From positions 192,001 through 256,000 of the forward strand of contig CAWIIV010000007.1 in assembly GCA_963836205.1 (NCBI GenBank): a DNA stretch of 64,000 bases, written 5' to 3'. Both the position numbers and the translations under genes were made by a program. This DNA is from an uncultured Acidimicrobiia bacterium (GTDB taxonomy: Bacteria; Actinomycetota; Acidimicrobiia; Acidimicrobiales; AC-14). Below the pieces are notes generated by a model. The model saw nothing but the letters and a program-made list of their open reading frames with translations, had not been told where the DNA came from and ran no database searches. Below, piece by piece: positions 1 through 64,000 of this stretch (positions are counted from its first letter, which is position 1; every line of letters starts with the position of its first letter).

Positions 1-410
1 TCCTTTCCCTCCACGATCCAGGTCGAACCCTTGGCCATGGCCAGCTCATCGTCGTGGTGGGCGAGGCCCACGAGGAGGTTCCAGACCACGTCGCCGTGGG
101 TGCAGAGGACGGCGGTGGCGCCGGCCAGCTCGGCCACGAGAGCGCTCACGTCGGCCGTCGACGAGCCCTCGGCCAGCGCCGGGTGGACCTCGACCGACCG
201 CCGCCGCGCACTGGCGAGGGGGACGACCGTCTCCAGGCACCGCACGTAGTGGCTGGACAGGATGGGACCGGTCGGAAACTCGGCCAGCAGGTCGACCAGC
301 CCCACCGCCTGGCGGCGGCCCTTCCCCGACAGCGGCCGCCGTTCGTCGGGACCCTCCCATCGCTCCCGGTCGCCGGCGTGGGCGTGGCGGACGACGAGGA
401 GCGTGGTCAA
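1..410 (-). CDS. SixA-like histidine phosphatase family protein (3' end outside window)
   Basis: Not in the ORF track; read by hand from TTG at 410: MTTLLVVRHAHAGDRERWEGPDERRPLSGKGRRQA...SSHYVRCLETV. RHA and RPLS..G..QA motifs; TTGA overlap with the NUDIX stop. Confidence 0.85.
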   Translation of the reverse strand, partial: MTTLLVVRHAHAGDRERWEGPDERRPLSGKGRRQAVGLVDLLAEFPTGPILSSHYVRCLETVVPLASARRRSVEVHPALAEGSSTADVSALVAELAGATAVLCTHGDVVWNLLVGLAHHDDELAMAKGSTWIVEGK

Positions 411-868
411 CCCTCCACCTTCAGCGAGCGCAGGACCTCCCGGTCGCGGTCGTAGCTGAGGAGGTCGGCCGCGTCGTCGACGGGGAGCCAGCGCACGTCG
501 TCGACCTCGTCGTTGGGCACGAAGGTCGATGACACGTCCCCGGCTTCCCCGACGATCGGCGTCATGGCCCAGTAGCGAACGGTCTTGTCCCGGCCGAAAC
601 GGTCCTGATAGGAGCTGCTCGGCAGCTCCGGCCCCAACCGGCAGCGCAGCCCCGTCTCCTCCTCGACCTCCCGGATGGCGGCGTCGGCCTCGTCCTCCCC
701 CTCGTGGAGCTTGCCCTTGGGCAGGCTCCAGTCGTCGTACTTGGGCCGGTGGACGAGGATCACCACCGGCTGGCCGTCGTCCGCCCGCTTCCACACCACC
801 CCGCCCCCCGCCCGCACCGGCCCGGGCGAGCGGCCCAGACCGAGGCGGCCCAGGCTCAGGGGAGCCAC
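407..868 (-). CDS. NUDIX hydrolase (MutT1 N-domain-like)
   Basis: C-terminal part of ORF 407..2200: VHRPKYDDWSLPKGKLHEGEDEADAAIREVEEETG (Nudix box). Start is approximate. Confidence 0.9.
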   Translation of the reverse strand: MAPLSLGRLGLGRSPGPVRAGGGVVWKRADDGQPVVILVHRPKYDDWSLPKGKLHEGEDEADAAIREVEEETGLRCRLGPELPSSSYQDRFGRDKTVRYWAMTPIVGEAGDVSSTFVPNDEVDDVRWLPVDDAADLLSYDRDREVLRSLKVEG

Positions 869-2358
869 GTGCGCAGCTTCGGATCCTTCGCCTCGCGCCA
901 CGCGGCCCACCACGCCTGCCGGCAGGCCTCGGCCTCCGCCCGTTCCATGGCGATGAGCTCGCCCGCCACCAGGGCCGAGACGCCCTCGTCGGTCGCCGCC
1001 TCCCGCAGCCAGGTCTCGGCCACGGTGGCGTCCTGGTGGTCGCCGAGCACACCCTGGAGCCCGGCCACCGCCGAGGCCAGGGCCTTGGCCTTCTTGCCCA
1101 CCACCGGCGCCACCGCCTCCACCGCGTAGCGGACCCGCTTGGCCCGGATGCGCACCGCGTGCAGCTGTTCGTCGGGCGGCGGGTCGTCGAGATCCTTGAC
1201 CGACTTGGCCAGCTTCTTCCACGGCTTGAGGACGAGGGCGGGCAGCACCGCGGTGGCCTTGCCGTCGGCCTCGGGGAGCAGGCTCGGCTCCTGGGCCGCG
1301 ATCACCAGCCGATCGAGGAGGGCGACGTAGCGGGGACCGGCCATGGCGTCGAGCAGGGTGGCCCGGGCCTCCTCCCGCTGCTGGACCAGCCGGCGGACGA
1401 TGCTGGCCGCGCCACCGGCGTCGGCCGGATCCAGGGTGGCGGCCTGGCGGCGGAGCCGCTCGAGGAGGACGTCGGCGTCTCGGACCGTGCCCAGCGCTCC
1501 ACCAAGCCACTTCAGCTCGGCGACCAGCTCGGCCAGCCACTCGGGGTCGAGGAGCGACTCGAACGTCTGCAGGTCTGAGCGCAGGCGGCGGGTGCCCACC
1601 CGGGCCTGGTGGACGTCCTCGGGATCGTCGCCGATGCGAACGCCCGCGTCGTGGCGGAGGATGCGGATCACCGATGCCGCCATGGCTCCCCGCACCACGT
1701 CGCCGGCGGTGGCGTCGGCGCCCGGCTTCGCCTCCACCAGCTCGGCCCGTTCGCGGGCCCGCGCCCCCAGCGCCCGCACCACCTTGGGGATCGGGTCCAC
1801 CGCGCCCGCGCCGGCGGCCCGCAGGGCTGCGACCACGGCCTCCAGGAGGGCGCCGCCGGCCCCCGCCTCCAGCTCCACCTCGATCTCGCGGAAGCGGCTG
1901 GCCAGCTTCCGGCCCTCGTACACCGACACCTCGTCGTCGACCACCTCGGCCAGCCGCTGGCCCTCGGCATCGAGCAGCTCGACGCCCCGGCGGACGGTGC
2001 GCAGGCGGGCGGCCGCCACCAGCCGCGCGCTGCGGGCGTAGGCCCGCACCAGGCCGGCCACCTCCAAGGGCACGGTGCTCGACGCCGTCCCCTGGAAGGT
2101 GAGCTCCCGGCGGACGAGCGCGGGGCCGTCCTCGCCGTCGGCCAGCTTCACCGTCCACCCGGTGCCGTCGCCGCTGCGGTAGCGGAGGCTGGCGCCCCAC
2201 CGGGCCAGCCGGAGGTCGGCGGTGTCGTAGTAGACGGCGTCGAGCCGGCGCTCGGGCAGGGCCCGGACGGTTACCCCTTCAAGCACGCCGGTGAGGTCGG
2301 GCAGGGCGAACCCGGCCCACGCCCCCAGCTTCGCCTCCCGCTCCCGCGTCGCCTTCAT
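856..2358 (-). CDS. CYTH + CHAD domain protein (polyphosphate-associated)
   Basis: N-terminal EREAK / YYDTADLRL / EIEVEL (CYTH); VHQARVGTRRLRS, LHAVRIRAKRVRY and LGDHQD (CHAD). Lies next to ppk1. Confidence 0.92.
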   Translation of the reverse strand: MKATREREAKLGAWAGFALPDLTGVLEGVTVRALPERRLDAVYYDTADLRLARWGASLRYRSGDGTGWTVKLADGEDGPALVRRELTFQGTASSTVPLEVAGLVRAYARSARLVAAARLRTVRRGVELLDAEGQRLAEVVDDEVSVYEGRKLASRFREIEVELEAGAGGALLEAVVAALRAAGAGAVDPIPKVVRALGARARERAELVEAKPGADATAGDVVRGAMAASVIRILRHDAGVRIGDDPEDVHQARVGTRRLRSDLQTFESLLDPEWLAELVAELKWLGGALGTVRDADVLLERLRRQAATLDPADAGGAASIVRRLVQQREEARATLLDAMAGPRYVALLDRLVIAAQEPSLLPEADGKATAVLPALVLKPWKKLAKSVKDLDDPPPDEQLHAVRIRAKRVRYAVEAVAPVVGKKAKALASAVAGLQGVLGDHQDATVAETWLREAATDEGVSALVAGELIAMERAEAEACRQAWWAAWREAKDPKLRTWLP

Positions 2359-2400
2359 CTGGTCGCCTTCATCGGGTCGCCTTCATCGGGTCGCCTTCAC
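2345..2400 (-). repeat. Four copies of a 14-bp tandem repeat, (A/G)TGAAGGCGAC(C)CG, at the ppk1/CHAD junction
   Basis: Minus strand reads GTGAAGGCGACCCG ATGAAGGCGACCCG ATGAAGGCGACCAG ATGAAGGCGACGCG. Confidence 0.9.
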
Positions 2401-4580
2401 GGCTGGGGACCGGCGCCGGGGCCGGTCGTCATCGGGGTCTTGCGCTCGGGATCGCGGCGGGCGCGGATGAGGGCCAGCTCCTGCAGGCGGTCGTGGGTGT
2501 TGCACCGGCCGCGGGGGCTGACCCGGCTCCACTGCCCGTCGGCGCCCAGCGTCCAGGCCAGGACGTCGTCGGCCAGATTGACGTCGAGGATCTCCTGGAG
2601 GCGGGGGGTGAGGGCGGGGTCGACCACGGGTGTCACCGCCTCCACCCGGCGGTCGAGGTTGCGGGGCATGAGGTCGGCCGACCCTATGTAGTAGTGGCGC
2701 TCGGCCCGGTCGCCGAAGGCGAAGATCCGGGAGTGCTCGAGGTAGCGGCCCACGATCGACCGCACCCGGATGTTCTCCGACAGCCCCGGCACCCCCGGGC
2801 GCAGGCAGCAGATCCCCCGGACGATGAGGTCGATGCTCACGCCGGCCGACGACGCCTCGTACAGGGCGGTGATGAGGTCCCAGTCGACCAGGCTGTTCAT
2901 CTTCATCACGATCCGGCCGGGACCGTCGGGGTCGGTCTTCTCGTTGCGGATGAGCTCGGTGAGCCGGGCCCGCAGGGAGGTGTTGGCCACCAGCAGGCGC
3001 TTGTACTGCACGTGGCGGCTGTAGCCGGTGAGGAAGTTGAACAGGCGGCCGAGGTCGGCGGTGAGGTCCTCGTCGGCGGTGAGGAGGCCGATGTCCTCGT
3101 AGAGGCGGGCGGTGCTGGCGTTGTAGTTGCCGGTCCCCACGTGGCAGTAGCGGCGCAGCCCGTCGGCCTCGTTGCGCACCACCAGGGCCGTCTTGGTGTG
3201 GGTCTTGAGCCCGACCAGCCCGTAGACGACGTGCACGCCCGCCTCTTCCAGGGCCCGGGCCCAGGCGATGTTGGCCATCTCGTCGAAGCGGGCCTTGAGC
3301 TCGATGAGCACGACGACCTGCTTGCCCGCCTCCGACGCGTCGATCAGGGCCTTCACGATGGCGCTGTCGCCCGACGTGCGGTACAGGGTCTGCTTGATGG
3401 CGAGCACGTTGGGGTCGGCCGCCGCCTGGCGCACGAAGGCCTCCACCGAGGCGGTGAACGACTCGTAGGGGTGGTGGACGAGCACGTCCTGCGACCGGAG
3501 CACGGTGAAGATGTCGCCCGGCGTCTCGCCGATGCCGGCCAGGGCGGGGGGGACCACGGGCATCCACGGCTCGTCCTTGAGGTCGGGACGGTCGAGGCCG
3601 TGCAGCGCCCACAGGCCCCCGAGGTCGAGGGGACCGTCGATCTCGTAGACGTCGTCGTCGTCGAGGGCCAGCTCGTGGACGAGGAGCCGGCGGACCTCGG
3701 CCGGCATGCCCCGGTCGATCTCCAGGCGGACGGCCTCGCCGAAGCGGCGCCGGCGCAGGTTGAGGTCGATGGCGGCCAGCAGGTCGTCGGCCTCGCCCTC
3801 CTCCAGGTCGAGGTCGGCGTCGCGGGTGACCCGGAAGGTGCAGTGCGACTCCACTTCCATGCCCGGGAACAGCTCCCCCAAGCGGGCGGCGATGATCTGT
3901 TCGAGGGGGACGAACCGCTCGCCGTCGGGCAGGGGCACGAACCGGGGCAGGGGCGCGGGCACCTTCACCCGGGCGAACCGGCGCTCGCCGGTACGGGGGT
4001 TGCGCACGAGCACGGCCAGGTTCAGCGACAGGCTGGAGATGTGGGGGAAGGGGTGGCCCGGGTCGACCGCCAGCGGCGTGAGCACCGGGAAGATGCGCTT
4101 GTCGAACAGTTCCCCCAGGAAGGCCCGGTCGTCGTCGTCGATCTGGTCCCACCCGCACAGCAGGATCCCGGCCGCCGCCATCGCCGGCACCACCCGATCG
4201 GAGAAGATCTTCGACTCCTCGTCCATCAGGTCGACCACCCGCAGCCGGATGGCCCGCAGCTGCTCCGTGGGCGTGAGCCCGTCGGGCGAGGAGCCGCCCA
4301 GGCGGGCCGCCTCCTGCTCCTTGAGGATCGCCACCCGCACCTGGAAGAACTCGTCGAGGTTGCTGGCGAAGATGGCGAGGAACTTGGCCCGTTCGAGCAC
4401 CGGGGTGCCGGTCACGTCGGCCTGGGCCAACACCCGGTAGTTGAACTCGAGCCAGCTCAGCTCCCGGTTGAGGTAGGGCGAATCGGGGGTGGGACGGGGG
4501 AACTCGCGGACGACCCCGGTGGTGGGCTCGGCGACACCCGCGACGACCTCCGGGGTGGCAGATGCGGCGGGGTCCGGCAC
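2397..4580 (-). CDS. ppk1: Polyphosphate kinase 1
   Basis: YLNRELSWLEFN, SNLDEFF, HHPYESF, IKQTLYRT, ELKARFDE, HVGTGNYN, IVGRYLEHSR, GSADLMPRNL. Confidence 0.97.
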   Translation of the reverse strand: MPDPAASATPEVVAGVAEPTTGVVREFPRPTPDSPYLNRELSWLEFNYRVLAQADVTGTPVLERAKFLAIFASNLDEFFQVRVAILKEQEAARLGGSSPDGLTPTEQLRAIRLRVVDLMDEESKIFSDRVVPAMAAAGILLCGWDQIDDDDRAFLGELFDKRIFPVLTPLAVDPGHPFPHISSLSLNLAVLVRNPRTGERRFARVKVPAPLPRFVPLPDGERFVPLEQIIAARLGELFPGMEVESHCTFRVTRDADLDLEEGEADDLLAAIDLNLRRRRFGEAVRLEIDRGMPAEVRRLLVHELALDDDDVYEIDGPLDLGGLWALHGLDRPDLKDEPWMPVVPPALAGIGETPGDIFTVLRSQDVLVHHPYESFTASVEAFVRQAAADPNVLAIKQTLYRTSGDSAIVKALIDASEAGKQVVVLIELKARFDEMANIAWARALEEAGVHVVYGLVGLKTHTKTALVVRNEADGLRRYCHVGTGNYNASTARLYEDIGLLTADEDLTADLGRLFNFLTGYSRHVQYKRLLVANTSLRARLTELIRNEKTDPDGPGRIVMKMNSLVDWDLITALYEASSAGVSIDLIVRGICCLRPGVPGLSENIRVRSIVGRYLEHSRIFAFGDRAERHYYIGSADLMPRNLDRRVEAVTPVVDPALTPRLQEILDVNLADDVLAWTLGADGQWSRVSPRGRCNTHDRLQELALIRARRDPERKTPMTTGPGAGPQP

Positions 4581-4681
4581 TGTCCTCCCGTTCCTCCGGC
4601 TTGAAGACTGGACCGCTGGAAGACTTGACGCGCGAAGCGGCTCGGCAGGCGAGCGCTGCGGTCAGGCTAGCCCGTCCGGCG

Positions 4682-4710
4682 GGCGAACCGGAAGGGGCCG
4701 TCGGGTGAAC
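4682..4710 (-). promoter_or_regulatory. Candidate PHO box upstream of ppk1
   Basis: Minus strand GTTCACC...GTTCGCC, 22 nt apart (two 11-nt units), followed by a TAGCCT -10-like hexamer. Confidence 0.5.
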
Positions 4711-4814
4711 AATTCCTGGCATGCAAGTGGTCGGCGCCTGGTTTTCTACGGCTGTTCAGGTCCGATGACGACAGTGGAAACTCGCCCGTCACCCGGCCGG
4801 CCCACACTCCACTG

Positions 4815-5692
4815 GTGGCCGTCACGCTCGTCCCGCCCTCCACCTCGGAGACGCGCCCGCGCGACGGCCGAGGTGTCGACCAGCACCCGTCGTCGATCCC
4901 GACGGTGCTCGTCACCAACGACGACGGCGTCGCCGCGCCCGGCCTGGCCTCGCTCGCGGCGGCCGCGGCCGGGATCGGCCACGTCGTCGTGGTCGCCCCT
5001 GTCGACGACCGCAGCGGGGCGGGGGCGGCGGTGGCGCCGGCGTGGCTCGACGAGGGCATCCGCCTGTCGAAGGTCTTCGTCGAGGGGCTCGGGCCGGCCT
5101 ACGCGGTCGACGGCCCGCCCGCCCTGTGCGTCCTGGCCGGCGTGTCGGGCGGGCTCGGCGTGCGGCCCCGGATGGTCGTGGCCGGCGTCAACCGGGGCCC
5201 CAACACCGGCCTCGCCATCCTCCACTCGGGCACGGTGGGCGCGGCCCTCACCGCCGGCAACCTCGGCTTCCCCGCCCTCGCCGTCAGCATCGACTCCACC
5301 GCTCCCGTTCATCTCGACACCGCCACCACGGTGGCGGCGGCCGCGATGGGCTGGCTGCTCCAGGCGCCCGCGGGCACGGTGCTCAACGTCAACGTGCCCG
5401 ACCTGCCGTTCCACCAGGTCCGAGGCGTCCGAGAGGCCCCCTCGCCCGCTTCGGCACGGTGGAGGCCACCATGCGGGCGGTGGGCGCCGGGGCCGGCGAC
5501 ACCCTCCACGTCCGGCTGGGCACGGGTGGGGGTAGGTCCGACGGGGGTACCGACGCCACCCTGCTGGCAGCCGGCTTCGTCACCGTGACCTGCGTGGCGG
5601 GCGTTCGCTTCGGAGGCTGGACGGGCGTGGCCCTCCCGATCAACCAGGCCCTTCGCTCTCGTAGCGGTAGCCCAGCTTTCGGAAGGTCGTGA
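4815..5692 (+). CDS. surE: 5'/3'-nucleotidase SurE (frameshift near 5437-5442)
   Basis: VLVTNDDGVAAPGL, VVAP, GVNRGPN, SGTVGAA, LNVNVP. The C-terminus (GTDATLLAAGFVTVT) lies in another frame after a C-run. Confidence 0.85.
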
Positions 5693-6350
5693 TCCGGCTG
5701 GTGTCGGCCCCGCCGCCCTCGATCTTGGCCCGCAGCCGTTTCAGGTGGGCGTCGAGCGTGGCCGCCCGGCTCTGCGGCCCCGGTCCCCACACCTCCTGGA
5801 TCAGGAACCGGCGGGGGACGATGCGCCCCGCCCGTTCGAGGAGGATGCGCAGCACGCCGAACTCCTTGAGCGTGAGCTCCACCCGTCGGTCGCCGACCCA
5901 CACCTCGTGGGCGGACCGGTCGAGGCGGATGTCGCCCACCCGCACGACCGACGTCGCTTCCTGCCGGCGCTGTTGCTCCTCGGCCCGGCGGAGCAGGCCC
6001 CGCGCCCGGGCCCGAAGCTCGCGGAGGTCGACCGGCTTGACCACGTAGTCGTCGGCCCCCACCTCGAGGGCGACGGCGACCTCGAGCTCGGAGTCGACCG
6101 TGGTGACCACGACGATGGGCACGGTCGATGCCGACCGGAGCCGGCGGCACACGTCCAACCCGGGCTGGTCGGGAAGCACCAGCTCGAGCAGGACCAGGTC
6201 GGGAGGGTCGGCATGGAAGGCGGCGACGGCCGCCCGGCCGTCGGGGGCGTGCACCGAGACGAACCCGGCCTCGGCCAGGCCGTCGGCCACCCGCCGGACG
6301 CAGGCGTCGTCGGGGTCGACGATCAGGACGGTGGGCGGGGACGGTGCCAT
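5640..6350 (-). CDS. OmpR/RegX3-like response regulator with atypical receiver domain
   Basis: LEVGADDYVVKP, LTLKEF, LDAHLKRLRAKIE, ITTFRKLGYRY. The phosphoacceptor position reads DLVLLE instead of D(L/V)VLLD. Confidence 0.88.
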   Translation of the reverse strand: MAPSPPTVLIVDPDDACVRRVADGLAEAGFVSVHAPDGRAAVAAFHADPPDLVLLELVLPDQPGLDVCRRLRSASTVPIVVVTTVDSELEVAVALEVGADDYVVKPVDLRELRARARGLLRRAEEQQRRQEATSVVRVGDIRLDRSAHEVWVGDRRVELTLKEFGVLRILLERAGRIVPRRFLIQEVWGPGPQSRAATLDAHLKRLRAKIEGGGADTSRITTFRKLGYRYESEGPG

Positions 6351-6399
6351 CGGGTCCCGGCGACGGTACGGACCGGCGGTTGCCGTCCGCCGACGGCCA

Positions 6400-6417
6400 G
6401 GTGAACCCCGGGTGAGC
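6400..6417 (-). promoter_or_regulatory. PHO-box-like direct repeat upstream of the atypical regulator
   Basis: GCTCACC-CGGG-GTTCACC with 11-nt period; TACCGT -10-like hexamer 31 nt downstream. Confidence 0.6.
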
Positions 6418-6671
6418 CGGGGGAGAACAGTCGGTGCCGGCCGGTGAGGGAGATTCACGCGCGGTCCACCCGCTGATCCCCCGGCCGACAACGGGCGTTC
6501 ATCGGGGTGGGATAGACCTGCACGCAGTGGCCCGAGCGGGGCGCCGTCCCACGACCGCGGCGCCCCACTCCGGCGTGGGCCACGATCGGCCCGGGGCCGG
6601 CACGGGGGGTACCGTGACTCTGCACATTGCGGACGTGCGTCGGCGGGCCGTCCCGGACTGGGGAGAACGCC

Positions 6672-7421
6672 ATGAAAGCCATCGCTCGTAGTCGCTACCT
6701 CCTCGCTTGCATCCTGGGCACCGCGTTGGTGCTGGGGCTGGGCGGCAGCGGGCTGGTGTACGCCGCCGGTTCCGCCCAGGTCACCGACCCCACGCTCCAC
6801 ACCTGCTACCCGTCCACCGCGACATCGCTTCAGCCGCTCTTCGTGACCCGGACCGGCGTCTGCCCCACCGGGTTCACCGCCATCGACATCAGCCAGCGAG
6901 GCCCGCAGGGGCCGCCAGGACCCCAGGGGCCCATCGGTCCGACCGGACCCCAGGGCGCGACCGGAGCCACGGGTGCGACCGGGCCCACCGGCCCCACCGG
7001 CCCAAGGGGCCTGACCGGCCTGACCGGTGCGACCGGGCCCACTGGTCCGACCGGGCCCACCGGTCCAACCGGTCCACGGGGCCTCACCGGTCCGACCGGT
7101 CCCCAAGGCGCCGCCTGCCTGGCGACCAACCCCGCCTGCCGAGGCCCGGCCGGCGCGGCCGGGCCGGCGGGCGTCTCCGGCTACGAGGTCGTTCACAGCG
7201 GCGACATCGTGTTCGAGGCGTTCGAGACCAAGGACTTCTTCGTGGACTGCCCGGCCGGCAAGACCGCGATCTCGGCCGGCTGGGGGATCCTCGGCGGCCA
7301 GTCGGCGGTCGACCTGATCGGTTCCGTCCCCTCTGGGCAGTCGTGGGGCTTCCGCGGCGACAACCCGGCCGCAGTCAGCCAGTTCGCCCGGGCCACGGTG
7401 GTGTGCGCCTTCACGTCCTGA
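6672..7421 (+). CDS. Secreted collagen-like protein
   Basis: Signal-peptide-like N-terminus, about 24 Gly-X-Y triplets (GPT/GAT/GPQ/GLT), Cys-containing flanks and a [13 protein letters not shown]-domain; GGAG RBS. Confidence 0.85.
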
Positions 7422-7440
7422 CGGGCGGCCGCCTGCCCGG

Positions 7441-8145
7441 CTACTTCTCGTACCGGTAGCCCAGGCCCCGAATCGTCGTGATGCGGCTGGGCCGGGCCGG
7501 GTCGTCCTCGATCTTCGACCGCAGCCGCTTGACGTGGACGTCGAGGGTCTTGGTGTCCCCGACGTAGTTCGGACCCCAGATGCGGTCGATCAGGGTGTCG
7601 CGGGTGAGGACGCGGCCGGCGTTGTCGAGCAGCAGCTCGAGTAGCTCGAACTCCCGCAGCGGCAGGGCGACCTCGGAGCCCCGCACCATCACCCGGTGGC
7701 GTTCGGCGTCGAGGGCGACGTCGCCCACTTCGAGCACCTCCACCGAACCGTCATCGGGCTCCGGCTCCGGCCCCGCCCGGCGCAGCACGGCCCGCACCCG
7801 GGCCACCAGCTCCCGCAGCCGGTAGGGCTTGGTGACGTAGTCGTCGGCCCCCACTTCCAGGCCCACCACCGCGTCGACCTCGGAGTCCTTGGCCGTGACC
7901 ATGATGATGGGGATCGACGACCGGGCCCGGATGTGCCGGCACACGTCGATGCCCGAGATCCGGGGGAGCATGAGGTCGAGAAGGACGACGTCGGGACGGG
8001 AGGCGTCGAACGACTCGATGGCCTCGGCCCCGTCCCGGGCGACGCGCACCGCGAAGCCCTCCCGGGTCAGACCCAGGGTGAGAGCCTCGACGAAGGACTC
8101 CTCGTCCTCCACCACCAGCACCGTCGGGCGGGTGTCGGCGATCAC
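7441..8145 (-). CDS. regX3: Response regulator RegX3 (PhoP-like)
   Basis: VLVVEDE, DVVLLDLMLP, MVTAKDSEVD, GADDYVTKPY, YVGDTKTLDVHVKRLRSKIE. GTGA overlap with senX3. Confidence 0.93.
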   Translation of the reverse strand: MIADTRPTVLVVEDEESFVEALTLGLTREGFAVRVARDGAEAIESFDASRPDVVLLDLMLPRISGIDVCRHIRARSSIPIIMVTAKDSEVDAVVGLEVGADDYVTKPYRLRELVARVRAVLRRAGPEPEPDDGSVEVLEVGDVALDAERHRVMVRGSEVALPLREFELLELLLDNAGRVLTRDTLIDRIWGPNYVGDTKTLDVHVKRLRSKIEDDPARPSRITTIRGLGYRYEK

Positions 8146-9224
8146 CGGGTCGACCGAGGCAGGCGCAGGGTGAACGTGGAACCCTCTCCCTCCCGGGAGG
8201 CGACCACGACGGTGCCCCCGTGGTTGGTGGCGACGTGGCGGACGATCGAGAGGCCCAAGCCGGTGCCGCCCGTCTCCCGGCTCCGGGCGCGGTCGACCCG
8301 GTAGAAGCGCTCGAAGACCCGTTCGAGGTCCTTGGCCGGGATGCCGATGCCCTGGTCGCGGACGGTGACGACGACCCACCCGTCGTCGAAGGCGGCGTCG
8401 ACCTCGACGACCGACCCCGGCTCCGAGTACTTGACCGCGTTGTCGAGCAGGTTGACCAGGGCCGAGACCAGCTGGCGCTCGTCGCCGAGCACCGGCATCG
8501 GCTCATCGGGCACCGTCACCAGCACCCTGACTTCACGCTGGGCGGCGACCGCGGCCAACCTGTCGGCCGCCGTGGCCACCACGTCGAGGATGTCGACCGA
8601 GGTCTCGACCAGCACCCCGCCGGCCTCGATGCGGGACAGGTCGAGCAGGTCGCCGATGAGCCGGCCCGCCCGCTCCGCCTCCGACATGATGTGCCGAGCG
8701 AGCCGGCGGACGATCTCCGGATCCTCCTCGACCGCGAGGGCCTCGGCGAGCACGCCCAGGGCCCCGATCGGCGTGCGCAGCTCGTGGCTCACGTTGGCCG
8801 CGAAGTCGCGGCGCACCGCCTCCAGCCGGCGCCGCTCGGAGATGTCCTCCACGAAGGCGATGGTGCCGAGGGGGACGTCGGTGGTGCCCAGGGGCACGGC
8901 CGTGATGTCGAGGGTGCGGGGTGGGGGACCGTGCAACTCGAGCGTCTGGCTCGACGTGTTGCCCTGCTGGGCGTCGGCGACCAACGTGTCGACGGTCGCC
9001 GCCACCAAGGCCGCGACATGCCGGTTGGTGTCGAGCTCGGCGTGCTGGCGGTTGCGGAGGACGAGCTGGCCGCGGGCGTCGTGGATCACGATCGCCGACG
9101 TGAGGGCGTCGAGCGCCCGCCGCAGGCGAACGGTCTCGGCCACCGCGTCGGCGGCCATCTGCTGCGAGTCCCGCAGGGCCCGGTCGGCCTCCTCGTTCCG
9201 GTGCCGGCGGAGGGGCGTGCTCAC
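8142..9224 (-). CDS. senX3: Sensor histidine kinase SenX3
   Basis: RRDFAANVSHELRTPIG, NLLDNAVKYS, DQGIGI, FERFYRVDRARSRETGGTGLGLSIV. Confidence 0.92.
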   Translation of the reverse strand: MSTPLRRHRNEEADRALRDSQQMAADAVAETVRLRRALDALTSAIVIHDARGQLVLRNRQHAELDTNRHVAALVAATVDTLVADAQQGNTSSQTLELHGPPPRTLDITAVPLGTTDVPLGTIAFVEDISERRRLEAVRRDFAANVSHELRTPIGALGVLAEALAVEEDPEIVRRLARHIMSEAERAGRLIGDLLDLSRIEAGGVLVETSVDILDVVATAADRLAAVAAQREVRVLVTVPDEPMPVLGDERQLVSALVNLLDNAVKYSEPGSVVEVDAAFDDGWVVVTVRDQGIGIPAKDLERVFERFYRVDRARSRETGGTGLGLSIVRHVATNHGGTVVVASREGEGSTFTLRLPRSTR

Positions 9225-9339
9225 CCCTCGGTCGGTTTCATCGGCTGGCTCGTTCCGGCTCGCTCACGGATTGGTGCTCCTCGGCTCCCGGTCGTGGCCC
9301 CGACGTTAGGGACGGGTTGCATCCCCCCGCTAGCGGTGC

Positions 9340-9357
9340 GGTGAACGCCCGGTGAAC
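9340..9357 (-). promoter_or_regulatory. PHO box upstream of senX3-regX3 (likely autoregulation)
   Basis: Perfect GTTCACC-GGGC-GTTCACC with 11-nt period, matching the actinobacterial PhoP direct-repeat unit; TAACGT 31 nt downstream. Confidence 0.75.
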
Positions 9358-9510
9358 GAGAGGCGAAATCACGGCCCGCGAGGATCCAGGCTACCGGCGG
9401 CGCGGTCGGATCGCAGCCGTCCGAACTTTCTCCTAAAGGTCGGACCCACCGGTGCCGATACCCCCGACGGGGGCGACGTCCAAGCGGGCTGGGATAAGGG
9501 GTGACGAGAG

Positions 9511-9636
9511 ATGGTCAAGAAGCGGTTCGACCTGTGGTTGGCCCTGTGCATCCTCTTCGGGGTGGTGCTGGTCCTGTTGGCGGGCTTCAATCGCCTCGGG
9601 ATCGACATCCAGATCCCGGTGATCAGTGGGTCGTAG
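9511..9636 (+). CDS. 41-aa small single-pass membrane protein
   Basis: Read by hand: MVKKRFDLWLALCILFGVVLVLLAGFNRLGIDIQIPVISGS*; purine-rich upstream sequence; GC-ending codons. Confidence 0.6.
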   Translation: MVKKRFDLWLALCILFGVVLVLLAGFNRLGIDIQIPVISGS

Positions 9637-9803
9637 GTTCGGAGCCGCCGCCCGCGGCCCCCGGTGGATGCAAGAAACTGGTCTCGGCCGGACAAAGCCG
9701 GACAGGGCCGCCCGCCGACAAACGGGCCCTGTCCGGGACGTCGAAACGTCGATGCCGGGCGGTTCTCGGGGAGGGCCGAGCCGGTCGGTCCCGGAGACGA
9801 ACC

Positions 9804-10031
9804 TCAGCTCGACCGCTGGTACGTCACGACCATGGCGCCCCGATTCGTCTGCGACCCGACGTAACCCGGCGCCCGCTTCCCGGGCACGAACTCCGGCCCG
9901 CTGAGCACCGTCCACCCGTCGGCGAGCATCGACTCCATGTGCCTGTCCATGGGGATGCTCTGGAACGCCTTCTTCAGGTAGAACTTCTTCCCGAGGGCGC
10001 TGTACGTGACCGTCTGTATCTCCACCAGCAC
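9804..10031 (-). CDS. Hypothetical protein (about 75 aa)
   Basis: GAGGGAGG RBS, then VLVEIQTVTYSALGKKFYLKKAF...MVVTYQRSS; coding-like codon use. Confidence 0.55.
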   Translation of the reverse strand: MLVEIQTVTYSALGKKFYLKKAFQSIPMDRHMESMLADGWTVLSGPEFVPGKRAPGYVGSQTNRGAMVVTYQRSS

Positions 10032-10141
10032 CCTCCCTCGTAGGCCGTGACCCGTCGCCTCGGCTCCCAAGCTGCAACCACAGCCGAGAGTGTCCCCGGT
10101 ATCACCGCCGCACAGCTCGGCGCGACCGGCCACGTCGGCTC

Positions 10142-10495
10142 CTACCCTCCAGCCAGGCACTTCAGGACGAACGCCTGGAGCGCCTCGATCTCCGCCCCGT
10201 TCCACGCCGGCCACCGCCACGTCCCCAGGGGCCCGGCGGGGATCCAGGTGGCCCACATGTAGGCGTACCTGTCGTAGCCGTAGTCGCGGAAGTTGTCCGG
10301 TGCCGCTACCGAGAAGGCCCCGGCCGGGCGCCGACCCTCCAGAATGCCGTACTGGTTGATCGTCCACGGCTTGCGCCCGTTGTGCTCGGCGCCGCCGTCG
10401 TAGGCGTTGAGCTTGGCCATCGACACCGAGATCCACCGGTCGATGCAGGCCCGGCCCTGCGGGGTCGCCCACGGCTCCGGGGGGACGGCTGACAT
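10142..10495 (-). CDS. Hypothetical Trp/Tyr-rich protein (117 aa)
   Basis: MSAVPPEPWATPQGRACIDRW...LKCLAGG with GGGAG immediately before the ATG. Confidence 0.6.
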   Translation of the reverse strand: MSAVPPEPWATPQGRACIDRWISVSMAKLNAYDGGAEHNGRKPWTINQYGILEGRRPAGAFSVAAPDNFRDYGYDRYAYMWATWIPAGPLGTWRWPAWNGAEIEALQAFVLKCLAGG

Positions 10496-10557
10496 CTCCC
10501 GACGATATCGCCGGACGTCCCGCCGACAGTGCCGACCCGGCGCAGAAGGGCTCGGCG

Positions 10558-11064
10558 TCAGAACCGATATCGGGTCTGGGCGAAGTCGCCCTTGGCGAAG
10601 GCGAGAACCTTGGTCGGGACGACCTCGAACACCAGCGCCTCGCCCGCCTCGCCCTGAAAGGCCCCGTCGGCCACGTCGTAGTGCCAGTCGCCGTGGTACT
10701 TCGACTCCCAGGCGTCGGCCAGCCGCCGCAGCCGAGCCTCGTCCGTGACCCGGCGGGCCTCGCCCTCGATCACCACGTCGAGTCCCGCCTTCCAGGCGTT
10801 GTTGCCGGTGGTGAGCGCGCAGTGGCTGTTGCGGTCGAGGTTGACGCCCTTCTGTTCGTCGGCGCCGGTGCAGAAGTGCAGGACGCCGTCCAGCCACACC
10901 GCCGGGAGGGGGGTGACATGCGGGCGCCCGTCGGGCCGGACCGTGGAGATCCAGAACAGCTCGGCCTCATCGATCACCCGGCGAGCGTCCTCCCACGGGG
11001 TCACGACCGCCCCCGGCTCGCTGAAGCGGGCATCGAGCTCGGCTACCGGATCCGTACCTGCCAT
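10558..11064 (-). CDS. Pyridoxamine 5'-phosphate oxidase-like (PPOX) flavin-binding protein
   Basis: FWISTVRPDGRPHVTPL, QKGVNLDRN, DVVIEGEA. Confidence 0.88.
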   Translation of the reverse strand: MAGTDPVAELDARFSEPGAVVTPWEDARRVIDEAELFWISTVRPDGRPHVTPLPAVWLDGVLHFCTGADEQKGVNLDRNSHCALTTGNNAWKAGLDVVIEGEARRVTDEARLRRLADAWESKYHGDWHYDVADGAFQGEAGEALVFEVVPTKVLAFAKGDFAQTRYRF

Positions 11065-11141
11065 CGCGTTCCCCCTCGTCGTCCCGTGGTAGACGTCGTG
11101 GGACCGGTGGACTCATCGCTCGGCATGTGACTCCGGCGACG

Positions 11142-11636
11142 TCACTCCGCCGTCGCCCGCGCGATGCCTGCCAACCGGCCGCCCGTCACCTGCAGGAGGT
11201 CGGGGACGGTCAGCTCGAGCTCCAGGCCACGACGGCCCCCGCGGACGAAGACGGTGTCCCACTCCGACGCGCTGGTGTCGACGAGGGTGGTGAGCAGGCG
11301 CTTCTGCCCGACCGGGCTGATCCCACCGACGACGTAGCCGGTAGCCCGCTGGGCTGCATCCGGCGGGGCCATCGCGGCGGCCTTGGCGTGCAAGGCGGCC
11401 GCCAGCGCCTTGAGGTCGACCTGACGGGTGACCGGGACCAGGGCCACGACGAGGTCGCCGTCGACCGAGCAGACGAGCGTCTTGAAGATCCGCGCCGGCT
11501 CGGTCCCGAGCGCCTCGGCCACCTTCTGGCCGTAGGACGCGACCGCCGGGTCGTGGTCGTACCGGTGGACCCGGTGGGCGATCCCCGCCCGGACGAGGGC
11601 TGCGACGGCAGGCGTCGGCGCGGACACGAGCCCCAT
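11142..11636 (-). CDS. ybaK: Cys-tRNA(Pro) deacylase YbaK
   Basis: IFKTLV, ATGYVVGGISPVGQK, GGRRGLELEL. Confidence 0.9.
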   Translation of the reverse strand: MGLVSAPTPAVAALVRAGIAHRVHRYDHDPAVASYGQKVAEALGTEPARIFKTLVCSVDGDLVVALVPVTRQVDLKALAAALHAKAAAMAPPDAAQRATGYVVGGISPVGQKRLLTTLVDTSASEWDTVFVRGGRRGLELELTVPDLLQVTGGRLAGIARATAE

Positions 11637-11644
11637 GATGTCCC

Positions 11645-12256
11645 CTACTCGGACTGGGGCAGGTGGACCTTGGCGTCCTCGTAGGTGGCGTCGCCGGTGG
11701 ATTCGGCCGGCCCGTAGACGAGAGACAGCACGCCGGTCTCGAAGGTCGCGGAGGAGAGGAGCGTGAGAGGAACCGGGTCGCCCTCGTCGAACAGCCGCAT
11801 GCCCTTGCGGACGGCGATCGGGTGGACAAGCAGGTGCAGCTCGTCGAGGAGCCCCGCCGCCAGCAGCTGACGGACGACGGAGACCGAGCCGCTCATGGCG
11901 ATGTTCTTGTCGCCCGGCTCGTTCTTCAGGGCGGTGACGGCTTCGACGAGGTCGCCCGGCAGCAGCTCGGAGTTGCGCCAGGTGAACTCCAGCGGCTGGT
12001 TCGACACGACGATCTTGCGGGCTCGCCGAGCGCCTTGGCCATGCCGGTATCCTCTTCGCCGGCGAGCTCCCGCTCAGGCCACGCCCCCGCGAAGCTGTCG
12101 TAGGTCTTGCGCCCGAGCAGCACGGTGTCGGCCCCGCCGAGGGTGGCGGTGACGGCCGACCCCAATCTCGTCGTTGAAGTACGGGAAGTGCCAGAGATGG
12201 GGGTCCTCGACGACGCCGTCGAGGGAGATGAACAGACCGGCAGTGATCTTCCTCAT
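11645..12256 (-). pseudogene. Dihydrofolate reductase / RibD C-terminal family protein with two frameshifts (about 12163 and 12022; possibly sequencing errors)
   Basis: MRKITAGLFISLDGVVE, LLGRKTYDSF and GSVSVVRQLLAAGLLDELHLLVHP fall in three different frames. Confidence 0.8.
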
Positions 12257-12344
12257 GCTTTCGTCTCCCAGAGATGGTCGGAAAGCGTGGCAGCACGGGT
12301 CAGACGGCACGAACCCGACGAACTCATCGGGCAGACTCGGCGGT

Positions 12345-13337
12345 GTGGAGCTGCTGATCGCCCGCAACCCCGAGCCGGACAGCAGCCTGCCCTACCTGCT
12401 CCGGCTGCCGATCGGCGACGGGCTCGTGTTTCGCACCAAGGACACGTGGCCCCGGACGATCGCCCTGTACTGCCACCCCGTCCCATGTACTGACTGGCCG
12501 GACGAGCCCGACATCGTGGAACGGGTGGCGCTGCGGGCGTGCACCCGCCGGGGGGCGGCCATCGACGTCGTCGCCGACCGTGGGCGAGAGCAGCGCTCGC
12601 AGATCGTCTTCACCAACGCCCGGGGGCGGGAGATGGTGTTCTGGCAGTCTCCCCGCACCCGCAAGCAGGCCCGGCCCGATGTCCGCATCCCCACGGCCCG
12701 GGCGGCGGGGATCGCCGATCTCGAGATCGTCGTCGACGCCCACGAGCGCTACCCGTACCAGTTCGCCGGCCAGCAGGTCCGTACCGTGCGACGGGCGTTG
12801 CCCTGCGGCGACTACGGGGTGACAGCCGACGGCAAGCTCGTGGCTGCGGTCGAGCGCAAGTCGCTTCCCGACCTGGTGTCGAGCCTGACCGCCGGCCGGC
12901 TGCGCTTCGCCCTCGGCGAGCTGGCCACGCTCCCCCGGGCCGCGGTCGTGGTGGAGGACCGCTATTCGAAGGTCTTCAGCCAGGACCGGGTCCGGCCGGC
13001 GCTGGTGGCCGACGGCCTGGCCGAGCTCCAGGTCCGCTGGCCCACCATCCCGATCGTGTTCTGCGAGACCCGCAAGCTGGCCGAGGAGTGGACCTACCGC
13101 TACCTCGCCGCCGCCCACGTCTGGGCCCAGGCCGAAGGCCCCGCCGTTGCCCGCATCGGCATCGGCGATGGCGATGGCGAGCCAGTCGGCCCCGCGGAGC
13201 CGGAACCGTCGACGGCCGAGGTCCGGGCATGGGCCCGGGCCAACGGGATCGTCGTCCCCGACCGCGGCCGCCTCCGCCCCGAGGTCCGCCAGGCCTGGCG
13301 CGACGCCACCGGGGACCAGCCCACCACCAGCGGCTGA
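12345..13337 (+). CDS. ERCC4/XPF nuclease-domain protein with C-terminal Lsr2-like DNA-binding domain
   Basis: VVDAHE, LPCGDY, VERKSLPDL (ERKxxxD) and AVVVE; tail AEVRAWARANGIVVPDRGRL (Lsr2 RGR AT-hook-like). Confidence 0.85.
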   Translation: MELLIARNPEPDSSLPYLLRLPIGDGLVFRTKDTWPRTIALYCHPVPCTDWPDEPDIVERVALRACTRRGAAIDVVADRGREQRSQIVFTNARGREMVFWQSPRTRKQARPDVRIPTARAAGIADLEIVVDAHERYPYQFAGQQVRTVRRALPCGDYGVTADGKLVAAVERKSLPDLVSSLTAGRLRFALGELATLPRAAVVVEDRYSKVFSQDRVRPALVADGLAELQVRWPTIPIVFCETRKLAEEWTYRYLAAAHVWAQAEGPAVARIGIGDGDGEPVGPAEPEPSTAEVRAWARANGIVVPDRGRLRPEVRQAWRDATGDQPTTSG

Positions 13338-13482
13338 CCCGGCCATCGCCGAGCGCGGCCCACAACGTCGCGGCACGAAACCACGTCCGGACGGCACCGC
13401 GCTGATAGATTGAGGCCTCACCTTGCATCGAGCGGCCACCTCGGTCCCTCGGCGGAGCCTCTTCAACGGAGGTGCGGACGAC

Positions 13483-15030
13483 ATGAACCGACGGCGGGGC
13501 GTTGCGGTCCTGGTCTTGGCGGTGCTGCTGGTCGCCAGCGGATGCGGCAGCGGTGGTGGGACGGGCGCAGACGGTCTCGTGATCGCCGCCGGCGACGACG
13601 AGTCGGTGCTGGAGCCGCCGTTCGCGGCCAATGTGGCCACCGGATACGGCAACGCCAACGCCTCGGTCTTCGAGACCCTTGTCGAGTTGGCGCCCGACTT
13701 CTCGGTCAAGCCCCTGCTGGCGACGTCGTGGGAGCTGCGCCCGCCGAACACCTGGCGATTCCACCTTCGACCGGGGGTCGTTTTCCACGACGGGCAGCCT
13801 TTCGACGCCAAGGCGGTCGAGTACAACGTCACCGAGCTGTGGACCGAGCTCGGAGTTCTTGCCCTCGGACCCGAGTCGGTCGCCGTCATCGACGCCGCCA
13901 CCATCGATATCACTCCTTCCGCGGCCGCCGGCAACCTCGTCGGGCAATTGGCGCACCCGCTTCTGGGCCTCAAGGCCCCGGGCACCTACGCCGGCCCCGG
14001 AACCTCCTCGGAGAACCGGCCGACGGGCACGGGTCCCTTCCAGTTTTCGAGCTACAGGAACGATGTGGAGTTGAAGGTCGACCAGTTCGACGACTACTGG
14101 GGCCCGCAGCCCAGACTGGAGACCATGACCTTCCGCTTCCTCCCGGACGCGCAGGCCAGGACGCTGGCGCTCACGGCCGGTGACGTCGATGCTGCCTACG
14201 ATTATCGCGCCGAAGGCCAGGACGACAGGTCCGACGTCACCGTGGCCACTGCCGGCGTCGGCGCTTACGACGCCCTGCTGCTCAGCCTGAAGGGAGACTC
14301 GCCGCTACACGAGCTGCCCGTCCGGCAGGCGGTCGCCTCGGCGATCGACCGCTCGGCGATCGTGGAAACGGTCTGGAAGGACGCCGCGGAAGTCACACCC
14401 TCCCTGGTCCCCCCGGCGCTGCTCGGAGTCGGGACCGCGTCGGTCGACGGGTGGGCATACGACCCGGCACACGCTCGCCGCCTCTTGGACGAATCCGGGT
14501 GGGCGCAGGTGGGAGACGACGTGCGGACGAAGGACGGTCGGGCTCTCGACCTGACCTTGCGGGTCTACGACCCCGATGCCCACAACAGGGTCCCTGAGCT
14601 CCTCCAACGACAGCTCGCCGAGGTGGGCGTCCGGGTCAGGATCGACACCGACCCAACGGGCTACGGGGAGAGCCTGGAAATGGGCGACGGCGACCTGTTC
14701 CTCGAGATCGGGAACCAGTACGACGCAAACCCCGCCTTCGCGGGGGCGCTGTTCACGGATGCGCCCGGTGGCTTCGCCGACTACGCCACGTCGTTCGGCG
14801 CCGGCCCTGAGTACGACCAGGTGTTCACCCGTGCGATCGCGGCGACGAATCCGGACGAGGCCCGCCGCCAGGCCGGCGCGGCCATGCACCTCGTGGTGGA
14901 CGAGGTTGTCGCCGTGGTCCCGATCGCGGGGATCAAACGGGTCTGGGGCCTTCGCAGCAACGTACGCGGCTTCGTTCCCCATCCGTCCGACATCAGCCAG
15001 CAGTGGGACGAGGTCTTCGTCGACCGCTGA
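13483..15030 (+). CDS. ABC peptide/nickel-type substrate-binding lipoprotein
   Basis: Lipobox VASGC, PLLATSW, LRPGVVFHDG, PTGTGPF, VRQAVASAIDR. Confidence 0.9.
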   Translation: MNRRRGVAVLVLAVLLVASGCGSGGGTGADGLVIAAGDDESVLEPPFAANVATGYGNANASVFETLVELAPDFSVKPLLATSWELRPPNTWRFHLRPGVVFHDGQPFDAKAVEYNVTELWTELGVLALGPESVAVIDAATIDITPSAAAGNLVGQLAHPLLGLKAPGTYAGPGTSSENRPTGTGPFQFSSYRNDVELKVDQFDDYWGPQPRLETMTFRFLPDAQARTLALTAGDVDAAYDYRAEGQDDRSDVTVATAGVGAYDALLLSLKGDSPLHELPVRQAVASAIDRSAIVETVWKDAAEVTPSLVPPALLGVGTASVDGWAYDPAHARRLLDESGWAQVGDDVRTKDGRALDLTLRVYDPDAHNRVPELLQRQLAEVGVRVRIDTDPTGYGESLEMGDGDLFLEIGNQYDANPAFAGALFTDAPGGFADYATSFGAGPEYDQVFTRAIAATNPDEARRQAGAAMHLVVDEVVAVVPIAGIKRVWGLRSNVRGFVPHPSDISQQWDEVFVDR

Positions 15031-15043
15031 TCGCCCCAGCACG

Positions 15044-15985
15044 ATGAGCGCGCAGGTCGTGCGGCGGATCGCCGAGCTCGTGCCGCTGCTCATCGGGCTG
15101 AGCCTTTTCTCCTTCGTCCTCGGCCAGGTGGCCCCGGGCGACCCGGCGCGCTCGCTGGCGCGGCTGCGTGTCGGGGCTCCGCCGACGGAGGAGCAGATCC
15201 GTGCTTTCGGCGAGGAGCACGGGCTCTACGACCCGGCCGCAGTCCAGTACGGCCGTTGGTTGGGAAACGCCGTCACCGGCGACCTCGGTACGTCCTTCCG
15301 AACCGGTCAATCGGTTGCGGGAAGCCTCTGGGACGCCCTCCCCGTCACCCTCGAGCTGGCCCTGTTGTCCTTCGTGATCATGGTGACGGTGGGAATCCCG
15401 GTCGGGATAGGGGCGGCAGTCGCCCCCGGCCGGCTCCTCGACCACGGGTCCCGATTCCTAGCCCTGGCAGGACTCGCGCTTCCCGGGTTCTGGTTGGCGT
15501 ACCTGCTGATCATCCTGTTCGCGGTGCACCTCCAATGGCTGCCGACGTCGTGGACCGGGACGCCGTCGTCGTTCGTCCTGCCCTCCGTAACGCTCGCCGT
15601 CTACGGCACGGCGGTCCTCGTCCGGCTCACGAGGGCGTCGATGTTGGAGGTCCTCGGCGAGCCCTTCGTGCGCGGCGCGAGGGCTCGAGGTCTGTCCGAT
15701 CAGAGGGTGGTTTGGCGTCACGCGTTCCGGGTCGCATGCATACCGGTCCTCACCTATGGCGGGCTTCTCCTCGGCGGGCTCCTCGGCGGTTCGGTGATCG
15801 TCGAGTCGATCTTCGGCATGCCTGGGATGGGCGCGCTCGTCGTCGACGCCATCGAGACTCGTGACTTCCCCGTGGTCCAGGGCTTCGTCCTGCTCTACGG
15901 CACCGTGATCGTCCTGCTCAACCTGGCGGTCGACCTCCTCTACCTCGCGGTCGACCCTCGCATGCGTCAGGACGGACCGGGTTGA
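15044..15985 (+). CDS. ABC peptide permease (DppB/NikB-like)
   Basis: APGDPA, GDLGTSF, ARARGL, ESIFGMPGMG, RDFPVVQG. Confidence 0.9.
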   Translation: MSAQVVRRIAELVPLLIGLSLFSFVLGQVAPGDPARSLARLRVGAPPTEEQIRAFGEEHGLYDPAAVQYGRWLGNAVTGDLGTSFRTGQSVAGSLWDALPVTLELALLSFVIMVTVGIPVGIGAAVAPGRLLDHGSRFLALAGLALPGFWLAYLLIILFAVHLQWLPTSWTGTPSSFVLPSVTLAVYGTAVLVRLTRASMLEVLGEPFVRGARARGLSDQRVVWRHAFRVACIPVLTYGGLLLGGLLGGSVIVESIFGMPGMGALVVDAIETRDFPVVQGFVLLYGTVIVLLNLAVDLLYLAVDPRMRQDGPG

Positions 15986-16084
15986 GCGAGATGGGAACCA
16001 TGCCGGAGGCTGGGGCCAATCCAGCTGGGGCCCTCTGTACGGCCGGCGAACCGCCAGGTCCGTCCGCGTCGGAACCTGACAGCA

Positions 16085-16966
16085 GTGACTGGCGCGGCGG
16101 TGATCGCGACGATGGCGCTTCTCGCGGTCGCGGCGCCCCTCGTCGCCCCGTTCAACCCGGTCGACGTTGACCTCGCTGCCAAACTCGAAGCACCGAGCTT
16201 CACCCATCTGTTCGGCACCGACGAGATCGGCCGCGACGTCTTCTCCCGTGTGCTCTACGGGTCCCGCCTCTCGTTGGGTACCGCCGCCCTCGCCGCCCTC
16301 GTCGTGATGACGATCGGCGTGTCGGTCGGGCTCCTGGCCGGGCTCCGGGGCGGGTGGATGGACGGCTTGCTGATGCGCATCGTCGACGGGCTTCTGGCCT
16401 TCCCGAGCTTGGTGTTGGTACTGGCCATCGCCGGTACCCTCCGCGGCGGGCTGTTGACGATCGTCATCGCATTCGCCGCCGTCTCATGGGCGACGTTCGC
16501 CAGGATGATGCGCGGTCTCGTCCTGCAGCTGCGCGACCAGCCCTTCGTGGCCGCCGCACATGCCATCGGTGCCTCGCGCCTCCGCGTCGCCTGGCACCAC
16601 GTCCTGCCCAACGCCATCGGGCCGGTGCTGGTGCTGGCCAGCCTGGAGATGGGGAGCCTGATCGCCAGCGTCTCAGCCCTCTCGTTTCTCGGGGTCGGCG
16701 CACAACCACCGACCGCGGAGTGGGGGGCGATGCTCAACCAGAGCCGCGACTACGCCTTGTCGCACCCCCACCTGATGATCTTCCCCGGCGCCGCGATCAC
16801 TCTTGCGGTGCTCGGCTTCGTCCTTTTGGGCGAGGGCCTCCGCGACGTGCTCGACGTGAGGTCCTACTCCCCGGGCGCCCGACGACCCCGGGGCTACCGG
16901 GGTCGTCGGAGTGGCCGTCCTCCGTCGTCGTCCGTCGAGGTCAGTGGGGGTATGGCTCGGGATTGA
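16085..16966 (+). CDS. ABC peptide permease (DppC/NikC-like); start uncertain
   Basis: HLFGTDEIGRDVFSR, HVLPN, LSFLGVG, EWGAML, LGEGLRD. Confidence 0.88.
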   Translation: MTGAAVIATMALLAVAAPLVAPFNPVDVDLAAKLEAPSFTHLFGTDEIGRDVFSRVLYGSRLSLGTAALAALVVMTIGVSVGLLAGLRGGWMDGLLMRIVDGLLAFPSLVLVLAIAGTLRGGLLTIVIAFAAVSWATFARMMRGLVLQLRDQPFVAAAHAIGASRLRVAWHHVLPNAIGPVLVLASLEMGSLIASVSALSFLGVGAQPPTAEWGAMLNQSRDYALSHPHLMIFPGAAITLAVLGFVLLGEGLRDVLDVRSYSPGARRPRGYRGRRSGRPPSSSVEVSGGMARD

Positions 16967-18332
16967 CGACCGTACCGAGACTGGGGACGCGCCTGGCATC
17001 GGGGTCGTTGATGATCCGATCGGCCGCTTGACGGGCATTGCGCGGCCGCAGGAACCACAGGAACTGGCGCCACCCCCCCGGGCTGCGGCGGACCGCAATC
17101 GCGGCAGCAACGGCGGGCGTCGAGAACGACGTGCCGCTCCAGACCGCGTAGCCCTCGAACGAGCGTTTGTCGTCGGATGGCCCCTTCTTCCGCGACCGCC
17201 AGTCGACGAAGGTGCTGTGAACGCTCTCCCCCGGAGCGCACACGTCGAGCCAGGGCCCGTAGTTGGTGAAGTGCGTCTTCTTGCCGTTCCTGTCAATGGC
17301 ACCGACGGCCACGACGCCCTTGAAGGCTGCCGGGTACTCCGGGTTGCTCACGCCCGCATTTCCGGCGGCCGCTACGACGACCAGGCCCGGCTTGGTCCGC
17401 CGCAAAAGGTCGATGACCTCCTGGGTGTGGAACATGCCAGTGCCATCGTGGGTGGGCCCGGACCAGGACAGGCTGATGATATCGACATCGTCCTCGGCCA
17501 TCGCGATGATCGCCTTGGCCAAATCCTCGTCGGCGATCATGTCGCTTTCGCTGATCCGGCGAACCTTCACCTTGGCGCCAGGCGCGGTCCGGTGGATGAC
17601 ACCCGTGATGAACGTACCGTGACCATTGGTAAGCGTGAGCTCGCCCTCATCGTCGCCAAGGGGCTCCTCGTCGGTGGGACCGAGGTCGACTCGGCCGCCG
17701 TACCAGTCGAGCCGGCCCGTCCACATGCCGGTATCGAGGACGCCGATCGTCACGCCGTAGCCGGGAAGCGGAAGGAAGTGTCGGTGATGCGGCCGGTCGA
17801 GACTTCGGGCGCGACGCCTGCCGAACGCCCCGTGCGCACGCCCGTGATAAGAGAGCCCGATCACGATGTGGGGAGATACCCGCGGGACCAACTCTCGCGG
17901 CACCCCGTCCGGTGCGTCCTCGTCGTCGGGGTCGGATACCGTGCGGTCGAGCACGGGCCGACGGAGCCTGGTCACCGTGCCTAGGACGTCCAGGTCCTCG
18001 GGGCCACCGCCGCCCTGAGCCCGCAGTTCATAACGCACGACGGCGGTGCCGTCCACGTCACCGAACCTTGGCCGGAAGACGCCGAGCTGCCGCAGCCCCA
18101 ATTCGTCGATCTGGTCCTGGATCAGCCTGACGTCATCCTCGACCACCAGGATCTCGTCCGGCACGTAGTGGTAGTGCCGGTCGGCCGGTCCCTCTTCCGG
18201 AGTCGAGCTCACCGGGCCTGGCGGGCCGCCGTCTCCTCCGCCACGTCCTCCTCGGCCGTTTCCGCCTTCGCCGCTCCCGCCGGCACCGTCCGGAGTTGGC
18301 CCGTCCTTGTCCGGCATTTCATAGTCAGTCAC
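16941..18332 (-). CDS. S8 subtilisin-like serine peptidase, no signal peptide (start uncertain, ORF extends to 18377)
   Basis: Catalytic triad GVLDTG / NGHGTF / SGTSFSTP; oxyanion motif AAAGN. Confidence 0.9.
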   Translation of the reverse strand: MTDYEMPDKDGPTPDGAGGSGEGGNGRGGRGGGDGGPPGPVSSTPEEGPADRHYHYVPDEILVVEDDVRLIQDQIDELGLRQLGVFRPRFGDVDGTAVVRYELRAQGGGGPEDLDVLGTVTRLRRPVLDRTVSDPDDEDAPDGVPRELVPRVSPHIVIGLSYHGRAHGAFGRRRARSLDRPHHRHFLPLPGYGVTIGVLDTGMWTGRLDWYGGRVDLGPTDEEPLGDDEGELTLTNGHGTFITGVIHRTAPGAKVKVRRISESDMIADEDLAKAIIAMAEDDVDIISLSWSGPTHDGTGMFHTQEVIDLLRRTKPGLVVVAAAGNAGVSNPEYPAAFKGVVAVGAIDRNGKKTHFTNYGPWLDVCAPGESVHSTFVDWRSRKKGPSDDKRSFEGYAVWSGTSFSTPAVAAAIAVRRSPGGWRQFLWFLRPRNARQAADRIINDPDARRVPSLGTVVNPEPYPH

Positions 18333-18413
18333 AGTCAGCCCCCGATCTGATCTCCTCCTTGGGAGAGTCCTCAGCACGCTGCCTGATACACGGTTCTAAC
18401 ATGCCGCAAGAAG

Positions 18414-21104
18414 ATGTCGATAGAGGTCTCTGAATCGGCTCTACAGGCGGAGGCCGAGCGCGCTCTCGCCTTCGCCACCAGTGATCCGCGACGCGCATCC
18501 AAGCTCGCCCAGGACGTGCTCATCCGAGCCCTCCCGGCCCGGGACTTCCGGGCCACGTCCCTTGCCGAGCGAACCCTCGGGATGGCGGCTCGGGAGTGTC
18601 ACGACCTGAGCGGGTCGGCGCTCCACCTGCGCCGGGCGGCGCGCATCGCCGAGCGGGCGGGCATGCCGCCGTGCGGCGCCGAGGCTCGACTCAGCCTTGC
18701 CGGGACGCTCGCGTTGCAGGGCAACTGGGCGGGAGCCAAGCGAGAGGTCGACCGTGCGGGCCGGGTCCTCCGGGGCGTGATGGCGGCCCGTGTGGAGACG
18801 CAGCGCGCCTATCTCCACCTTAACCAGGGCCATCTCGACGAAGCCCTGGAATGCTTCCGCCGCGCGCTCCCCGTGCTCCGTCGGGGCGGCGACCGGCTGG
18901 GAGAGGCTCACGCCCTGGCCCTTCGGGCGCTCGCCTACTTCATGAAGGGGGCGGTGGCGGCGGCCGAGGTCGACCTGCGCCAGGCCGAGGATCTCTACGT
19001 CGCCATCGGCGAGCGAGTGATGACCGTCGAGACCCGCCAGCATCTCGGGCTGGTCGTCGCGCTGCGGGGTGACATTCCCGAAGCACTGGCCGCCTTCGAC
19101 CGAGCGGAGGAGTATCTGCGCCACGGCGACGCAAGCGACGTGATGGGTCTGATCGACCGCAGCGAGGTGCTGCTCCGGGCCCGGCTGGTCGCCGAAGCCA
19201 GGACCGCCGCGGAGACGGCCGTCGGGGTGTTGGCGGACAAAGGTGGCAAGGCCTACCTGGCGATCGCACAGCTCCAGCTGGCGGAGGTGGCGCTGGTGCA
19301 GAACGACCTGGCGACGGCGCGGACCATGGCCGACCTGGCCCTGGCGACGTTCTCCAGACAGCGACGGACATCGTGGGCCACAATTGCGCGCTACCTGTCG
19401 GTGCGGGCTGCCTGGCTGTCTGGTGAACGGTCGCCCGCAGTTCTTGCCGCAGCGCGCGTCGCCGCCCGCCGGCTGGCGGCTGCCGGCTTCGCCACCGCCT
19501 CCTACGACGCCCGGCTCCTCGCCGCGCAGATCTCGCTCGACCAAGGGCGCCCCGAGGTCGCTCGCCAGGAGCTCGCACACGCCAGCTGCTCCAGCCGCCG
19601 GAGCCCGGTGCAGCTCCGCGTCCGGTCGTGGCACGCGCAGGCGATGCTCCGCCTCGCCGAGGGAAATCGGCCGGGCGCCGAGCGGGCCCTGCTCGCCGGC
19701 GTCCGACTGCTCGAGCGGTACCGCGCCGCCTTGGGCGCGACCGAGCTTCGAGCGCATGCCTCCGGGCACGGGGCCGACCTCGCCTGCCTCGGCATCACGC
19801 TGGCGATCAGCGACGAGAACCCCGAGCGGACACTGGCATGGATCGAACGGTGGCGAGCCGGTGCCGTGCGACTCCCGCCGGCACGGCCCCCGGACGACAA
19901 GCGTCTGGCCGACGAGCTGGGCGAGCTCCGAGCTGCGGTCACCGCGACGGATCTGGCAGCACTCGCCGGAAAGCCGACGGCCCGACTCCAGGCCCGTCAG
20001 GCAGGGCTCGAGAAGACGGTGCGGGACCTCGCCCGGCACGCCACCGGTCTCATGGCCGCGCTCGTGGTACCGACGCCGACGGTTCCGGAGCTGAAGCGAG
20101 CTGTCGGCGATCACGCCCTGATCGAGATCGTCGTTCACGAGGGTCTGCTGCATGCGGTGGTACTGGCGGGGGGCCGGGTCACACTGCATCAGCTTGGAGC
20201 CGCCCCCGAAGTCGAGTCGGAGGTGCGGCTGCTCAGGTACTCGCTCCGCCGGCTCGCATACGGGGGGGGCTCGGAGGCTGCCCTGGGAGCGGCGGGAAAT
20301 GCGGCGTCGTGGGGTGCCGACCGCCTCGATGCGATGCTTCTCGGTCCTCTCGCCGCGGACCTGGCCGACCGGCCCCTGGTCATCGTGCCGCCAGGTTGGC
20401 TTCACGTTGTCCCGTGGTCGCTCCTGCCGTCGTGCCACGGCCGTGCTGTGAGCGTCGCGCCATCGGCCGCCATGTGGCACAGAGCCGTCACCGCCGGCCG
20501 AGTCGCCGGCGTAGGTTCCCGCCCGGGAGCAGGTCGGGTTGCCCTGGTCGCCGGGCCCGGGCTCCTGCACGCGGTGCCCGAGGTGCTTGCGCTTGCTCGG
20601 CAATATCCACAGGCCAGTCGGCTGTCGGGCGCCAAGGCGACATGCGGGGCGGTCGCGGAGGCGCTCGACGGGGCCGAGCTGGCCCACGTCGCGTCGCATG
20701 GCCGGTTTCGCGCCGACAGCCCCATGTTCTCCTCGCTACAGCTCGCCGACGGCCCACTCACCGTCTACGACCTCGAGGCGTTGAAGGACGCTCCCAAGGT
20801 GCTGATCCTCTCGGCATGCGACTCCGGTTTGTCCGACGTGCAGCCCGGTGACGAGCTCATGGGGCTGGCTGCGGCCCTCTTCGCGCTCGGGACCCGCACG
20901 CTGATCGCCAGCGTGGCGCCCGTTCCTGACGGCGCCTCTCGCCGGTTGATGCGCGAACTCCATACCGGGCTGCGTGCCGGCCTCGACCCGGCTTCGGCCC
21001 TGGCCAGGGCCCAGACCCGCGTCGCCCCGACCGGGCCCGAGGGACGAGCCGCGGCCGCAGGGTTCGTCTGCTTCGGAGCGGGATCGACACCAAAGATCGG
21101 CTGA
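18414..21104 (+). CDS. TPR + CHAT (caspase-like) domain protein
   Basis: Long helical TPR-like region; C-terminal LAHVASHG ... LILSACDSG His/Cys dyad; FVCFG terminus. Confidence 0.9.
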   Translation: MSIEVSESALQAEAERALAFATSDPRRASKLAQDVLIRALPARDFRATSLAERTLGMAARECHDLSGSALHLRRAARIAERAGMPPCGAEARLSLAGTLALQGNWAGAKREVDRAGRVLRGVMAARVETQRAYLHLNQGHLDEALECFRRALPVLRRGGDRLGEAHALALRALAYFMKGAVAAAEVDLRQAEDLYVAIGERVMTVETRQHLGLVVALRGDIPEALAAFDRAEEYLRHGDASDVMGLIDRSEVLLRARLVAEARTAAETAVGVLADKGGKAYLAIAQLQLAEVALVQNDLATARTMADLALATFSRQRRTSWATIARYLSVRAAWLSGERSPAVLAAARVAARRLAAAGFATASYDARLLAAQISLDQGRPEVARQELAHASCSSRRSPVQLRVRSWHAQAMLRLAEGNRPGAERALLAGVRLLERYRAALGATELRAHASGHGADLACLGITLAISDENPERTLAWIERWRAGAVRLPPARPPDDKRLADELGELRAAVTATDLAALAGKPTARLQARQAGLEKTVRDLARHATGLMAALVVPTPTVPELKRAVGDHALIEIVVHEGLLHAVVLAGGRVTLHQLGAAPEVESEVRLLRYSLRRLAYGGGSEAALGAAGNAASWGADRLDAMLLGPLAADLADRPLVIVPPGWLHVVPWSLLPSCHGRAVSVAPSAAMWHRAVTAGRVAGVGSRPGAGRVALVAGPGLLHAVPEVLALARQYPQASRLSGAKATCGAVAEALDGAELAHVASHGRFRADSPMFSSLQLADGPLTVYDLEALKDAPKVLILSACDSGLSDVQPGDELMGLAAALFALGTRTLIASVAPVPDGASRRLMRELHTGLRAGLDPASALARAQTRVAPTGPEGRAAAAGFVCFGAGSTPKIG

Positions 21105-21443
21105 GGCTGAGTGTGGCGGGCGACGTGTTCTCGCGCCCGTCAGGCGGCGTACCGCCGGTTGGCCCGACGAAATGTCCCAAGGTCGTTGAATCGAACGCCG
21201 ACCGGATCCCGAGTGGTGTTGTTGGGGACGCCGACGGCTATTACCGGCCTTTGCATCACGCCGGTCACCCGGCTCTCCTTCGTAGGCGTCGCGACGTTCC
21301 TCAAGCCGTAGGCGGCGCCGGCCACGGGGGCGGCGCGGCCCTGCCGCCGACCGGGCAGGGCGCGCGGGACCGCCGTCCGGACACGCCGTCTCGGATGGGT
21401 CAGTCCCCGCGGGAGGCTGGCTCCGGCCGACGCCCCATCGCGG

Positions 21444-22301
21444 TCAGGTCTTCACGGCCACGATCATGAGGTAGCGGAAGCTCTCCTCGCGGTAGGCGGC
21501 GAGGAACGCGTCCTCGATCCCGGTCCGGACCGACGACTGCTGGCGGAACGCCCAGTAGGGGATGGTCTGGGGGGTTAGGTCGAGGACGCGGATCGGCACC
21601 AGATCGTTGGCCGCCAACGCCTTGAAGTAGGTGCTCTGGGCGTGGACGTTGCAGATGTAGTGGTTGTCGATGGTGGTCACCGCGTCCGACTTGGCCCCCA
21701 GGGCGTCGTTGTAGCAACCGGTGATGCACACGTACCTCCCGCGAGGGGCGAGGAGGCGGGCGAACTCCCGGTAGAGGTCGAACAGGTCGACGTACATGGT
21801 GGTCTCGTTGGTCCAGATGGCCCGGAAGTCGGCGTCGGGGAAGCGGGTGTCGAGCATGTTCCGCAGGTGGAACCGGACCCTGTCGCCGATGCCGCGCCGC
21901 GCCGCCTGGTCGTTGGCGAAGTCGGCCTGGTACTGGGAGATCGTCACGCCGTCGACCCGGCAGCCGAAGCGGGCGTTGGCCATGATGCTCGTGCCTCCCC
22001 GGCCCGAACCGGCGTCGAGCAGTCGGTCGTCCGGACCGATGGGCCCCAGGCTGTCGAGGAGGACGTCGGCCTGGGCGGTTTCCAAGCGGTGGAGCTCCCG
22101 GATGACCAGTTCGTCCCGGACGTCGGTGGGCGCGTCGAGCAGGGAAAGGTCCGGGTCGCCGAGTCCATAGTGGTGGTGGTAGATGTCGTCGACCTTGCCC
22201 AGCTCGAGGTTCACCGGGTCGTTGGTGTTGGTGTTCCAGTAGTTGGCGACATCACGCTGGTAGTCGGTGGTCAAGACCTGACTGAGGTTGCTGGTGGCCA
22301 T
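21444..22301 (-). CDS. Geranyl diphosphate 2-C-methyltransferase
   Basis: YQRDVANYWN, VNLELG, YHHHYG, ELHRLETAQ, LDAGSGRGG, NETTMYVDL; AAGGG RBS. Confidence 0.92.
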   Translation of the reverse strand: MATSNLSQVLTTDYQRDVANYWNTNTNDPVNLELGKVDDIYHHHYGLGDPDLSLLDAPTDVRDELVIRELHRLETAQADVLLDSLGPIGPDDRLLDAGSGRGGTSIMANARFGCRVDGVTISQYQADFANDQAARRGIGDRVRFHLRNMLDTRFPDADFRAIWTNETTMYVDLFDLYREFARLLAPRGRYVCITGCYNDALGAKSDAVTTIDNHYICNVHAQSTYFKALAANDLVPIRVLDLTPQTIPYWAFRQQSSVRTGIEDAFLAAYREESFRYLMIVAVKT

Positions 22302-22416
22302 CAGGGTTCTCCCCTTTCCAAGGTTGTGGGCACGTGGTCTCGAGGTGGGCCGGATCGCGCCGGCGGAGACGGTCCGCCGATCACGGATCGGGTGCGCCGC
22401 CGCGGCCGCGGCGGGC

Positions 22417-22956
22417 TCACGGCCGGGCGCTGCGCCCGCCGAGCGCCTCGAACGATCGCCGCAGGACCTCGGCCGCCCACGGGGCACCGGCGGGCGACGT
22501 CACCAGCCGCATGGCGTCGGCGAAGGGCACGCGGGCGACCTCGTCGATCTCGGCCGGATCGGCCGCTACCTCCGCAGTCTCCGCCACCGCCACGAACACG
22601 TGGTCGTGTTCCCACTCGACGATGCCCGACGCCTCGTCCTCCGCCCGATAGACGAAGGAGCCGGCGGGCACGAGGCCGGACACGACCAGCCCCATCTCCT
22701 GGCAGGCCCGGCGGGCGGCGGCGTCGGCCGGGTTCTCCCCCGGCGAGGGGTGGGTGCAGCAGGTGTTCGCCCAGCGGCCGGGGAACGTCAGCTTGGACGC
22801 CGCCCGCCGCTGGAGCAGCCACCGGCCGGTTGGGTCCACCACCTGGAGGGACACCGCCAGGTGCAGGACGCCGGGAGCCGTGTGGGCAACGCTCCTCGCC
22901 ACCGCCGAGAGCGGGTCGAGGTCGGCACCGAGGGCGACGACCATCTGCTCGGTCAT
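22417..22956 (-). CDS. idi: Type 1 isopentenyl-diphosphate delta-isomerase
   Basis: HLAVS, LLQRRAASKLTFPGRWANTCCTHP, EWEHDHVF. Confidence 0.9.
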   Translation of the reverse strand: MTEQMVVALGADLDPLSAVARSVAHTAPGVLHLAVSLQVVDPTGRWLLQRRAASKLTFPGRWANTCCTHPSPGENPADAAARRACQEMGLVVSGLVPAGSFVYRAEDEASGIVEWEHDHVFVAVAETAEVAADPAEIDEVARVPFADAMRLVTSPAGAPWAAEVLRRSFEALGGRSARP

Positions 22957-24872
22957 CGGGGAACCGCCACTGCTCGCCCGGGCAGGGCCGCCAGCACCGA
23001 ACCGGCGATCCCGGGACCGTCAAGGCCGAGTTCCGCCAGGATGCGATCGGGGTGGCCGTGAGGAATGTACGAGTCGGGAACCCCGAGCACGAGGACCGTA
23101 GGGCGGGGGCGGCCGGCGACCGGCGCGTGGGCGGCCAGGCAGAGGGCGGCGGTCGCGCCGGCGCCGCCCTGCCGCGCCCCGTCCTCCACCGTGACCACCA
23201 GCCCATGGGCGGCGGCGTCGTCGAGCATGGCCGGGTCGAGGGGCTTCACCGCCCGCACGTCCCACACCGAGGACGCCACCCCTTCGTCGGCCAGGAGGCG
23301 GGCCGCCTCCTCGGCCGGGCGCAGCATCTTGCCCACGGCCAGGAAGCACACATCGCGTCCCCGGCGGACGCGGCGGGCGTGGCAGCCGTGGCCCACCCGC
23401 CCGAAGGGAGCGGCCGGGGCCGGGCCCTTCGGGTAGCGGATGGCGACCGGCCCGTCGAGGGAGAGGGCGTGGTCGAGCATCCCCGGCAGCTCGTCGGCCG
23501 ACGAGGGGGCGAGGATCGTCATGCCCGGAACCAGTTGGAGGAGTGCGAGGTCGAGCACGCCGTGGTGCGAAGGTCCGTCGTCACCGGTGATCCCGGCCCG
23601 GTCGATGCAGAACACCACCGGCAGCCGGTGGAGGCCGACGTCGAGATTCACCTGGTCGGTGGCCCGGGTGAGGAACGTCGAGTACACCGCGACGACCGGC
23701 CGCAGCCCGCCCATGGCCATGCCCGCGGCGGCGGTGACGGCGTGCTGCTCGGCGATGCCGACGTCGACCACGCGCTCCGGCCACCGCTCCTGGAACGGTC
23801 GTAGCCCGGTTGGACCGGCCATGGCCGCGGTGATGGCCATGAGGTCGGGCCGGCGCTCGCCGAGGTCGACCATCGCCCGGGCGAACACCTCGGTGTAGCC
23901 GGAGGGCACCCAGGGCGGGGGGCCGTGGGCCACGTCGAAAATGGGTGCGTCGTGAAGGCACCGCTCACGATCGTCCTCGGCCGGACCGTACCCCTGCCCC
24001 TTCCGGGTGAGCACATGCACGACGATCGGCCCGTCGTGCTCCGCGGCGAGGCCGAGGATGCGCTCCAGGCCGGCCAGGTCGTGACCGTCGACCGGGCCTA
24101 CGTAGCGGATGCCCAGGTCCTCGAAGAACCCGTCGGGGCTGACGGTCACCTCCCGCGCCGCGGCCCTGACCCCGTCGAGGCCGCGGTCGAGGTACTCGCC
24201 GATCCCGGGCACGCCCCGCGCCGCCCGGTGCAACCAGTCCCGCTGCCTGACGTAGGTCGGGCTGAGGCGCAGCCGGGTCAAACCCGAGGCGAGGCGGCCG
24301 ACGGTGGGGGCGTAGGAGCGGCCGTTGTCGTTGAGCACGATCAAGACCCGGGTCTGGCTGTGGCCCAGGTTGTTCAGCGCCTCGTAGGCCATGCCCCCGG
24401 TCATGGAGCCGTCGCCGACCACGGCCACGATGCGACGGGTCGGGTCGGTATGGGGGCCGTCATGCAGCCGAAAGGCGGTGCCCAGACCGTGGGCGTAGCC
24501 GAGGATGGTGGATGCGTGGCTGTTCTCGACCCAGTCGTGCTCCGACTCCGCCCGGCACGGGTAGCCCGACAGCCCGCCCGCCTGACGGAGGCGATCGAAC
24601 CCCGCCTGCCGGCCAGTCACGATCTTGTGGACGTAGGCCTGGTGGCCGGTGTCCCAGAGGATGACGTCACGAGGCGAGTCGAAGACCCGGTGCAGTGCGA
24701 GGGTGAGCTCGACCACGCCCAGGTTCGAGCCGAGGTGGCCGCCGTGGACGGCCACCGAGCGGACGATGAACTGGCGGATCTCGGCGGCCAGGCCCGCCAG
24801 TTGCTCCGGTCGCAGGCCCCGGAGGTCGGAGGGACCCTTGATCGCTTCCAGGGGCACGGACGGGGCCGTCAC
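22953..24872 (-). CDS. dxs: 1-deoxy-D-xylulose-5-phosphate synthase
   Basis: GGHLGSNLG, WDTGHQAYVHK, GDGSMTGGMAYEALNN, DVGIAEQH, DRAGITGDDGPSHHG. Confidence 0.96.
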   Translation of the reverse strand: MTAPSVPLEAIKGPSDLRGLRPEQLAGLAAEIRQFIVRSVAVHGGHLGSNLGVVELTLALHRVFDSPRDVILWDTGHQAYVHKIVTGRQAGFDRLRQAGGLSGYPCRAESEHDWVENSHASTILGYAHGLGTAFRLHDGPHTDPTRRIVAVVGDGSMTGGMAYEALNNLGHSQTRVLIVLNDNGRSYAPTVGRLASGLTRLRLSPTYVRQRDWLHRAARGVPGIGEYLDRGLDGVRAAAREVTVSPDGFFEDLGIRYVGPVDGHDLAGLERILGLAAEHDGPIVVHVLTRKGQGYGPAEDDRERCLHDAPIFDVAHGPPPWVPSGYTEVFARAMVDLGERRPDLMAITAAMAGPTGLRPFQERWPERVVDVGIAEQHAVTAAAGMAMGGLRPVVAVYSTFLTRATDQVNLDVGLHRLPVVFCIDRAGITGDDGPSHHGVLDLALLQLVPGMTILAPSSADELPGMLDHALSLDGPVAIRYPKGPAPAAPFGRVGHGCHARRVRRGRDVCFLAVGKMLRPAEEAARLLADEGVASSVWDVRAVKPLDPAMLDDAAAHGLVVTVEDGARQGGAGATAALCLAAHAPVAGRPRPTVLVLGVPDSYIPHGHPDRILAELGLDGPGIAGSVLAALPGRAVAVPR

Positions 24873-25924
24873 CGGTCGCGCCGGACCACGAGCTCCGCCA
24901 GCTTGCCCAGTTCGGCCCGAGGCCGCGCCAACGGTCCGGCCGCGTCCAGGTCGTCGAGGGCGGCCGCCAGGAGCCGGTCGACCTCGGCCAGGCTCCAGGC
25001 CCGGCCGCCGGCCGCATCCACCAGTTCCGCCGCCCGCCCGAGGTCGTCGTCGGCCATGGGCTCGTGACCGCGGTACAGCTCGGCCAGCTCAGCGCCGGCG
25101 GGAGAGCCCGACGTGAGGGCGGCCATCACCGGGAGCGACTTCTTGCGCCGGGCCAGATCGGCATGCACCGGCTTGCCCGTGACCGACGGGTCGCCCCAGA
25201 TGCCCAGCAGGTCGTCGACGTGCTGGAACGCGAGGCCGAGCTGCTCACCGAAACTGCGGAAGCGCTCGACGGCCTGAGGGCCGGCCCCGCCAAAACCGGC
25301 GCCCAGGGCGCAGGCCACGCCGATCAGGGCCGAGGTCTTCTTCTGGGCCATGCTCACGACCTCGGGCAGGGCCACGTCGTCCCGGGACTCGAAGGCGAGG
25401 TCGGCGATCTGGCCGTCGGTGAGAGCAAGCACGGCCTTGCTCAACGAGCTCACGCTGTCGCGAGCGGCGGCGTGCCCGCTGTTGGCCAGGACGCGGAGGC
25501 CGAGCGCCAGCAGGGCGTCGCCGACGAGGATCGCCTCGCCGATGCCGAAGACGGTCCACGCCGTCGGCCGGTGGCGCCGGGTCTCGTCGGCGTCCATGAC
25601 GTCGTCGTGGAGCAGGGAGAACTCGTGGACCAGGCCGATGGCCACCGCGGCCGGGATCGCGGCCTGGGCCCGACCCCCGGCCGCCTCGGCCGTCACCAGG
25701 ACGAGGGCCGACCGGAATCCCTTGCCCCCGATGCCCGGCGTCGGGGTGCCGTCGGCGTCCCACCAGCCGAACTGGTAGCCCGCGACCCGCCGAATCGACG
25801 GCGGCAGGCTGTCGACCGCCTCCCGGGCCGCCGGTTCCACCAGCCGGTTGGCCTCGTCCAGGACCTGGCGCACCGGACGGGCTTGTTCCAGAGCCGGCGG
25901 GCGTAGGCGGGCGGGCATGCCCAT
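24869..25924 (-). CDS. Polyprenyl synthetase (GPP/FPP synthase; family 2B encapsulin cargo-type)
   Basis: GGKGFR, FSLLHDDVMD..RRHRPT, KKT, FQHVDDLLGIWG, KKSLP. Start overlaps the shell stop codon. Confidence 0.92.
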   Translation of the reverse strand: MGMPARLRPPALEQARPVRQVLDEANRLVEPAAREAVDSLPPSIRRVAGYQFGWWDADGTPTPGIGGKGFRSALVLVTAEAAGGRAQAAIPAAVAIGLVHEFSLLHDDVMDADETRRHRPTAWTVFGIGEAILVGDALLALGLRVLANSGHAAARDSVSSLSKAVLALTDGQIADLAFESRDDVALPEVVSMAQKKTSALIGVACALGAGFGGAGPQAVERFRSFGEQLGLAFQHVDDLLGIWGDPSVTGKPVHADLARRKKSLPVMAALTSGSPAGAELAELYRGHEPMADDDLGRAAELVDAAGGRAWSLAEVDRLLAAALDDLDAAGPLARPRAELGKLAELVVRRDR

Positions 25925-27351
25925 CAGCGACCGATCTCCACGTTCTCGAGCACACCCAGGGCGTCGGGGACGAGAACGGCCACCGAGAAGTAGGTGCTGA
26001 CGAGGTAAGCGAGGACCGCCTTCTCGTTGATCCCCATGAACCGGGCGTTCAGCCCGGGCTCGACCTCGTCGGGGAGGCCGGTCTGGCGCAGGCCCACGAC
26101 GCCCTGGTCGTCCTCGCCGACCCGCATGCACAGCACGGAACTGGTCTGTTGCTCGGTGACGGGGATCTTGTTGCACGACAGGATGGGGACACCCCGCCAG
26201 GCGGGGACCAGCCGCCCGTCGACGTCGACCGGCTCCGGATACACACCACGGCGGTTGCACTCCCGGCCGAAGGCGGCGATGGTCCGGGCGTGGGCGAAGA
26301 GGAACTTCGCCTTGCGGCGGCGGGAGATGAGCTCGTCGAAGTCGTCCGGCGTCGGGGGGCCGGTGCGGGTCTGGATGCGCTGGGACAGGTCGGCGTTGTG
26401 GAGCAGGCCGAAGCTGCGGTTGTTGACCATCTCGTTCTCCTGGCGCTCCCGCAGGGCCTCGATGGTCAGGCGCAGCTGTTGCTCGGTCTGGTTCATGGGG
26501 TTGTTGTAGAGATCCGCCACCCGGGTGTGGACCCGCAGCACGGTCTGGGCCACGCTCAGCTCGTACTCCCGGGGGCTGGCCTCGTAGTCGACGAAGGTGC
26601 CGGGCAGCTCGGGCTCGCCCTCGTGTCCCGCGGCCAGCTCGATGGCGGCCTCGCCGTGGCGGTTCTGGGGCCGGGCCTGGCCGGCGGTGTAGGCCGCGAT
26701 GTGGGCGGCCAGGGCGGGCGAGGTGGCCACCACCGACTCGAAGGCGTCCTGGCTGAGCGTCAGGGCGATGACCGGCGTCACCGCCCGGGCGGTGAAGTCC
26801 CACGTGTCCTGGGACTCGACCAGGGCGGTGTAGGTGAAGTGCTCCCCGTCGGCCAGGGTGCCCAGCACCGTGTCCTCGCCGTACTTGCCGGCGCCGATCT
26901 TCTCCACCTTGCCGTGGGCGATGAGGCAGATCGAGTCGGCCGGCTCGCCCCGGGACACGATGACCTCGCCGGGGGCGTACTCCCGCTGCACGAAGCGGTC
27001 GGCCAGGGCGGCCAGCACCTCGTCGTCGTCGAAGGAGCGCAGCCCGGCCAGCTCCCGCAGCTCCTGGGGCACGACCCGGACCTCGGCCCCGGTGGAGATG
27101 AACGTCACCCGGCCGTCGCCCACCGAGTAGGTGAGGCGGCGGTTGACCCGGTAGCGGCCACCGGAGACCTCGACCCAAGGCAGCACCCGCAGCAGCCAGC
27201 GGGAGGAGATCTCCCGCATCTGGGGCGGGGTCTTGGTGGTGGTGGCCAGGTTGGCCGCGGCCTTGGTCGACAGGCTCATCTGGTCGCCGTTGGGACCGGT
27301 CGGGTCGTGCCCGTTCTGGGCCGCCAGGTCGGTCAGGGTGGTGTCGCTCAC
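25924..27351 (-). CDS. Family 2B encapsulin shell protein with cNMP-binding domain (copy A)
   Basis: [27 protein letters not shown], inserted cNMP domain, [49 protein letters not shown]. Confidence 0.92.
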
Positions 27352-27370
27352 AGATCAGTCCTCCAGTCCC
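26334..27370. repeat. 1,037-bp direct repeat, copy 1 (shell gene 5' two-thirds plus RBS)
   Basis: Matches 30095..31131 (offset 3,761) apart from three substitutions seen by eye. Confidence 0.9.
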
Positions 27371-27392
27371 GAACCAGCCGGGAGATCAGCGG

Positions 27393-29675
<2,283 letters not shown>

Positions 29676-31112
29676 TCAGGCCTCGAAGTGACCGAGCTCG
29701 ACGTTCTCCAGGATGGCGAGCGCGTCCGGCACCAGGACGGCGGCCGAGAAGTAGGTCGTGACGAGGTAGGAGATGATCGCCTTCTCGTTGATGCCCATGA
29801 ACCGCACGTTGAGGCCCGGTTGGTACTCGTCGGGCAGACCGGTCTGTTGCAGCCCCACCACGCCCTGGTCGGGCTCCCCCATGCGCATGCACATCACCGA
29901 GCTGGTGCGGGCCGGGCTGATCCCGATCTTGTTGCACGGCAGCACCGGCACCCCCCGCCAGGCGGGGACCTTCTGGCCGGCCATGTCGACGGCCTGCGGG
30001 TAGACGCCGCGGCGGGTGCACTCCCGGCCGAAGGCGGCGATAGCGCGGGGGTGGGCGAAGAAGAAGGCCGCGTCACGGACGTTGGCCAGCAGTCCGTCGA
30101 AGTCGTCCGGCGTCGGGGGGCCGGTGCGGGTCTGGATGCGCTGGGACAGGTCGGCGTTGTGGAGCAGGCCGAAGCTACGGTTGTTGACCATCTCGTTCTC
30201 CTGGCGCTCCCGCAGGGCCTCGATGGTCAGGCGCAGCTGTTGCTCGGTCTGGTTCATGGGGTTGTTGTAGAGATCCGCCACCCGGGTGTGGACCCGCAGC
30301 ACGGTCTGGGCCACGCTCAGCTCGTACTCCCGGGGGCTGGCCTCGTAGTCGACGAAGGTGCCGGGCAGCTCGGGCTCGCCCTCGTGTCCCGCGGCCAGCT
30401 CGATGGCGGCCTCGCCGTGGCGGTTCTGGGGCCGGGCCTGGCCGGCGGTGTAGGCCGCGATGTGGGCGGCCAGGGCGGGCGAGGTGGCCACCACCGACTC
30501 GAAGGCGTCCTGGCTGAGCGTCAGGGCGATGACCGGCGTCACCGCCCGGGCGGTGAAGTCCCACGTGTCCTGGGACTCGACCAGGGCGGTGTAGGTGAAG
30601 TGCTCCCCGTCGGCCAGGGTGCCCAGCACCGTGTCCTCGCCGTACTTGCCGGCGCCGATCCTCTCCACCTTGCCGTGGGCGATGAGGCAGATCGAGTCGG
30701 CCGGCTCGCCCCGGGACACGATGACCTCGCCGGGGGCGTACTCCCGCTGCACGAAGCGGTCGGCCAGGGCGGCCAGCACCTCGTCGTCGTCGAAGGACCG
30801 CAGCCCGGCCAGCTCCCGCAGCTCCTGGGGCACGACCCGGACCTCGGCCCCGGTGGAGATGAACGTCACCCGGCCGTCGCCCACCGAGTAGGTGAGGCGG
30901 CGGTTGACCCGGTAGCGGCCACCGGAGACCTCGACCCAAGGCAGCACCCGCAGCAGCCAGCGGGAGGAGATCTCCCGCATCTGGGGCGGGGTCTTGGTGG
31001 TGGTGGCCAGGTTGGCCGCGGCCTTGGTCGACAGGCTCATCTGGTCGCCGTTGGGACCGGTCGGGTCGTGCCCGTTCTGGGCCGCCAGGTCGGTCAGGGT
31101 GGTGTCGCTCAC
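29676..31112 (-). CDS. Family 2B encapsulin shell protein with cNMP-binding domain (copy B)
   Basis: Same motifs as copy A with a divergent C-terminal ~140 aa; GGAGG RBS. Confidence 0.92.
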
Positions 31113-31131
31113 AGATCAGTCCTCCAGTCCC
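30095..31131. repeat. 1,037-bp direct repeat, copy 2
   Basis: Counterpart of 26334..27370. Confidence 0.9.
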
Positions 31132-31283
31132 CAGCGGATTGGTAAGAACACTTCGGTTTTTTCATGACGGTCCGCGGGGCCGAGGAAGGTCGGATGGTTC
31201 ACCCGGAGTTGCACGCCGACACGCCCCGGATGCCGCTCCCCGTGACCGTACAAAGGGGCCCCGGACGTTCGTCACACGTAACG

Positions 31284-31335
31284 CCGTAGTCCTGATGGGT
31301 GGTGCCGGCGACCCTACGGAGACCCGTTCCGTAGG
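31284..31335. promoter_or_regulatory. CTACGG-type inverted repeats upstream of shell copy B
   Basis: CCGTAGTCCTG at 31284; CCTACGGA-N7-TCCGTAGG at 31313-31335. Confidence 0.45.
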
Positions 31336-31509
31336 CTTCGTGGGCTGTCCCGGCGGTCGCTGCCGGACGGCCGCGCTCGGGAGGGCAGCGTGTCGGGTGG
31401 GAGGAGGTGGAACTGGGGCGCCCGCGCCGCCGCCCCGTGCCGAGACCAGCGGGCCCCAGACCTGTCGAGCCGGCCAGGGAGGACTCTTCGGGCTCGGAAG
31501 GAGGACGTG

Positions 31510-32757
31510 TCAGCCGTGGTAGCGGCCGGTGGTGCTGTGCCACTCGCGGCTGCCACCGAGCCAGGCCCAGATGTCGGTCAGGAACCGGCGCAGCGCAAGG
31601 GAACCCAGCTGGCTGAGGATGGTGGCTTCCTCGACGAAGGCGTGCATCAGCTCGTTGTGGATCTCCACCGTGCGCTCGATCGCCTCCTCCCGAGAGCACT
31701 TCTCCTCGTTGGCGATCACTTTGGGTAGGTCGAAGTCGGTGTCGGATTCCGCGCCCATCGAGTACAGGTCGTTCAGGATCACGCTGGCGGTGCCAGCCAT
31801 GGCGAACACGCGCCGCACCCGCCGGTCGGCGAACTCGAAGGAAGGAACCTCGTAGCCGGCGACCGGATCGACCAGCACCATGGGCGGCAGGAAGCTGTTC
31901 TCGTTCCGGTGCAGCAGGTACTCCCACACGGGGGGGATCCGGCCTTCCCGACGCCACGTCGCCTCGTGGTTGTACGCCATGTACATCACCGCCAGCTCGT
32001 GGCGGAGCCGTGCCACCTGCGTCGCGCTCGCGTACCGGGCGAGGTGGGCGAATGCCGACTGGTAGGCAACCGCCACCGGTTCCTCCGACAGGACCTGGTC
32101 GAGTTGGAGCGCGTAGGTGATGGGGAGGTCGGCCGGGGCGATGGCGGCATAGCTCACCCCCAGGCGCCAGCCGATCGTGGCCGCGTCGGCTCCCAGGGAC
32201 TCGTCGTCGAGGAAGTGGTCGTCGGTGGCCCACTCGGCCAGGACGCACTTCGCCGCCGCCAGCAGCCGATCGGGGTCGTCGGTGCCCGGGTGGGTGAGCA
32301 TCATCAGGCGGCCGAAGTTGGCGGTGCGGACCTTCTCGAGCTGGCCGGGGTAGATCCCGACCTGCTCGGCCCAGTCCACCAGCTGGTCGTTGACCTCCTC
32401 GCCCAACGCCACGTCGTCGCGGACGGCCCCGGGGCAGAAGACCGCGGGAAAGGAACCATCGCGCGCCGGTGCGCCGGCGGCGTCCGGAACGCGGCGGACG
32501 GGTGCGGGCTCCACCGCGGGCGCGCCGTCACCCGGCAACAGGATGCGGGCGGCGGCCGTCCCCATCCCGGCCGGCCCCAGCGCCAGGTGGCGGGCGGTCG
32601 ACCCGAGCGGCTCGGGCAACGACACCGGCCGGCGCTCGGCGAGGGGACCGAGAAGATCCTGGGGGGCGGCCGGGTCGAGATTCGACAGGATGGCGGTCAC
32701 CAGGACCGCCACTTCGTCGGTGCCGACGGGTGCCGACAGACGCGACAGCAGCGACAT
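31510..32757 (-). CDS. 2-methylisoborneol / 2-methylenebornane-type monoterpene cyclase
   Basis: Pro/Ala-rich N-terminus with GPAGMGTAAARI; FCPGAVRDD, FGRLMMLTHP, DDHFLDD, NSFLP, NDLYS, WH..RY. GPP methyltransferase lies in the same cluster. Confidence 0.87.
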   Translation of the reverse strand: MSLLSRLSAPVGTDEVAVLVTAILSNLDPAAPQDLLGPLAERRPVSLPEPLGSTARHLALGPAGMGTAAARILLPGDGAPAVEPAPVRRVPDAAGAPARDGSFPAVFCPGAVRDDVALGEEVNDQLVDWAEQVGIYPGQLEKVRTANFGRLMMLTHPGTDDPDRLLAAAKCVLAEWATDDHFLDDESLGADAATIGWRLGVSYAAIAPADLPITYALQLDQVLSEEPVAVAYQSAFAHLARYASATQVARLRHELAVMYMAYNHEATWRREGRIPPVWEYLLHRNENSFLPPMVLVDPVAGYEVPSFEFADRRVRRVFAMAGTASVILNDLYSMGAESDTDFDLPKVIANEEKCSREEAIERTVEIHNELMHAFVEEATILSQLGSLALRRFLTDIWAWLGGSREWHSTTGRYHG

Positions 32758-33160
32758 GCTCAGCTCTCTCCTTCGGTAGGAACTCGGAGTGTGAACCTGG
32801 TCGTCATGGCCGAGCCCGGGCGCTCGGCCGGCGCCGCCGGTACCCGCCGCAACTCGGCGACGACGGCGACAGGTAGCGATGCCGGACCCCGCGGAGCTGG
32901 CGCTCGACCGGGTCTCGGGGTGCGGCTGTGGGCCCGATCGTGCCGCGAGATGCCCAGTCGACCCACCTCCCCTCGAGGATTGACCCCGTCGCCGACAACG
33001 TGCGACCGCCGCCGGCTGAGATTTCGCAGGAGCCCGTTGCCCACCTGTGCCCGGATGTCGCCGGCTCCCCGCCCGCGTCCCCTCACGAAAGGAGAGCACC
33101 GACCGACCGAGCACGAACCAGGGGGACGCTACCGAGCGGCGTCGCCACTCGTGACCCGAA

Positions 33161-33200
33161 TTCCCGTAGTCCTGGCGACGGTCAAAGAAGACTACGGAAA
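33161..33200. promoter_or_regulatory. Inverted repeat TTCCCGTAGTC-N18-GACTACGGAAA in the divergent promoter
   Basis: 10/11 dyad between the cyclase and the AAA-LuxR gene; same core as at 31284. Confidence 0.5.
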
Positions 33201-33266
33201 ACCGTCGCGTTCGCAGCCCCGAAGACCGGTCCATTGGTGAAACGACGGCACTACTCTGCGGCCGGG

Positions 33267-36038
33267 ATGGGCACGGTCGTGGGAGCTTCCGAGCCTGGAT
33301 TTGGCTATGTCGGTCCGCCGGAGCTGGAGATTCTGCGCGCCATGCTCGCCGATGCCCGCTCGGGACGACCCCAGTTCGTTCTCGTCCAGGGTGAGCGCGG
33401 CAGCGGCAAGAGCGCGTACCTCCGGCAGCTGTCGGTCGACCAGAGCGACCTCCGCGTCCTGTCGGCGACCGGCGACGAGGCGGAGGCGGAGCTGCGCTAC
33501 GGGCTGGTGGAGCACCTGACCCGCGCCGCCGGCAAAGGTGTCCCCGAGGAGTTGGCCGGGCTGTGCACCCGGACGACGGCGGCGCCCGATGCCTTCGTCG
33601 TCGGCCACGCGCTGCTGCGACTGCTGGTGACGATGCAAGAGGATGCTCCCGTCCTGGTCGTTGTCGACGACGCCGACCTCACCGATATCGACTCTCAGGT
33701 CGCCCTCCTCTTCGCGTTGCGGCGACTACACGACAGTCGGATCCTGACCGTCCTCGCCGCCCGCGAACCGGAACGGCTGCTCGATGGGATACACAAGCTC
33801 GCCGCCGCCGATCACGGCACGACGATCACCCTCCGGCGCCTCGACGACGGCGCGGTCATGGGCCTCACCACCTCGCTCATCGGCCGGCGGCCGCCGCGCC
33901 ACTTCGTGGAGCGGCTCCGCGAGCACACGGGCGGCAACCCGTCGCACGTCAGGGCGGTGCTGGGAGAACTCGAGCGGTCAGGGGCAGGCATGGTCGTCGA
34001 CGACCCGCTCCCGGCTCCCCGGGCGGTCGCGTCGCTGGTCTCCGAGCGGCTCTCAGAGTGCGTTCCCGGCGTCCGCCGGCTGGTGGCGGCCGCTGCCGTC
34101 CTCGGTCAGCGCAGCTCGGTCGAGTTGGTACGCAAGCTGGCCGAGATCGATGACCCCCTGCCGTCGCTCGAGGGTGCGGTCGGTGCCGGCTTGGTCGAGT
34201 ACCGGCGCCGTGAGGTCGTCTTCGCCGATCCGCTCGTCCGGGCCGCGGTGTACCACGATCTCGGCGTGGCCGAGCGGGCCGAGCTTCACGCTCAGGCCGC
34301 CCGCTTGGTCACTGAGGAGGGCGCCCGGCTCCGCCACCTGACGGCAGCCGCGTTCGACCACGACGGCGGGCTGGCGGCGGCTCTCGCCGACTTTGCGGCC
34401 CGGTCCGCGGCCGCCGGGTCCCCGCTGGGCGCGTCGGCATCGTTCGTCGACGCGGCCGACTTGGTCCCGCCCGGACCGGTGCGAGATGCCTACGCCTTCG
34501 ACGCGGTGGACTGCCTGCTGGCGGCGGGCGATGCGGCCGGGGCGGACCTGGTCGGATCGAGGTTGGTCGGCACCCGGTCCGACCCGACGGCGCTTGTCGT
34601 CCGGGGCCGAATCGCCCGGGTCGGCGGACAGTGGGAGGAGGCCGAGCGACTACTGACCGGTGCTCGGGACGCCCGTCCACCAGACGACGCCCGTCACCAG
34701 GCGCGGGTTGCCGACGAGCTCGCCGGGCTGTCCGTCGACCTCCTCCGGCCGGGTGAGGGAGAGCGATGGGCGGACGCCGCAATCGGAATCTCCGCCGGCT
34801 CCCCCTCCGGTTCCCTCTCACCGGCGGTGGCGTGGGGCCTGGTGCTGGCCGGCCGGTCGGTCGACGCGCTGGCGGCCTTCGAAGTGCACGAGCCCACGCT
34901 CGACGAGTCCCAACCTGAGCACGCGGGCCTGCTCCTCGGCCGGGTCCTCGCCGACCTCCACCGCGGGGCCGCCCGCGAGGCCCGCGAATGCGCCGTCCAG
35001 CAGGTGAGGATTGCAGCACGGTTCGGGCTGCTGCCTCTTCGACTGTGCGGGCTGGCGATGCTCTCCTTCGCCGAGTACCGCCTCGGGTGGTGGACCGAGG
35101 CCACCACCCACGCCGATCACGGATCGGAGCTGGCAGAGGCGGGCGGGCCTGGACTTCCTCGGACGATGCTGCATCTGGCGGCAATTCTTCCCCTCGCCGG
35201 CCGCGGGCAGTGGGAAGCGGCCGAGGCCCACGCCGCGAAGGGGGCAGAGGCCGCCGCGACACCGTTCGATCAGGCCCTGGCCTGGATGGGCCGAGCCACC
35301 CTGGCCCACGCCCGCGGCCAGCACGGAAAGGCGACCACCGCGGTCGCGTCCTTGCGAGCGGTGTGCGACGAGGGCGCGGTCGACGAGCCGGGCGGACTGT
35401 GGCCGTGGCAGGAACTGCAGGTCGACGCCCTGATCGGGCTGAGCCGATTCGACGACGCGGACGAGGTGCTCGGCCAGTTCGAGAGCCTGGCCGAGGCTCG
35501 CGGCAGCGTGGCCGCCATCGCCGTCGCGGCCAGGCTTCGCGGCTGCCTGGAGGCAGCCAAGGGGAGTGACCGGCAGGCGCATCTCGCCTTCACCCGGGCC
35601 CAAGAGGTCGGCGCCAAGGTGCCGGTGCCGTTCGAGAGGGCCCGGACGAACCTGGAAGTCGGTGCCTTCCTTCGTCGGGCCGGAAAGCGCACGGCGGCGG
35701 CGGCCGAGCTGAGGTCGGCTCGCGAGTGCTTCGATCGGCTGGGCGCCCGGCCCTACCTCGCCCGGTGCGACCGGGAGCTGGCCGCAGCCGGCCTCACCCC
35801 CCAGCGGCGGCGGGCCGCCAACGCGGAGGTGCTCACCCCCCAGGAGACGTCGGTCGCCGAGCTCGTCGCCCAGGGCAAGACCAACCGGGGCGTGGCCAGC
35901 GAGCTGGTCGTGAGCGTCAACACCATCGAGTACCACCTCAAGAACATCTACGCCAAGCTCGGAATCTCCTCCCGCAGCCAGCTCACCCTGCGCTTCGGGG
36001 TGCGTACCGCCACGGCCAGCGGGCCCGGCCCCGGCTGA
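33267..36038 (+). CDS. Large AAA-ATPase / LuxR (LAL-type) transcriptional regulator; start approximate
   Basis: Walker A GERGSGKS, VVDDAD, TGGNP; C-terminal LTPQE..GKTNRGVASELVVSVNTIEYHLKNIYAKLGISSR. Confidence 0.9.
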   Translation: MGTVVGASEPGFGYVGPPELEILRAMLADARSGRPQFVLVQGERGSGKSAYLRQLSVDQSDLRVLSATGDEAEAELRYGLVEHLTRAAGKGVPEELAGLCTRTTAAPDAFVVGHALLRLLVTMQEDAPVLVVVDDADLTDIDSQVALLFALRRLHDSRILTVLAAREPERLLDGIHKLAAADHGTTITLRRLDDGAVMGLTTSLIGRRPPRHFVERLREHTGGNPSHVRAVLGELERSGAGMVVDDPLPAPRAVASLVSERLSECVPGVRRLVAAAAVLGQRSSVELVRKLAEIDDPLPSLEGAVGAGLVEYRRREVVFADPLVRAAVYHDLGVAERAELHAQAARLVTEEGARLRHLTAAAFDHDGGLAAALADFAARSAAAGSPLGASASFVDAADLVPPGPVRDAYAFDAVDCLLAAGDAAGADLVGSRLVGTRSDPTALVVRGRIARVGGQWEEAERLLTGARDARPPDDARHQARVADELAGLSVDLLRPGEGERWADAAIGISAGSPSGSLSPAVAWGLVLAGRSVDALAAFEVHEPTLDESQPEHAGLLLGRVLADLHRGAAREARECAVQQVRIAARFGLLPLRLCGLAMLSFAEYRLGWWTEATTHADHGSELAEAGGPGLPRTMLHLAAILPLAGRGQWEAAEAHAAKGAEAAATPFDQALAWMGRATLAHARGQHGKATTAVASLRAVCDEGAVDEPGGLWPWQELQVDALIGLSRFDDADEVLGQFESLAEARGSVAAIAVAARLRGCLEAAKGSDRQAHLAFTRAQEVGAKVPVPFERARTNLEVGAFLRRAGKRTAAAAELRSARECFDRLGARPYLARCDRELAAAGLTPQRRRAANAEVLTPQETSVAELVAQGKTNRGVASELVVSVNTIEYHLKNIYAKLGISSRSQLTLRFGVRTATASGPGPG

Positions 36039-36277
36039 CCGCGGGCTGCCTACTACGGAATCCGAGTTGCCCAAGAGCTTCGTCGCTCGATGCAGCAGAT
36101 GAGCGATCCGCAGTAACCGTCCTGACGAAGTCACGGCCGAGCGGCTGTGCGGCGTGTCCGACCGACGTTGGGATTCTGCTTCGGGTTGAGACCGTTCTTG
36201 CCGATGACATCGGAAACAGGTTCAAGTCCCGTGGGACGCGCCGGTCGATCGGACGCCCCTTGAAGGAGACCGGTCCC

Positions 36278-37440
36278 ATGTCCCAGCCCCGCCCGACGCG
36301 CCGAACGATCCGAGCGGTCCTCGCCCTGCTGGTGGTCGCTGCTCCACTGCAGCTGGCCGCGGCCGCAACGGCTCGGTCCGCACCCACGACGGCCGCGGCG
36401 AAATGCAACCTCCTCCAGAAGCTTCTGGGCCAGTGCCCGAAGCCGACGACCACGACGACGCCCGTTTCAACGTCTACGGCCGTCCCGACGACGACGGCCC
36501 TTCCGACGAGCACGGCCGTCGGCCGACGACGTGGAGCGGTCCGACGACGTGGAGCGGTCCGACGACGTGGAGCGGTCCGACGACGTCGGGCGCCCCGACG
36601 ACCACTGGCGTTCCGACGACGTCGACCGGTCCGACGACATCGATCGGTCCGACCACGACCACGACCTCGACTGCGGGCATCGCGTGCGGTGGCTACCCGA
36701 CGCTCCCGAAGACCGGCGGCGCCGCGTGGACCTGCGACTTCAATGACGAGTTCAACGGCACCGCCCTCGACCGGACCACGTGGTTTCCGCAGCCGACCAA
36801 AGGCAGCGGGTTCGACTCGAACGACCATGACTGCTTCATGGACTCCCCGAACAACGTGTCCGTGAACGGCGGGAACCTTGTTCTCACCAGCCGGCAGGAG
36901 CCGGCTCCGTTCGTCTGCGAGGACACGGTTCCCCGCACCACGCAGTTCACGTCCGGATCAGTCTCGACCTATCAGCGGAGGAGCGTGAACCGCGGCCGGG
37001 TCGAGGTCCGAGCGAAGGTCATCTCGGCCAAGGTCCAGGGCACACACACCGCGTTCTGGCTGTTTCCGCAGGATCTGAACGGTGGCCCGGGCAGGGCCGA
37101 GATCGACATCGCCGAGATCTATGGCACCTACAGCGATCGTGCGATCCCCTACATCCACCACCCACTGTCGGCCCTGGACAGCAGCGACACGAACAACTAC
37201 TGCATGATCGCGAACATCGCCGACTGGAACACCTATGTCGTCGAGTGGACCGCTCAATCGATCACGATCATCTACAACGGTCAGGTCTGCCTGACCAACA
37301 CGATGGGCGCGTCCACCTTCAACAGGGACTTCATGGTGGCGCTCACGCAGGGCCTCGGCTGGCCGGGGAACGATTTTCAACCCGGGGTTACACCGCTGCC
37401 AGCGCAAACCGTCGTGGACTACGTCCGCGTCTACAAATAG
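36278..37440 (+). CDS. Secreted GH16 glycoside hydrolase with Thr/Pro linker (frameshift near 36520)
   Basis: AAGGAG RBS and signal peptide in one frame; DEFNGTALD, AFWL, EIDIAE and VDYVRVY in the next. Confidence 0.85.
36523..36585 (+). repeat. 18-bp tandem repeat CCGACGACGTGGAGCGGT x3 (encodes PTTWSG)
   Basis: Seen directly in the GH16 linker. Confidence 0.85.
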
Positions 37441-37641
37441 GCTTGTGTCCGTGGGTCCGCCGAGTGCGTGACCGCGATCCTTGGAGAACGCGGCAACCGC
37501 CGCTGCCGAATCTGGACCGCCACGCCGCCGAGCTGCTGACCACAGATGTGTGTCAACGCCGGCCGACCACCCGAAACGCCGCAGGTGGGGCGACGTATCG
37601 AGCGGGATCCGCGCAGAAACGCCCAGTTCAGACGCACGTAG

Positions 37642-37714
37642 AGCCCGAGAGGAGATTCGAACTCCTGACCTGCTCATTACGAGTGAGCTGCTCTACCGAC
37701 TGAGCTACCCGGGC
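37642..37714 (-). tRNA. tRNA-Thr(CGT)
   Basis: GCCCGGGTAGCTCAGTCGGTAGAGCA, anticodon arm GCTCA-CTCGTAA-TGAGC, T-loop GTTCGAATC; CCA not encoded. Confidence 0.95.
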
Positions 37715-37926
37715 GGGTTTTCACTTAGGACCTGCTCGTTCGTGCTTCGGGGCTCCCGAGGGCCGTCGCCCAGCCCCATCAGGTCACGCGTAAGCCTACC
37801 CAGGCGGTGAACGGGTCGGTGTGTGAAGGGTACCGAGAACAGAATTGGCGGGGGACGGGGTTCTGAGGATGCACCGGGCCTTTCCCGAGGGTCACCGGGC
37901 CTTCTCCGGCGGTACCGTCGGGGACG

Positions 37927-39747
37927 ATGACGGACGACGTCCCAGTGGAGCGGTCGGGCGCGACGACCGCCGACGCCGAGCCGCGGCTGGCTGACGGGGA
38001 GGCGACGGCGGCAGCCGTGGTCGCGGGCGAGGGGGCGGCCCCAACTCCCAAGCCCGGGCCGGCCTTTCGGCCACCGTGGGCGGGCCGGGAAAAACCGCGG
38101 CCCACGCACACGCCCGACGAGCCTGCGGCGCCTACTTCCGCCGAGCCGATCGTTGCGGTCGTCACCGTCGGGTTCGCAGAGCCCGTCGACCCGAGCGCAG
38201 GTCGGTTTGCTCCAGCCGTCGAGCTTCCGGGCACGGCGGATCCAGTCTCATCGCCCTCGGTCGCGCCGGCGCCCTACGCCGTCGTCCCGGGCACTCCAAA
38301 CCAGGCCGGGCCCGTCGGGGCGCCGGTTGGACGACCAGAGAGCGCCACGGGGCCCGGACCGTTCGATCCAGGCCCAGTCGCGGGGAGCGGAGCACGAGGG
38401 GCCTCGGTCGAGGTGCGTGGGGTCGCCGAGGGCGGTCCGGCCGCCCAGGTGGAACCGCCGGTGTCGAACGAACCGGACCTGACGCCCTCCGTCGCCTCCG
38501 CCGTCCTCCCCGAACCGCCGCCCGTGGTCGACGCCGCCGCCGCTGACGCCGACGTGGCGGGGTTCGCCGAGCCCGTTCCTGAGCCCGACGGCAGCCAGGG
38601 CGATTTTGTCAGCGAGGTTCCGCCCGGCGACGACGCCCCCGCCGACACCGCCGCCACCGCCGCCATTGTGCCCGCGCCGCCCGCCTCCGCCGAGCCGCCG
38701 CCGGTCGCCGACCTGGACACCGGTCCCCGTGCCGACGCCGACGGCTTTGGCGAGGCAGCGCCCCGAGACGACATCGACGTCGACGCCGACGACGAGGCGG
38801 CCGTTGGCGTCGTGGCGTTGGCGCTCGGCGGGGCGCCACCGGCCCCCCCTGGCGAGAAGCCGCCGCCGATTGAAGCCGAACCGACGGACATCGTCGGCCG
38901 AGACGCCCCCGATGTCGACGACGAGTCGGCCTTGGGCGTGGTGGCGTTGGCGCTGGGCGGGGCGCCGCCGGCGGTTGAGGCCGACTCCAGGGGCGACGAC
39001 GGGGGACTGGCCGCGATTGGCCTGGCGCTCGAGGCGGAGCCGCCGATCCCGTCCGACCTGCGGCCGGAGATCCCCGTGGAGACGCCCATCCCGGAGGAGA
39101 TGGTGGACGACGAGGGCGAATCGACTGTGGCCGTCCCCGTGGCGGCCATGGCGGCGGCGGCCGCGGCCGAGGACCCCGTCCTCGACGACGAGCTTCTCGG
39201 GATGTGGGCGTTGGCCGGCGAGGACCAGGGGAGAGACCGCCACCAACGGTGGCCGCGGCGGGTGGTCGGCTCGCTCGCCGGCCGGTGGTCCACGATGCGG
39301 CGGGGCGAGCGGGTGAACGCGGTCCTCTACGCCCTCACCGGCGTGTCGATCCTGGCCATGACCCTCGAGCTCCTCGCCGGCCCCGACTCCCTGCCCACCG
39401 AGGTGAGGACCACACCGTCGGAGTCGGCGTCGCAGACCGTCACGACGGTCAGGTCCACTACCACGGTCACCTTCACCCTCCCCGAGGAGACCGAGCCGGC
39501 CCCGCCGGTGGTCACCGCCGGAATCCCCTCCCGGGCGACAACGCCACCCGCCCCGCCGGTGGACGAGGAGGAGCCTCCCCCCGACACCACCGAGCCGCCG
39601 CCGCCGACAACCCGTCCGCCGGCCACCATCCCGCCCACGACCCGCCCGCAAACGACCGTCACCCTCCCCAATACCTTCCCGACGCCGGTACCCCCGGTGC
39701 CGCCGACGTTCTTCGGCCCCACCGTCCCCACCGTCACGGTGCCGTAG
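37927..39747 (+). CDS. Hypothetical acidic Pro/Ala-rich single-pass membrane protein with Thr/Pro tail
   Basis: 606-aa ORF; putative TM segment AVLYALTGVSILAMTLELL; low-complexity flanks. Confidence 0.65.
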   Translation: MTDDVPVERSGATTADAEPRLADGEATAAAVVAGEGAAPTPKPGPAFRPPWAGREKPRPTHTPDEPAAPTSAEPIVAVVTVGFAEPVDPSAGRFAPAVELPGTADPVSSPSVAPAPYAVVPGTPNQAGPVGAPVGRPESATGPGPFDPGPVAGSGARGASVEVRGVAEGGPAAQVEPPVSNEPDLTPSVASAVLPEPPPVVDAAAADADVAGFAEPVPEPDGSQGDFVSEVPPGDDAPADTAATAAIVPAPPASAEPPPVADLDTGPRADADGFGEAAPRDDIDVDADDEAAVGVVALALGGAPPAPPGEKPPPIEAEPTDIVGRDAPDVDDESALGVVALALGGAPPAVEADSRGDDGGLAAIGLALEAEPPIPSDLRPEIPVETPIPEEMVDDEGESTVAVPVAAMAAAAAAEDPVLDDELLGMWALAGEDQGRDRHQRWPRRVVGSLAGRWSTMRRGERVNAVLYALTGVSILAMTLELLAGPDSLPTEVRTTPSESASQTVTTVRSTTTVTFTLPEETEPAPPVVTAGIPSRATTPPAPPVDEEEPPPDTTEPPPPTTRPPATIPPTTRPQTTVTLPNTFPTPVPPVPPTFFGPTVPTVTVP

Positions 39748-40807
39748 TCGCCCTCGCCGTCGCCCGCACCGGTGGTAGTCGCAGGAGCAGCGCCTGGAGC
39801 AGGAGGGTCTCGCCCGGGTTGTGGATCAGGTTCTCCGCCACCTGCTGGAGGGCGTCGAGGGCGGCCAGGCCGGCGGCGCCGTCGACCCGCCGCTGCACCA
39901 GGGCGTCGCGGTAGAGGGCGGCCAGGGCGGCCAACCCGTAGCGCAGCTCGTCGGTGCGCAGCCGGCGCAGCTCCCGCTTGTGGCGGTCGGCGAGCGCCTT
40001 GCGTCCCGCCCCCCGCTCGCCCGAGCGCTTCACCCGCTCCTCGAGGTCGGCCGCCTCGGCCGCGTGGCGGGCGGTGAGGGGCGCCACCGCCGCCGAACCC
40101 AGCAGCTCGACCAGCTCGGCGGCCACCACGAACACGGTGGCCCCGGTGCCGTCGAGGCGGGACGGCACCGACTGCCACGTCGCCCGGCGGGCGGCGAACC
40201 CGGCGTCGGACGCCAGCAGCCGGGCTCGGTCGAGCCGCCCCCCGGACGCCTCGGCGACGTCGGCCGCCACCGCCGGGTCGACACCGGCGGCGACCAGGGT
40301 CTCCACCACCAGGGCCACCGGCAGCGGCCCGAAGTCGATGCGGACGCACCGGGAGGCGATGGTGACCAGCTCGGGCGACACGTGGTCGGCGAGGATCACG
40401 AACACCGTGCTCGGGGGAGGTTCCTCCACCACCTTGAGCAGTGCCGGCACCGCGTCCTGGGCCAGGTGGAACTCGGGGATGATCAGCACCTTGCGGTGCG
40501 CCTCGTTGGGCGTGCGCATCGCCAGCCGGCGGATCTCCCGGGCCCGGTCGATACCCAGGAAGGCGCCCTCCCGCTCGATGACGGCGACGTCGGGATGGAC
40601 TCCGGCCAGCACCCGCGTGCACACCTCGCACACGCCACAGCCGCCCCGGGGGCATAACAGGGCCGCCGCCAAGGCCACGGCGGCCGTACGCCGGCCCGTC
40701 CCCGGCGGGCCCACGAGCAGGTAGGCGTGTACCGGAGCCCGGGCCGCGGCCCGCAGGTGGACCACCGCCCGCTCCTGTCCCACGACCCGGTCGAAGACGT
40801 CGCTCAT
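39734..40807 (-). CDS. holB: DNA polymerase III subunit delta'
   Basis: VVGQ, HAYLLVGPPGTG, CPRGGCGVCEVC, HPDV, LLKVVEEPP, TIASRC. Confidence 0.92.
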   Translation of the reverse strand: MSDVFDRVVGQERAVVHLRAAARAPVHAYLLVGPPGTGRRTAAVALAAALLCPRGGCGVCEVCTRVLAGVHPDVAVIEREGAFLGIDRAREIRRLAMRTPNEAHRKVLIIPEFHLAQDAVPALLKVVEEPPPSTVFVILADHVSPELVTIASRCVRIDFGPLPVALVVETLVAAGVDPAVAADVAEASGGRLDRARLLASDAGFAARRATWQSVPSRLDGTGATVFVVAAELVELLGSAAVAPLTARHAAEAADLEERVKRSGERGAGRKALADRHKRELRRLRTDELRYGLAALAALYRDALVQRRVDGAAGLAALDALQQVAENLIHNPGETLLLQALLLRLPPVRATARATTAP

Positions 40808-41409
40808 GCGGACGACACCCACGCCTGGTATGCCGCCCACACCCGGGCCGCCACCTCGTCGACCGTGCCCGAGCCGTCGACCACCACCCACCGCCCGGGT
40901 TCGGCCTCGGCGAGGGCCCGGTAGCCGCCCACCACCCGCTGGTGGAAGAAGTCGCCGGCGGCCTCCATCCGGTCGCGGGGACGGCAGCGGCGGGCGGCGG
41001 CCACCTCCTGGTCGACGTCGAGCAACACGACCAGGTCGGGATCGAGGCCCTCCGCCGCCCACCGCGACAGCCACGTCAGCTCGTCGAGGTCGAGGCCCCG
41101 GCCGTAGCCCTGGTAGGCGAGGGTGGAGCCGGAGAAGCGGTCGCTGACCACGTCGCGCCCCGCCTCCAACGCCGGCTGGACGACCTCGACCACGTGCTGG
41201 GCCCGGTCGGCGGCCATCAGCAGCGCTTCCGTCCGCGGTCCGAGCCCGGCCACGCCGTCGCCCAGCACCACCTCCCGCAGGCGCACGCCGACCTCCGTCC
41301 CCCCTGGCTCCCGGGTGAGCACCGCCCCCAGCCGCTCGGCCAGCAGCGCCGCCTGGGTCGACTTCCCGCTCCCCTCGCCCCCCTCGAACACCACGAACCG
41401 CCCGGTCAT
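40804..41409 (-). CDS. tmk: Thymidylate kinase
   Basis: FEGGEGSGKSTQ, TREPGG, ADRAQH, DRFSGSTLAYQG. Confidence 0.96.
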   Translation of the reverse strand: MTGRFVVFEGGEGSGKSTQAALLAERLGAVLTREPGGTEVGVRLREVVLGDGVAGLGPRTEALLMAADRAQHVVEVVQPALEAGRDVVSDRFSGSTLAYQGYGRGLDLDELTWLSRWAAEGLDPDLVVLLDVDQEVAAARRCRPRDRMEAAGDFFHQRVVGGYRALAEAEPGRWVVVDGSGTVDEVAARVWAAYQAWVSSA

Positions 41410-42830
41410 CGGGGCTCGCGGACGTCACCGGAGCGTTCGACGGCACGCAGGGCGAGGGTGCCGGCCATGAGGATGATGGCCGCCCCGATCCAGAGCGTCA
41501 GGCGCACGCCGGGCAGCTCCACCGTGAACCCGGCGATCCCCACCTGCTTGTCGACCAGCCGTCCCGAGAAGCGGTCGAGGATGCCGGCCAGGAGGGGCGC
41601 CAGGGCCAGCGAGATGAGCAGGCAGAGCCGGGACAGGGTGTAGAGGGCGGCGAAGATGCGTCCCCGCAGTTCGTCGGCGACGTTCTCCTGGAGGATGGTG
41701 AAGCCGAGGACGTACACCGCGCCCGCGAACACACCCATGCCCGCGGTGAACGTCAGGCACAGCCCCAGGCTCGACATCGACGACGCGGCCAGCATGCACC
41801 CCCCCGCCCCCAGCACGACCACCGGGAACACCCGCTGGTGAGGGAGCCGTTTCTGGACGAGCGACACCCCCACCACGCCGACGGCCAGCCCCATGCCGAG
41901 AGCGGTGAGCATGAGGGCGAAGCCGGCCGAGCCGGCATCGAGCACCTCCGACGAGAAGACGGGACCGAGCGGAGCCACCATCCCCCCGCCGATCAGGCCG
42001 GTGCCGAGGCCCACCATCACCGAGCGCACCACCGGGCTGGTGCCGATGAAACGCCATCCCTCCTTGATCTCGTTGAAGGCGTCGGTGAGGGGCGCCGGCG
42101 AGCGCCGGCGACGGGCCGTGGTCCGGGGGAGGGCGATGGTGGAGATGATGACGGCCGACGTCAGGAAAGTGACCACGTCGAGATAGATGGCCAGCGTCTC
42201 CTGGTTGAGCTCCAGGAAGTGGAGGGGCCCCTCGCTGCGGCCCAGCCACTCCGACACCTTGGTGAGCGACGCGAACAGGGCCGATCCCACCGGGAACGTC
42301 CCGTACGCCGCGGCCAGGGAGAACGAGTTGGCCGCCGGCAGCCTGTCGACCTTCACCAGGTTGGGGACCGACGCCTCCTTGGCCGGCGACCACAGCAGGG
42401 TGAACAGCTCCAGGACCAGGGAGACGAGGAACAGCCCCAGGACGCTCTCGACGAACGGCAGGGTGGCCAGGGTGAGGCCCCGACCGATGTCGCAGACCAC
42501 CATCACCGTCTTGCGGTTCCACCGGTCGACCAGCACCCCGCCCACCGACGCCAGGAAGAAGCCGGGGATCATCCGGGCGCTCATGACCAGGGCGATGGCC
42601 GTCTCCGGCGAGCTCCCGCCGACCCGGGCGGTGATCGACAGCACCGCCACCAGCCCGATCCAGTCCCCCAGGGACGAGACCACCTGGGCCACCCACAGGC
42701 GGAAGAACGAGGTCGACCCGAGGAGCGTCGGGCCCCGCTTGTCTCCGTCGTCGTCGGGCCCCTCGGCCGCGGGCACCTCGGCGGTGGCCGGCTCGTCACC
42801 CCCCGGGGGCTCTTCCGTGCGGCCGGCCAC
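41406..42830 (-). CDS. MFS transporter (tmk-associated)
   Basis: FFRLWVAQVVSSLGDW, GVLVDRWNRK; about 12 hydrophobic segments. Confidence 0.9.
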   Translation of the reverse strand: MAGRTEEPPGGDEPATAEVPAAEGPDDDGDKRGPTLLGSTSFFRLWVAQVVSSLGDWIGLVAVLSITARVGGSSPETAIALVMSARMIPGFFLASVGGVLVDRWNRKTVMVVCDIGRGLTLATLPFVESVLGLFLVSLVLELFTLLWSPAKEASVPNLVKVDRLPAANSFSLAAAYGTFPVGSALFASLTKVSEWLGRSEGPLHFLELNQETLAIYLDVVTFLTSAVIISTIALPRTTARRRRSPAPLTDAFNEIKEGWRFIGTSPVVRSVMVGLGTGLIGGGMVAPLGPVFSSEVLDAGSAGFALMLTALGMGLAVGVVGVSLVQKRLPHQRVFPVVVLGAGGCMLAASSMSSLGLCLTFTAGMGVFAGAVYVLGFTILQENVADELRGRIFAALYTLSRLCLLISLALAPLLAGILDRFSGRLVDKQVGIAGFTVELPGVRLTLWIGAAIILMAGTLALRAVERSGDVREPR

Positions 42831-42925
42831 CGGGTCAGGCTACGGCGTCGGCCGGCGCCGGACCCTGACTGCCGGAGCCGGGATTCGCGAGCCGGAGGTC
42901 GATACCGTCGCGGTGCCCACGCCCG

Positions 42926-45586
42926 CTACGACTTGGGGCGGGCCGATCGGGCTCGGGCGGGAGCCTTCCTGGCCGTCGTGCGGGGCTTGGCCGGGCCCCG
43001 GTCGCGGCGGGCCTGGAGCAGCTCGGCCGCCCGCTCGAGGGTGACATCGGTGACCGAGTCACCCACCCGGAGCGAGGCGTTGGTGGTGCCGTCGGTGACG
43101 TAGGGCCCGAACCGCCCCTCGCGCACGGTGACCGCTCCGCCCGACACCGGGTCGGGGCCCAGCTCCCGGAGGGGCTCGGTGGCCGCCGCCCGCCCGCCCC
43201 GGGCCTTGGGCACCGCCAGCAGGGCGACCGCCTCGTCGAGGGTAACCGTGAACAGCCGGTCCTCGTCCTCCAGGCTCCGGCTGTCGGTGCCCTTCTTCAC
43301 GTACGGCCCGTAGCGGCCGTTCTGGGCACTGATCTCCTGGCCGTCGGTGGGGTCGTGGCCCAGCACCCGGGGGATGGTGAGCAGCCGGAGGGCGTCGTCG
43401 AGAGTGAGCGTCTCCAAGGACATGCGCTTGAACAGCGACGCGGTGCGGGGCTTGGTCTTGGCCGATGCCTTCGACGACTGGGCGTCGGCCTCGCCCAGCT
43501 GCACGTACGGGCCGTAGCGGCCCTCCCGGACGATCACCGGTTGGTCGGTGGCGGGGTCGGTGCCGAGGACCCGGTCGCCGCTGGGCTTGGCCAGCATCTC
43601 CTCGGCCTTGGCCACGGTGAGCTCGTCGGGGGCGATCCCTTCAGGCACCGGCGCCGTCTCCCCGTCGCGCGACAGGTAGGGCCCGTACTTGCCCACCCGC
43701 ACCGCGATCTCCCGGCCCTCGGCGTCCTTGCCGATGAGGATGGCGTTGACCTCGCGCGGATCGATCTCGTCGAGGTGGTCGTTGACCATGGCCTTGAGGC
43801 CGGTGGTCCCGTTCCCGAAGTAGAAGCGCGACAGCCACGGCACGCGCTTCTCGCCACCGTTGGCGATGCTGTCGAGGTCGTCCTCCATGCGGGCGGTGAA
43901 GGCGTAGTCGACCAGGTTGGCGAAGTGGCGCTCGAGCAGGGTGACGACCGCGAAGGCGGTCCACGACGGCACCAGGGCGCTGCCCTTCTTCCAGACGTAG
44001 CCCCGGTCCTGGATGGTGCCCAGGATGGACGCGTAGGTCGACGGGCGGCCGACGCCCATCTCCTCCAGCGCCTTCACCAGGGAGGCCTCGGTGTAGCGGG
44101 CGGGGGGCGACGTGGTGTGGTCCTTGGGATCGAGGGCGACCGCGTCGAGGGCGTCGCCCGGGGCCAGGGCCGGCAGCCGCACCTCCCGGTCCTCGAGATC
44201 GGCCTCGGGGTCGTCGGAGCCCTCCACGTAGGCCCGCAGGAACCCGGGGAACTCGATGGTCTTGCCGGCCGCGGCGAAGACCGCTTCCTCGTCGGCCGAT
44301 GAGGTCGCCCCCAGCCGCACCTGCATGCTCCGGCCCCGGGCGTCGGCCATCTGCGACGCCACCGTCCGCTTCCAGATGAGCTCGTAGAGGGCCCGCTCGT
44401 CGGCTCCCAGCTCCTTGGCCACCTGGTCGGGGGTGCGGAAGCTGTCGCCCGCGGGACGGATGGCCTCGTGCGCCTCCTGGGCGTTCTTGACCTTCTTCTC
44501 GTAGCGCCGGGGCTGGCCGGGGACGTAGTCGGGCCCGTACAGCTCGCCTGCCTGGCGGCGGGCGGCGGCCACCGCCGTCTCCGACAGCGACGTGCTGTCG
44601 GTGCGCATGTAGGTGATATAGCCGTTCTCGTACAGGCGCTGGGCCGTCGACATGGTGCGCTGGGCGGTGTAGCGCAGCTTGCGCCCCGCCTCCTGCTGGA
44701 GGGTGGAGGTCATGAACGGCGGGTACGGGCTGCGCCGGTAGGGCTTTTCGTCGACCGAGCGCACGGTGAAGGGGGCGTCGCGCAGGCGCTCGGCCAGGCC
44801 GGCGGCGCCCTCGTGGTCGAGGACGAGGACGTTGGCCGCGGCCGCGCCGAGCCGGCCGGTCTCGTCGAAGTCCTTGCCCGTGACCAGGCGGGTGCCGTCG
44901 ACGCTGACCAGGGTGGCGCCGAACCGGCCCGCGGTGGCCTCGGCCTTGGCGAAGGTCCCCTCGATGCCGGAGTACGACGCGCTGCGGAACCGCATCCGGG
45001 CCCGCTCCCGCTCCACCAGGATGCGGCAGGCCACACTCTGCACCCGTCCTGCGGAGAGCTTGGGCAGCACCTTGCGCCACAGGACGGGCGACACCTCGTA
45101 GCCGTAGAGCCGGTCGAGGATGCGGCGGGCCTCCTGGGCGTCGACCAGCTGCTCGTCGAGGTCGCGGGGATTCGCCAGGGCGGCCTGGATGGCGGGGGCG
45201 GTGATCTCGTGGAACACCATCCGCCGCACCGACACCCGTTTGGGGGGCGAGAGCACCTCCAGCAGGTGCCAGGCGATCGACTCCCCTTCGCGATCCTCGT
45301 CGGTGGCGAGATAGAGCTCGTCGGCGTCCTTGAGCAGGCGCTTCAGGTTGGTGACGATCTGCTTCTTGTTCTTGGCGACCACGTAGAGGGGCTCGAACTC
45401 GTGGTCGACGTCGACGCCGAGGCGGGCCCAGGGCTCCCCCTTGAGGGAGGCCGGCACCTCTTCGGCGCCTCGGGGAAGGTCGCGGATGTGCCCCACGGAC
45501 GACTCCACCACGTACCCGCTGCCCAGAAATCGGGCGATGGTTCGGGCCTTGGCGGGCGATTCGACGATGACGAGGGGTTTGGACAC
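42926..45586 (-). CDS. topA: DNA topoisomerase I
   Basis: LVIVESPAKA, ATDEDREGE, SAGRVQS, ITYMRTDS, AQEAHEAIRP; actinobacterial GRYGPY C-terminal repeats. Confidence 0.97.
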   Translation of the reverse strand: MSKPLVIVESPAKARTIARFLGSGYVVESSVGHIRDLPRGAEEVPASLKGEPWARLGVDVDHEFEPLYVVAKNKKQIVTNLKRLLKDADELYLATDEDREGESIAWHLLEVLSPPKRVSVRRMVFHEITAPAIQAALANPRDLDEQLVDAQEARRILDRLYGYEVSPVLWRKVLPKLSAGRVQSVACRILVERERARMRFRSASYSGIEGTFAKAEATAGRFGATLVSVDGTRLVTGKDFDETGRLGAAAANVLVLDHEGAAGLAERLRDAPFTVRSVDEKPYRRSPYPPFMTSTLQQEAGRKLRYTAQRTMSTAQRLYENGYITYMRTDSTSLSETAVAAARRQAGELYGPDYVPGQPRRYEKKVKNAQEAHEAIRPAGDSFRTPDQVAKELGADERALYELIWKRTVASQMADARGRSMQVRLGATSSADEEAVFAAAGKTIEFPGFLRAYVEGSDDPEADLEDREVRLPALAPGDALDAVALDPKDHTTSPPARYTEASLVKALEEMGVGRPSTYASILGTIQDRGYVWKKGSALVPSWTAFAVVTLLERHFANLVDYAFTARMEDDLDSIANGGEKRVPWLSRFYFGNGTTGLKAMVNDHLDEIDPREVNAILIGKDAEGREIAVRVGKYGPYLSRDGETAPVPEGIAPDELTVAKAEEMLAKPSGDRVLGTDPATDQPVIVREGRYGPYVQLGEADAQSSKASAKTKPRTASLFKRMSLETLTLDDALRLLTIPRVLGHDPTDGQEISAQNGRYGPYVKKGTDSRSLEDEDRLFTVTLDEAVALLAVPKARGGRAAATEPLRELGPDPVSGGAVTVREGRFGPYVTDGTTNASLRVGDSVTDVTLERAAELLQARRDRGPAKPRTTARKAPARARSARPKS

Positions 45587-45639
45587 GGGAGTGGACCTTT
45601 GGCGGCCGGATGGCCTTCTGTCAAGAGTACGGTCTGGAC

Positions 45640-46281
45640 GTGGACCCCAAGTCGCTGATCGAGGCGTTCGGCACGCTCGGTCTTTTCGTGATCGTGTTCG
45701 CCGAATCGGGGCTGCTGGCGGGCTTCTTCCTCCCCGGCGACTCGCTGCTGTTCACCGCCGGGCTGCTCGCCTCCAAGGGCCTGTTGAACCTTCCTATCAT
45801 CATGGTGGGCTGTTTCGTGGCCGCGGTGGTGGGCGACCAGGTGGGCTACGCCATCGGACGGCGCTACGGGCCGGCGGTGTTCAAGCGCCCCAACTCCCGG
45901 TTCTTCCACCAGAAGAACGTCGAACGGGCCCGGGTGTACTTCGAGGAACACGGGCCCAAGACGGTGGTGCTGGCCCGCTTCCTGCCGGTGATTCGCACGT
46001 TCACCCCGGTGGTGGCCGGGGTCGGCCAGATGGACTACCGCACGTTCGTCCGGTTCAACGTCATCGGCGGCTTCCTCTGGGCCTTCGGGGTCACCGGGCT
46101 CGGCTACGCCCTGGGCGACGTCATCCCCGACATCGACCGCTGGCTCCTGCCCATCATCGTGGTCATCGGCGCCATCTCGTTCGTCCCCGTGATCCTCGAG
46201 CTTCTTCGGATGCGCCGGGCGGGAGCGGAGGACGAGCCGACATCGGAGACCGAGACGGAGACGGAGCCGACCAAGTCGTAG
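45640..46281 (+). CDS. dedA: DedA family membrane protein
   Basis: FAESGLLAGFFLPGDSLLF, ARFLPVIRTF. Confidence 0.92.
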   Translation: MDPKSLIEAFGTLGLFVIVFAESGLLAGFFLPGDSLLFTAGLLASKGLLNLPIIMVGCFVAAVVGDQVGYAIGRRYGPAVFKRPNSRFFHQKNVERARVYFEEHGPKTVVLARFLPVIRTFTPVVAGVGQMDYRTFVRFNVIGGFLWAFGVTGLGYALGDVIPDIDRWLLPIIVVIGAISFVPVILELLRMRRAGAEDEPTSETETETEPTKS

Positions 46282-46352
46282 TCGGCGGTTTGGGTGGCCG
46301 CGTGGACGCCGGACGCCCGACTCGGGAGGATTGGTGCGAAACCCGTGACTGG

Positions 46353-46772
46353 TCAGCGGGCGGGCCGGGTGACGATCCGCACTCCGGGGACGGATTGGGC
46401 GAGTCGCTCGATGTCATCGGGATCCGACGTGACGACCACACCGCCGTCGTGGAGGGCGCAGACGGCAACGATGTGGGCGTCGACCATGTCGCGGCTGTCG
46501 GCACCCGCGCCATGGAGCACGGCTCCGACCTGGCGGGCAAGGGCGAAGTCGGTGTCGACCACCGAGAACGGGGGTCGGACCCGGGAGAGGGCGACTTCCA
46601 CCCGCCGGGTCCGGGCCACCCCCCGGCACACCTCGGCGCACACGACCGCGGGGACGATCACCTCACGTCCTCGAAGCCACGCCTCGTGTAACAGTGCTCG
46701 CACCGGCTCGGGCGGCCGCGGGTCGCAGACCGCGTCGAGACCGCCCGCGTCGAGAACGACCGGCACGGTCAC
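46353..46772 (-). CDS. PIN-domain toxin (VapC-like)
   Basis: VVLDAG, VCAE, VDAHIV, TSDPDD; GTGA overlap with the antitoxin. Confidence 0.85.
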   Translation of the reverse strand: MTVPVVLDAGGLDAVCDPRPPEPVRALLHEAWLRGREVIVPAVVCAEVCRGVARTRRVEVALSRVRPPFSVVDTDFALARQVGAVLHGAGADSRDMVDAHIVAVCALHDGGVVVTSDPDDIERLAQSVPGVRIVTRPAR

Positions 46773-47023
46773 GCCGCGCCTCGACCGATGCCGTCGACCT
46801 CGTCGAACGCGTCCTGGGCGTCGGCGATGGCGGCATCGGACACCGGGCCGAGCTCGAGGTCCCACTCGTCGAGCAACTGGCGCAGGGCGGCCCGCCGAGC
46901 CAACCGGTCGACGTGGGCGGTCAGCGCCTCGTTCACGACCGCTGAGAGGTTCTCGATCCCCAGGAGTTGGGCCTCTTCGACCAGACCCGTGTCCACCGTG
47001 ACTGTGATCTTACGCTTCGCCAT
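46769..47023 (-). CDS. Type II antitoxin (CcdA/VapB-like ribbon-helix-helix)
   Basis: MAKRKITVTVD, NLSAVVNEAL; lies upstream of the PIN gene. Confidence 0.82.
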   Translation of the reverse strand: MAKRKITVTVDTGLVEEAQLLGIENLSAVVNEALTAHVDRLARRAALRQLLDEWDLELGPVSDAAIADAQDAFDEVDGIGRGAA

Positions 47024-47085
47024 ACAACTATCCTACCAAGGGGTGTGGTTGGTGTCGCCGGGATCGGTGTCGCCGGGATGAGATG

Positions 47086-50000
47086 TCAGATCGAGATGAC
47101 TCCGAGGACGAGGAGCACGCCGAACGCGAGGATGGGGATGCCGAGGAGCTCCTCCCTCCACCGCAGCTCTCGTTCGGCGCCCTCCCGGCCGAGGAGCCCG
47201 AGCAGGGACAGGGCCAGGCCGGGCAGGGACAGGAGCACGAACGCGTCACGGATGGCGTCCTGCCCGCTCGACAGGTGGCCGAGGACGATTGCGGCGAAAA
47301 CGCCGCCGACAACGAGCATGAGCACCGTCTCGACGATGCCGCTAGGAAGGGCTCTGTAGAGGCGGGGCGAGTTCGGGAAGCGGTCGGCGAACAGTTCCAG
47401 GATCTTGGGCAGGACGAACAGCGTTCCGCCGAGATAGAGCTGCCAGCAGGGGCCCAGGAACGAGACGGCGACGAAGACGAAGATGCCCATGACCAACACG
47501 CTGGCCAGGGCTCGTTGTCCGGAACTCGGCTCCTGGAGATCGACGGGTTGCACCCGGTCGAGGCGCATCGGGAACCACCTGGCGGTGAAGGTCTCGATGA
47601 CTATCCGAATGCCCAGCGCCACCAGTACCGAGAGGGCGATGTCGTTGGCCCGGTCGCCGATCGGCAGATCCAGACCGGTCAGACCCGGCAGCCCCAGCAC
47701 GATGGTCTGCACCGCCCAGGCGCCCACCAGCGAGGCGATGACGACATCGGCGGTGCGGTCAAAGTGCTCCTGAGCCGTCCCAGGGGGCGGCCTACGCAGG
47801 GGCCGGGCGGTGCCGGCGATGAGTGGGGCCGCGAACCACAGAATGGCCACGCCGAGCAGGGCGCGGGAATCGTTGCTGGACGACACCCCTCCGGACGCCA
47901 GCACGCCGGTGACGAAGACGAGCACCCCCGTCAGCCCGGCCAGGGCATCGAAGACGCCGAGCACCGCCAGCGCCACCACCAACCCGAACGCGGGCGGCAA
48001 CGCTGCGCCGCCCACGTTGCTGACCGCCATCGCGCCGAGAACGGCTCCGAGGACGGGCCCCAGCACCCAGGCGGAGCCGAACATGGCCCGGATGTAGCTG
48101 GCGTCGTTGACGATGCGAGCCACGAGCGGCGACCGGGGCGAGACACGGGCCGGGACGTCACGGCTCAGGCGATCGAAGATGGGCGTCGCCGGCCAACGCC
48201 ACGTCCGCGACCGGTCGCCCCACTTGACGGCCACCGTCCCTGTCCCGACGTCGGTGAACTCCAACTCCGCGGCCGCCTCCCCGGTCTCCTCCTCGTCCTC
48301 CGAGCGCCGTCTCGCGCCGGCCGCAGCCAACACGGCCATCCCCATCGTCGCCACACCACCGCCCGAAAGTCCCGACGCCGACGGAGCCCCCGAGCCGCCC
48401 GAGCCCGAGCCAATGACGCCTGAGCCGGCCGAGCCCGAGCCACTGAAGCCTGAGACGTCCGAGCCGGAGCCACCCGAGCCCCAGCCACCCGAGCCACCCG
48501 AGCCCCAGCCGTTCCCGCCCGATCCGGAGCCGCCACCACCAGGCCCGCCACCACCAGGCCCGCCACCACCAGGCCCGCCACCACCAGGCCCGCCACCACC
48601 AGGCCCGCCACCACCAGGCCCGCCACCACCAGGCCCGCCACCACCAGGCCCGCCACCACCAGGCCCGCCACCACCAGGCCCGCCACCACCAGGCCCGCCA
48701 CCACCAGGCCCGCCACCACCAGGCCCGCCACCACCAGGCCCGCCACCACCAGGCCCGCCACCACCAGGCCCGCCACCACCAGGCCCGCCACCACCAGGCC
48801 CGCCACCACCAGGCCCGCCACCACCAGGCCCGCTACCACCAGGCCCGCTACCACCAGGCCCGCCACCGGCGTCAGAGTCGGGTCCGCCCAAGCCGCCGCC
48901 AGCCCCCGAGCCGTCACCAGGACTCGATCCGTCGCCCGCACCTGAGCCGCCACCAGCTCCCGAGCCGCCACCACCATGCCCGCCACCGGCAGTAGTGCCG
49001 GGCGCGCCCGAGCCGCCGCCAGCACCCGAGCCGTCGGCCGCACCCGAGTCGCCGCCAGCGCCCGAGCCGTCGGCAGCACCCGAGTCGCCGCCAGCGCCCG
49101 AGCTACCGCCAGCACCCGAGCCGCCAGCGACGCCAGCGCCGGGTCCGCCCGAATCTGCACCACCGGTCCGGTCACCGCCCAAGCCGCCACCCCCGGGCCC
49201 GCCACCAGGGCCAGAGCCTGGTCCGCCACCGGGGCCAGCACCGGGTCCGCCCGAGCCGCCGCCATCACCCGAGCCGCCAGCGCCGGGCCCGCCGGAGGTC
49301 GACGCGCCACCGGCCTCACTCTTGGCCCACCTCGTCGGACGCGGCTTGCGGACCCCGAGTAGGGACAGGAGGGCAAACGCCGATACCTCGAGAGCCACGA
49401 GTTCGTCGGCGTGGGCGGCTGGGTCGTAGGCCGCCAGCGCCTCCCGGCCCTCTGGTTGATTCTTTGGGTCGGCGTTCGATGGTTGGGTGTCGCTCTGGCC
49501 CGCGGGGTCCCGGCTCGGGCTCGGGGGACCCAGGGAGGATCGAGGCCGCGATGTAGTAGTCGCCGGGCTGATCGTCGTGGTCGGGCTGCTCGCCGACGGG
49601 AGCAACGACGTGGGTGCCGGAGCTGCTGCCGTAGCCACCAGCAGCCCGACGGTCGTCGTCGGCGCATCGATGGCCGATGTGGGCGCTGTTGTCGGGGTGG
49701 TCAAGGTGGTCGTCGGCGGGACCATCGTCGAGGTGGTCGGTGTCAGCACCGTGGTGGTCGTAGTTGCCGGGACGGTGCTCGACGTGGTGGTGGTCGGCCC
49801 GGTTGTCGACGTCGTCGTTTGCGGGACGGTGGTCGACGTGATGGTGGTCGTCGGCGGCTCGGTAGTCGTCGGCGGGACGGTGGTCGAGGTGGTGGTCGGC
49901 GGGACGGTCGTCGAGGTGGTGGTCGGCGGGACGGTCGTCGAGGTGGGGGACGTGGTGGTCGTCGTCGGCGGGACGGTCGTCGAGGTGCTCGTCGGCGGGA

Positions 50001-53000
50001 CGGTCGTTGAGGTGGTCGTCGGCGGGACGGTGGTCGAGGTGGTGGTCGGCGGGACGGTGGTCGAGGTGCTCGTCGGCGGGACGGTCGTTGAGGTGGTCGT
50101 CGGCGGGACGGTGGTCGAGGTGGTGGTCGGCGGGACGGTGGTCGAGGTGGTGGTCGGCGGGACGGTGGTCGAGGTGGTCGGTCGGCGGGACGGTCGTCGA
50201 GGTGCTCGTCGGCGGGACGGTCGTCGAGGTGCTCGTCGGCGGGACGGTCGTCGAGGTGGTGGACGTGGTGGTCGTCGTCGGCGGGACGGTCGTCGAGGTG
50301 CTCGTCGGCGGGACGGTCGTCGAGGTGCTCGTCGGCGGGACGGTCGTCGAGGTGCTCGTCGGCGGGACGGTCGTCGAGGTGCTCGTCGGCGGGACGGTCG
50401 TCGAGGTGCTCGTCGGCGGGACGGTGGACGTGGTGGTCGTCGGCGGGACGGTGGACGAGGTGGTCGTCTGCGGGACGGACGTCGAGGTCGTCGAGGTCGT
50501 CGAGGTCGTCGACGTGGTCGTGGTCGGCGGGACGGTGGTCGAGGTGGTCGTCGTGCTCGAGGTGGTCGTCGTCGGCGAGACGGATGTCGACGTGGTGGTC
50601 GTCGGCGGGACAGTGGTCGACGTGGTGGTCGTCGGCGGGACGGTCGTCGAGGTGGTGCTCGTCGAGGGACGGTCGTCGAGGTGGTCGACGTGGTGGTCGT
50701 CGGCGGGACGGTCGTCGAGGTGGTGGTCGTCGGCGGGACGGTCGTCGAGGTAGTCGTCGGCGGGACGGTCGTCGAGGTCGTCCAGGTGGTCGTCGTCGGC
50801 GGGACGGTCGTCGAGGTGGTCGAAGTGGTCGTGGTCGGCGGGACGGTGGTCGAGGTGGTGCTCGTCGGCGGGACGGTGGACGACGTGGTCGTCGGCGGGA
50901 CGGATGTCGAGGTCGTCGAGGTCGTCGACGTGGTCGTGGTCGGCGGGACGGTGGTCGACGTGGTGGTGGTCGGCGGGACGGTGGTCGAGGTGGTCGTGGT
51001 CGTCGTCGGCGGGACGGTCGTCGAGGTGGTGGTCGTCGGCGGGACGGTCGTCGAGGTGGTGGTCGGCGGGACAGTCGTCGGCGGGACGGTGGTCGACGTG
51101 GTGGTCGTCGGCGGGACGGTGGACGACGTGGTGGTCGTCGGCGGGACGGTGGACGACGTGGTGGTCGTCGGCGGGACGGTCGTCGAGATCGTCGAGGTGG
51201 TGGACGTGGTGGTCGTCGGCGGGACGGTCGTCGAGATCGTCGAGGTGGTGGACGTGGTGGTCGTCGGCGGGACGGTGGTCGAGGTGGTCGAGGTGGTCGT
51301 CGTCGGCGGGACGGTGGTCGAGGTGGTCGAGGTGGTCGTCGTCGGCGGGACGGTGGTCGAGGTGGTCGAGGTGGTCGTCGTCGGCGGGACGGTGGTCGAG
51401 GTGGTCGTCGTCGGCGGGACGGTGGTCGGCGGGAGGTGGTCGAGGTGGTCGTCGTCGGCGGGACGGTGGACGTGGTGGTCGTCGTCGGCGGGACGGTCGT
51501 CGAGGTGCTCGTCGGCGGGACGGTCGTCGAGGTGGTGGTGGCCGGCGGGACGGTCGTCGAGGTGGTGGTCGGCGGGACGGTGGTCGAGGTGGTCGTCGTC
51601 GGCGGGACGGTGGTCGACGTGGTCGACGTGGTGGTCGTCGGCGGGACGGTCGTCGAGGTGGTGGTCGTCGGCGGGACGGTCGTCGAGGTGGTCGAGGTGG
51701 TGGTCGTCGGCGGGACGGTCGTCGAGGTGGTCGAGGTGGTGGTCGTCGGCGGGACGGTCGTCGAGGTGGTGCTCGTCGGCGGGACGGTCGTCGAGGTCGT
51801 CGAGGTGGCCGTCGTCGGCGGGACGGTCGTCGAGGTGGTCGAAGTGGTCGTGATCGGCGGGACGGTGGTCGAGGTGGTGGACGTGGTGCTCGTCGGCGGG
51901 ACGGTCGTCGAGGTGGTCGTCGGCGGGACGGTCGTCGAGGTCGTCGAGGTGGTCGTCGTCGGCGGGACGGTCGTCGAGGTGGTCGAGTGGTCGTGGTCGG
52001 CGGGACGGTGGTCGAGGTGGTGCTCGTCGGCGGGACGGTCGTCGAGGTCGTCAGGTGGCCGTCGTCGGCGGGACGGTCGTCGAGGTGGTCGAAGTGGTCG
52101 TGATCGGCGGGACGGTGGTCGAGGTGGTGGACGTGGTGCTCGTCGGCGGGACGGTCGTCGAGGTGGTCGTCGGCGGGACGGTCGTCGAGGTCGTCGAGGT
52201 GGTCGTCGTCGGCGGGACGGTCGTCGAGGTGGTCGAAGTGGTCGTGGTCGGCGGGACGGTGGTCGAGGTGGTGCTCGTCGGCGGGACGGTGGACGACGTG
52301 GTCGTCGGCGGGACGGATGTCGAGGTCGTCGAGGTCGTCGACGTGGTCGTGGTCGGCGGGACGGTGGTCGACGTGGTGGTGGTCGGCGGGACGGTGGTCG
52401 AGGTGGTCGTGGTCGTCGTCGGCGGGACGGTCGTCGAGGTGGTGGTCGTCGGCGGGACAGTCGTCGAGGTCGTCGAGGTGGTGGTCGGCGGGACAGTCGT
52501 CGGCGGGACGGTGGTCGAGGTGGTCGTGGTCGTCGTCGGCGGGACGGTCGTCGAGGTGGTGGTCGTCGGCGGGACGGTCGTCGAGGTGGTGGTCGGCGGG
52601 ACAGTCGTCGGCGGGACGGTGGTCGACGTGGTGGTCGTCGGCGGGACGGTGGACGACGTGGTGGTCGGCGGGACGGTGGTCGAGGTGGTGGACGTGGTGG
52701 TCGTCGGCGGGACGGTGGTGGTTGGCGACGTGGTCGTGGTCGGCGGGACGGTCGTCGAGATCGTCGAGGTGGTGGACGTGGTGGTCGTCGGCGGGACGGT
52801 CGTCGAGATCGTCGAGGTGGTGGACGTGGTGGTCGTCGGCGGGACGGTCGTCGAGATCGTCGAGGTGGTGGACGTGGTGGTCGTCGGCGGGACGGTGGTC
52901 GAGATCGTCGAGGTGGTGGACGTGGTGGTCGTCGGCGGGACGGTGGTCGAGATCGTCGAGGTGGTGGACGTGGTGGTCGTCGGCGGGACGGTGGTCGAGG

Positions 53001-56000
53001 TGGTGGACGTGGTGGTCGTCGGCGGGACGGTGGTCGAGATCGTCGAGGTGGTGGACGTGGTGGTCGTCGGCGGGACGGTCGTCGAGGTCGTCGAGGTGGT
53101 GGACGTGGTGGTCGTCGGCGGGACGGTGGTCAGATCTCAGGTGGTCGACGTGGTGGTCGTCGGCGGGACGGTCGTCGAGGTGGTACGTGGTGGTCGTCGG
53201 CGGGATGGGGGTGCTGGTGGTTGTCGAGGTGGTCGTCGTCGGCGGGACGGTGGTCGAGGTGGTCGACGTGGTCGTCGTCGGCGGGACGGTCGTCGAGGTC
53301 GTCGAGGTGGTGGACGTGGTCGTCGTCGGCGGGACGGTGGTGGAGGTGGTCGACGTGGTCGAGGTGGTCGTCGTCGGCGGGACGGTGGTCGAGGTGGTCG
53401 ACGTGGTCGTCGTCGGCGGGACGGTCGTCGAGGTGGTCGACGTGGTCGTCGTCGGGGGGACAGTGGTCGACGTGGTCGTCGTCGGCGGGACGGTGGTCGA
53501 GGTGGTGGACGTGGTGGACGTGGTGGACGTGGTGGTCGTCGGCGGGATGGTGGTGGTGGTCGGCGGGACGGTCGTCGAGGTGCTCGTCGGCGGGACGGTG
53601 GTCGAGGTGCTCGTCGGCGGGACGGTGGTCGAGGTGGTGGTCGGCGGGACGGTCGTCGAGGTGGTGGTCGTCGGCGGGACGGTCGTCGAGGTGGTGGTCG
53701 TCGGCGGGACGGTGGTCGAGGTGGTCGTCGTCGGCGGGACGGTGGTCGAGGTGGTCGAGGTGGTCGTCGTGGGCGGGACGGTGGTCGTGGTCGACGTGGT
53801 GGTCGTCGGCGGGACGGTGGTCGAGGTGGTGGACGTGGTCGTCGTCGGCGGGACGGTCGTCGAGGTCGTCGAGGTGGTGGACGTGGTCGTCGTCGGCGGG
53901 ACGGTGGTGGTCGTGGTCGAGGTGGTCGACGTGGTCGTCGTCGGCGGGACGGTCGTCGAGGTGGTCGACGTCGTCGTGAGTGGTCGTCGACGTGGTCGTG
54001 GTCGTGGGCGGGCTCCCGATCGGGATGGCCCAGAGCGAGGTATTCGACTCCACGGGACCACCAGGTACCCCGGCCGGCGGGATGCCGGTGGCGACGGCCG
54101 AGTTCATGATCGGAGTGCCGGCGGCGACGTCGGCCTCGGTCGCGACGTAGGAGGCGGTGCACGTCGTCGTGGCCGAGGGCGCGAGAGGGGTCGACGGGCA
54201 GGTCACCGGGCTCAACCCGGGCAGGGCGTCGATCACGGCCACCCCGCTCAGCTCGAAGTCGCCGACGTTGATGACGGTGAAGGAGTAGTCGATCTGCTCT
54301 CCCTCATCGGCACCACCGTCGGAGTCGGTGTCGGCCAGGGTGGCCGACTTGGCCAGGAACAGAGCCGGGGTCGGCCCGACCGGGGTGAAGGTCGAGTATG
54401 GCGTCGACTCGACGGGGGCGCTCAAGGGGGGAACGCCAGTGGCGGTGGCTGTGTTCAGGATGTAGCCGCCGGAGCTAACGCGCGCTCCCCGGCGGTCGGC
54501 CTCGGTCACCACGTACGACACGGGCCCACACGTGGTGGAGGCGCCGGGCCCCAGGGTGGTCGAGGGGCAGGTGACCGGGCCCAGCCCGGGCATGGCGTCC
54601 ACCACCGCCACCCCGCTCAGGGGGACGTTGCCGGTGTTGGTGACCGTAAACGAGTAGTCGATCACCTCACCGGCGTCGGCGGTCAGGTTGGCGTTGGTGT
54701 CGACCAGGACCGCCGATTTGGCCAGCGCCAACGCCGGGGCTGCGACTGCGGTCGTGGTGGACGACAGTGTGGAGTAGGCAGGGGGTTGACCGTCGGGGGG
54801 GTTGCCGGTGGCCATGGCCGAGTTCAAGATGGGCGCGCCCGTGTCGACATCGGCTTGGGTCACGACGTACGACGCCGTGCACGTCATCGAGCCCGCGAGA
54901 CCAAGCGTGGTCGCCGGACACGTGACCGGGCCCAGGCCGGGCAGGGGATCGCTGACGCCGACGTCGGTCAGAATGGCGTTGCCGGTGTTGGTGACGGCGA
55001 ACGAGTAGTCGATCTGTTCGCCCACGTCGGCCAGGCCGTCGGCGTTGGAGTCGGCCAGGATCGCCGACTTGGTCAGCGCCAGCGCCGGGGCTCCGACTGG
55101 AGTCGCGGTGGACGAACCCTCCGAAAAGACGGCGTGACGACCATCGGGCGGGGCTCCCACTGGCTACGGCATACTGGAAGATGGGCTGGCGGGCGTCGAC
55201 ATCGGCTTGGGTCACCACGTACGACGCCGTGCACATGGTCGAGGCCGATGGAACAAGCGTGGTCGCCGAACACGTGACCGGGAGCAACGGCGAGGTGAAG
55301 ATGTCAAGAGTCAGAATGGCGTCGCCGGTGTTGGTGGCGGCGAACGAGTAGTCGATCTGTTCGCCGACATCGGCCAGGCCGTCGGCGTTGGAGTCCGCCA
55401 GCATCGTCGACATGACCATGGTCAGCGCCGGGGTTGCGATTGGGGTCGTGGAGGACGACGGCAGGGACTGGCGGGGGATCCCTTGACCAACAAACAGGGT
55501 GAAGGCCGTCGCCGTTGCGGTATTCGGGATCGGCTGATCGGCGTCTACGTCGGTGAGGGTGACCAGGTACGGCGCAGTGCACGTAACCGACGCCCCCGGA
55601 CCGAATGTGGTCGGCGGACACGTCACGGCGCCCAGTTTGGGGTCGTCGATGGAGGTGGACGTCAGGCTGTAACCACCGGTGTTGGTGACCAGGAACGAGT
55701 AGTCGATCTGCTCGCCGACATCGGCCAGGCCGTCCGAGTTGGTGTCGGCCAGGGTCGCGGACTTGACCAGAGTCAGGGCGGGAGCCGGGCCCGAGGTCTG
55801 GAAGAAGTGGTATTCCGGCGCGGTCTGTACGGGAATGCTGCGGGGGGCAATGCCCTCGACCGTCGCCGTGTTCGTGACGATGCCGGCATCCACGTCGGCT
55901 TGGGTCACGACATAGGGCGCCGCCGTGCACGCCATCTGACCTTGGGGCGCGAGGGTCGTAGCGGCACAGGTGACCGGGCCCAAGAGGGGATCGACGAAGG

Positions 56001-56655
56001 CTATGTCGGCGATGGTGACGTTGCCCAGGTTGGTGACGTCGAATGAGAAGGTGACCTGCTCGCCGGCATTGGCAAAGTTGTCACCGTTCGTGTCCGCCAA
56101 TACCGCCAGGTCGGATATCGCCAGCGCGGCGAACCCGGCCACCACCGGGGTGGTGGTGGACGACGGCGGGGAATCGACGGGCGTCGGGCCGCCGGGATCG
56201 ACGCCCGTGGCCGTGGCTGTGTTCACGATCGGACCGCCGTTGTCCACGTCCGCCTGGCTCACCACGTAGGCCGACGACGGGGTGCAGGTGGTGGAGGCGC
56301 CGGGCGCCAGCACCGTCGACGGGCACGTCACCGGACCCAGCCCGGGAAGGGAATCGACGACGGCCACGCTGGTCAGGACGGCGTCGCCGCTGTTGGTCAC
56401 GAGGAACGAGTAGTCGATCTGGTCGCCCGCGTCCGCCTCGTTGGGATCGAAGTGGACTGGCCCGGTGAGGTCGATCAACGTCGCCGTCTTGGCCACGGTC
56501 AGGCTGGCCGACGCCGCTGCCGGTGCGGGCGCCACTGTCCCGCTGGCGACCGCGGTGAACAGGACCCCAGCGGCCGCCAGCCCCCTGCGGCGCGCGTGGA
56601 CCCGCCTCCGCCGCTGCGCCAGGGTGAGTTCCGACGAGGAGCCCGACCGGGTCAA
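47086..56655 (-). CDS. Giant (~3,200 aa) surface protein: 7 Ig-like (DUF11/DUF7507-type) repeats, mucin-like TTVPP tract, Gly-rich tract and C-terminal multi-TM domain; broken by several frameshifts
   Basis: Stitched from ORFs 54667..56655, 53130..55160, 49316..54061 and 47086..49749; the same repeat text switches frames at single-base indels; signal-like N-terminus. Confidence 0.75.
48531..48868 (-). repeat. 15-bp tandem repeat, about 22 copies (GGTGGTGGCGGGCCT; GGGGP)
   Basis: Nearly perfect array; two units are GGSGP variants. Confidence 0.95.
49700..54005 (-). repeat. About 4.3-kb degenerate tandem array encoding (T/S)TTVPPTTT
   Basis: Recurrent GGCGGGACGGT(G/C)GTCGAGGTG on the + strand, with internal block duplications. 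Confidence 0.95.
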
Positions 56656-57276
56656 GGCGCGCTACGCCTCGCCCGGCGACGATCAGGCACGGGACGCTCT
56701 TGACCTTTTTTTCGACGTCGAAGGCGCCTGGTGGAACAAACCATCCCGGCCGAATCCCAGGATCGCCGCTGTGACGTGAGGCCGATCTCCGCGCGAATGA
56801 TCATCGTGGCCATGCCCCCAGCAAAGCGAAATGCCTTCTCAAGCTACAACCGCCAGGTCCGCCCGGGAAACCCCGCCGGTCGAAGAAGTATCGGGCGGGT
56901 CGAACGACGTGCGACTCGGAGATCTCGGGGCGAGCGGAACGACAGGCATCGACAGCGGCCGTCGGCGGAAGTTGCCCACATGCGCGTGCTGCAACTCGAC
57001 GGGCCGACCGGTGTCCCGAAGAGCATGTCCTTCGACATGGTGATCGGAACCGAGTGGCGGATGGCGGTGGTCATCTCGGCCAGGTACAGCCGAACCCGCC
57101 GTCGCCGCTCACCGACACCAACTTGCAGCTAGTCATGCGGGTCCTGCCTGGCCCGGCCATCGCTCGCCCTGTGGCGGGGTCGGCTGCCGTCGCCCAGAGT
57201 GACACACCCCCGGGCGCAGAAGAGGGGGGCCGGGCACTACTTTTCAACAACAGTTGCCGGCTCAGGCCGACAGCGG

Positions 57277-59567
<2,291 letters not shown>

Positions 59568-59571
<4 letters not shown>

Positions 59572-60236
59572 GCCGACAGCTCCTTCCTGACAAAGATCTG
59601 GTGGGCGACCTTCTCGCCCAGGAGTCGGTCCTTCCCGTCGACCCGGACCACGATGGGGCCGTCGAAGGGATGGCGTTCACGCACTTCGAGACGCACGCCG
59701 GGCCGCAGCCCGAGGGTCTCCAGGAACTCGATGACGTCCGGGTCGGTGGAGCCGGGGACGGCCATCACCGCGAATTCGCCGGGCTCGAGGTCGTACAACG
59801 GGGGCAGCGAGGGGATGTCGGCGGTCTCCGGCTCCGGGATCGGAAAGCCGTGGGGACACGACGACGGGCGGTCGAGGGCCACGAACAGCCGGTCCTCCAC
59901 CTCTTGGGGCAGGTCGTGCTCGAACGAGGTGGCGAGGCGGTCGGCCTCGTTCCAGGCGTAGCCGAGCATGTCGGACAGGAAGCGCTCGACGATGCGGTGG
60001 CGGCGGATGGCCGCGACCGCCGCCGAGCGGCCGAGGGGGGTGAGCTCGACACCCTTGTAGAGCTTGTGGACGAGGAGTCCCCGCTCGGCCAGCCGCTTGA
60101 CGGTGGCGGTGGCGGTGCCGGGGGCCACGCCCAGGGCCTCGGCCAAGGCGCCGGTGGACGCGTCGTGGCCTTCGTTCGACATCCGGTAGAGCGCTTTGAG
60201 CGCCTCGCGGTCGGGTTTCGAGTGGACGGGATCCAT
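59568..60236 (-). CDS. DtxR/MntR family metal-dependent regulator with FeoA domain
   Basis: HTH ALAEALGVAPGTAT, IRRHRIVERFL, FEH, CPHGFPIP, LGLRPG; ATGA overlap with hppA. Confidence 0.92.
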
Positions 60237-60280
60237 GTTTCGGCGTGCGAAAACTAGGACGCGACCTACCCAAACGTCAA
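60237..60280 (-). promoter_or_regulatory. Housekeeping-type promoter with an overlapping operator-like dyad
   Basis: TTGACG-N18-TAGTTT; dyad TTTCG-CACGC-CGAAA abuts the ATG. Confidence 0.55.
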
Positions 60281-60671
60281 ACTTCGCCTGGGTGCCAACC
60301 TTCGGGGGCGAGTTCGAACCCTTCGAACCGGAAGGCGGGGGAGACGGTGCACCCCACCAGGCTCCACCGACCGAGGGAGACCGCCGCCTGCCACTCTCCG
60401 GCGGCGACGACGTGCTGGGGATGGTCGGGTCGGAGGACGTGTCTGGTGGGGGGGTGAGGCCGTCGGCGGGGGCGGTGGAGAGCTCGAGCGGGTCGCCGTC
60501 GTAGAAGTGCCAGATCTCGGTGGCATCGACCCGGTGCCAATGCGACCGCTCGCCCGCCTGGAGGAGGTAGTAGATGGCGGTGACCGCCGCCTCCCGCCAC
60601 GTCTCCCGGTACCACCCTCCCTCGGGATGGGGAGCGAGGTCGAGTGCCCGGATGACGTCGTCGGCGTCCAA
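60277..60671 (-). CDS. Cupin_5 (DUF985) protein, frameshifted at a homopolymer near 60450
   Basis: LAPHPEGGWYRET, TAIYYLL, SHWHRV, then GEWQAA..LVGCTVSPAFRFEGFEL in another frame. Confidence 0.85.
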
Positions 60672-60679
60672 CCGATCGG

Positions 60680-61180
60680 TCAGGCCGGGTCTTGGTAGGG
60701 GATCTGGTCGCCGAAAACGAGGTCGATCCGCCGCCGCTTGAGCGCCTGCTCGTCGTGGCACAGGGCCTCGATGGCGGCGACGGTCTCCTCGCTCACTCCG
60801 AGTCGCTCGGTGACCCGCCGCACCTGGGCCCGTTCGTCGTCGTTGTAGGCCCCGTCGGCGCCCGAGGCCCGGACGGCATCGAACACGGCCACCCGGCCCC
60901 ACGTCTCCGCTACCGGCATGTTGCGCTCGATGATGTCCATCACGTCCTCGTCGGCCGCGTAGGCCTCCAGGGCGTCGACGGTGGACTGGTGGGCGCCGCA
61001 TGCGGCCCCGTAGCCGATCACCCAGTCCTCCTCCGCCTGGGTCAGCTCGCCGTCACCGCCGCCCCGGGCGCAGACCATGATCATCTTCAGGTAGTCGAGG
61101 CGCTCGTCCTCGGGCACGCCGCTCGGGAAGTCCCACATCTCCCGCAGCAGCCAGAGCCCACCCGTCTCGTGCGTGTCCAT
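60680..61180 (-). CDS. Hypothetical TerB-like helical protein
   Basis: GDGELTQAEE and ADGAYNDDERA acidic loop pair; GGAGG RBS. Confidence 0.6.
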   Translation of the reverse strand: MDTHETGGLWLLREMWDFPSGVPEDERLDYLKMIMVCARGGGDGELTQAEEDWVIGYGAACGAHQSTVDALEAYAADEDVMDIIERNMPVAETWGRVAVFDAVRASGADGAYNDDERAQVRRVTERLGVSEETVAAIEALCHDEQALKRRRIDLVFGDQIPYQDPA

Positions 61181-61214
61181 GTGCCGCCTCCGTTCGCCCG
61201 GATGACGGGGAATC

Positions 61215-61478
61215 CTAGGCGGGCAGGATCTCGTAGAGCGGGTTGAGGATGGCCAGGCGGTCGTGGTAGCTGCCGGCCATGCCCTCCACCGCCAGCAGGG
61301 TGCCGGGGTGGATGCCGGCCACCTTGCGCCGGCCGAGGAAGACCACCCCGATGCCGCCGGTGGCGTCGACCAGGGTGCACTCGAGCGTGGGGACGCCGGC
61401 CCGGGGCTGCACCCGCACCGATCGCACCCGACCCGCGACCCGCACCCGGGTCCGCCATTGCACGTCCCCGATCGTCAT
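61215..61478 (-). CDS. OB-fold nucleic-acid-binding-like small protein
   Basis: RVRVAGRVRSVRV, LVDATG, FLGRR, ILNPLYE; ATGA overlap with the APC permease. Confidence 0.8.
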   Translation of the reverse strand: MTIGDVQWRTRVRVAGRVRSVRVQPRAGVPTLECTLVDATGGIGVVFLGRRKVAGIHPGTLLAVEGMAGSYHDRLAILNPLYEILPA

Positions 61479-63424
61479 TGGCCCAGGTGGTAGGGGACGA
61501 AGGTCACGTTGGCGTGGGGCAGCCCGGCCAGGGCGCGGGCCAGTCGGTCGGCCGTGCGATCGTGCAACAGGCGGTGCCACAGCCGGCGGTAGCAGCGGCG
61601 GGGCAGCAACACGCTGACCTCGGTGTCGCCGCCGGCCAGGAGCTCGCTCACCACCTCCACCAGCGCCTGCGTCAATCGCCGGTCGGGGCAGTCGACCAAC
61701 TCCAGGGTGAGCCGGGACAGTCCGAGCCGGGCCCACTCGTCGGCCAAGCCCTCGGCCACCACCAGGTCGGAGGCGAGGTGGACCGCCCGCAGCTCGTCCG
61801 GAGCCAGGGTGCGGGCGTACTGGATGGCCCGGGCCGTGCTCCGGTCGAGGCGCTCGACGAGGACGAGGACCACGTGGCGGCGCAGGATCGGCGCGGTGGC
61901 GGCGAGCCGGGCGTCGTGCTCCAGCTCGGTGGCCTCCAGCTCGTACTGGCGGTGGAGGCGCATGACCAGCAGGACGCTCACCGGCACCAGGACCACGATC
62001 AACCAGGCCCCGTGGGTGAACTTGGTGATCGTGATGACCAGCAGGACCACGGCCGACAGGAGCGCGCCGATGCCGTTGATGGCCAGCCCGGCGCGCCAAC
62101 CATCCTCCCGGAGGCGCAGGTGGTGCCGCGTCATTCCCGCCTGCGACAGGGTGAACGAGGTGAACACGCCCACCGCGTACAGGGGGATGAGGTGGTCGAC
62201 CTTGGCCCCGGTGACCACGACCAGGGCGATCGACGCCGCCGTCAGCCACAGGATGCCGGTGGAGAACACCAGCCGGTGGCCCCGGTGGACCAGCCGCCGG
62301 GGAAGGAAGCCGTCCTCCGCCTGGAACGAGGCCAGCCGGGGAAAGTCGGCGAAGGAGGTGTTGGCGGCCAGGACGAGGATGAGCAACGTCCCCGCCTGGA
62401 GGGTGAAGAAGAGCACGTGGCCGGTGGCGCCGCCGCCGTAGACGAGCTTGCCCACCTGCGAGATCACCGTCGGCGATCCCTCCGCGAAGGGGACCACGTG
62501 CATCTTCGCGGCCAGCACCGACAGGCCGAGGAACATCACCCCGAGGGCGGCCCCCATCACCACCAGGGTGGAGCGGGCGTTCTTCCACTCCGGCGCCCGG
62601 AAGGCGGGCACCCCGTTGGAGATGGCCTCCACCCCGGTGACCGCGGCCCCGCCCGAGGCAAAGGCGTGGAGGAGCACGAACAGACCCGCCCCCAGGAACA
62701 GGGTGGGGTCGTTGGTCCCCAGCTGCACCAGCCCCTCGTGGTCGAGCGCCGCCGTGGGCAGCCCGCCGACCACCATCCGCACCAGCCCCACGCCGAGCAG
62801 CAGGAGCATGTTGACGATGAAGAAGTAGGTGGGAAGGGCGAAGAGCTTCCCCGACTCCCGAACGCCCCGCAGGTTGCCGTAGGCCACGATCAGGATGAAG
62901 CCGATCGAGATCGGGACCGCCGCCGGGACCAGGGCGGGCACCGCAGACGTGAGCGCGGCCGTCCCTGCGGACACCGACACCGCCACCGTGAGCACGTAGT
63001 CGGCCATCAGGGACACGCCGGCGACCTGGGCGGGGACGATCCCGAAGTTGTCGCGGGTGACCACGTAGGCGCCGCCCGCCGTCGGGTAGGCCTTGATCGT
63101 CTGCCGGTAGGACAGGATCAGGAAGGCGAGCACCACCAGCATGGCCACGGTGAGGGGCACGACGAGGGCGAAGGCGGCCAGGCCCACCGCCGGCACCAGG
63201 ACCCGCAGGATCTCCTCGGTGGCGTAGGCCGACGACGACAGGTTGTCGGACGCGAACACGGCCAGGGCGGTGGGCCGGCCCAGGCGCTCGTGGACCAGTT
63301 GCTCGTTGCTGAGGGGCGGGCCGAGGAAGCGGTCCTTGGCCCGCTCGACCATCCCCCCCGGCGGGGGCGGCGGGGCCGGGGGGAGGGGCCGGGGGGTGGC
63401 GGTGAGCGTCATCGGGCTCATCAT
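61475..63424 (-). CDS. APC family permease (KimA/YdaO-like, probable K+ importer)
   Basis: FASDNLSSSAYATEE, SYRQTIKAYPTAGGAY, TGVEAISNGVP, ANTSFADFP, LIPLYAVGVF; soluble C-domain. Confidence 0.88.
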   Translation of the reverse strand: MMSPMTLTATPRPLPPAPPPPPGGMVERAKDRFLGPPLSNEQLVHERLGRPTALAVFASDNLSSSAYATEEILRVLVPAVGLAAFALVVPLTVAMLVVLAFLILSYRQTIKAYPTAGGAYVVTRDNFGIVPAQVAGVSLMADYVLTVAVSVSAGTAALTSAVPALVPAAVPISIGFILIVAYGNLRGVRESGKLFALPTYFFIVNMLLLLGVGLVRMVVGGLPTAALDHEGLVQLGTNDPTLFLGAGLFVLLHAFASGGAAVTGVEAISNGVPAFRAPEWKNARSTLVVMGAALGVMFLGLSVLAAKMHVVPFAEGSPTVISQVGKLVYGGGATGHVLFFTLQAGTLLILVLAANTSFADFPRLASFQAEDGFLPRRLVHRGHRLVFSTGILWLTAASIALVVVTGAKVDHLIPLYAVGVFTSFTLSQAGMTRHHLRLREDGWRAGLAINGIGALLSAVVLLVITITKFTHGAWLIVVLVPVSVLLVMRLHRQYELEATELEHDARLAATAPILRRHVVLVLVERLDRSTARAIQYARTLAPDELRAVHLASDLVVAEGLADEWARLGLSRLTLELVDCPDRRLTQALVEVVSELLAGGDTEVSVLLPRRCYRRLWHRLLHDRTADRLARALAGLPHANVTFVPYHLGQ

Positions 63425-63436
63425 CGGCCCCGAGCC

Positions 63437-63487
63437 GTCAAGGACTCCTCAAGGCGGCCGGTCGAGTCGTCAAGAACGCGCAAAGAT
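63437..63487. promoter_or_regulatory. KdpE-type direct repeats (TCAAG, 11-nt period)
   Basis: TCAAG at 63438, 63449 and 63470; CAAAG at 63481. Confidence 0.55.
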
Positions 63488-63496
63488 CGTCCCCCG

Positions 63497-64000
63497 ATGA
63501 CCCGCTTCCGCCTGCCCCGGCACGCCCCCGGGTTGGGGGCCGCTGTCGGCGTCGGTGGGGCGGTGGCGGTGCTCACCGTGCTGGTGCCGTTCCGATCACG
63601 GATCAGCGCCACGTCACCCGCCCTCCTCCTCGTCCTGGCGGTGGTGGCGGCGGGCGTGGTGGGCGGGGCCCGGGCCGCCGCCGGCACCGCGGTGGTGGCC
63701 GCCGCCGGCTTCAACCTCACGTTCATCCGCCCCTACGGCAAGCTCAAGGTCGACGCCTGGGAGGACTGGGTGGTGCTGGGGGTCTTCCTGGCGGTGGCCC
63801 TGGTGGTGGGGGTGCTGGTGGCGGCCGAGGCCGACCGCCGGCGGGCGGCCGAGACCCGGGAGGGCGAGCTGCGGGTCCTGTATGAGCGGCTCCAGGCGGC
63901 CGACGAGGAGCGGGCCCGGCTGAGCGACGAGGTGGCCCGCATGGAGGTGCTCAAGCGGGTGGACGAGCAGCGCTCCGCCCTCCTGCGTTCGGTGTCCCAC
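63497..64000 (+). CDS. KdpD-like sensor histidine kinase (DUF4118 TM bundle; partial)
   Basis: Read by hand: four TM segments, FNLTFIRPYGKLKV..EDWVVL, then QRSALLRSVSH (H-box) at the window edge. Confidence 0.85.
   Translation, partial: MTRFRLPRHAPGLGAAVGVGGAVAVLTVLVPFRSRISATSPALLLVLAVVAAGVVGGARAAAGTAVVAAAGFNLTFIRPYGKLKVDAWEDWVVLGVFLAVALVVGVLVAAEADRRRAAETREGELRVLYERLQAADEERARLSDEVARMEVLKRVDEQRSALLRSVSH

Follow-up and report, generated by a model that had tools for sequence, protein, structure and literature searches.

Can one locus carry both a geosmin and a 2-methylisoborneol (2-MIB) encapsulin system, for two compounds of earthy odour, and, if so, which of its enzymes are cargo and how are its two shell genes related? 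The question is raised by a 64,000-nucleotide stretch of one contig, hereafter the window, from an uncultured soil actinobacterium whose draft genome comprises 4.05 Mb in 25 contigs and is 88.6% complete. The non-streptomycete origin proposed in an initial annotation of this DNA was confirmed, the same-genus MAGs being uncultured Acidimicrobiia.

Gene content and distribution of the cluster

All nine genes named in the initial annotation were recovered in place by Pfam and NCBIfam matches, with some starts refined (Table 1). Eight lie on the minus strand within 21444-36038, in the order 2-MIBS-like cyclase, Enc1, GeoA, Enc2, polyprenyl synthase (PT), dxs, idi, and GPP 2-C-methyltransferase, and the full series of steps claimed for them is encoded: MEP entry, IPP/DMAPP isomerisation, chain elongation, C-methylation, and two cyclisations. 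The overlapping stop and start codons described earlier are present at shell A/PT (ATGA), PT/dxs (GTGA), and dxs/idi (ATGA), 4 nt each, as is the wide separation of the cyclase from the methyltransferase, with 9.2 kb between the stop of the former and the start of the latter and the geosmin/PT/MEP module nested in that interval. The methyltransferase start at 22301 is preceded by an RBS. The gap between the cyclase and Enc1 is probably the promoter/operator and RBS of an operon running from Enc1 to the methyltransferase; RNAalifold support for a structure there is weak (covariation term +2). The start codon of the divergent regulator is uncertain (the first ATG is ORF residue 113), and the gene occupies the same position in relatives, at 61-68% identity. 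A second dxs elsewhere in the genome (G000:C20, 630 bits) makes the cluster dxs an extra copy, and the cluster idi is the sole NF002995 match in the 88.6%-complete genome.

Table 1. Features of the combined cluster, in window coordinates.
Feature	Position	Strand	Length and supporting evidence
Divergent large ATP-binding LuxR-type regulator	32928..36038	+	Pfam AAA_16 + GerE
2-MIBS-like C11 terpene cyclase	31510..32757	-	415 aa; f2_encap_cargo2 485.5 bits (cut-off 400), Terpene_syn_C_2
Cyclase cargo-loading peptide GPAGMGTAAAR	32545..32577	-	residues 61-71
Gap between cyclase and Enc1	31113..31509	-	397 nt; blocks conserved in five genomes (alignment)
Enc1-type Family 2B shell (shell B)	29676..31112	-	478 aa; encap_f2b 775.4 bits
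Homogenised tract, copy 1	30088..31124	-	RBS + codons 1-342 of shell B (N-arm, CBD, first HK97 part)
Two-domain germacradienol/geosmin-type synthase GeoA	27393..29639	-	748 aa; f2_encap_cargo3 1121 bits (cut-off 1200)
GeoA C-terminal cargo-loading peptide CLP2	27444..27476	-	residues 722-732
Enc2-type Family 2B shell (shell A)	25924..27351	-	475 aa; encap_f2b 772.2 bits
Homogenised tract, copy 2	26327..27363	-	RBS + codons 1-342 of shell A
Polyprenyl diphosphate synthase	24869..25924	-	351 aa; polyprenyl_synt E 9e-55; f2_encap_cargo4 (NF041169) 450.0 bits (cut-off 450)
dxs (1-deoxy-D-xylulose-5-phosphate synthase)	22953..24872	-	639 aa; TIGR00204 579.7 bits
idi, type 1 isopentenyl-diphosphate isomerase	22417..22956	-	179 aa; NF002995 152 bits (cut-off 127)
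Geranyl diphosphate 2-C-methyltransferase	21444..22301	-	285 aa; NF041943 equivalog 462.9 bits (cut-off 400)

Among the 80 nearest public loci, the exact gene order of the window occurs only in same-genus MAGs. The eight-gene order together with the regulator recurs in three other genomes (G001, G002, and G006), and a fourth (G003) holds a degraded cluster in which the cyclase is reduced to residues 1-39 and then pieces of 334-414 and the methyltransferase is absent. The flanking CHAT-TPR and GH16 genes gave no tblastn match (E<=1e-10) across the 86 loci examined. Judged from these sequences, the genus of the window has conserved the cluster as a unit.

The rarity implied by the initial annotation did not hold: GeoA, a 2-MIBS-like cyclase, the methyltransferase, and Family 2B shells stand together in 24 of the 80 loci, with GeoA less than 10 kb from the cyclase (25 loci if one split GeoA is included), and all of these are MAGs. 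The prevailing order in the GeoA-linked loci is Enc-GeoA-TC-MT-Enc-PT-dxs. The statement that geosmin and 2-MIB loci are normally separate in Streptomyces agrees with our survey of the 80 loci, in which none from Streptomyces showed a GeoA less than 10 kb away. In a quick tree, a single 35-row clade with an SH-aLRT of 99 holds all 26 GeoA-linked cyclases (the 24, L008, and the window), which places the cluster, on sequence evidence, among combined geosmin/2-MIB encapsulin clusters of uncultured Actinomycetota that form one clade. Such combined clusters may already be depicted in supplementary figures of the papers cited here.

The two cyclases and their loading peptides

Both the 2-MIBS-like cyclase and GeoA carry a GxxG(L/M)GT..AAR loading peptide, and they look like the only two cargo-type enzymes of the cluster. 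Encapsulated GeoA and encapsulated 2-MIBS have each been demonstrated experimentally in other systems, as has loading by the same peptide types (PMC13739066; PMC11550324).

The cyclase ATG has GAAGGAGA upstream and opens a disordered loading domain of ~120 aa; the Asp-rich motif DDHFLDDE follows at residue 179. The peptide fits the GPxGLGT consensus described for the 2-MIBS loading motif (PMC11550324), with Met at the consensus Leu position. G61, P62, G64, G66, and R71 are invariant in 18/18 aligned related cyclases, the flanks of the loading domain being otherwise variable; a regular expression search did not find the motif in the cyclase of L010.

The product of this enzyme could be another C11 terpene, since the best PDB match, S. 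coelicolor 2-methylisoborneol synthase 3v1v, reaches only E 3.2e-49 and the canonical Streptomyces and Actinoplanes cyclase loci are about 47-56% identical to the enzyme of the window. Related enzymes yield other C11 products. If the single-domain cyclase made a different methylated monoterpene from 2-methyl-GPP (e.g. of the 2-methylenebornane type), the cluster would be one for geosmin plus another C11 compound, and it would fit that the cyclase sits in a well-supported clade apart from its Streptomyces and Actinoplanes counterparts. We regard this as possible but rather unlikely, given that the nearest solved structure is a 2-MIBS, that the cyclase passes the NCBIfam 2-MIBS-like cargo model, and that the cluster includes an equivalog-level GPP 2-C-methyltransferase.

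GeoA scores below the cut-off of its cargo model and has two Terpene_syn_C_2 stretches, with the motifs DDHFLE at 89, NDLFSYQRE at 233, DDLVP at 465, and NDLFSYQKE at 608. Its CLP2 matches the peptide by which M. xanthus GeoA is loaded (PMC13739066). The interdomain CLP1 has a degenerate form, both in the window and in relatives with the same gene order. Across 29 GeoA HSPs, G[LMIV]GT was present at the C-terminus in 24 and in the linker in 16.

Gene conversion between the shell genes

Shell B has SrpI-like and cNMP_binding domains (Pfam), matches PDB entries 9bix, 9bhu, and 9bje (E 2e-200 to 8e-192), and contains two Enc1-like motifs in its C-terminal part, LLANVRD among them. Shell A contains an RRRK that aligns, in the 9bix alignment, with R340RRK343 of Sl-Enc2, a diagnostic motif described in PMC11071501. 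The 1-kb repeat pointed out in the initial annotation lies within these two genes and is real; what had been overlooked is its concerted evolution. The two 1037-nt copies differ at 3 positions, extend from 12 nt upstream of the shell start codons to nt 1025, and form direct repeats 3761 nt apart with GeoA between them; past nt 1025, identity drops to about 75-78%.

The same pattern recurs across five genomes. In the N part (first ~1025 nt, about two thirds of the gene), shell pairs are 92.7-99.9% identical within a genome versus 88.6-93.6% between genomes, and in the C part they are 75-80% identical within a genome versus 81.7-89.8% between orthologues. The two shell copies of each genome accordingly pair together in the N-part tree (support 0.97-1.0), and upstream-type and downstream-type copies split in the C-part tree (0.94 and 0.997). 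The tract runs to codon 342/343 both in the window and in L001; in L002 it stops near codon 334, where there is a frameshift. None of the 21 fixed Enc1/Enc2 differences falls before residue 342. The high N-part identity within each genome and its fall past ~1025 nt indicate that the shell genes undergo recurrent, bounded gene conversion, by which the RBS, N-arm, CBD, and first HK97 part are kept near-identical per genome. By the alignments, conversion ends a few codons ahead of the published Enc1/Enc2 diagnostic motif 1, and the Enc1 and Enc2 identities are distinct only in the last ~135 residues, home of the published A-domain diagnostic motifs. No comparable N-part homogenisation was found in two-shell loci outside the genus, and N-part identity in L013, L016, and L036 is 68-72%. 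Bounded conversion of the shell genes appears to be a new point.

The confinement of the fixed differences to the C-terminal part, including the loop aligned with luminal diagnostic motif 2, would also suit two separate compartments, in which Enc1 and Enc2 form or favour their own shells with one cyclase each and luminal A-domain differences in the motif 2 region set cargo preference; a speculation in PMC11071501 that the motif 2 loop could support distinct cargo loading points the same way. However, the cyclase and GeoA bear the same peptide type, G003 keeps both shell genes (one frameshifted) despite having only a cyclase remnant, and M. xanthus is described as using two shell proteins, stochastically incorporated, for GeoA alone (PMC13739066). 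We therefore consider separate compartments improbable.

Proposed working and comparison with known systems

The locus as a whole is probably best explained as a geosmin and 2-MIB encapsulin cluster with mixed shells, two cargos, and recurrent shell-gene conversion. To a geosmin encapsulin system, a 2-MIB branch would have been added, with the 2-MIBS-like cyclase upstream and the GPP 2-C-methyltransferase at the far end, along with a dedicated precursor supply through the second dxs and idi. By homology, the divergent LuxR-type regulator would activate the cyclase gene and the Enc1-to-methyltransferase operon, and Enc1 and Enc2 would assemble together into T=1 shells of mixed composition. GeoA, by its C-terminal peptide, and the cyclase, by its N-terminal one, would be packaged at the same luminal pockets; the polyprenyl synthase, methyltransferase, DXS, and IDI would remain outside, with FPP and 2-methyl-GPP entering through the shell pores. 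For this host, the packaging, the mixing of the shells, and the products are predictions from homology.

The proposal of a multi-cargo compartment would hold for the two cyclases, but its extension to up to three cargo enzymes is not supported, as the polyprenyl synthase lacks both an N-terminal loading domain and a GLGT motif. Were the synthase a third cargo, elongation and cyclisation could be channelled inside the shell; it matches the NCBIfam model 'family 2 encapsulin cargo protein polyprenyl transferase' exactly at cut-off, and lies directly 3' of Enc2, the site of putative PT cargos in PMC11071501. Cargo PTs, however, are defined in PMC8346489 by a disordered N-terminus of 50-100 residues, and here the PT ATG overlaps the Enc2 TGA, leaving about 19 residues ahead of the catalytic domain; the open frame upstream of the PT match is likewise at most 19 codons in six of the 11 related clusters with a PT row. 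A third cargo is accordingly quite doubtful.

It is very improbable that the locus or its near-perfect repeat is an artefact, whether a chimeric join, as the initial annotation feared, or diverged copies homogenised by consensus polishing: the genome is a draft, the same-genus genomes appear to share one MAG series, and public short contigs end at the repeat, no read or contig recovered spanning a copy, but the exact gene order recurs in three other species-level genomes of the genus, the repeats in two of these are 92.7% and 97.2% identical and so would not confuse an assembler, the tract ends just ahead of a functionally defined motif, and for each shell the unique C-terminal part is present, without a single difference, in the independent run X1. 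In several relatives Enc1, Enc2, or GeoA carries frameshifts, which may be sequencing errors or decay.

The mixed-shell, two-cargo cluster proposed here shares features with several described systems. Like M. xanthus MxEnc1/MxEnc2 (Fazal et al., 2026, PMC13739066), it has two Family 2B shell genes and a two-domain geosmin synthase with a C-terminal loading peptide (GLGTSAAR). Unlike that system as described, GeoA lies between the shell genes with CLP1 degenerate, the two shell proteins do not differ over residues 1-342, and a second cyclase, methyltransferase, PT, dxs, and idi are added. With S. griseus Sg Enc (EshA) and its 2-MIBS cargo (Andreas and Giessen, 2024, PMC11550324), the window shares a Family 2B shell, a GPP methyltransferase, and a 2-MIBS-like cyclase whose disordered N-terminus bears a GPxGLGT-type motif, apart from its Met for Leu; the S. 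griseus locus is described as a compact Enc-2-MIBS-MT with one shell gene, whereas the cyclase and methyltransferase of the window are far apart.

The Enc1-TC-Enc2-PT order is that of the published two-component Family 2B operon type TC/PT, represented by S. lydicus Sl-Enc1/Sl-Enc2 (PMC11071501); the RRRK of Enc2 fits this type, and the motif-1 and motif-2 regions of Enc1 resemble those of Sl-Enc1. That paper reports that Enc1s group with one another and that variation is greatest in the CBDs, whereas in the genus of the window the Enc1-with-Enc1 grouping is limited to the last ~135 residues and the N-arm and CBD are homogenised per genome. Also close are the Enc-GeoA-TC-MT-Enc-PT-dxs clusters of Pseudonocardiales, Pseudonocardiaceae, and Actinomycetota MAGs (L009-L053), which share the gene set, the cyclase clade, and loading peptides on both cyclases. 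In these, unlike in the window, the cyclase adjoins the methyltransferase, both lying between the shells, no idi was seen in the stretch examined, and the shell paralogues have diverged over their whole length, in contrast to the homogenised N part of the window pair.

Gene content and candidate cargo enzymes

Pfam and NCBIfam profiles confirmed nine genes within 21444-36038 of the window (G+C ~70%), eight of them on the reverse strand and one regulator gene diverging from these on the forward strand, and the gene-level description of the sequence in the initial annotation was correct, including the junctions, which we re-examined. The shell A/polyprenyl synthase, polyprenyl synthase/dxs and dxs/idi junctions are 4-base overlaps, the remaining intergenic gaps measure 36, 41 and 115 nt, and 397 nt separate the cyclase from the first shell gene; the cyclase start was set at an ATG with GAAGGAGA ahead of it. 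The core of this arrangement is a two-component Family 2B terpene cyclase (TC)/polyprenyl synthase (PT) encapsulin operon, extended by a 2-methylisoborneol (2-MIB) branch and MEP genes. The divergent gene has the N-terminal AAA/STAND NTPase and C-terminal GerE helix-turn-helix (Pfam) of a LAL-like regulator and is, by homology, a putative pathway regulator; packaging, products and regulation of the cluster as a whole are likewise predicted from homology.

Genes of the encapsulin cluster, with profile scores where available
Gene	Position	Strand	Profile evidence
GPP 2-C-methyltransferase	21444-22301	-	NF041943, 462.9 bits (cut-off 400)
Type-1 idi	22417-22956	-	
dxs	22953-24872	-	
Polyprenyl synthase	24869-25924	-	
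Family 2B shell A	25924-27351	-	encap_f2b, 772 bits
Two-domain geosmin-type synthase	27393-29639	-	f2_encap_cargo3, 1121.1 bits (below cut-off 1200)
Family 2B shell B	29676-31112	-	encap_f2b, 775 bits
Single-domain terpene cyclase, 415 aa	31510-32757	-	f2_encap_cargo2, 485.5 bits (cut-off 400)
AAA_16 + GerE regulator, divergent	32928-36038 (start uncertain)	+	AAA_16, E 7.8e-14; GerE, E 2.5e-15

Both shell proteins carry an SrpI-like HK97-type domain (PF19307, E 1e-138 and 1.2e-138), match the PDB shell entries 9bix, 9bhu and 9bje at E<=1e-188, and contain at residues 123-210 a cNMP-binding fold (PF00027), the inserted domain that separates Family 2B from Family 2A. Both also score far above the encap_f2b equivalog cut-off of 400, and by homology both would be expected to self-assemble into a closed, cargo-loaded shell. 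Their genes start 3761 nt apart, within the 10 kb in which two 2B shell genes are taken as a two-component system. Using the motifs given for the Streptomyces lydicus shells Sl-Enc1 and Sl-Enc2 in the available part of PMC11071501, we found that the downstream copy (shell A, Enc2-type) has an RRRK aligned with the RRRK of Sl-Enc2 at diagnostic motif 1, and that the upstream copy (shell B, Enc1-type) has NVRD at the position of TVWK in Sl-Enc1 and a second motif at the position of AVDFHGHSLP.

The nearest solved structure to the cyclase is 3v1v, the S. coelicolor 2-MIB synthase (2-MIBS; E 3.2e-49), and this match, the single domain and the f2_encap_cargo2 score above cut-off place the enzyme among the relatives of 2-MIBS, with 2-MIB as its predicted product. 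The GPP 2-C-methyltransferase is co-encoded in the cluster, though 9.2 kb distant. Ahead of its catalytic domain the cyclase has a putative N-terminal loading domain, disordered and about 120 residues long, which includes GPAGMGTAAAR at residues 61-71, of which GPAGMGT (residues 61-67) fits the GPxGLGT loading motif except for Met in place of Leu; all 18 aligned cyclases share G61, P62, G64, G66 and R71, in a region that is otherwise variable. GPTGLGT(SAAR) motifs have been described (PMC8346489). A prediction for the complex of cyclase residues 40-95 with Enc2 residues 225-475 in three copies scored 0.01 and carries no weight either way. A GLGT-like peptide in another frame past the cyclase stop (~31440-31480) lacks conservation in three relatives' loci (L001, L004 and L006) and was dismissed as chance.

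The geosmin-type synthase (GeoA) comprises two Terpene_syn_C_2 stretches (Pfam) and has both metal-binding motif pairs, the motifs chosen being ones that we take to be diagnostic of class I cyclase domains. Its same-genus homologues likewise fall short of the f2_encap_cargo3 cut-off. The C-terminal cargo-loading peptide, CLP2, is present at residues 722-732; CLP1, in the interdomain linker, is degenerate in the window and in same-order relatives, and most other combined clusters keep both peptides. In Myxococcus xanthus GeoA, the two loading peptides are reported to be redundant, either one being enough for loading (PMC13739066).

Up to three cargo enzymes had been proposed at the outset, a number reduced by the PT, which has neither an N-terminal loading domain nor a GLGT motif. 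Its start codon overlaps the Enc2 stop and only ~19 residues lie before its catalytic domain, whereas cargo PTs are described as having a disordered N-terminus 50-100 residues long (PMC8346489). Among the 11 related clusters with a listed PT match, the open frame upstream of PT is at most 19 codons in six. Judged by these sequence features, the cargo enzymes are probably two, the cyclase and GeoA.

The host draft genome (4.05 Mb in 25 contigs, 88.6% complete; the window lies on contig C7) has no 2B shell genes beyond the two of the cluster, one terpene synthase elsewhere, and three polyprenyl synthases; no further type-1 idi was found in this 88.6% complete genome. A second dxs, on contig C20, scores higher than the cluster dxs, so that the latter is additional to it, in keeping with a dedicated precursor supply.

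Distribution and flanks of the combined cluster

Among 40 relatives, GeoA matches (E<=1e-100) occur in five of seven same-genus genomes and in one other genus of the family; 16 genomes from the order's remaining families yielded none. We compared the six GeoA places so found. Three (genomes G001, G002 and G006) hold the eight genes in the window's order together with the divergent regulator; G003 retains the order with a cyclase remnant (residues 1-39, then pieces of 334-414) and no methyltransferase; and in G004 and G016 the 2-MIB pair is divergent from GeoA, the two shell genes of G016 lying just outside the stretch compared. Lesions attributable to either decay or sequencing errors were seen in G003 (locus L002), where the cyclase is internally deleted (4989-5303) and Enc1 is frameshifted (~6550), and in G006 (locus L006), with frameshifts in Enc2 and GeoA (~8620-8675, 10465).

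The genes flanking the cluster, encoding CHAT-TPR and GH16 proteins, gave no tblastn match (E<=1e-10) in any of 86 loci, and what travels as one unit is therefore the stretch from regulator to methyltransferase. Across 400 other genomes sampled evenly from the class, we found no methyltransferase, no GeoA and a single 2B shell (G034:C28:3658-5040, 573.7 bits). Within the genomes searched, the cluster is clearly limited to one small group of the class, which suggests horizontal acquisition.

The surroundings contain several other features. An 896-aa TPR and CHAT-domain protein (18414-21104, +) adjoins the methyltransferase end, and a GH16-family glycoside hydrolase (36403-37440, +) has 18-nt repeats at 36449-36675 that encode N-terminal (G)PTTW/S units; neither gene is kept beside the cluster in relatives. 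The window's only tRNA, a tRNA-Thr (CGT) at 37641-37714 (-), lies 1.6 kb past the regulator end of the cluster and could mark the insertion site of an acquired island. Further away, ~4.2 kb of degenerate tandem repeats (49696-53990; periods 9-54 nt, GC skew 0.43-0.46) fall within a 1581-aa open reading frame (49316-54061, -) that has no Pfam match; inspected by eye, the consensus units of the repeats suggest a giant low-complexity protein rich in Thr, Pro and Ser.

The Enc1 leader (31113-31509, -) contains blocks conserved in five genomes (the window, L001, L002, L004 and L006): TTTTCCGTAGG, GACTACGGNGTT.CG, TTTTGTA and CCAATCC..CTGGGGACTGGAGG. These are retained even where the cyclase is a remnant and are probably promoter or operator elements and a ribosome-binding site. 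RNAalifold did not support a structured RNA in the 397-nt leader (-17.5 kcal/mol, covariation term +2, few compensatory pairs). The leader block GACTACGGNGTTNCG occurs six times in the window with at most two mismatches, against 2.2 expected, which is not significant, and a consensus scan of the window, which is uninformative, returned no promoter-like and five terminator-like sequences, the latter against 3.5 expected.

A wider search of species-representative genomes, with the cyclase as query, yielded 103 relatives; the best 80 loci were analysed further. We called a locus GeoA-linked when a match with at least 450 aligned residues and at least 45% identity lay up to 10 kb either side of the cyclase. 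On this definition 24 of the best 80 of 103 are GeoA-linked, all 24 being metagenome-assembled genomes (MAGs) by record title; at least two shell genes are present in 26 of the 80, and GeoA together with at least two shells in 21. The count leaves out L008, in which GeoA is split by a frameshift; L025, whose two-domain cyclase is only 41% identical; L001, L003, L004 and L006, which are the same places as L007, L012, L010 and L008; and L002 and L005, which were anchored on GeoA rather than on the cyclase. The rarity implied by the initial annotation does not hold: the combination is no one-off, and many uncultured Actinomycetota hold it in other gene orders. The usual one, in MAGs with Pseudonocardiales or Pseudonocardiaceae titles, is Enc-GeoA-cyclase-methyltransferase-Enc-PT-dxs. 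Among the best 80 of 103, the cyclase and methyltransferase stand at opposite ends only in the window's genus (L007, L008 and L010), and no Streptomyces-titled locus has a GeoA within 10 kb.

In a quick maximum-likelihood IQ-TREE phylogeny of the cyclase domain (at least 280 aligned residues; 79 of 80 loci pass, L080 being absent), all 26 GeoA-linked rows (the 24, L008 and the window) belong to a single clade (35 rows, SH-aLRT 99), in which several of the nine other rows are short or truncated contigs. This single clade argues that the combined cluster is recurrent, and probably of single origin, in uncultured Actinomycetota.

Homogenisation of the 5' parts of the two shell genes

From 12 nt upstream of the GTG start to nt 1025, the two shell genes of the window differ at three positions; beyond nt 1025 they are ~75-78% identical. 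The same division is seen across the genus. Over the first ~1025 nt (the N part), the two copies within a genome are 99.9% identical in G001, 99.8% in G003, 97.2% in G002, 93.4% in G004 and 92.7% in G006, and identity between genomes is only 88.6-93.6%. Over the remainder (the C part), copies within a genome are 75-80% identical, versus 81.7-89.8% for orthologous copies between genomes. Accordingly, each genome's two copies pair in the N-part tree (support 0.97-1.0), and upstream-type and downstream-type copies split across genomes in the C-part tree (0.94 and 0.997). Purifying selection as the cause of the repeat is ruled out because the copies are closer within than between genomes, a pattern that points instead to recurrent gene conversion. 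N-part homogenisation was not seen outside the genus, either in the two-shell loci included in the trees (L013, L016 and L036) or in 20 more identity profiles.

In both the window and G001 the tract ends at codon 342/343, and in G003 at ~codon 334, at a frameshift; in the alignment with Sl-Enc1 and Sl-Enc2, this boundary lies a few codons ahead of the diagnostic motif 1 position. Four Enc1-type sequences are told apart from four Enc2-type ones by 21 columns, every one of them at residue 342 or later, clustering at 342-351, 374-381, 390-401 and 411-414, and Enc1 carries a three-residue C-terminal extension relative to Enc2. The N-arm, the cNMP-binding-fold domain (CBD) and the opening part of the HK97 fold are thus kept identical, and the C-terminal part with the A-domain motifs keeps two identities.

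Two Rfam matches also lie within the homogenised tract, antisense to the 5' parts of the shell genes. These are full-length matches to RF02735 (Sernc350, a Saccharopolyspora antisense sRNA) at 26786-27294 (+) and 30547-31055 (+), with 117.5 and 110.9 bits against a gathering score of 50. They may be mere conservation of encapsulin coding sequence, and they suggest an antisense transcript over 2B shell genes seen elsewhere.

A chimeric join at the 1-kb repeat had been raised as a concern from the start. Reads from four runs over the locus give short, low-depth contigs only, none of which spans a repeat copy, and the same-genus genomes are apparently one MAG series, so that the homogenised tract is known from that assembly method alone. 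An artefact, whether a chimera or a product of polishing, is nevertheless unlikely: relatives with imperfect repeats keep the same gene order, several genomes have the boundary in common, next to a functional motif, and the unique C-terminal parts of both shells are present with 0 differences in an independent short-read run.

GeoA sits between the 1-kb direct repeats, and recombination between these would delete the C-terminal part of Enc1, GeoA and the N part of Enc2, leaving a one-shell 2-MIB cluster. We found no evidence of such a loop-out between the repeats. Two read joints were considered and set aside, one skipping 4261 nt (20-letter side) and the other, in a diverged relative, skipping 177 nt; neither is the 3761-nt loop-out predicted for repeat recombination.

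Relation to known encapsulin systems

Of the earthy taste-and-odour compounds, the two main ones are geosmin and 2-MIB. The production of each inside a Family 2B encapsulin was shown recently, in separate model organisms: encapsulation of GeoA in a two-component shell in M. xanthus (PMC13739066) and of 2-MIBS in S. griseus (PMC11550324). In the full-text literature, as far as the texts were accessible, we found no main-text account of an encapsulin cluster that combines GeoA with a 2-MIBS-type cyclase; supplements may show such operons (PMC13739066 Figure S2, PMC8346489, PMC11071501). The clusters described here mean that many uncultured soil Actinomycetota encode both odorant branches, a shell and precursor supply as one unit, which makes co-encapsulation and co-regulation directly testable, and they mark out a small lineage of Acidimicrobiia that may produce odorants.

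We offer a combined reading tentatively, as a possibility with the balance somewhat against it: that GeoA and the 2-MIBS-type cyclase are packaged together in a single mixed Enc1/Enc2 shell in uncultured soil Actinomycetota, that selection-bounded conversion in the window's genus yields Enc1/Enc2 chimeras, and that the 1-kb repeats permit loop-out and regain of the geosmin module. If this were true, mixed-shell assembly, pore state and cargo preference would all be set by the last ~135 residues and not by N-arm or CBD sequence.

The bounded gene conversion of shell paralogues looks to be the new part of the finding; in accessible full text, "encapsulin" and "gene conversion" occur together only in a giant-virus paper. 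Published statements hold that Enc1s are nearer to one another than each is to its Enc2 partner and that CBDs vary the most of all parts (PMC11071501). A homogenised N-arm and CBD joined to a divergent C part qualifies both: Enc1-with-Enc1 kinship holds here for the last ~430 nt and fails over the first 1025 nt, where copies pair by genome. For pore states, published work points to N-arms and CBDs, both of which are identical in sequence between the protomers here. The repeat amounts to a natural experiment on the importance of N-arm sequence to the Enc1/Enc2 difference, and the bounded conversion to a ready natural domain swap for what makes Enc1 and Enc2 functionally different.

The wider cluster also has precedents in the sections available from Andreas & Giessen 2021 (PMC8346489), which count 165 Family 2B systems that have TC as well as PT and describe TC operons as enriched in C-methyltransferases and IPP isomerases, and PT operons in precursor genes. 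An exact counterpart is the two-component "TC/PT" operon of the S. lydicus study, where, in the part of that text available, TC lies between Enc1 and Enc2 and PT directly follows Enc2 (PMC11071501), as in the core of the window's cluster.
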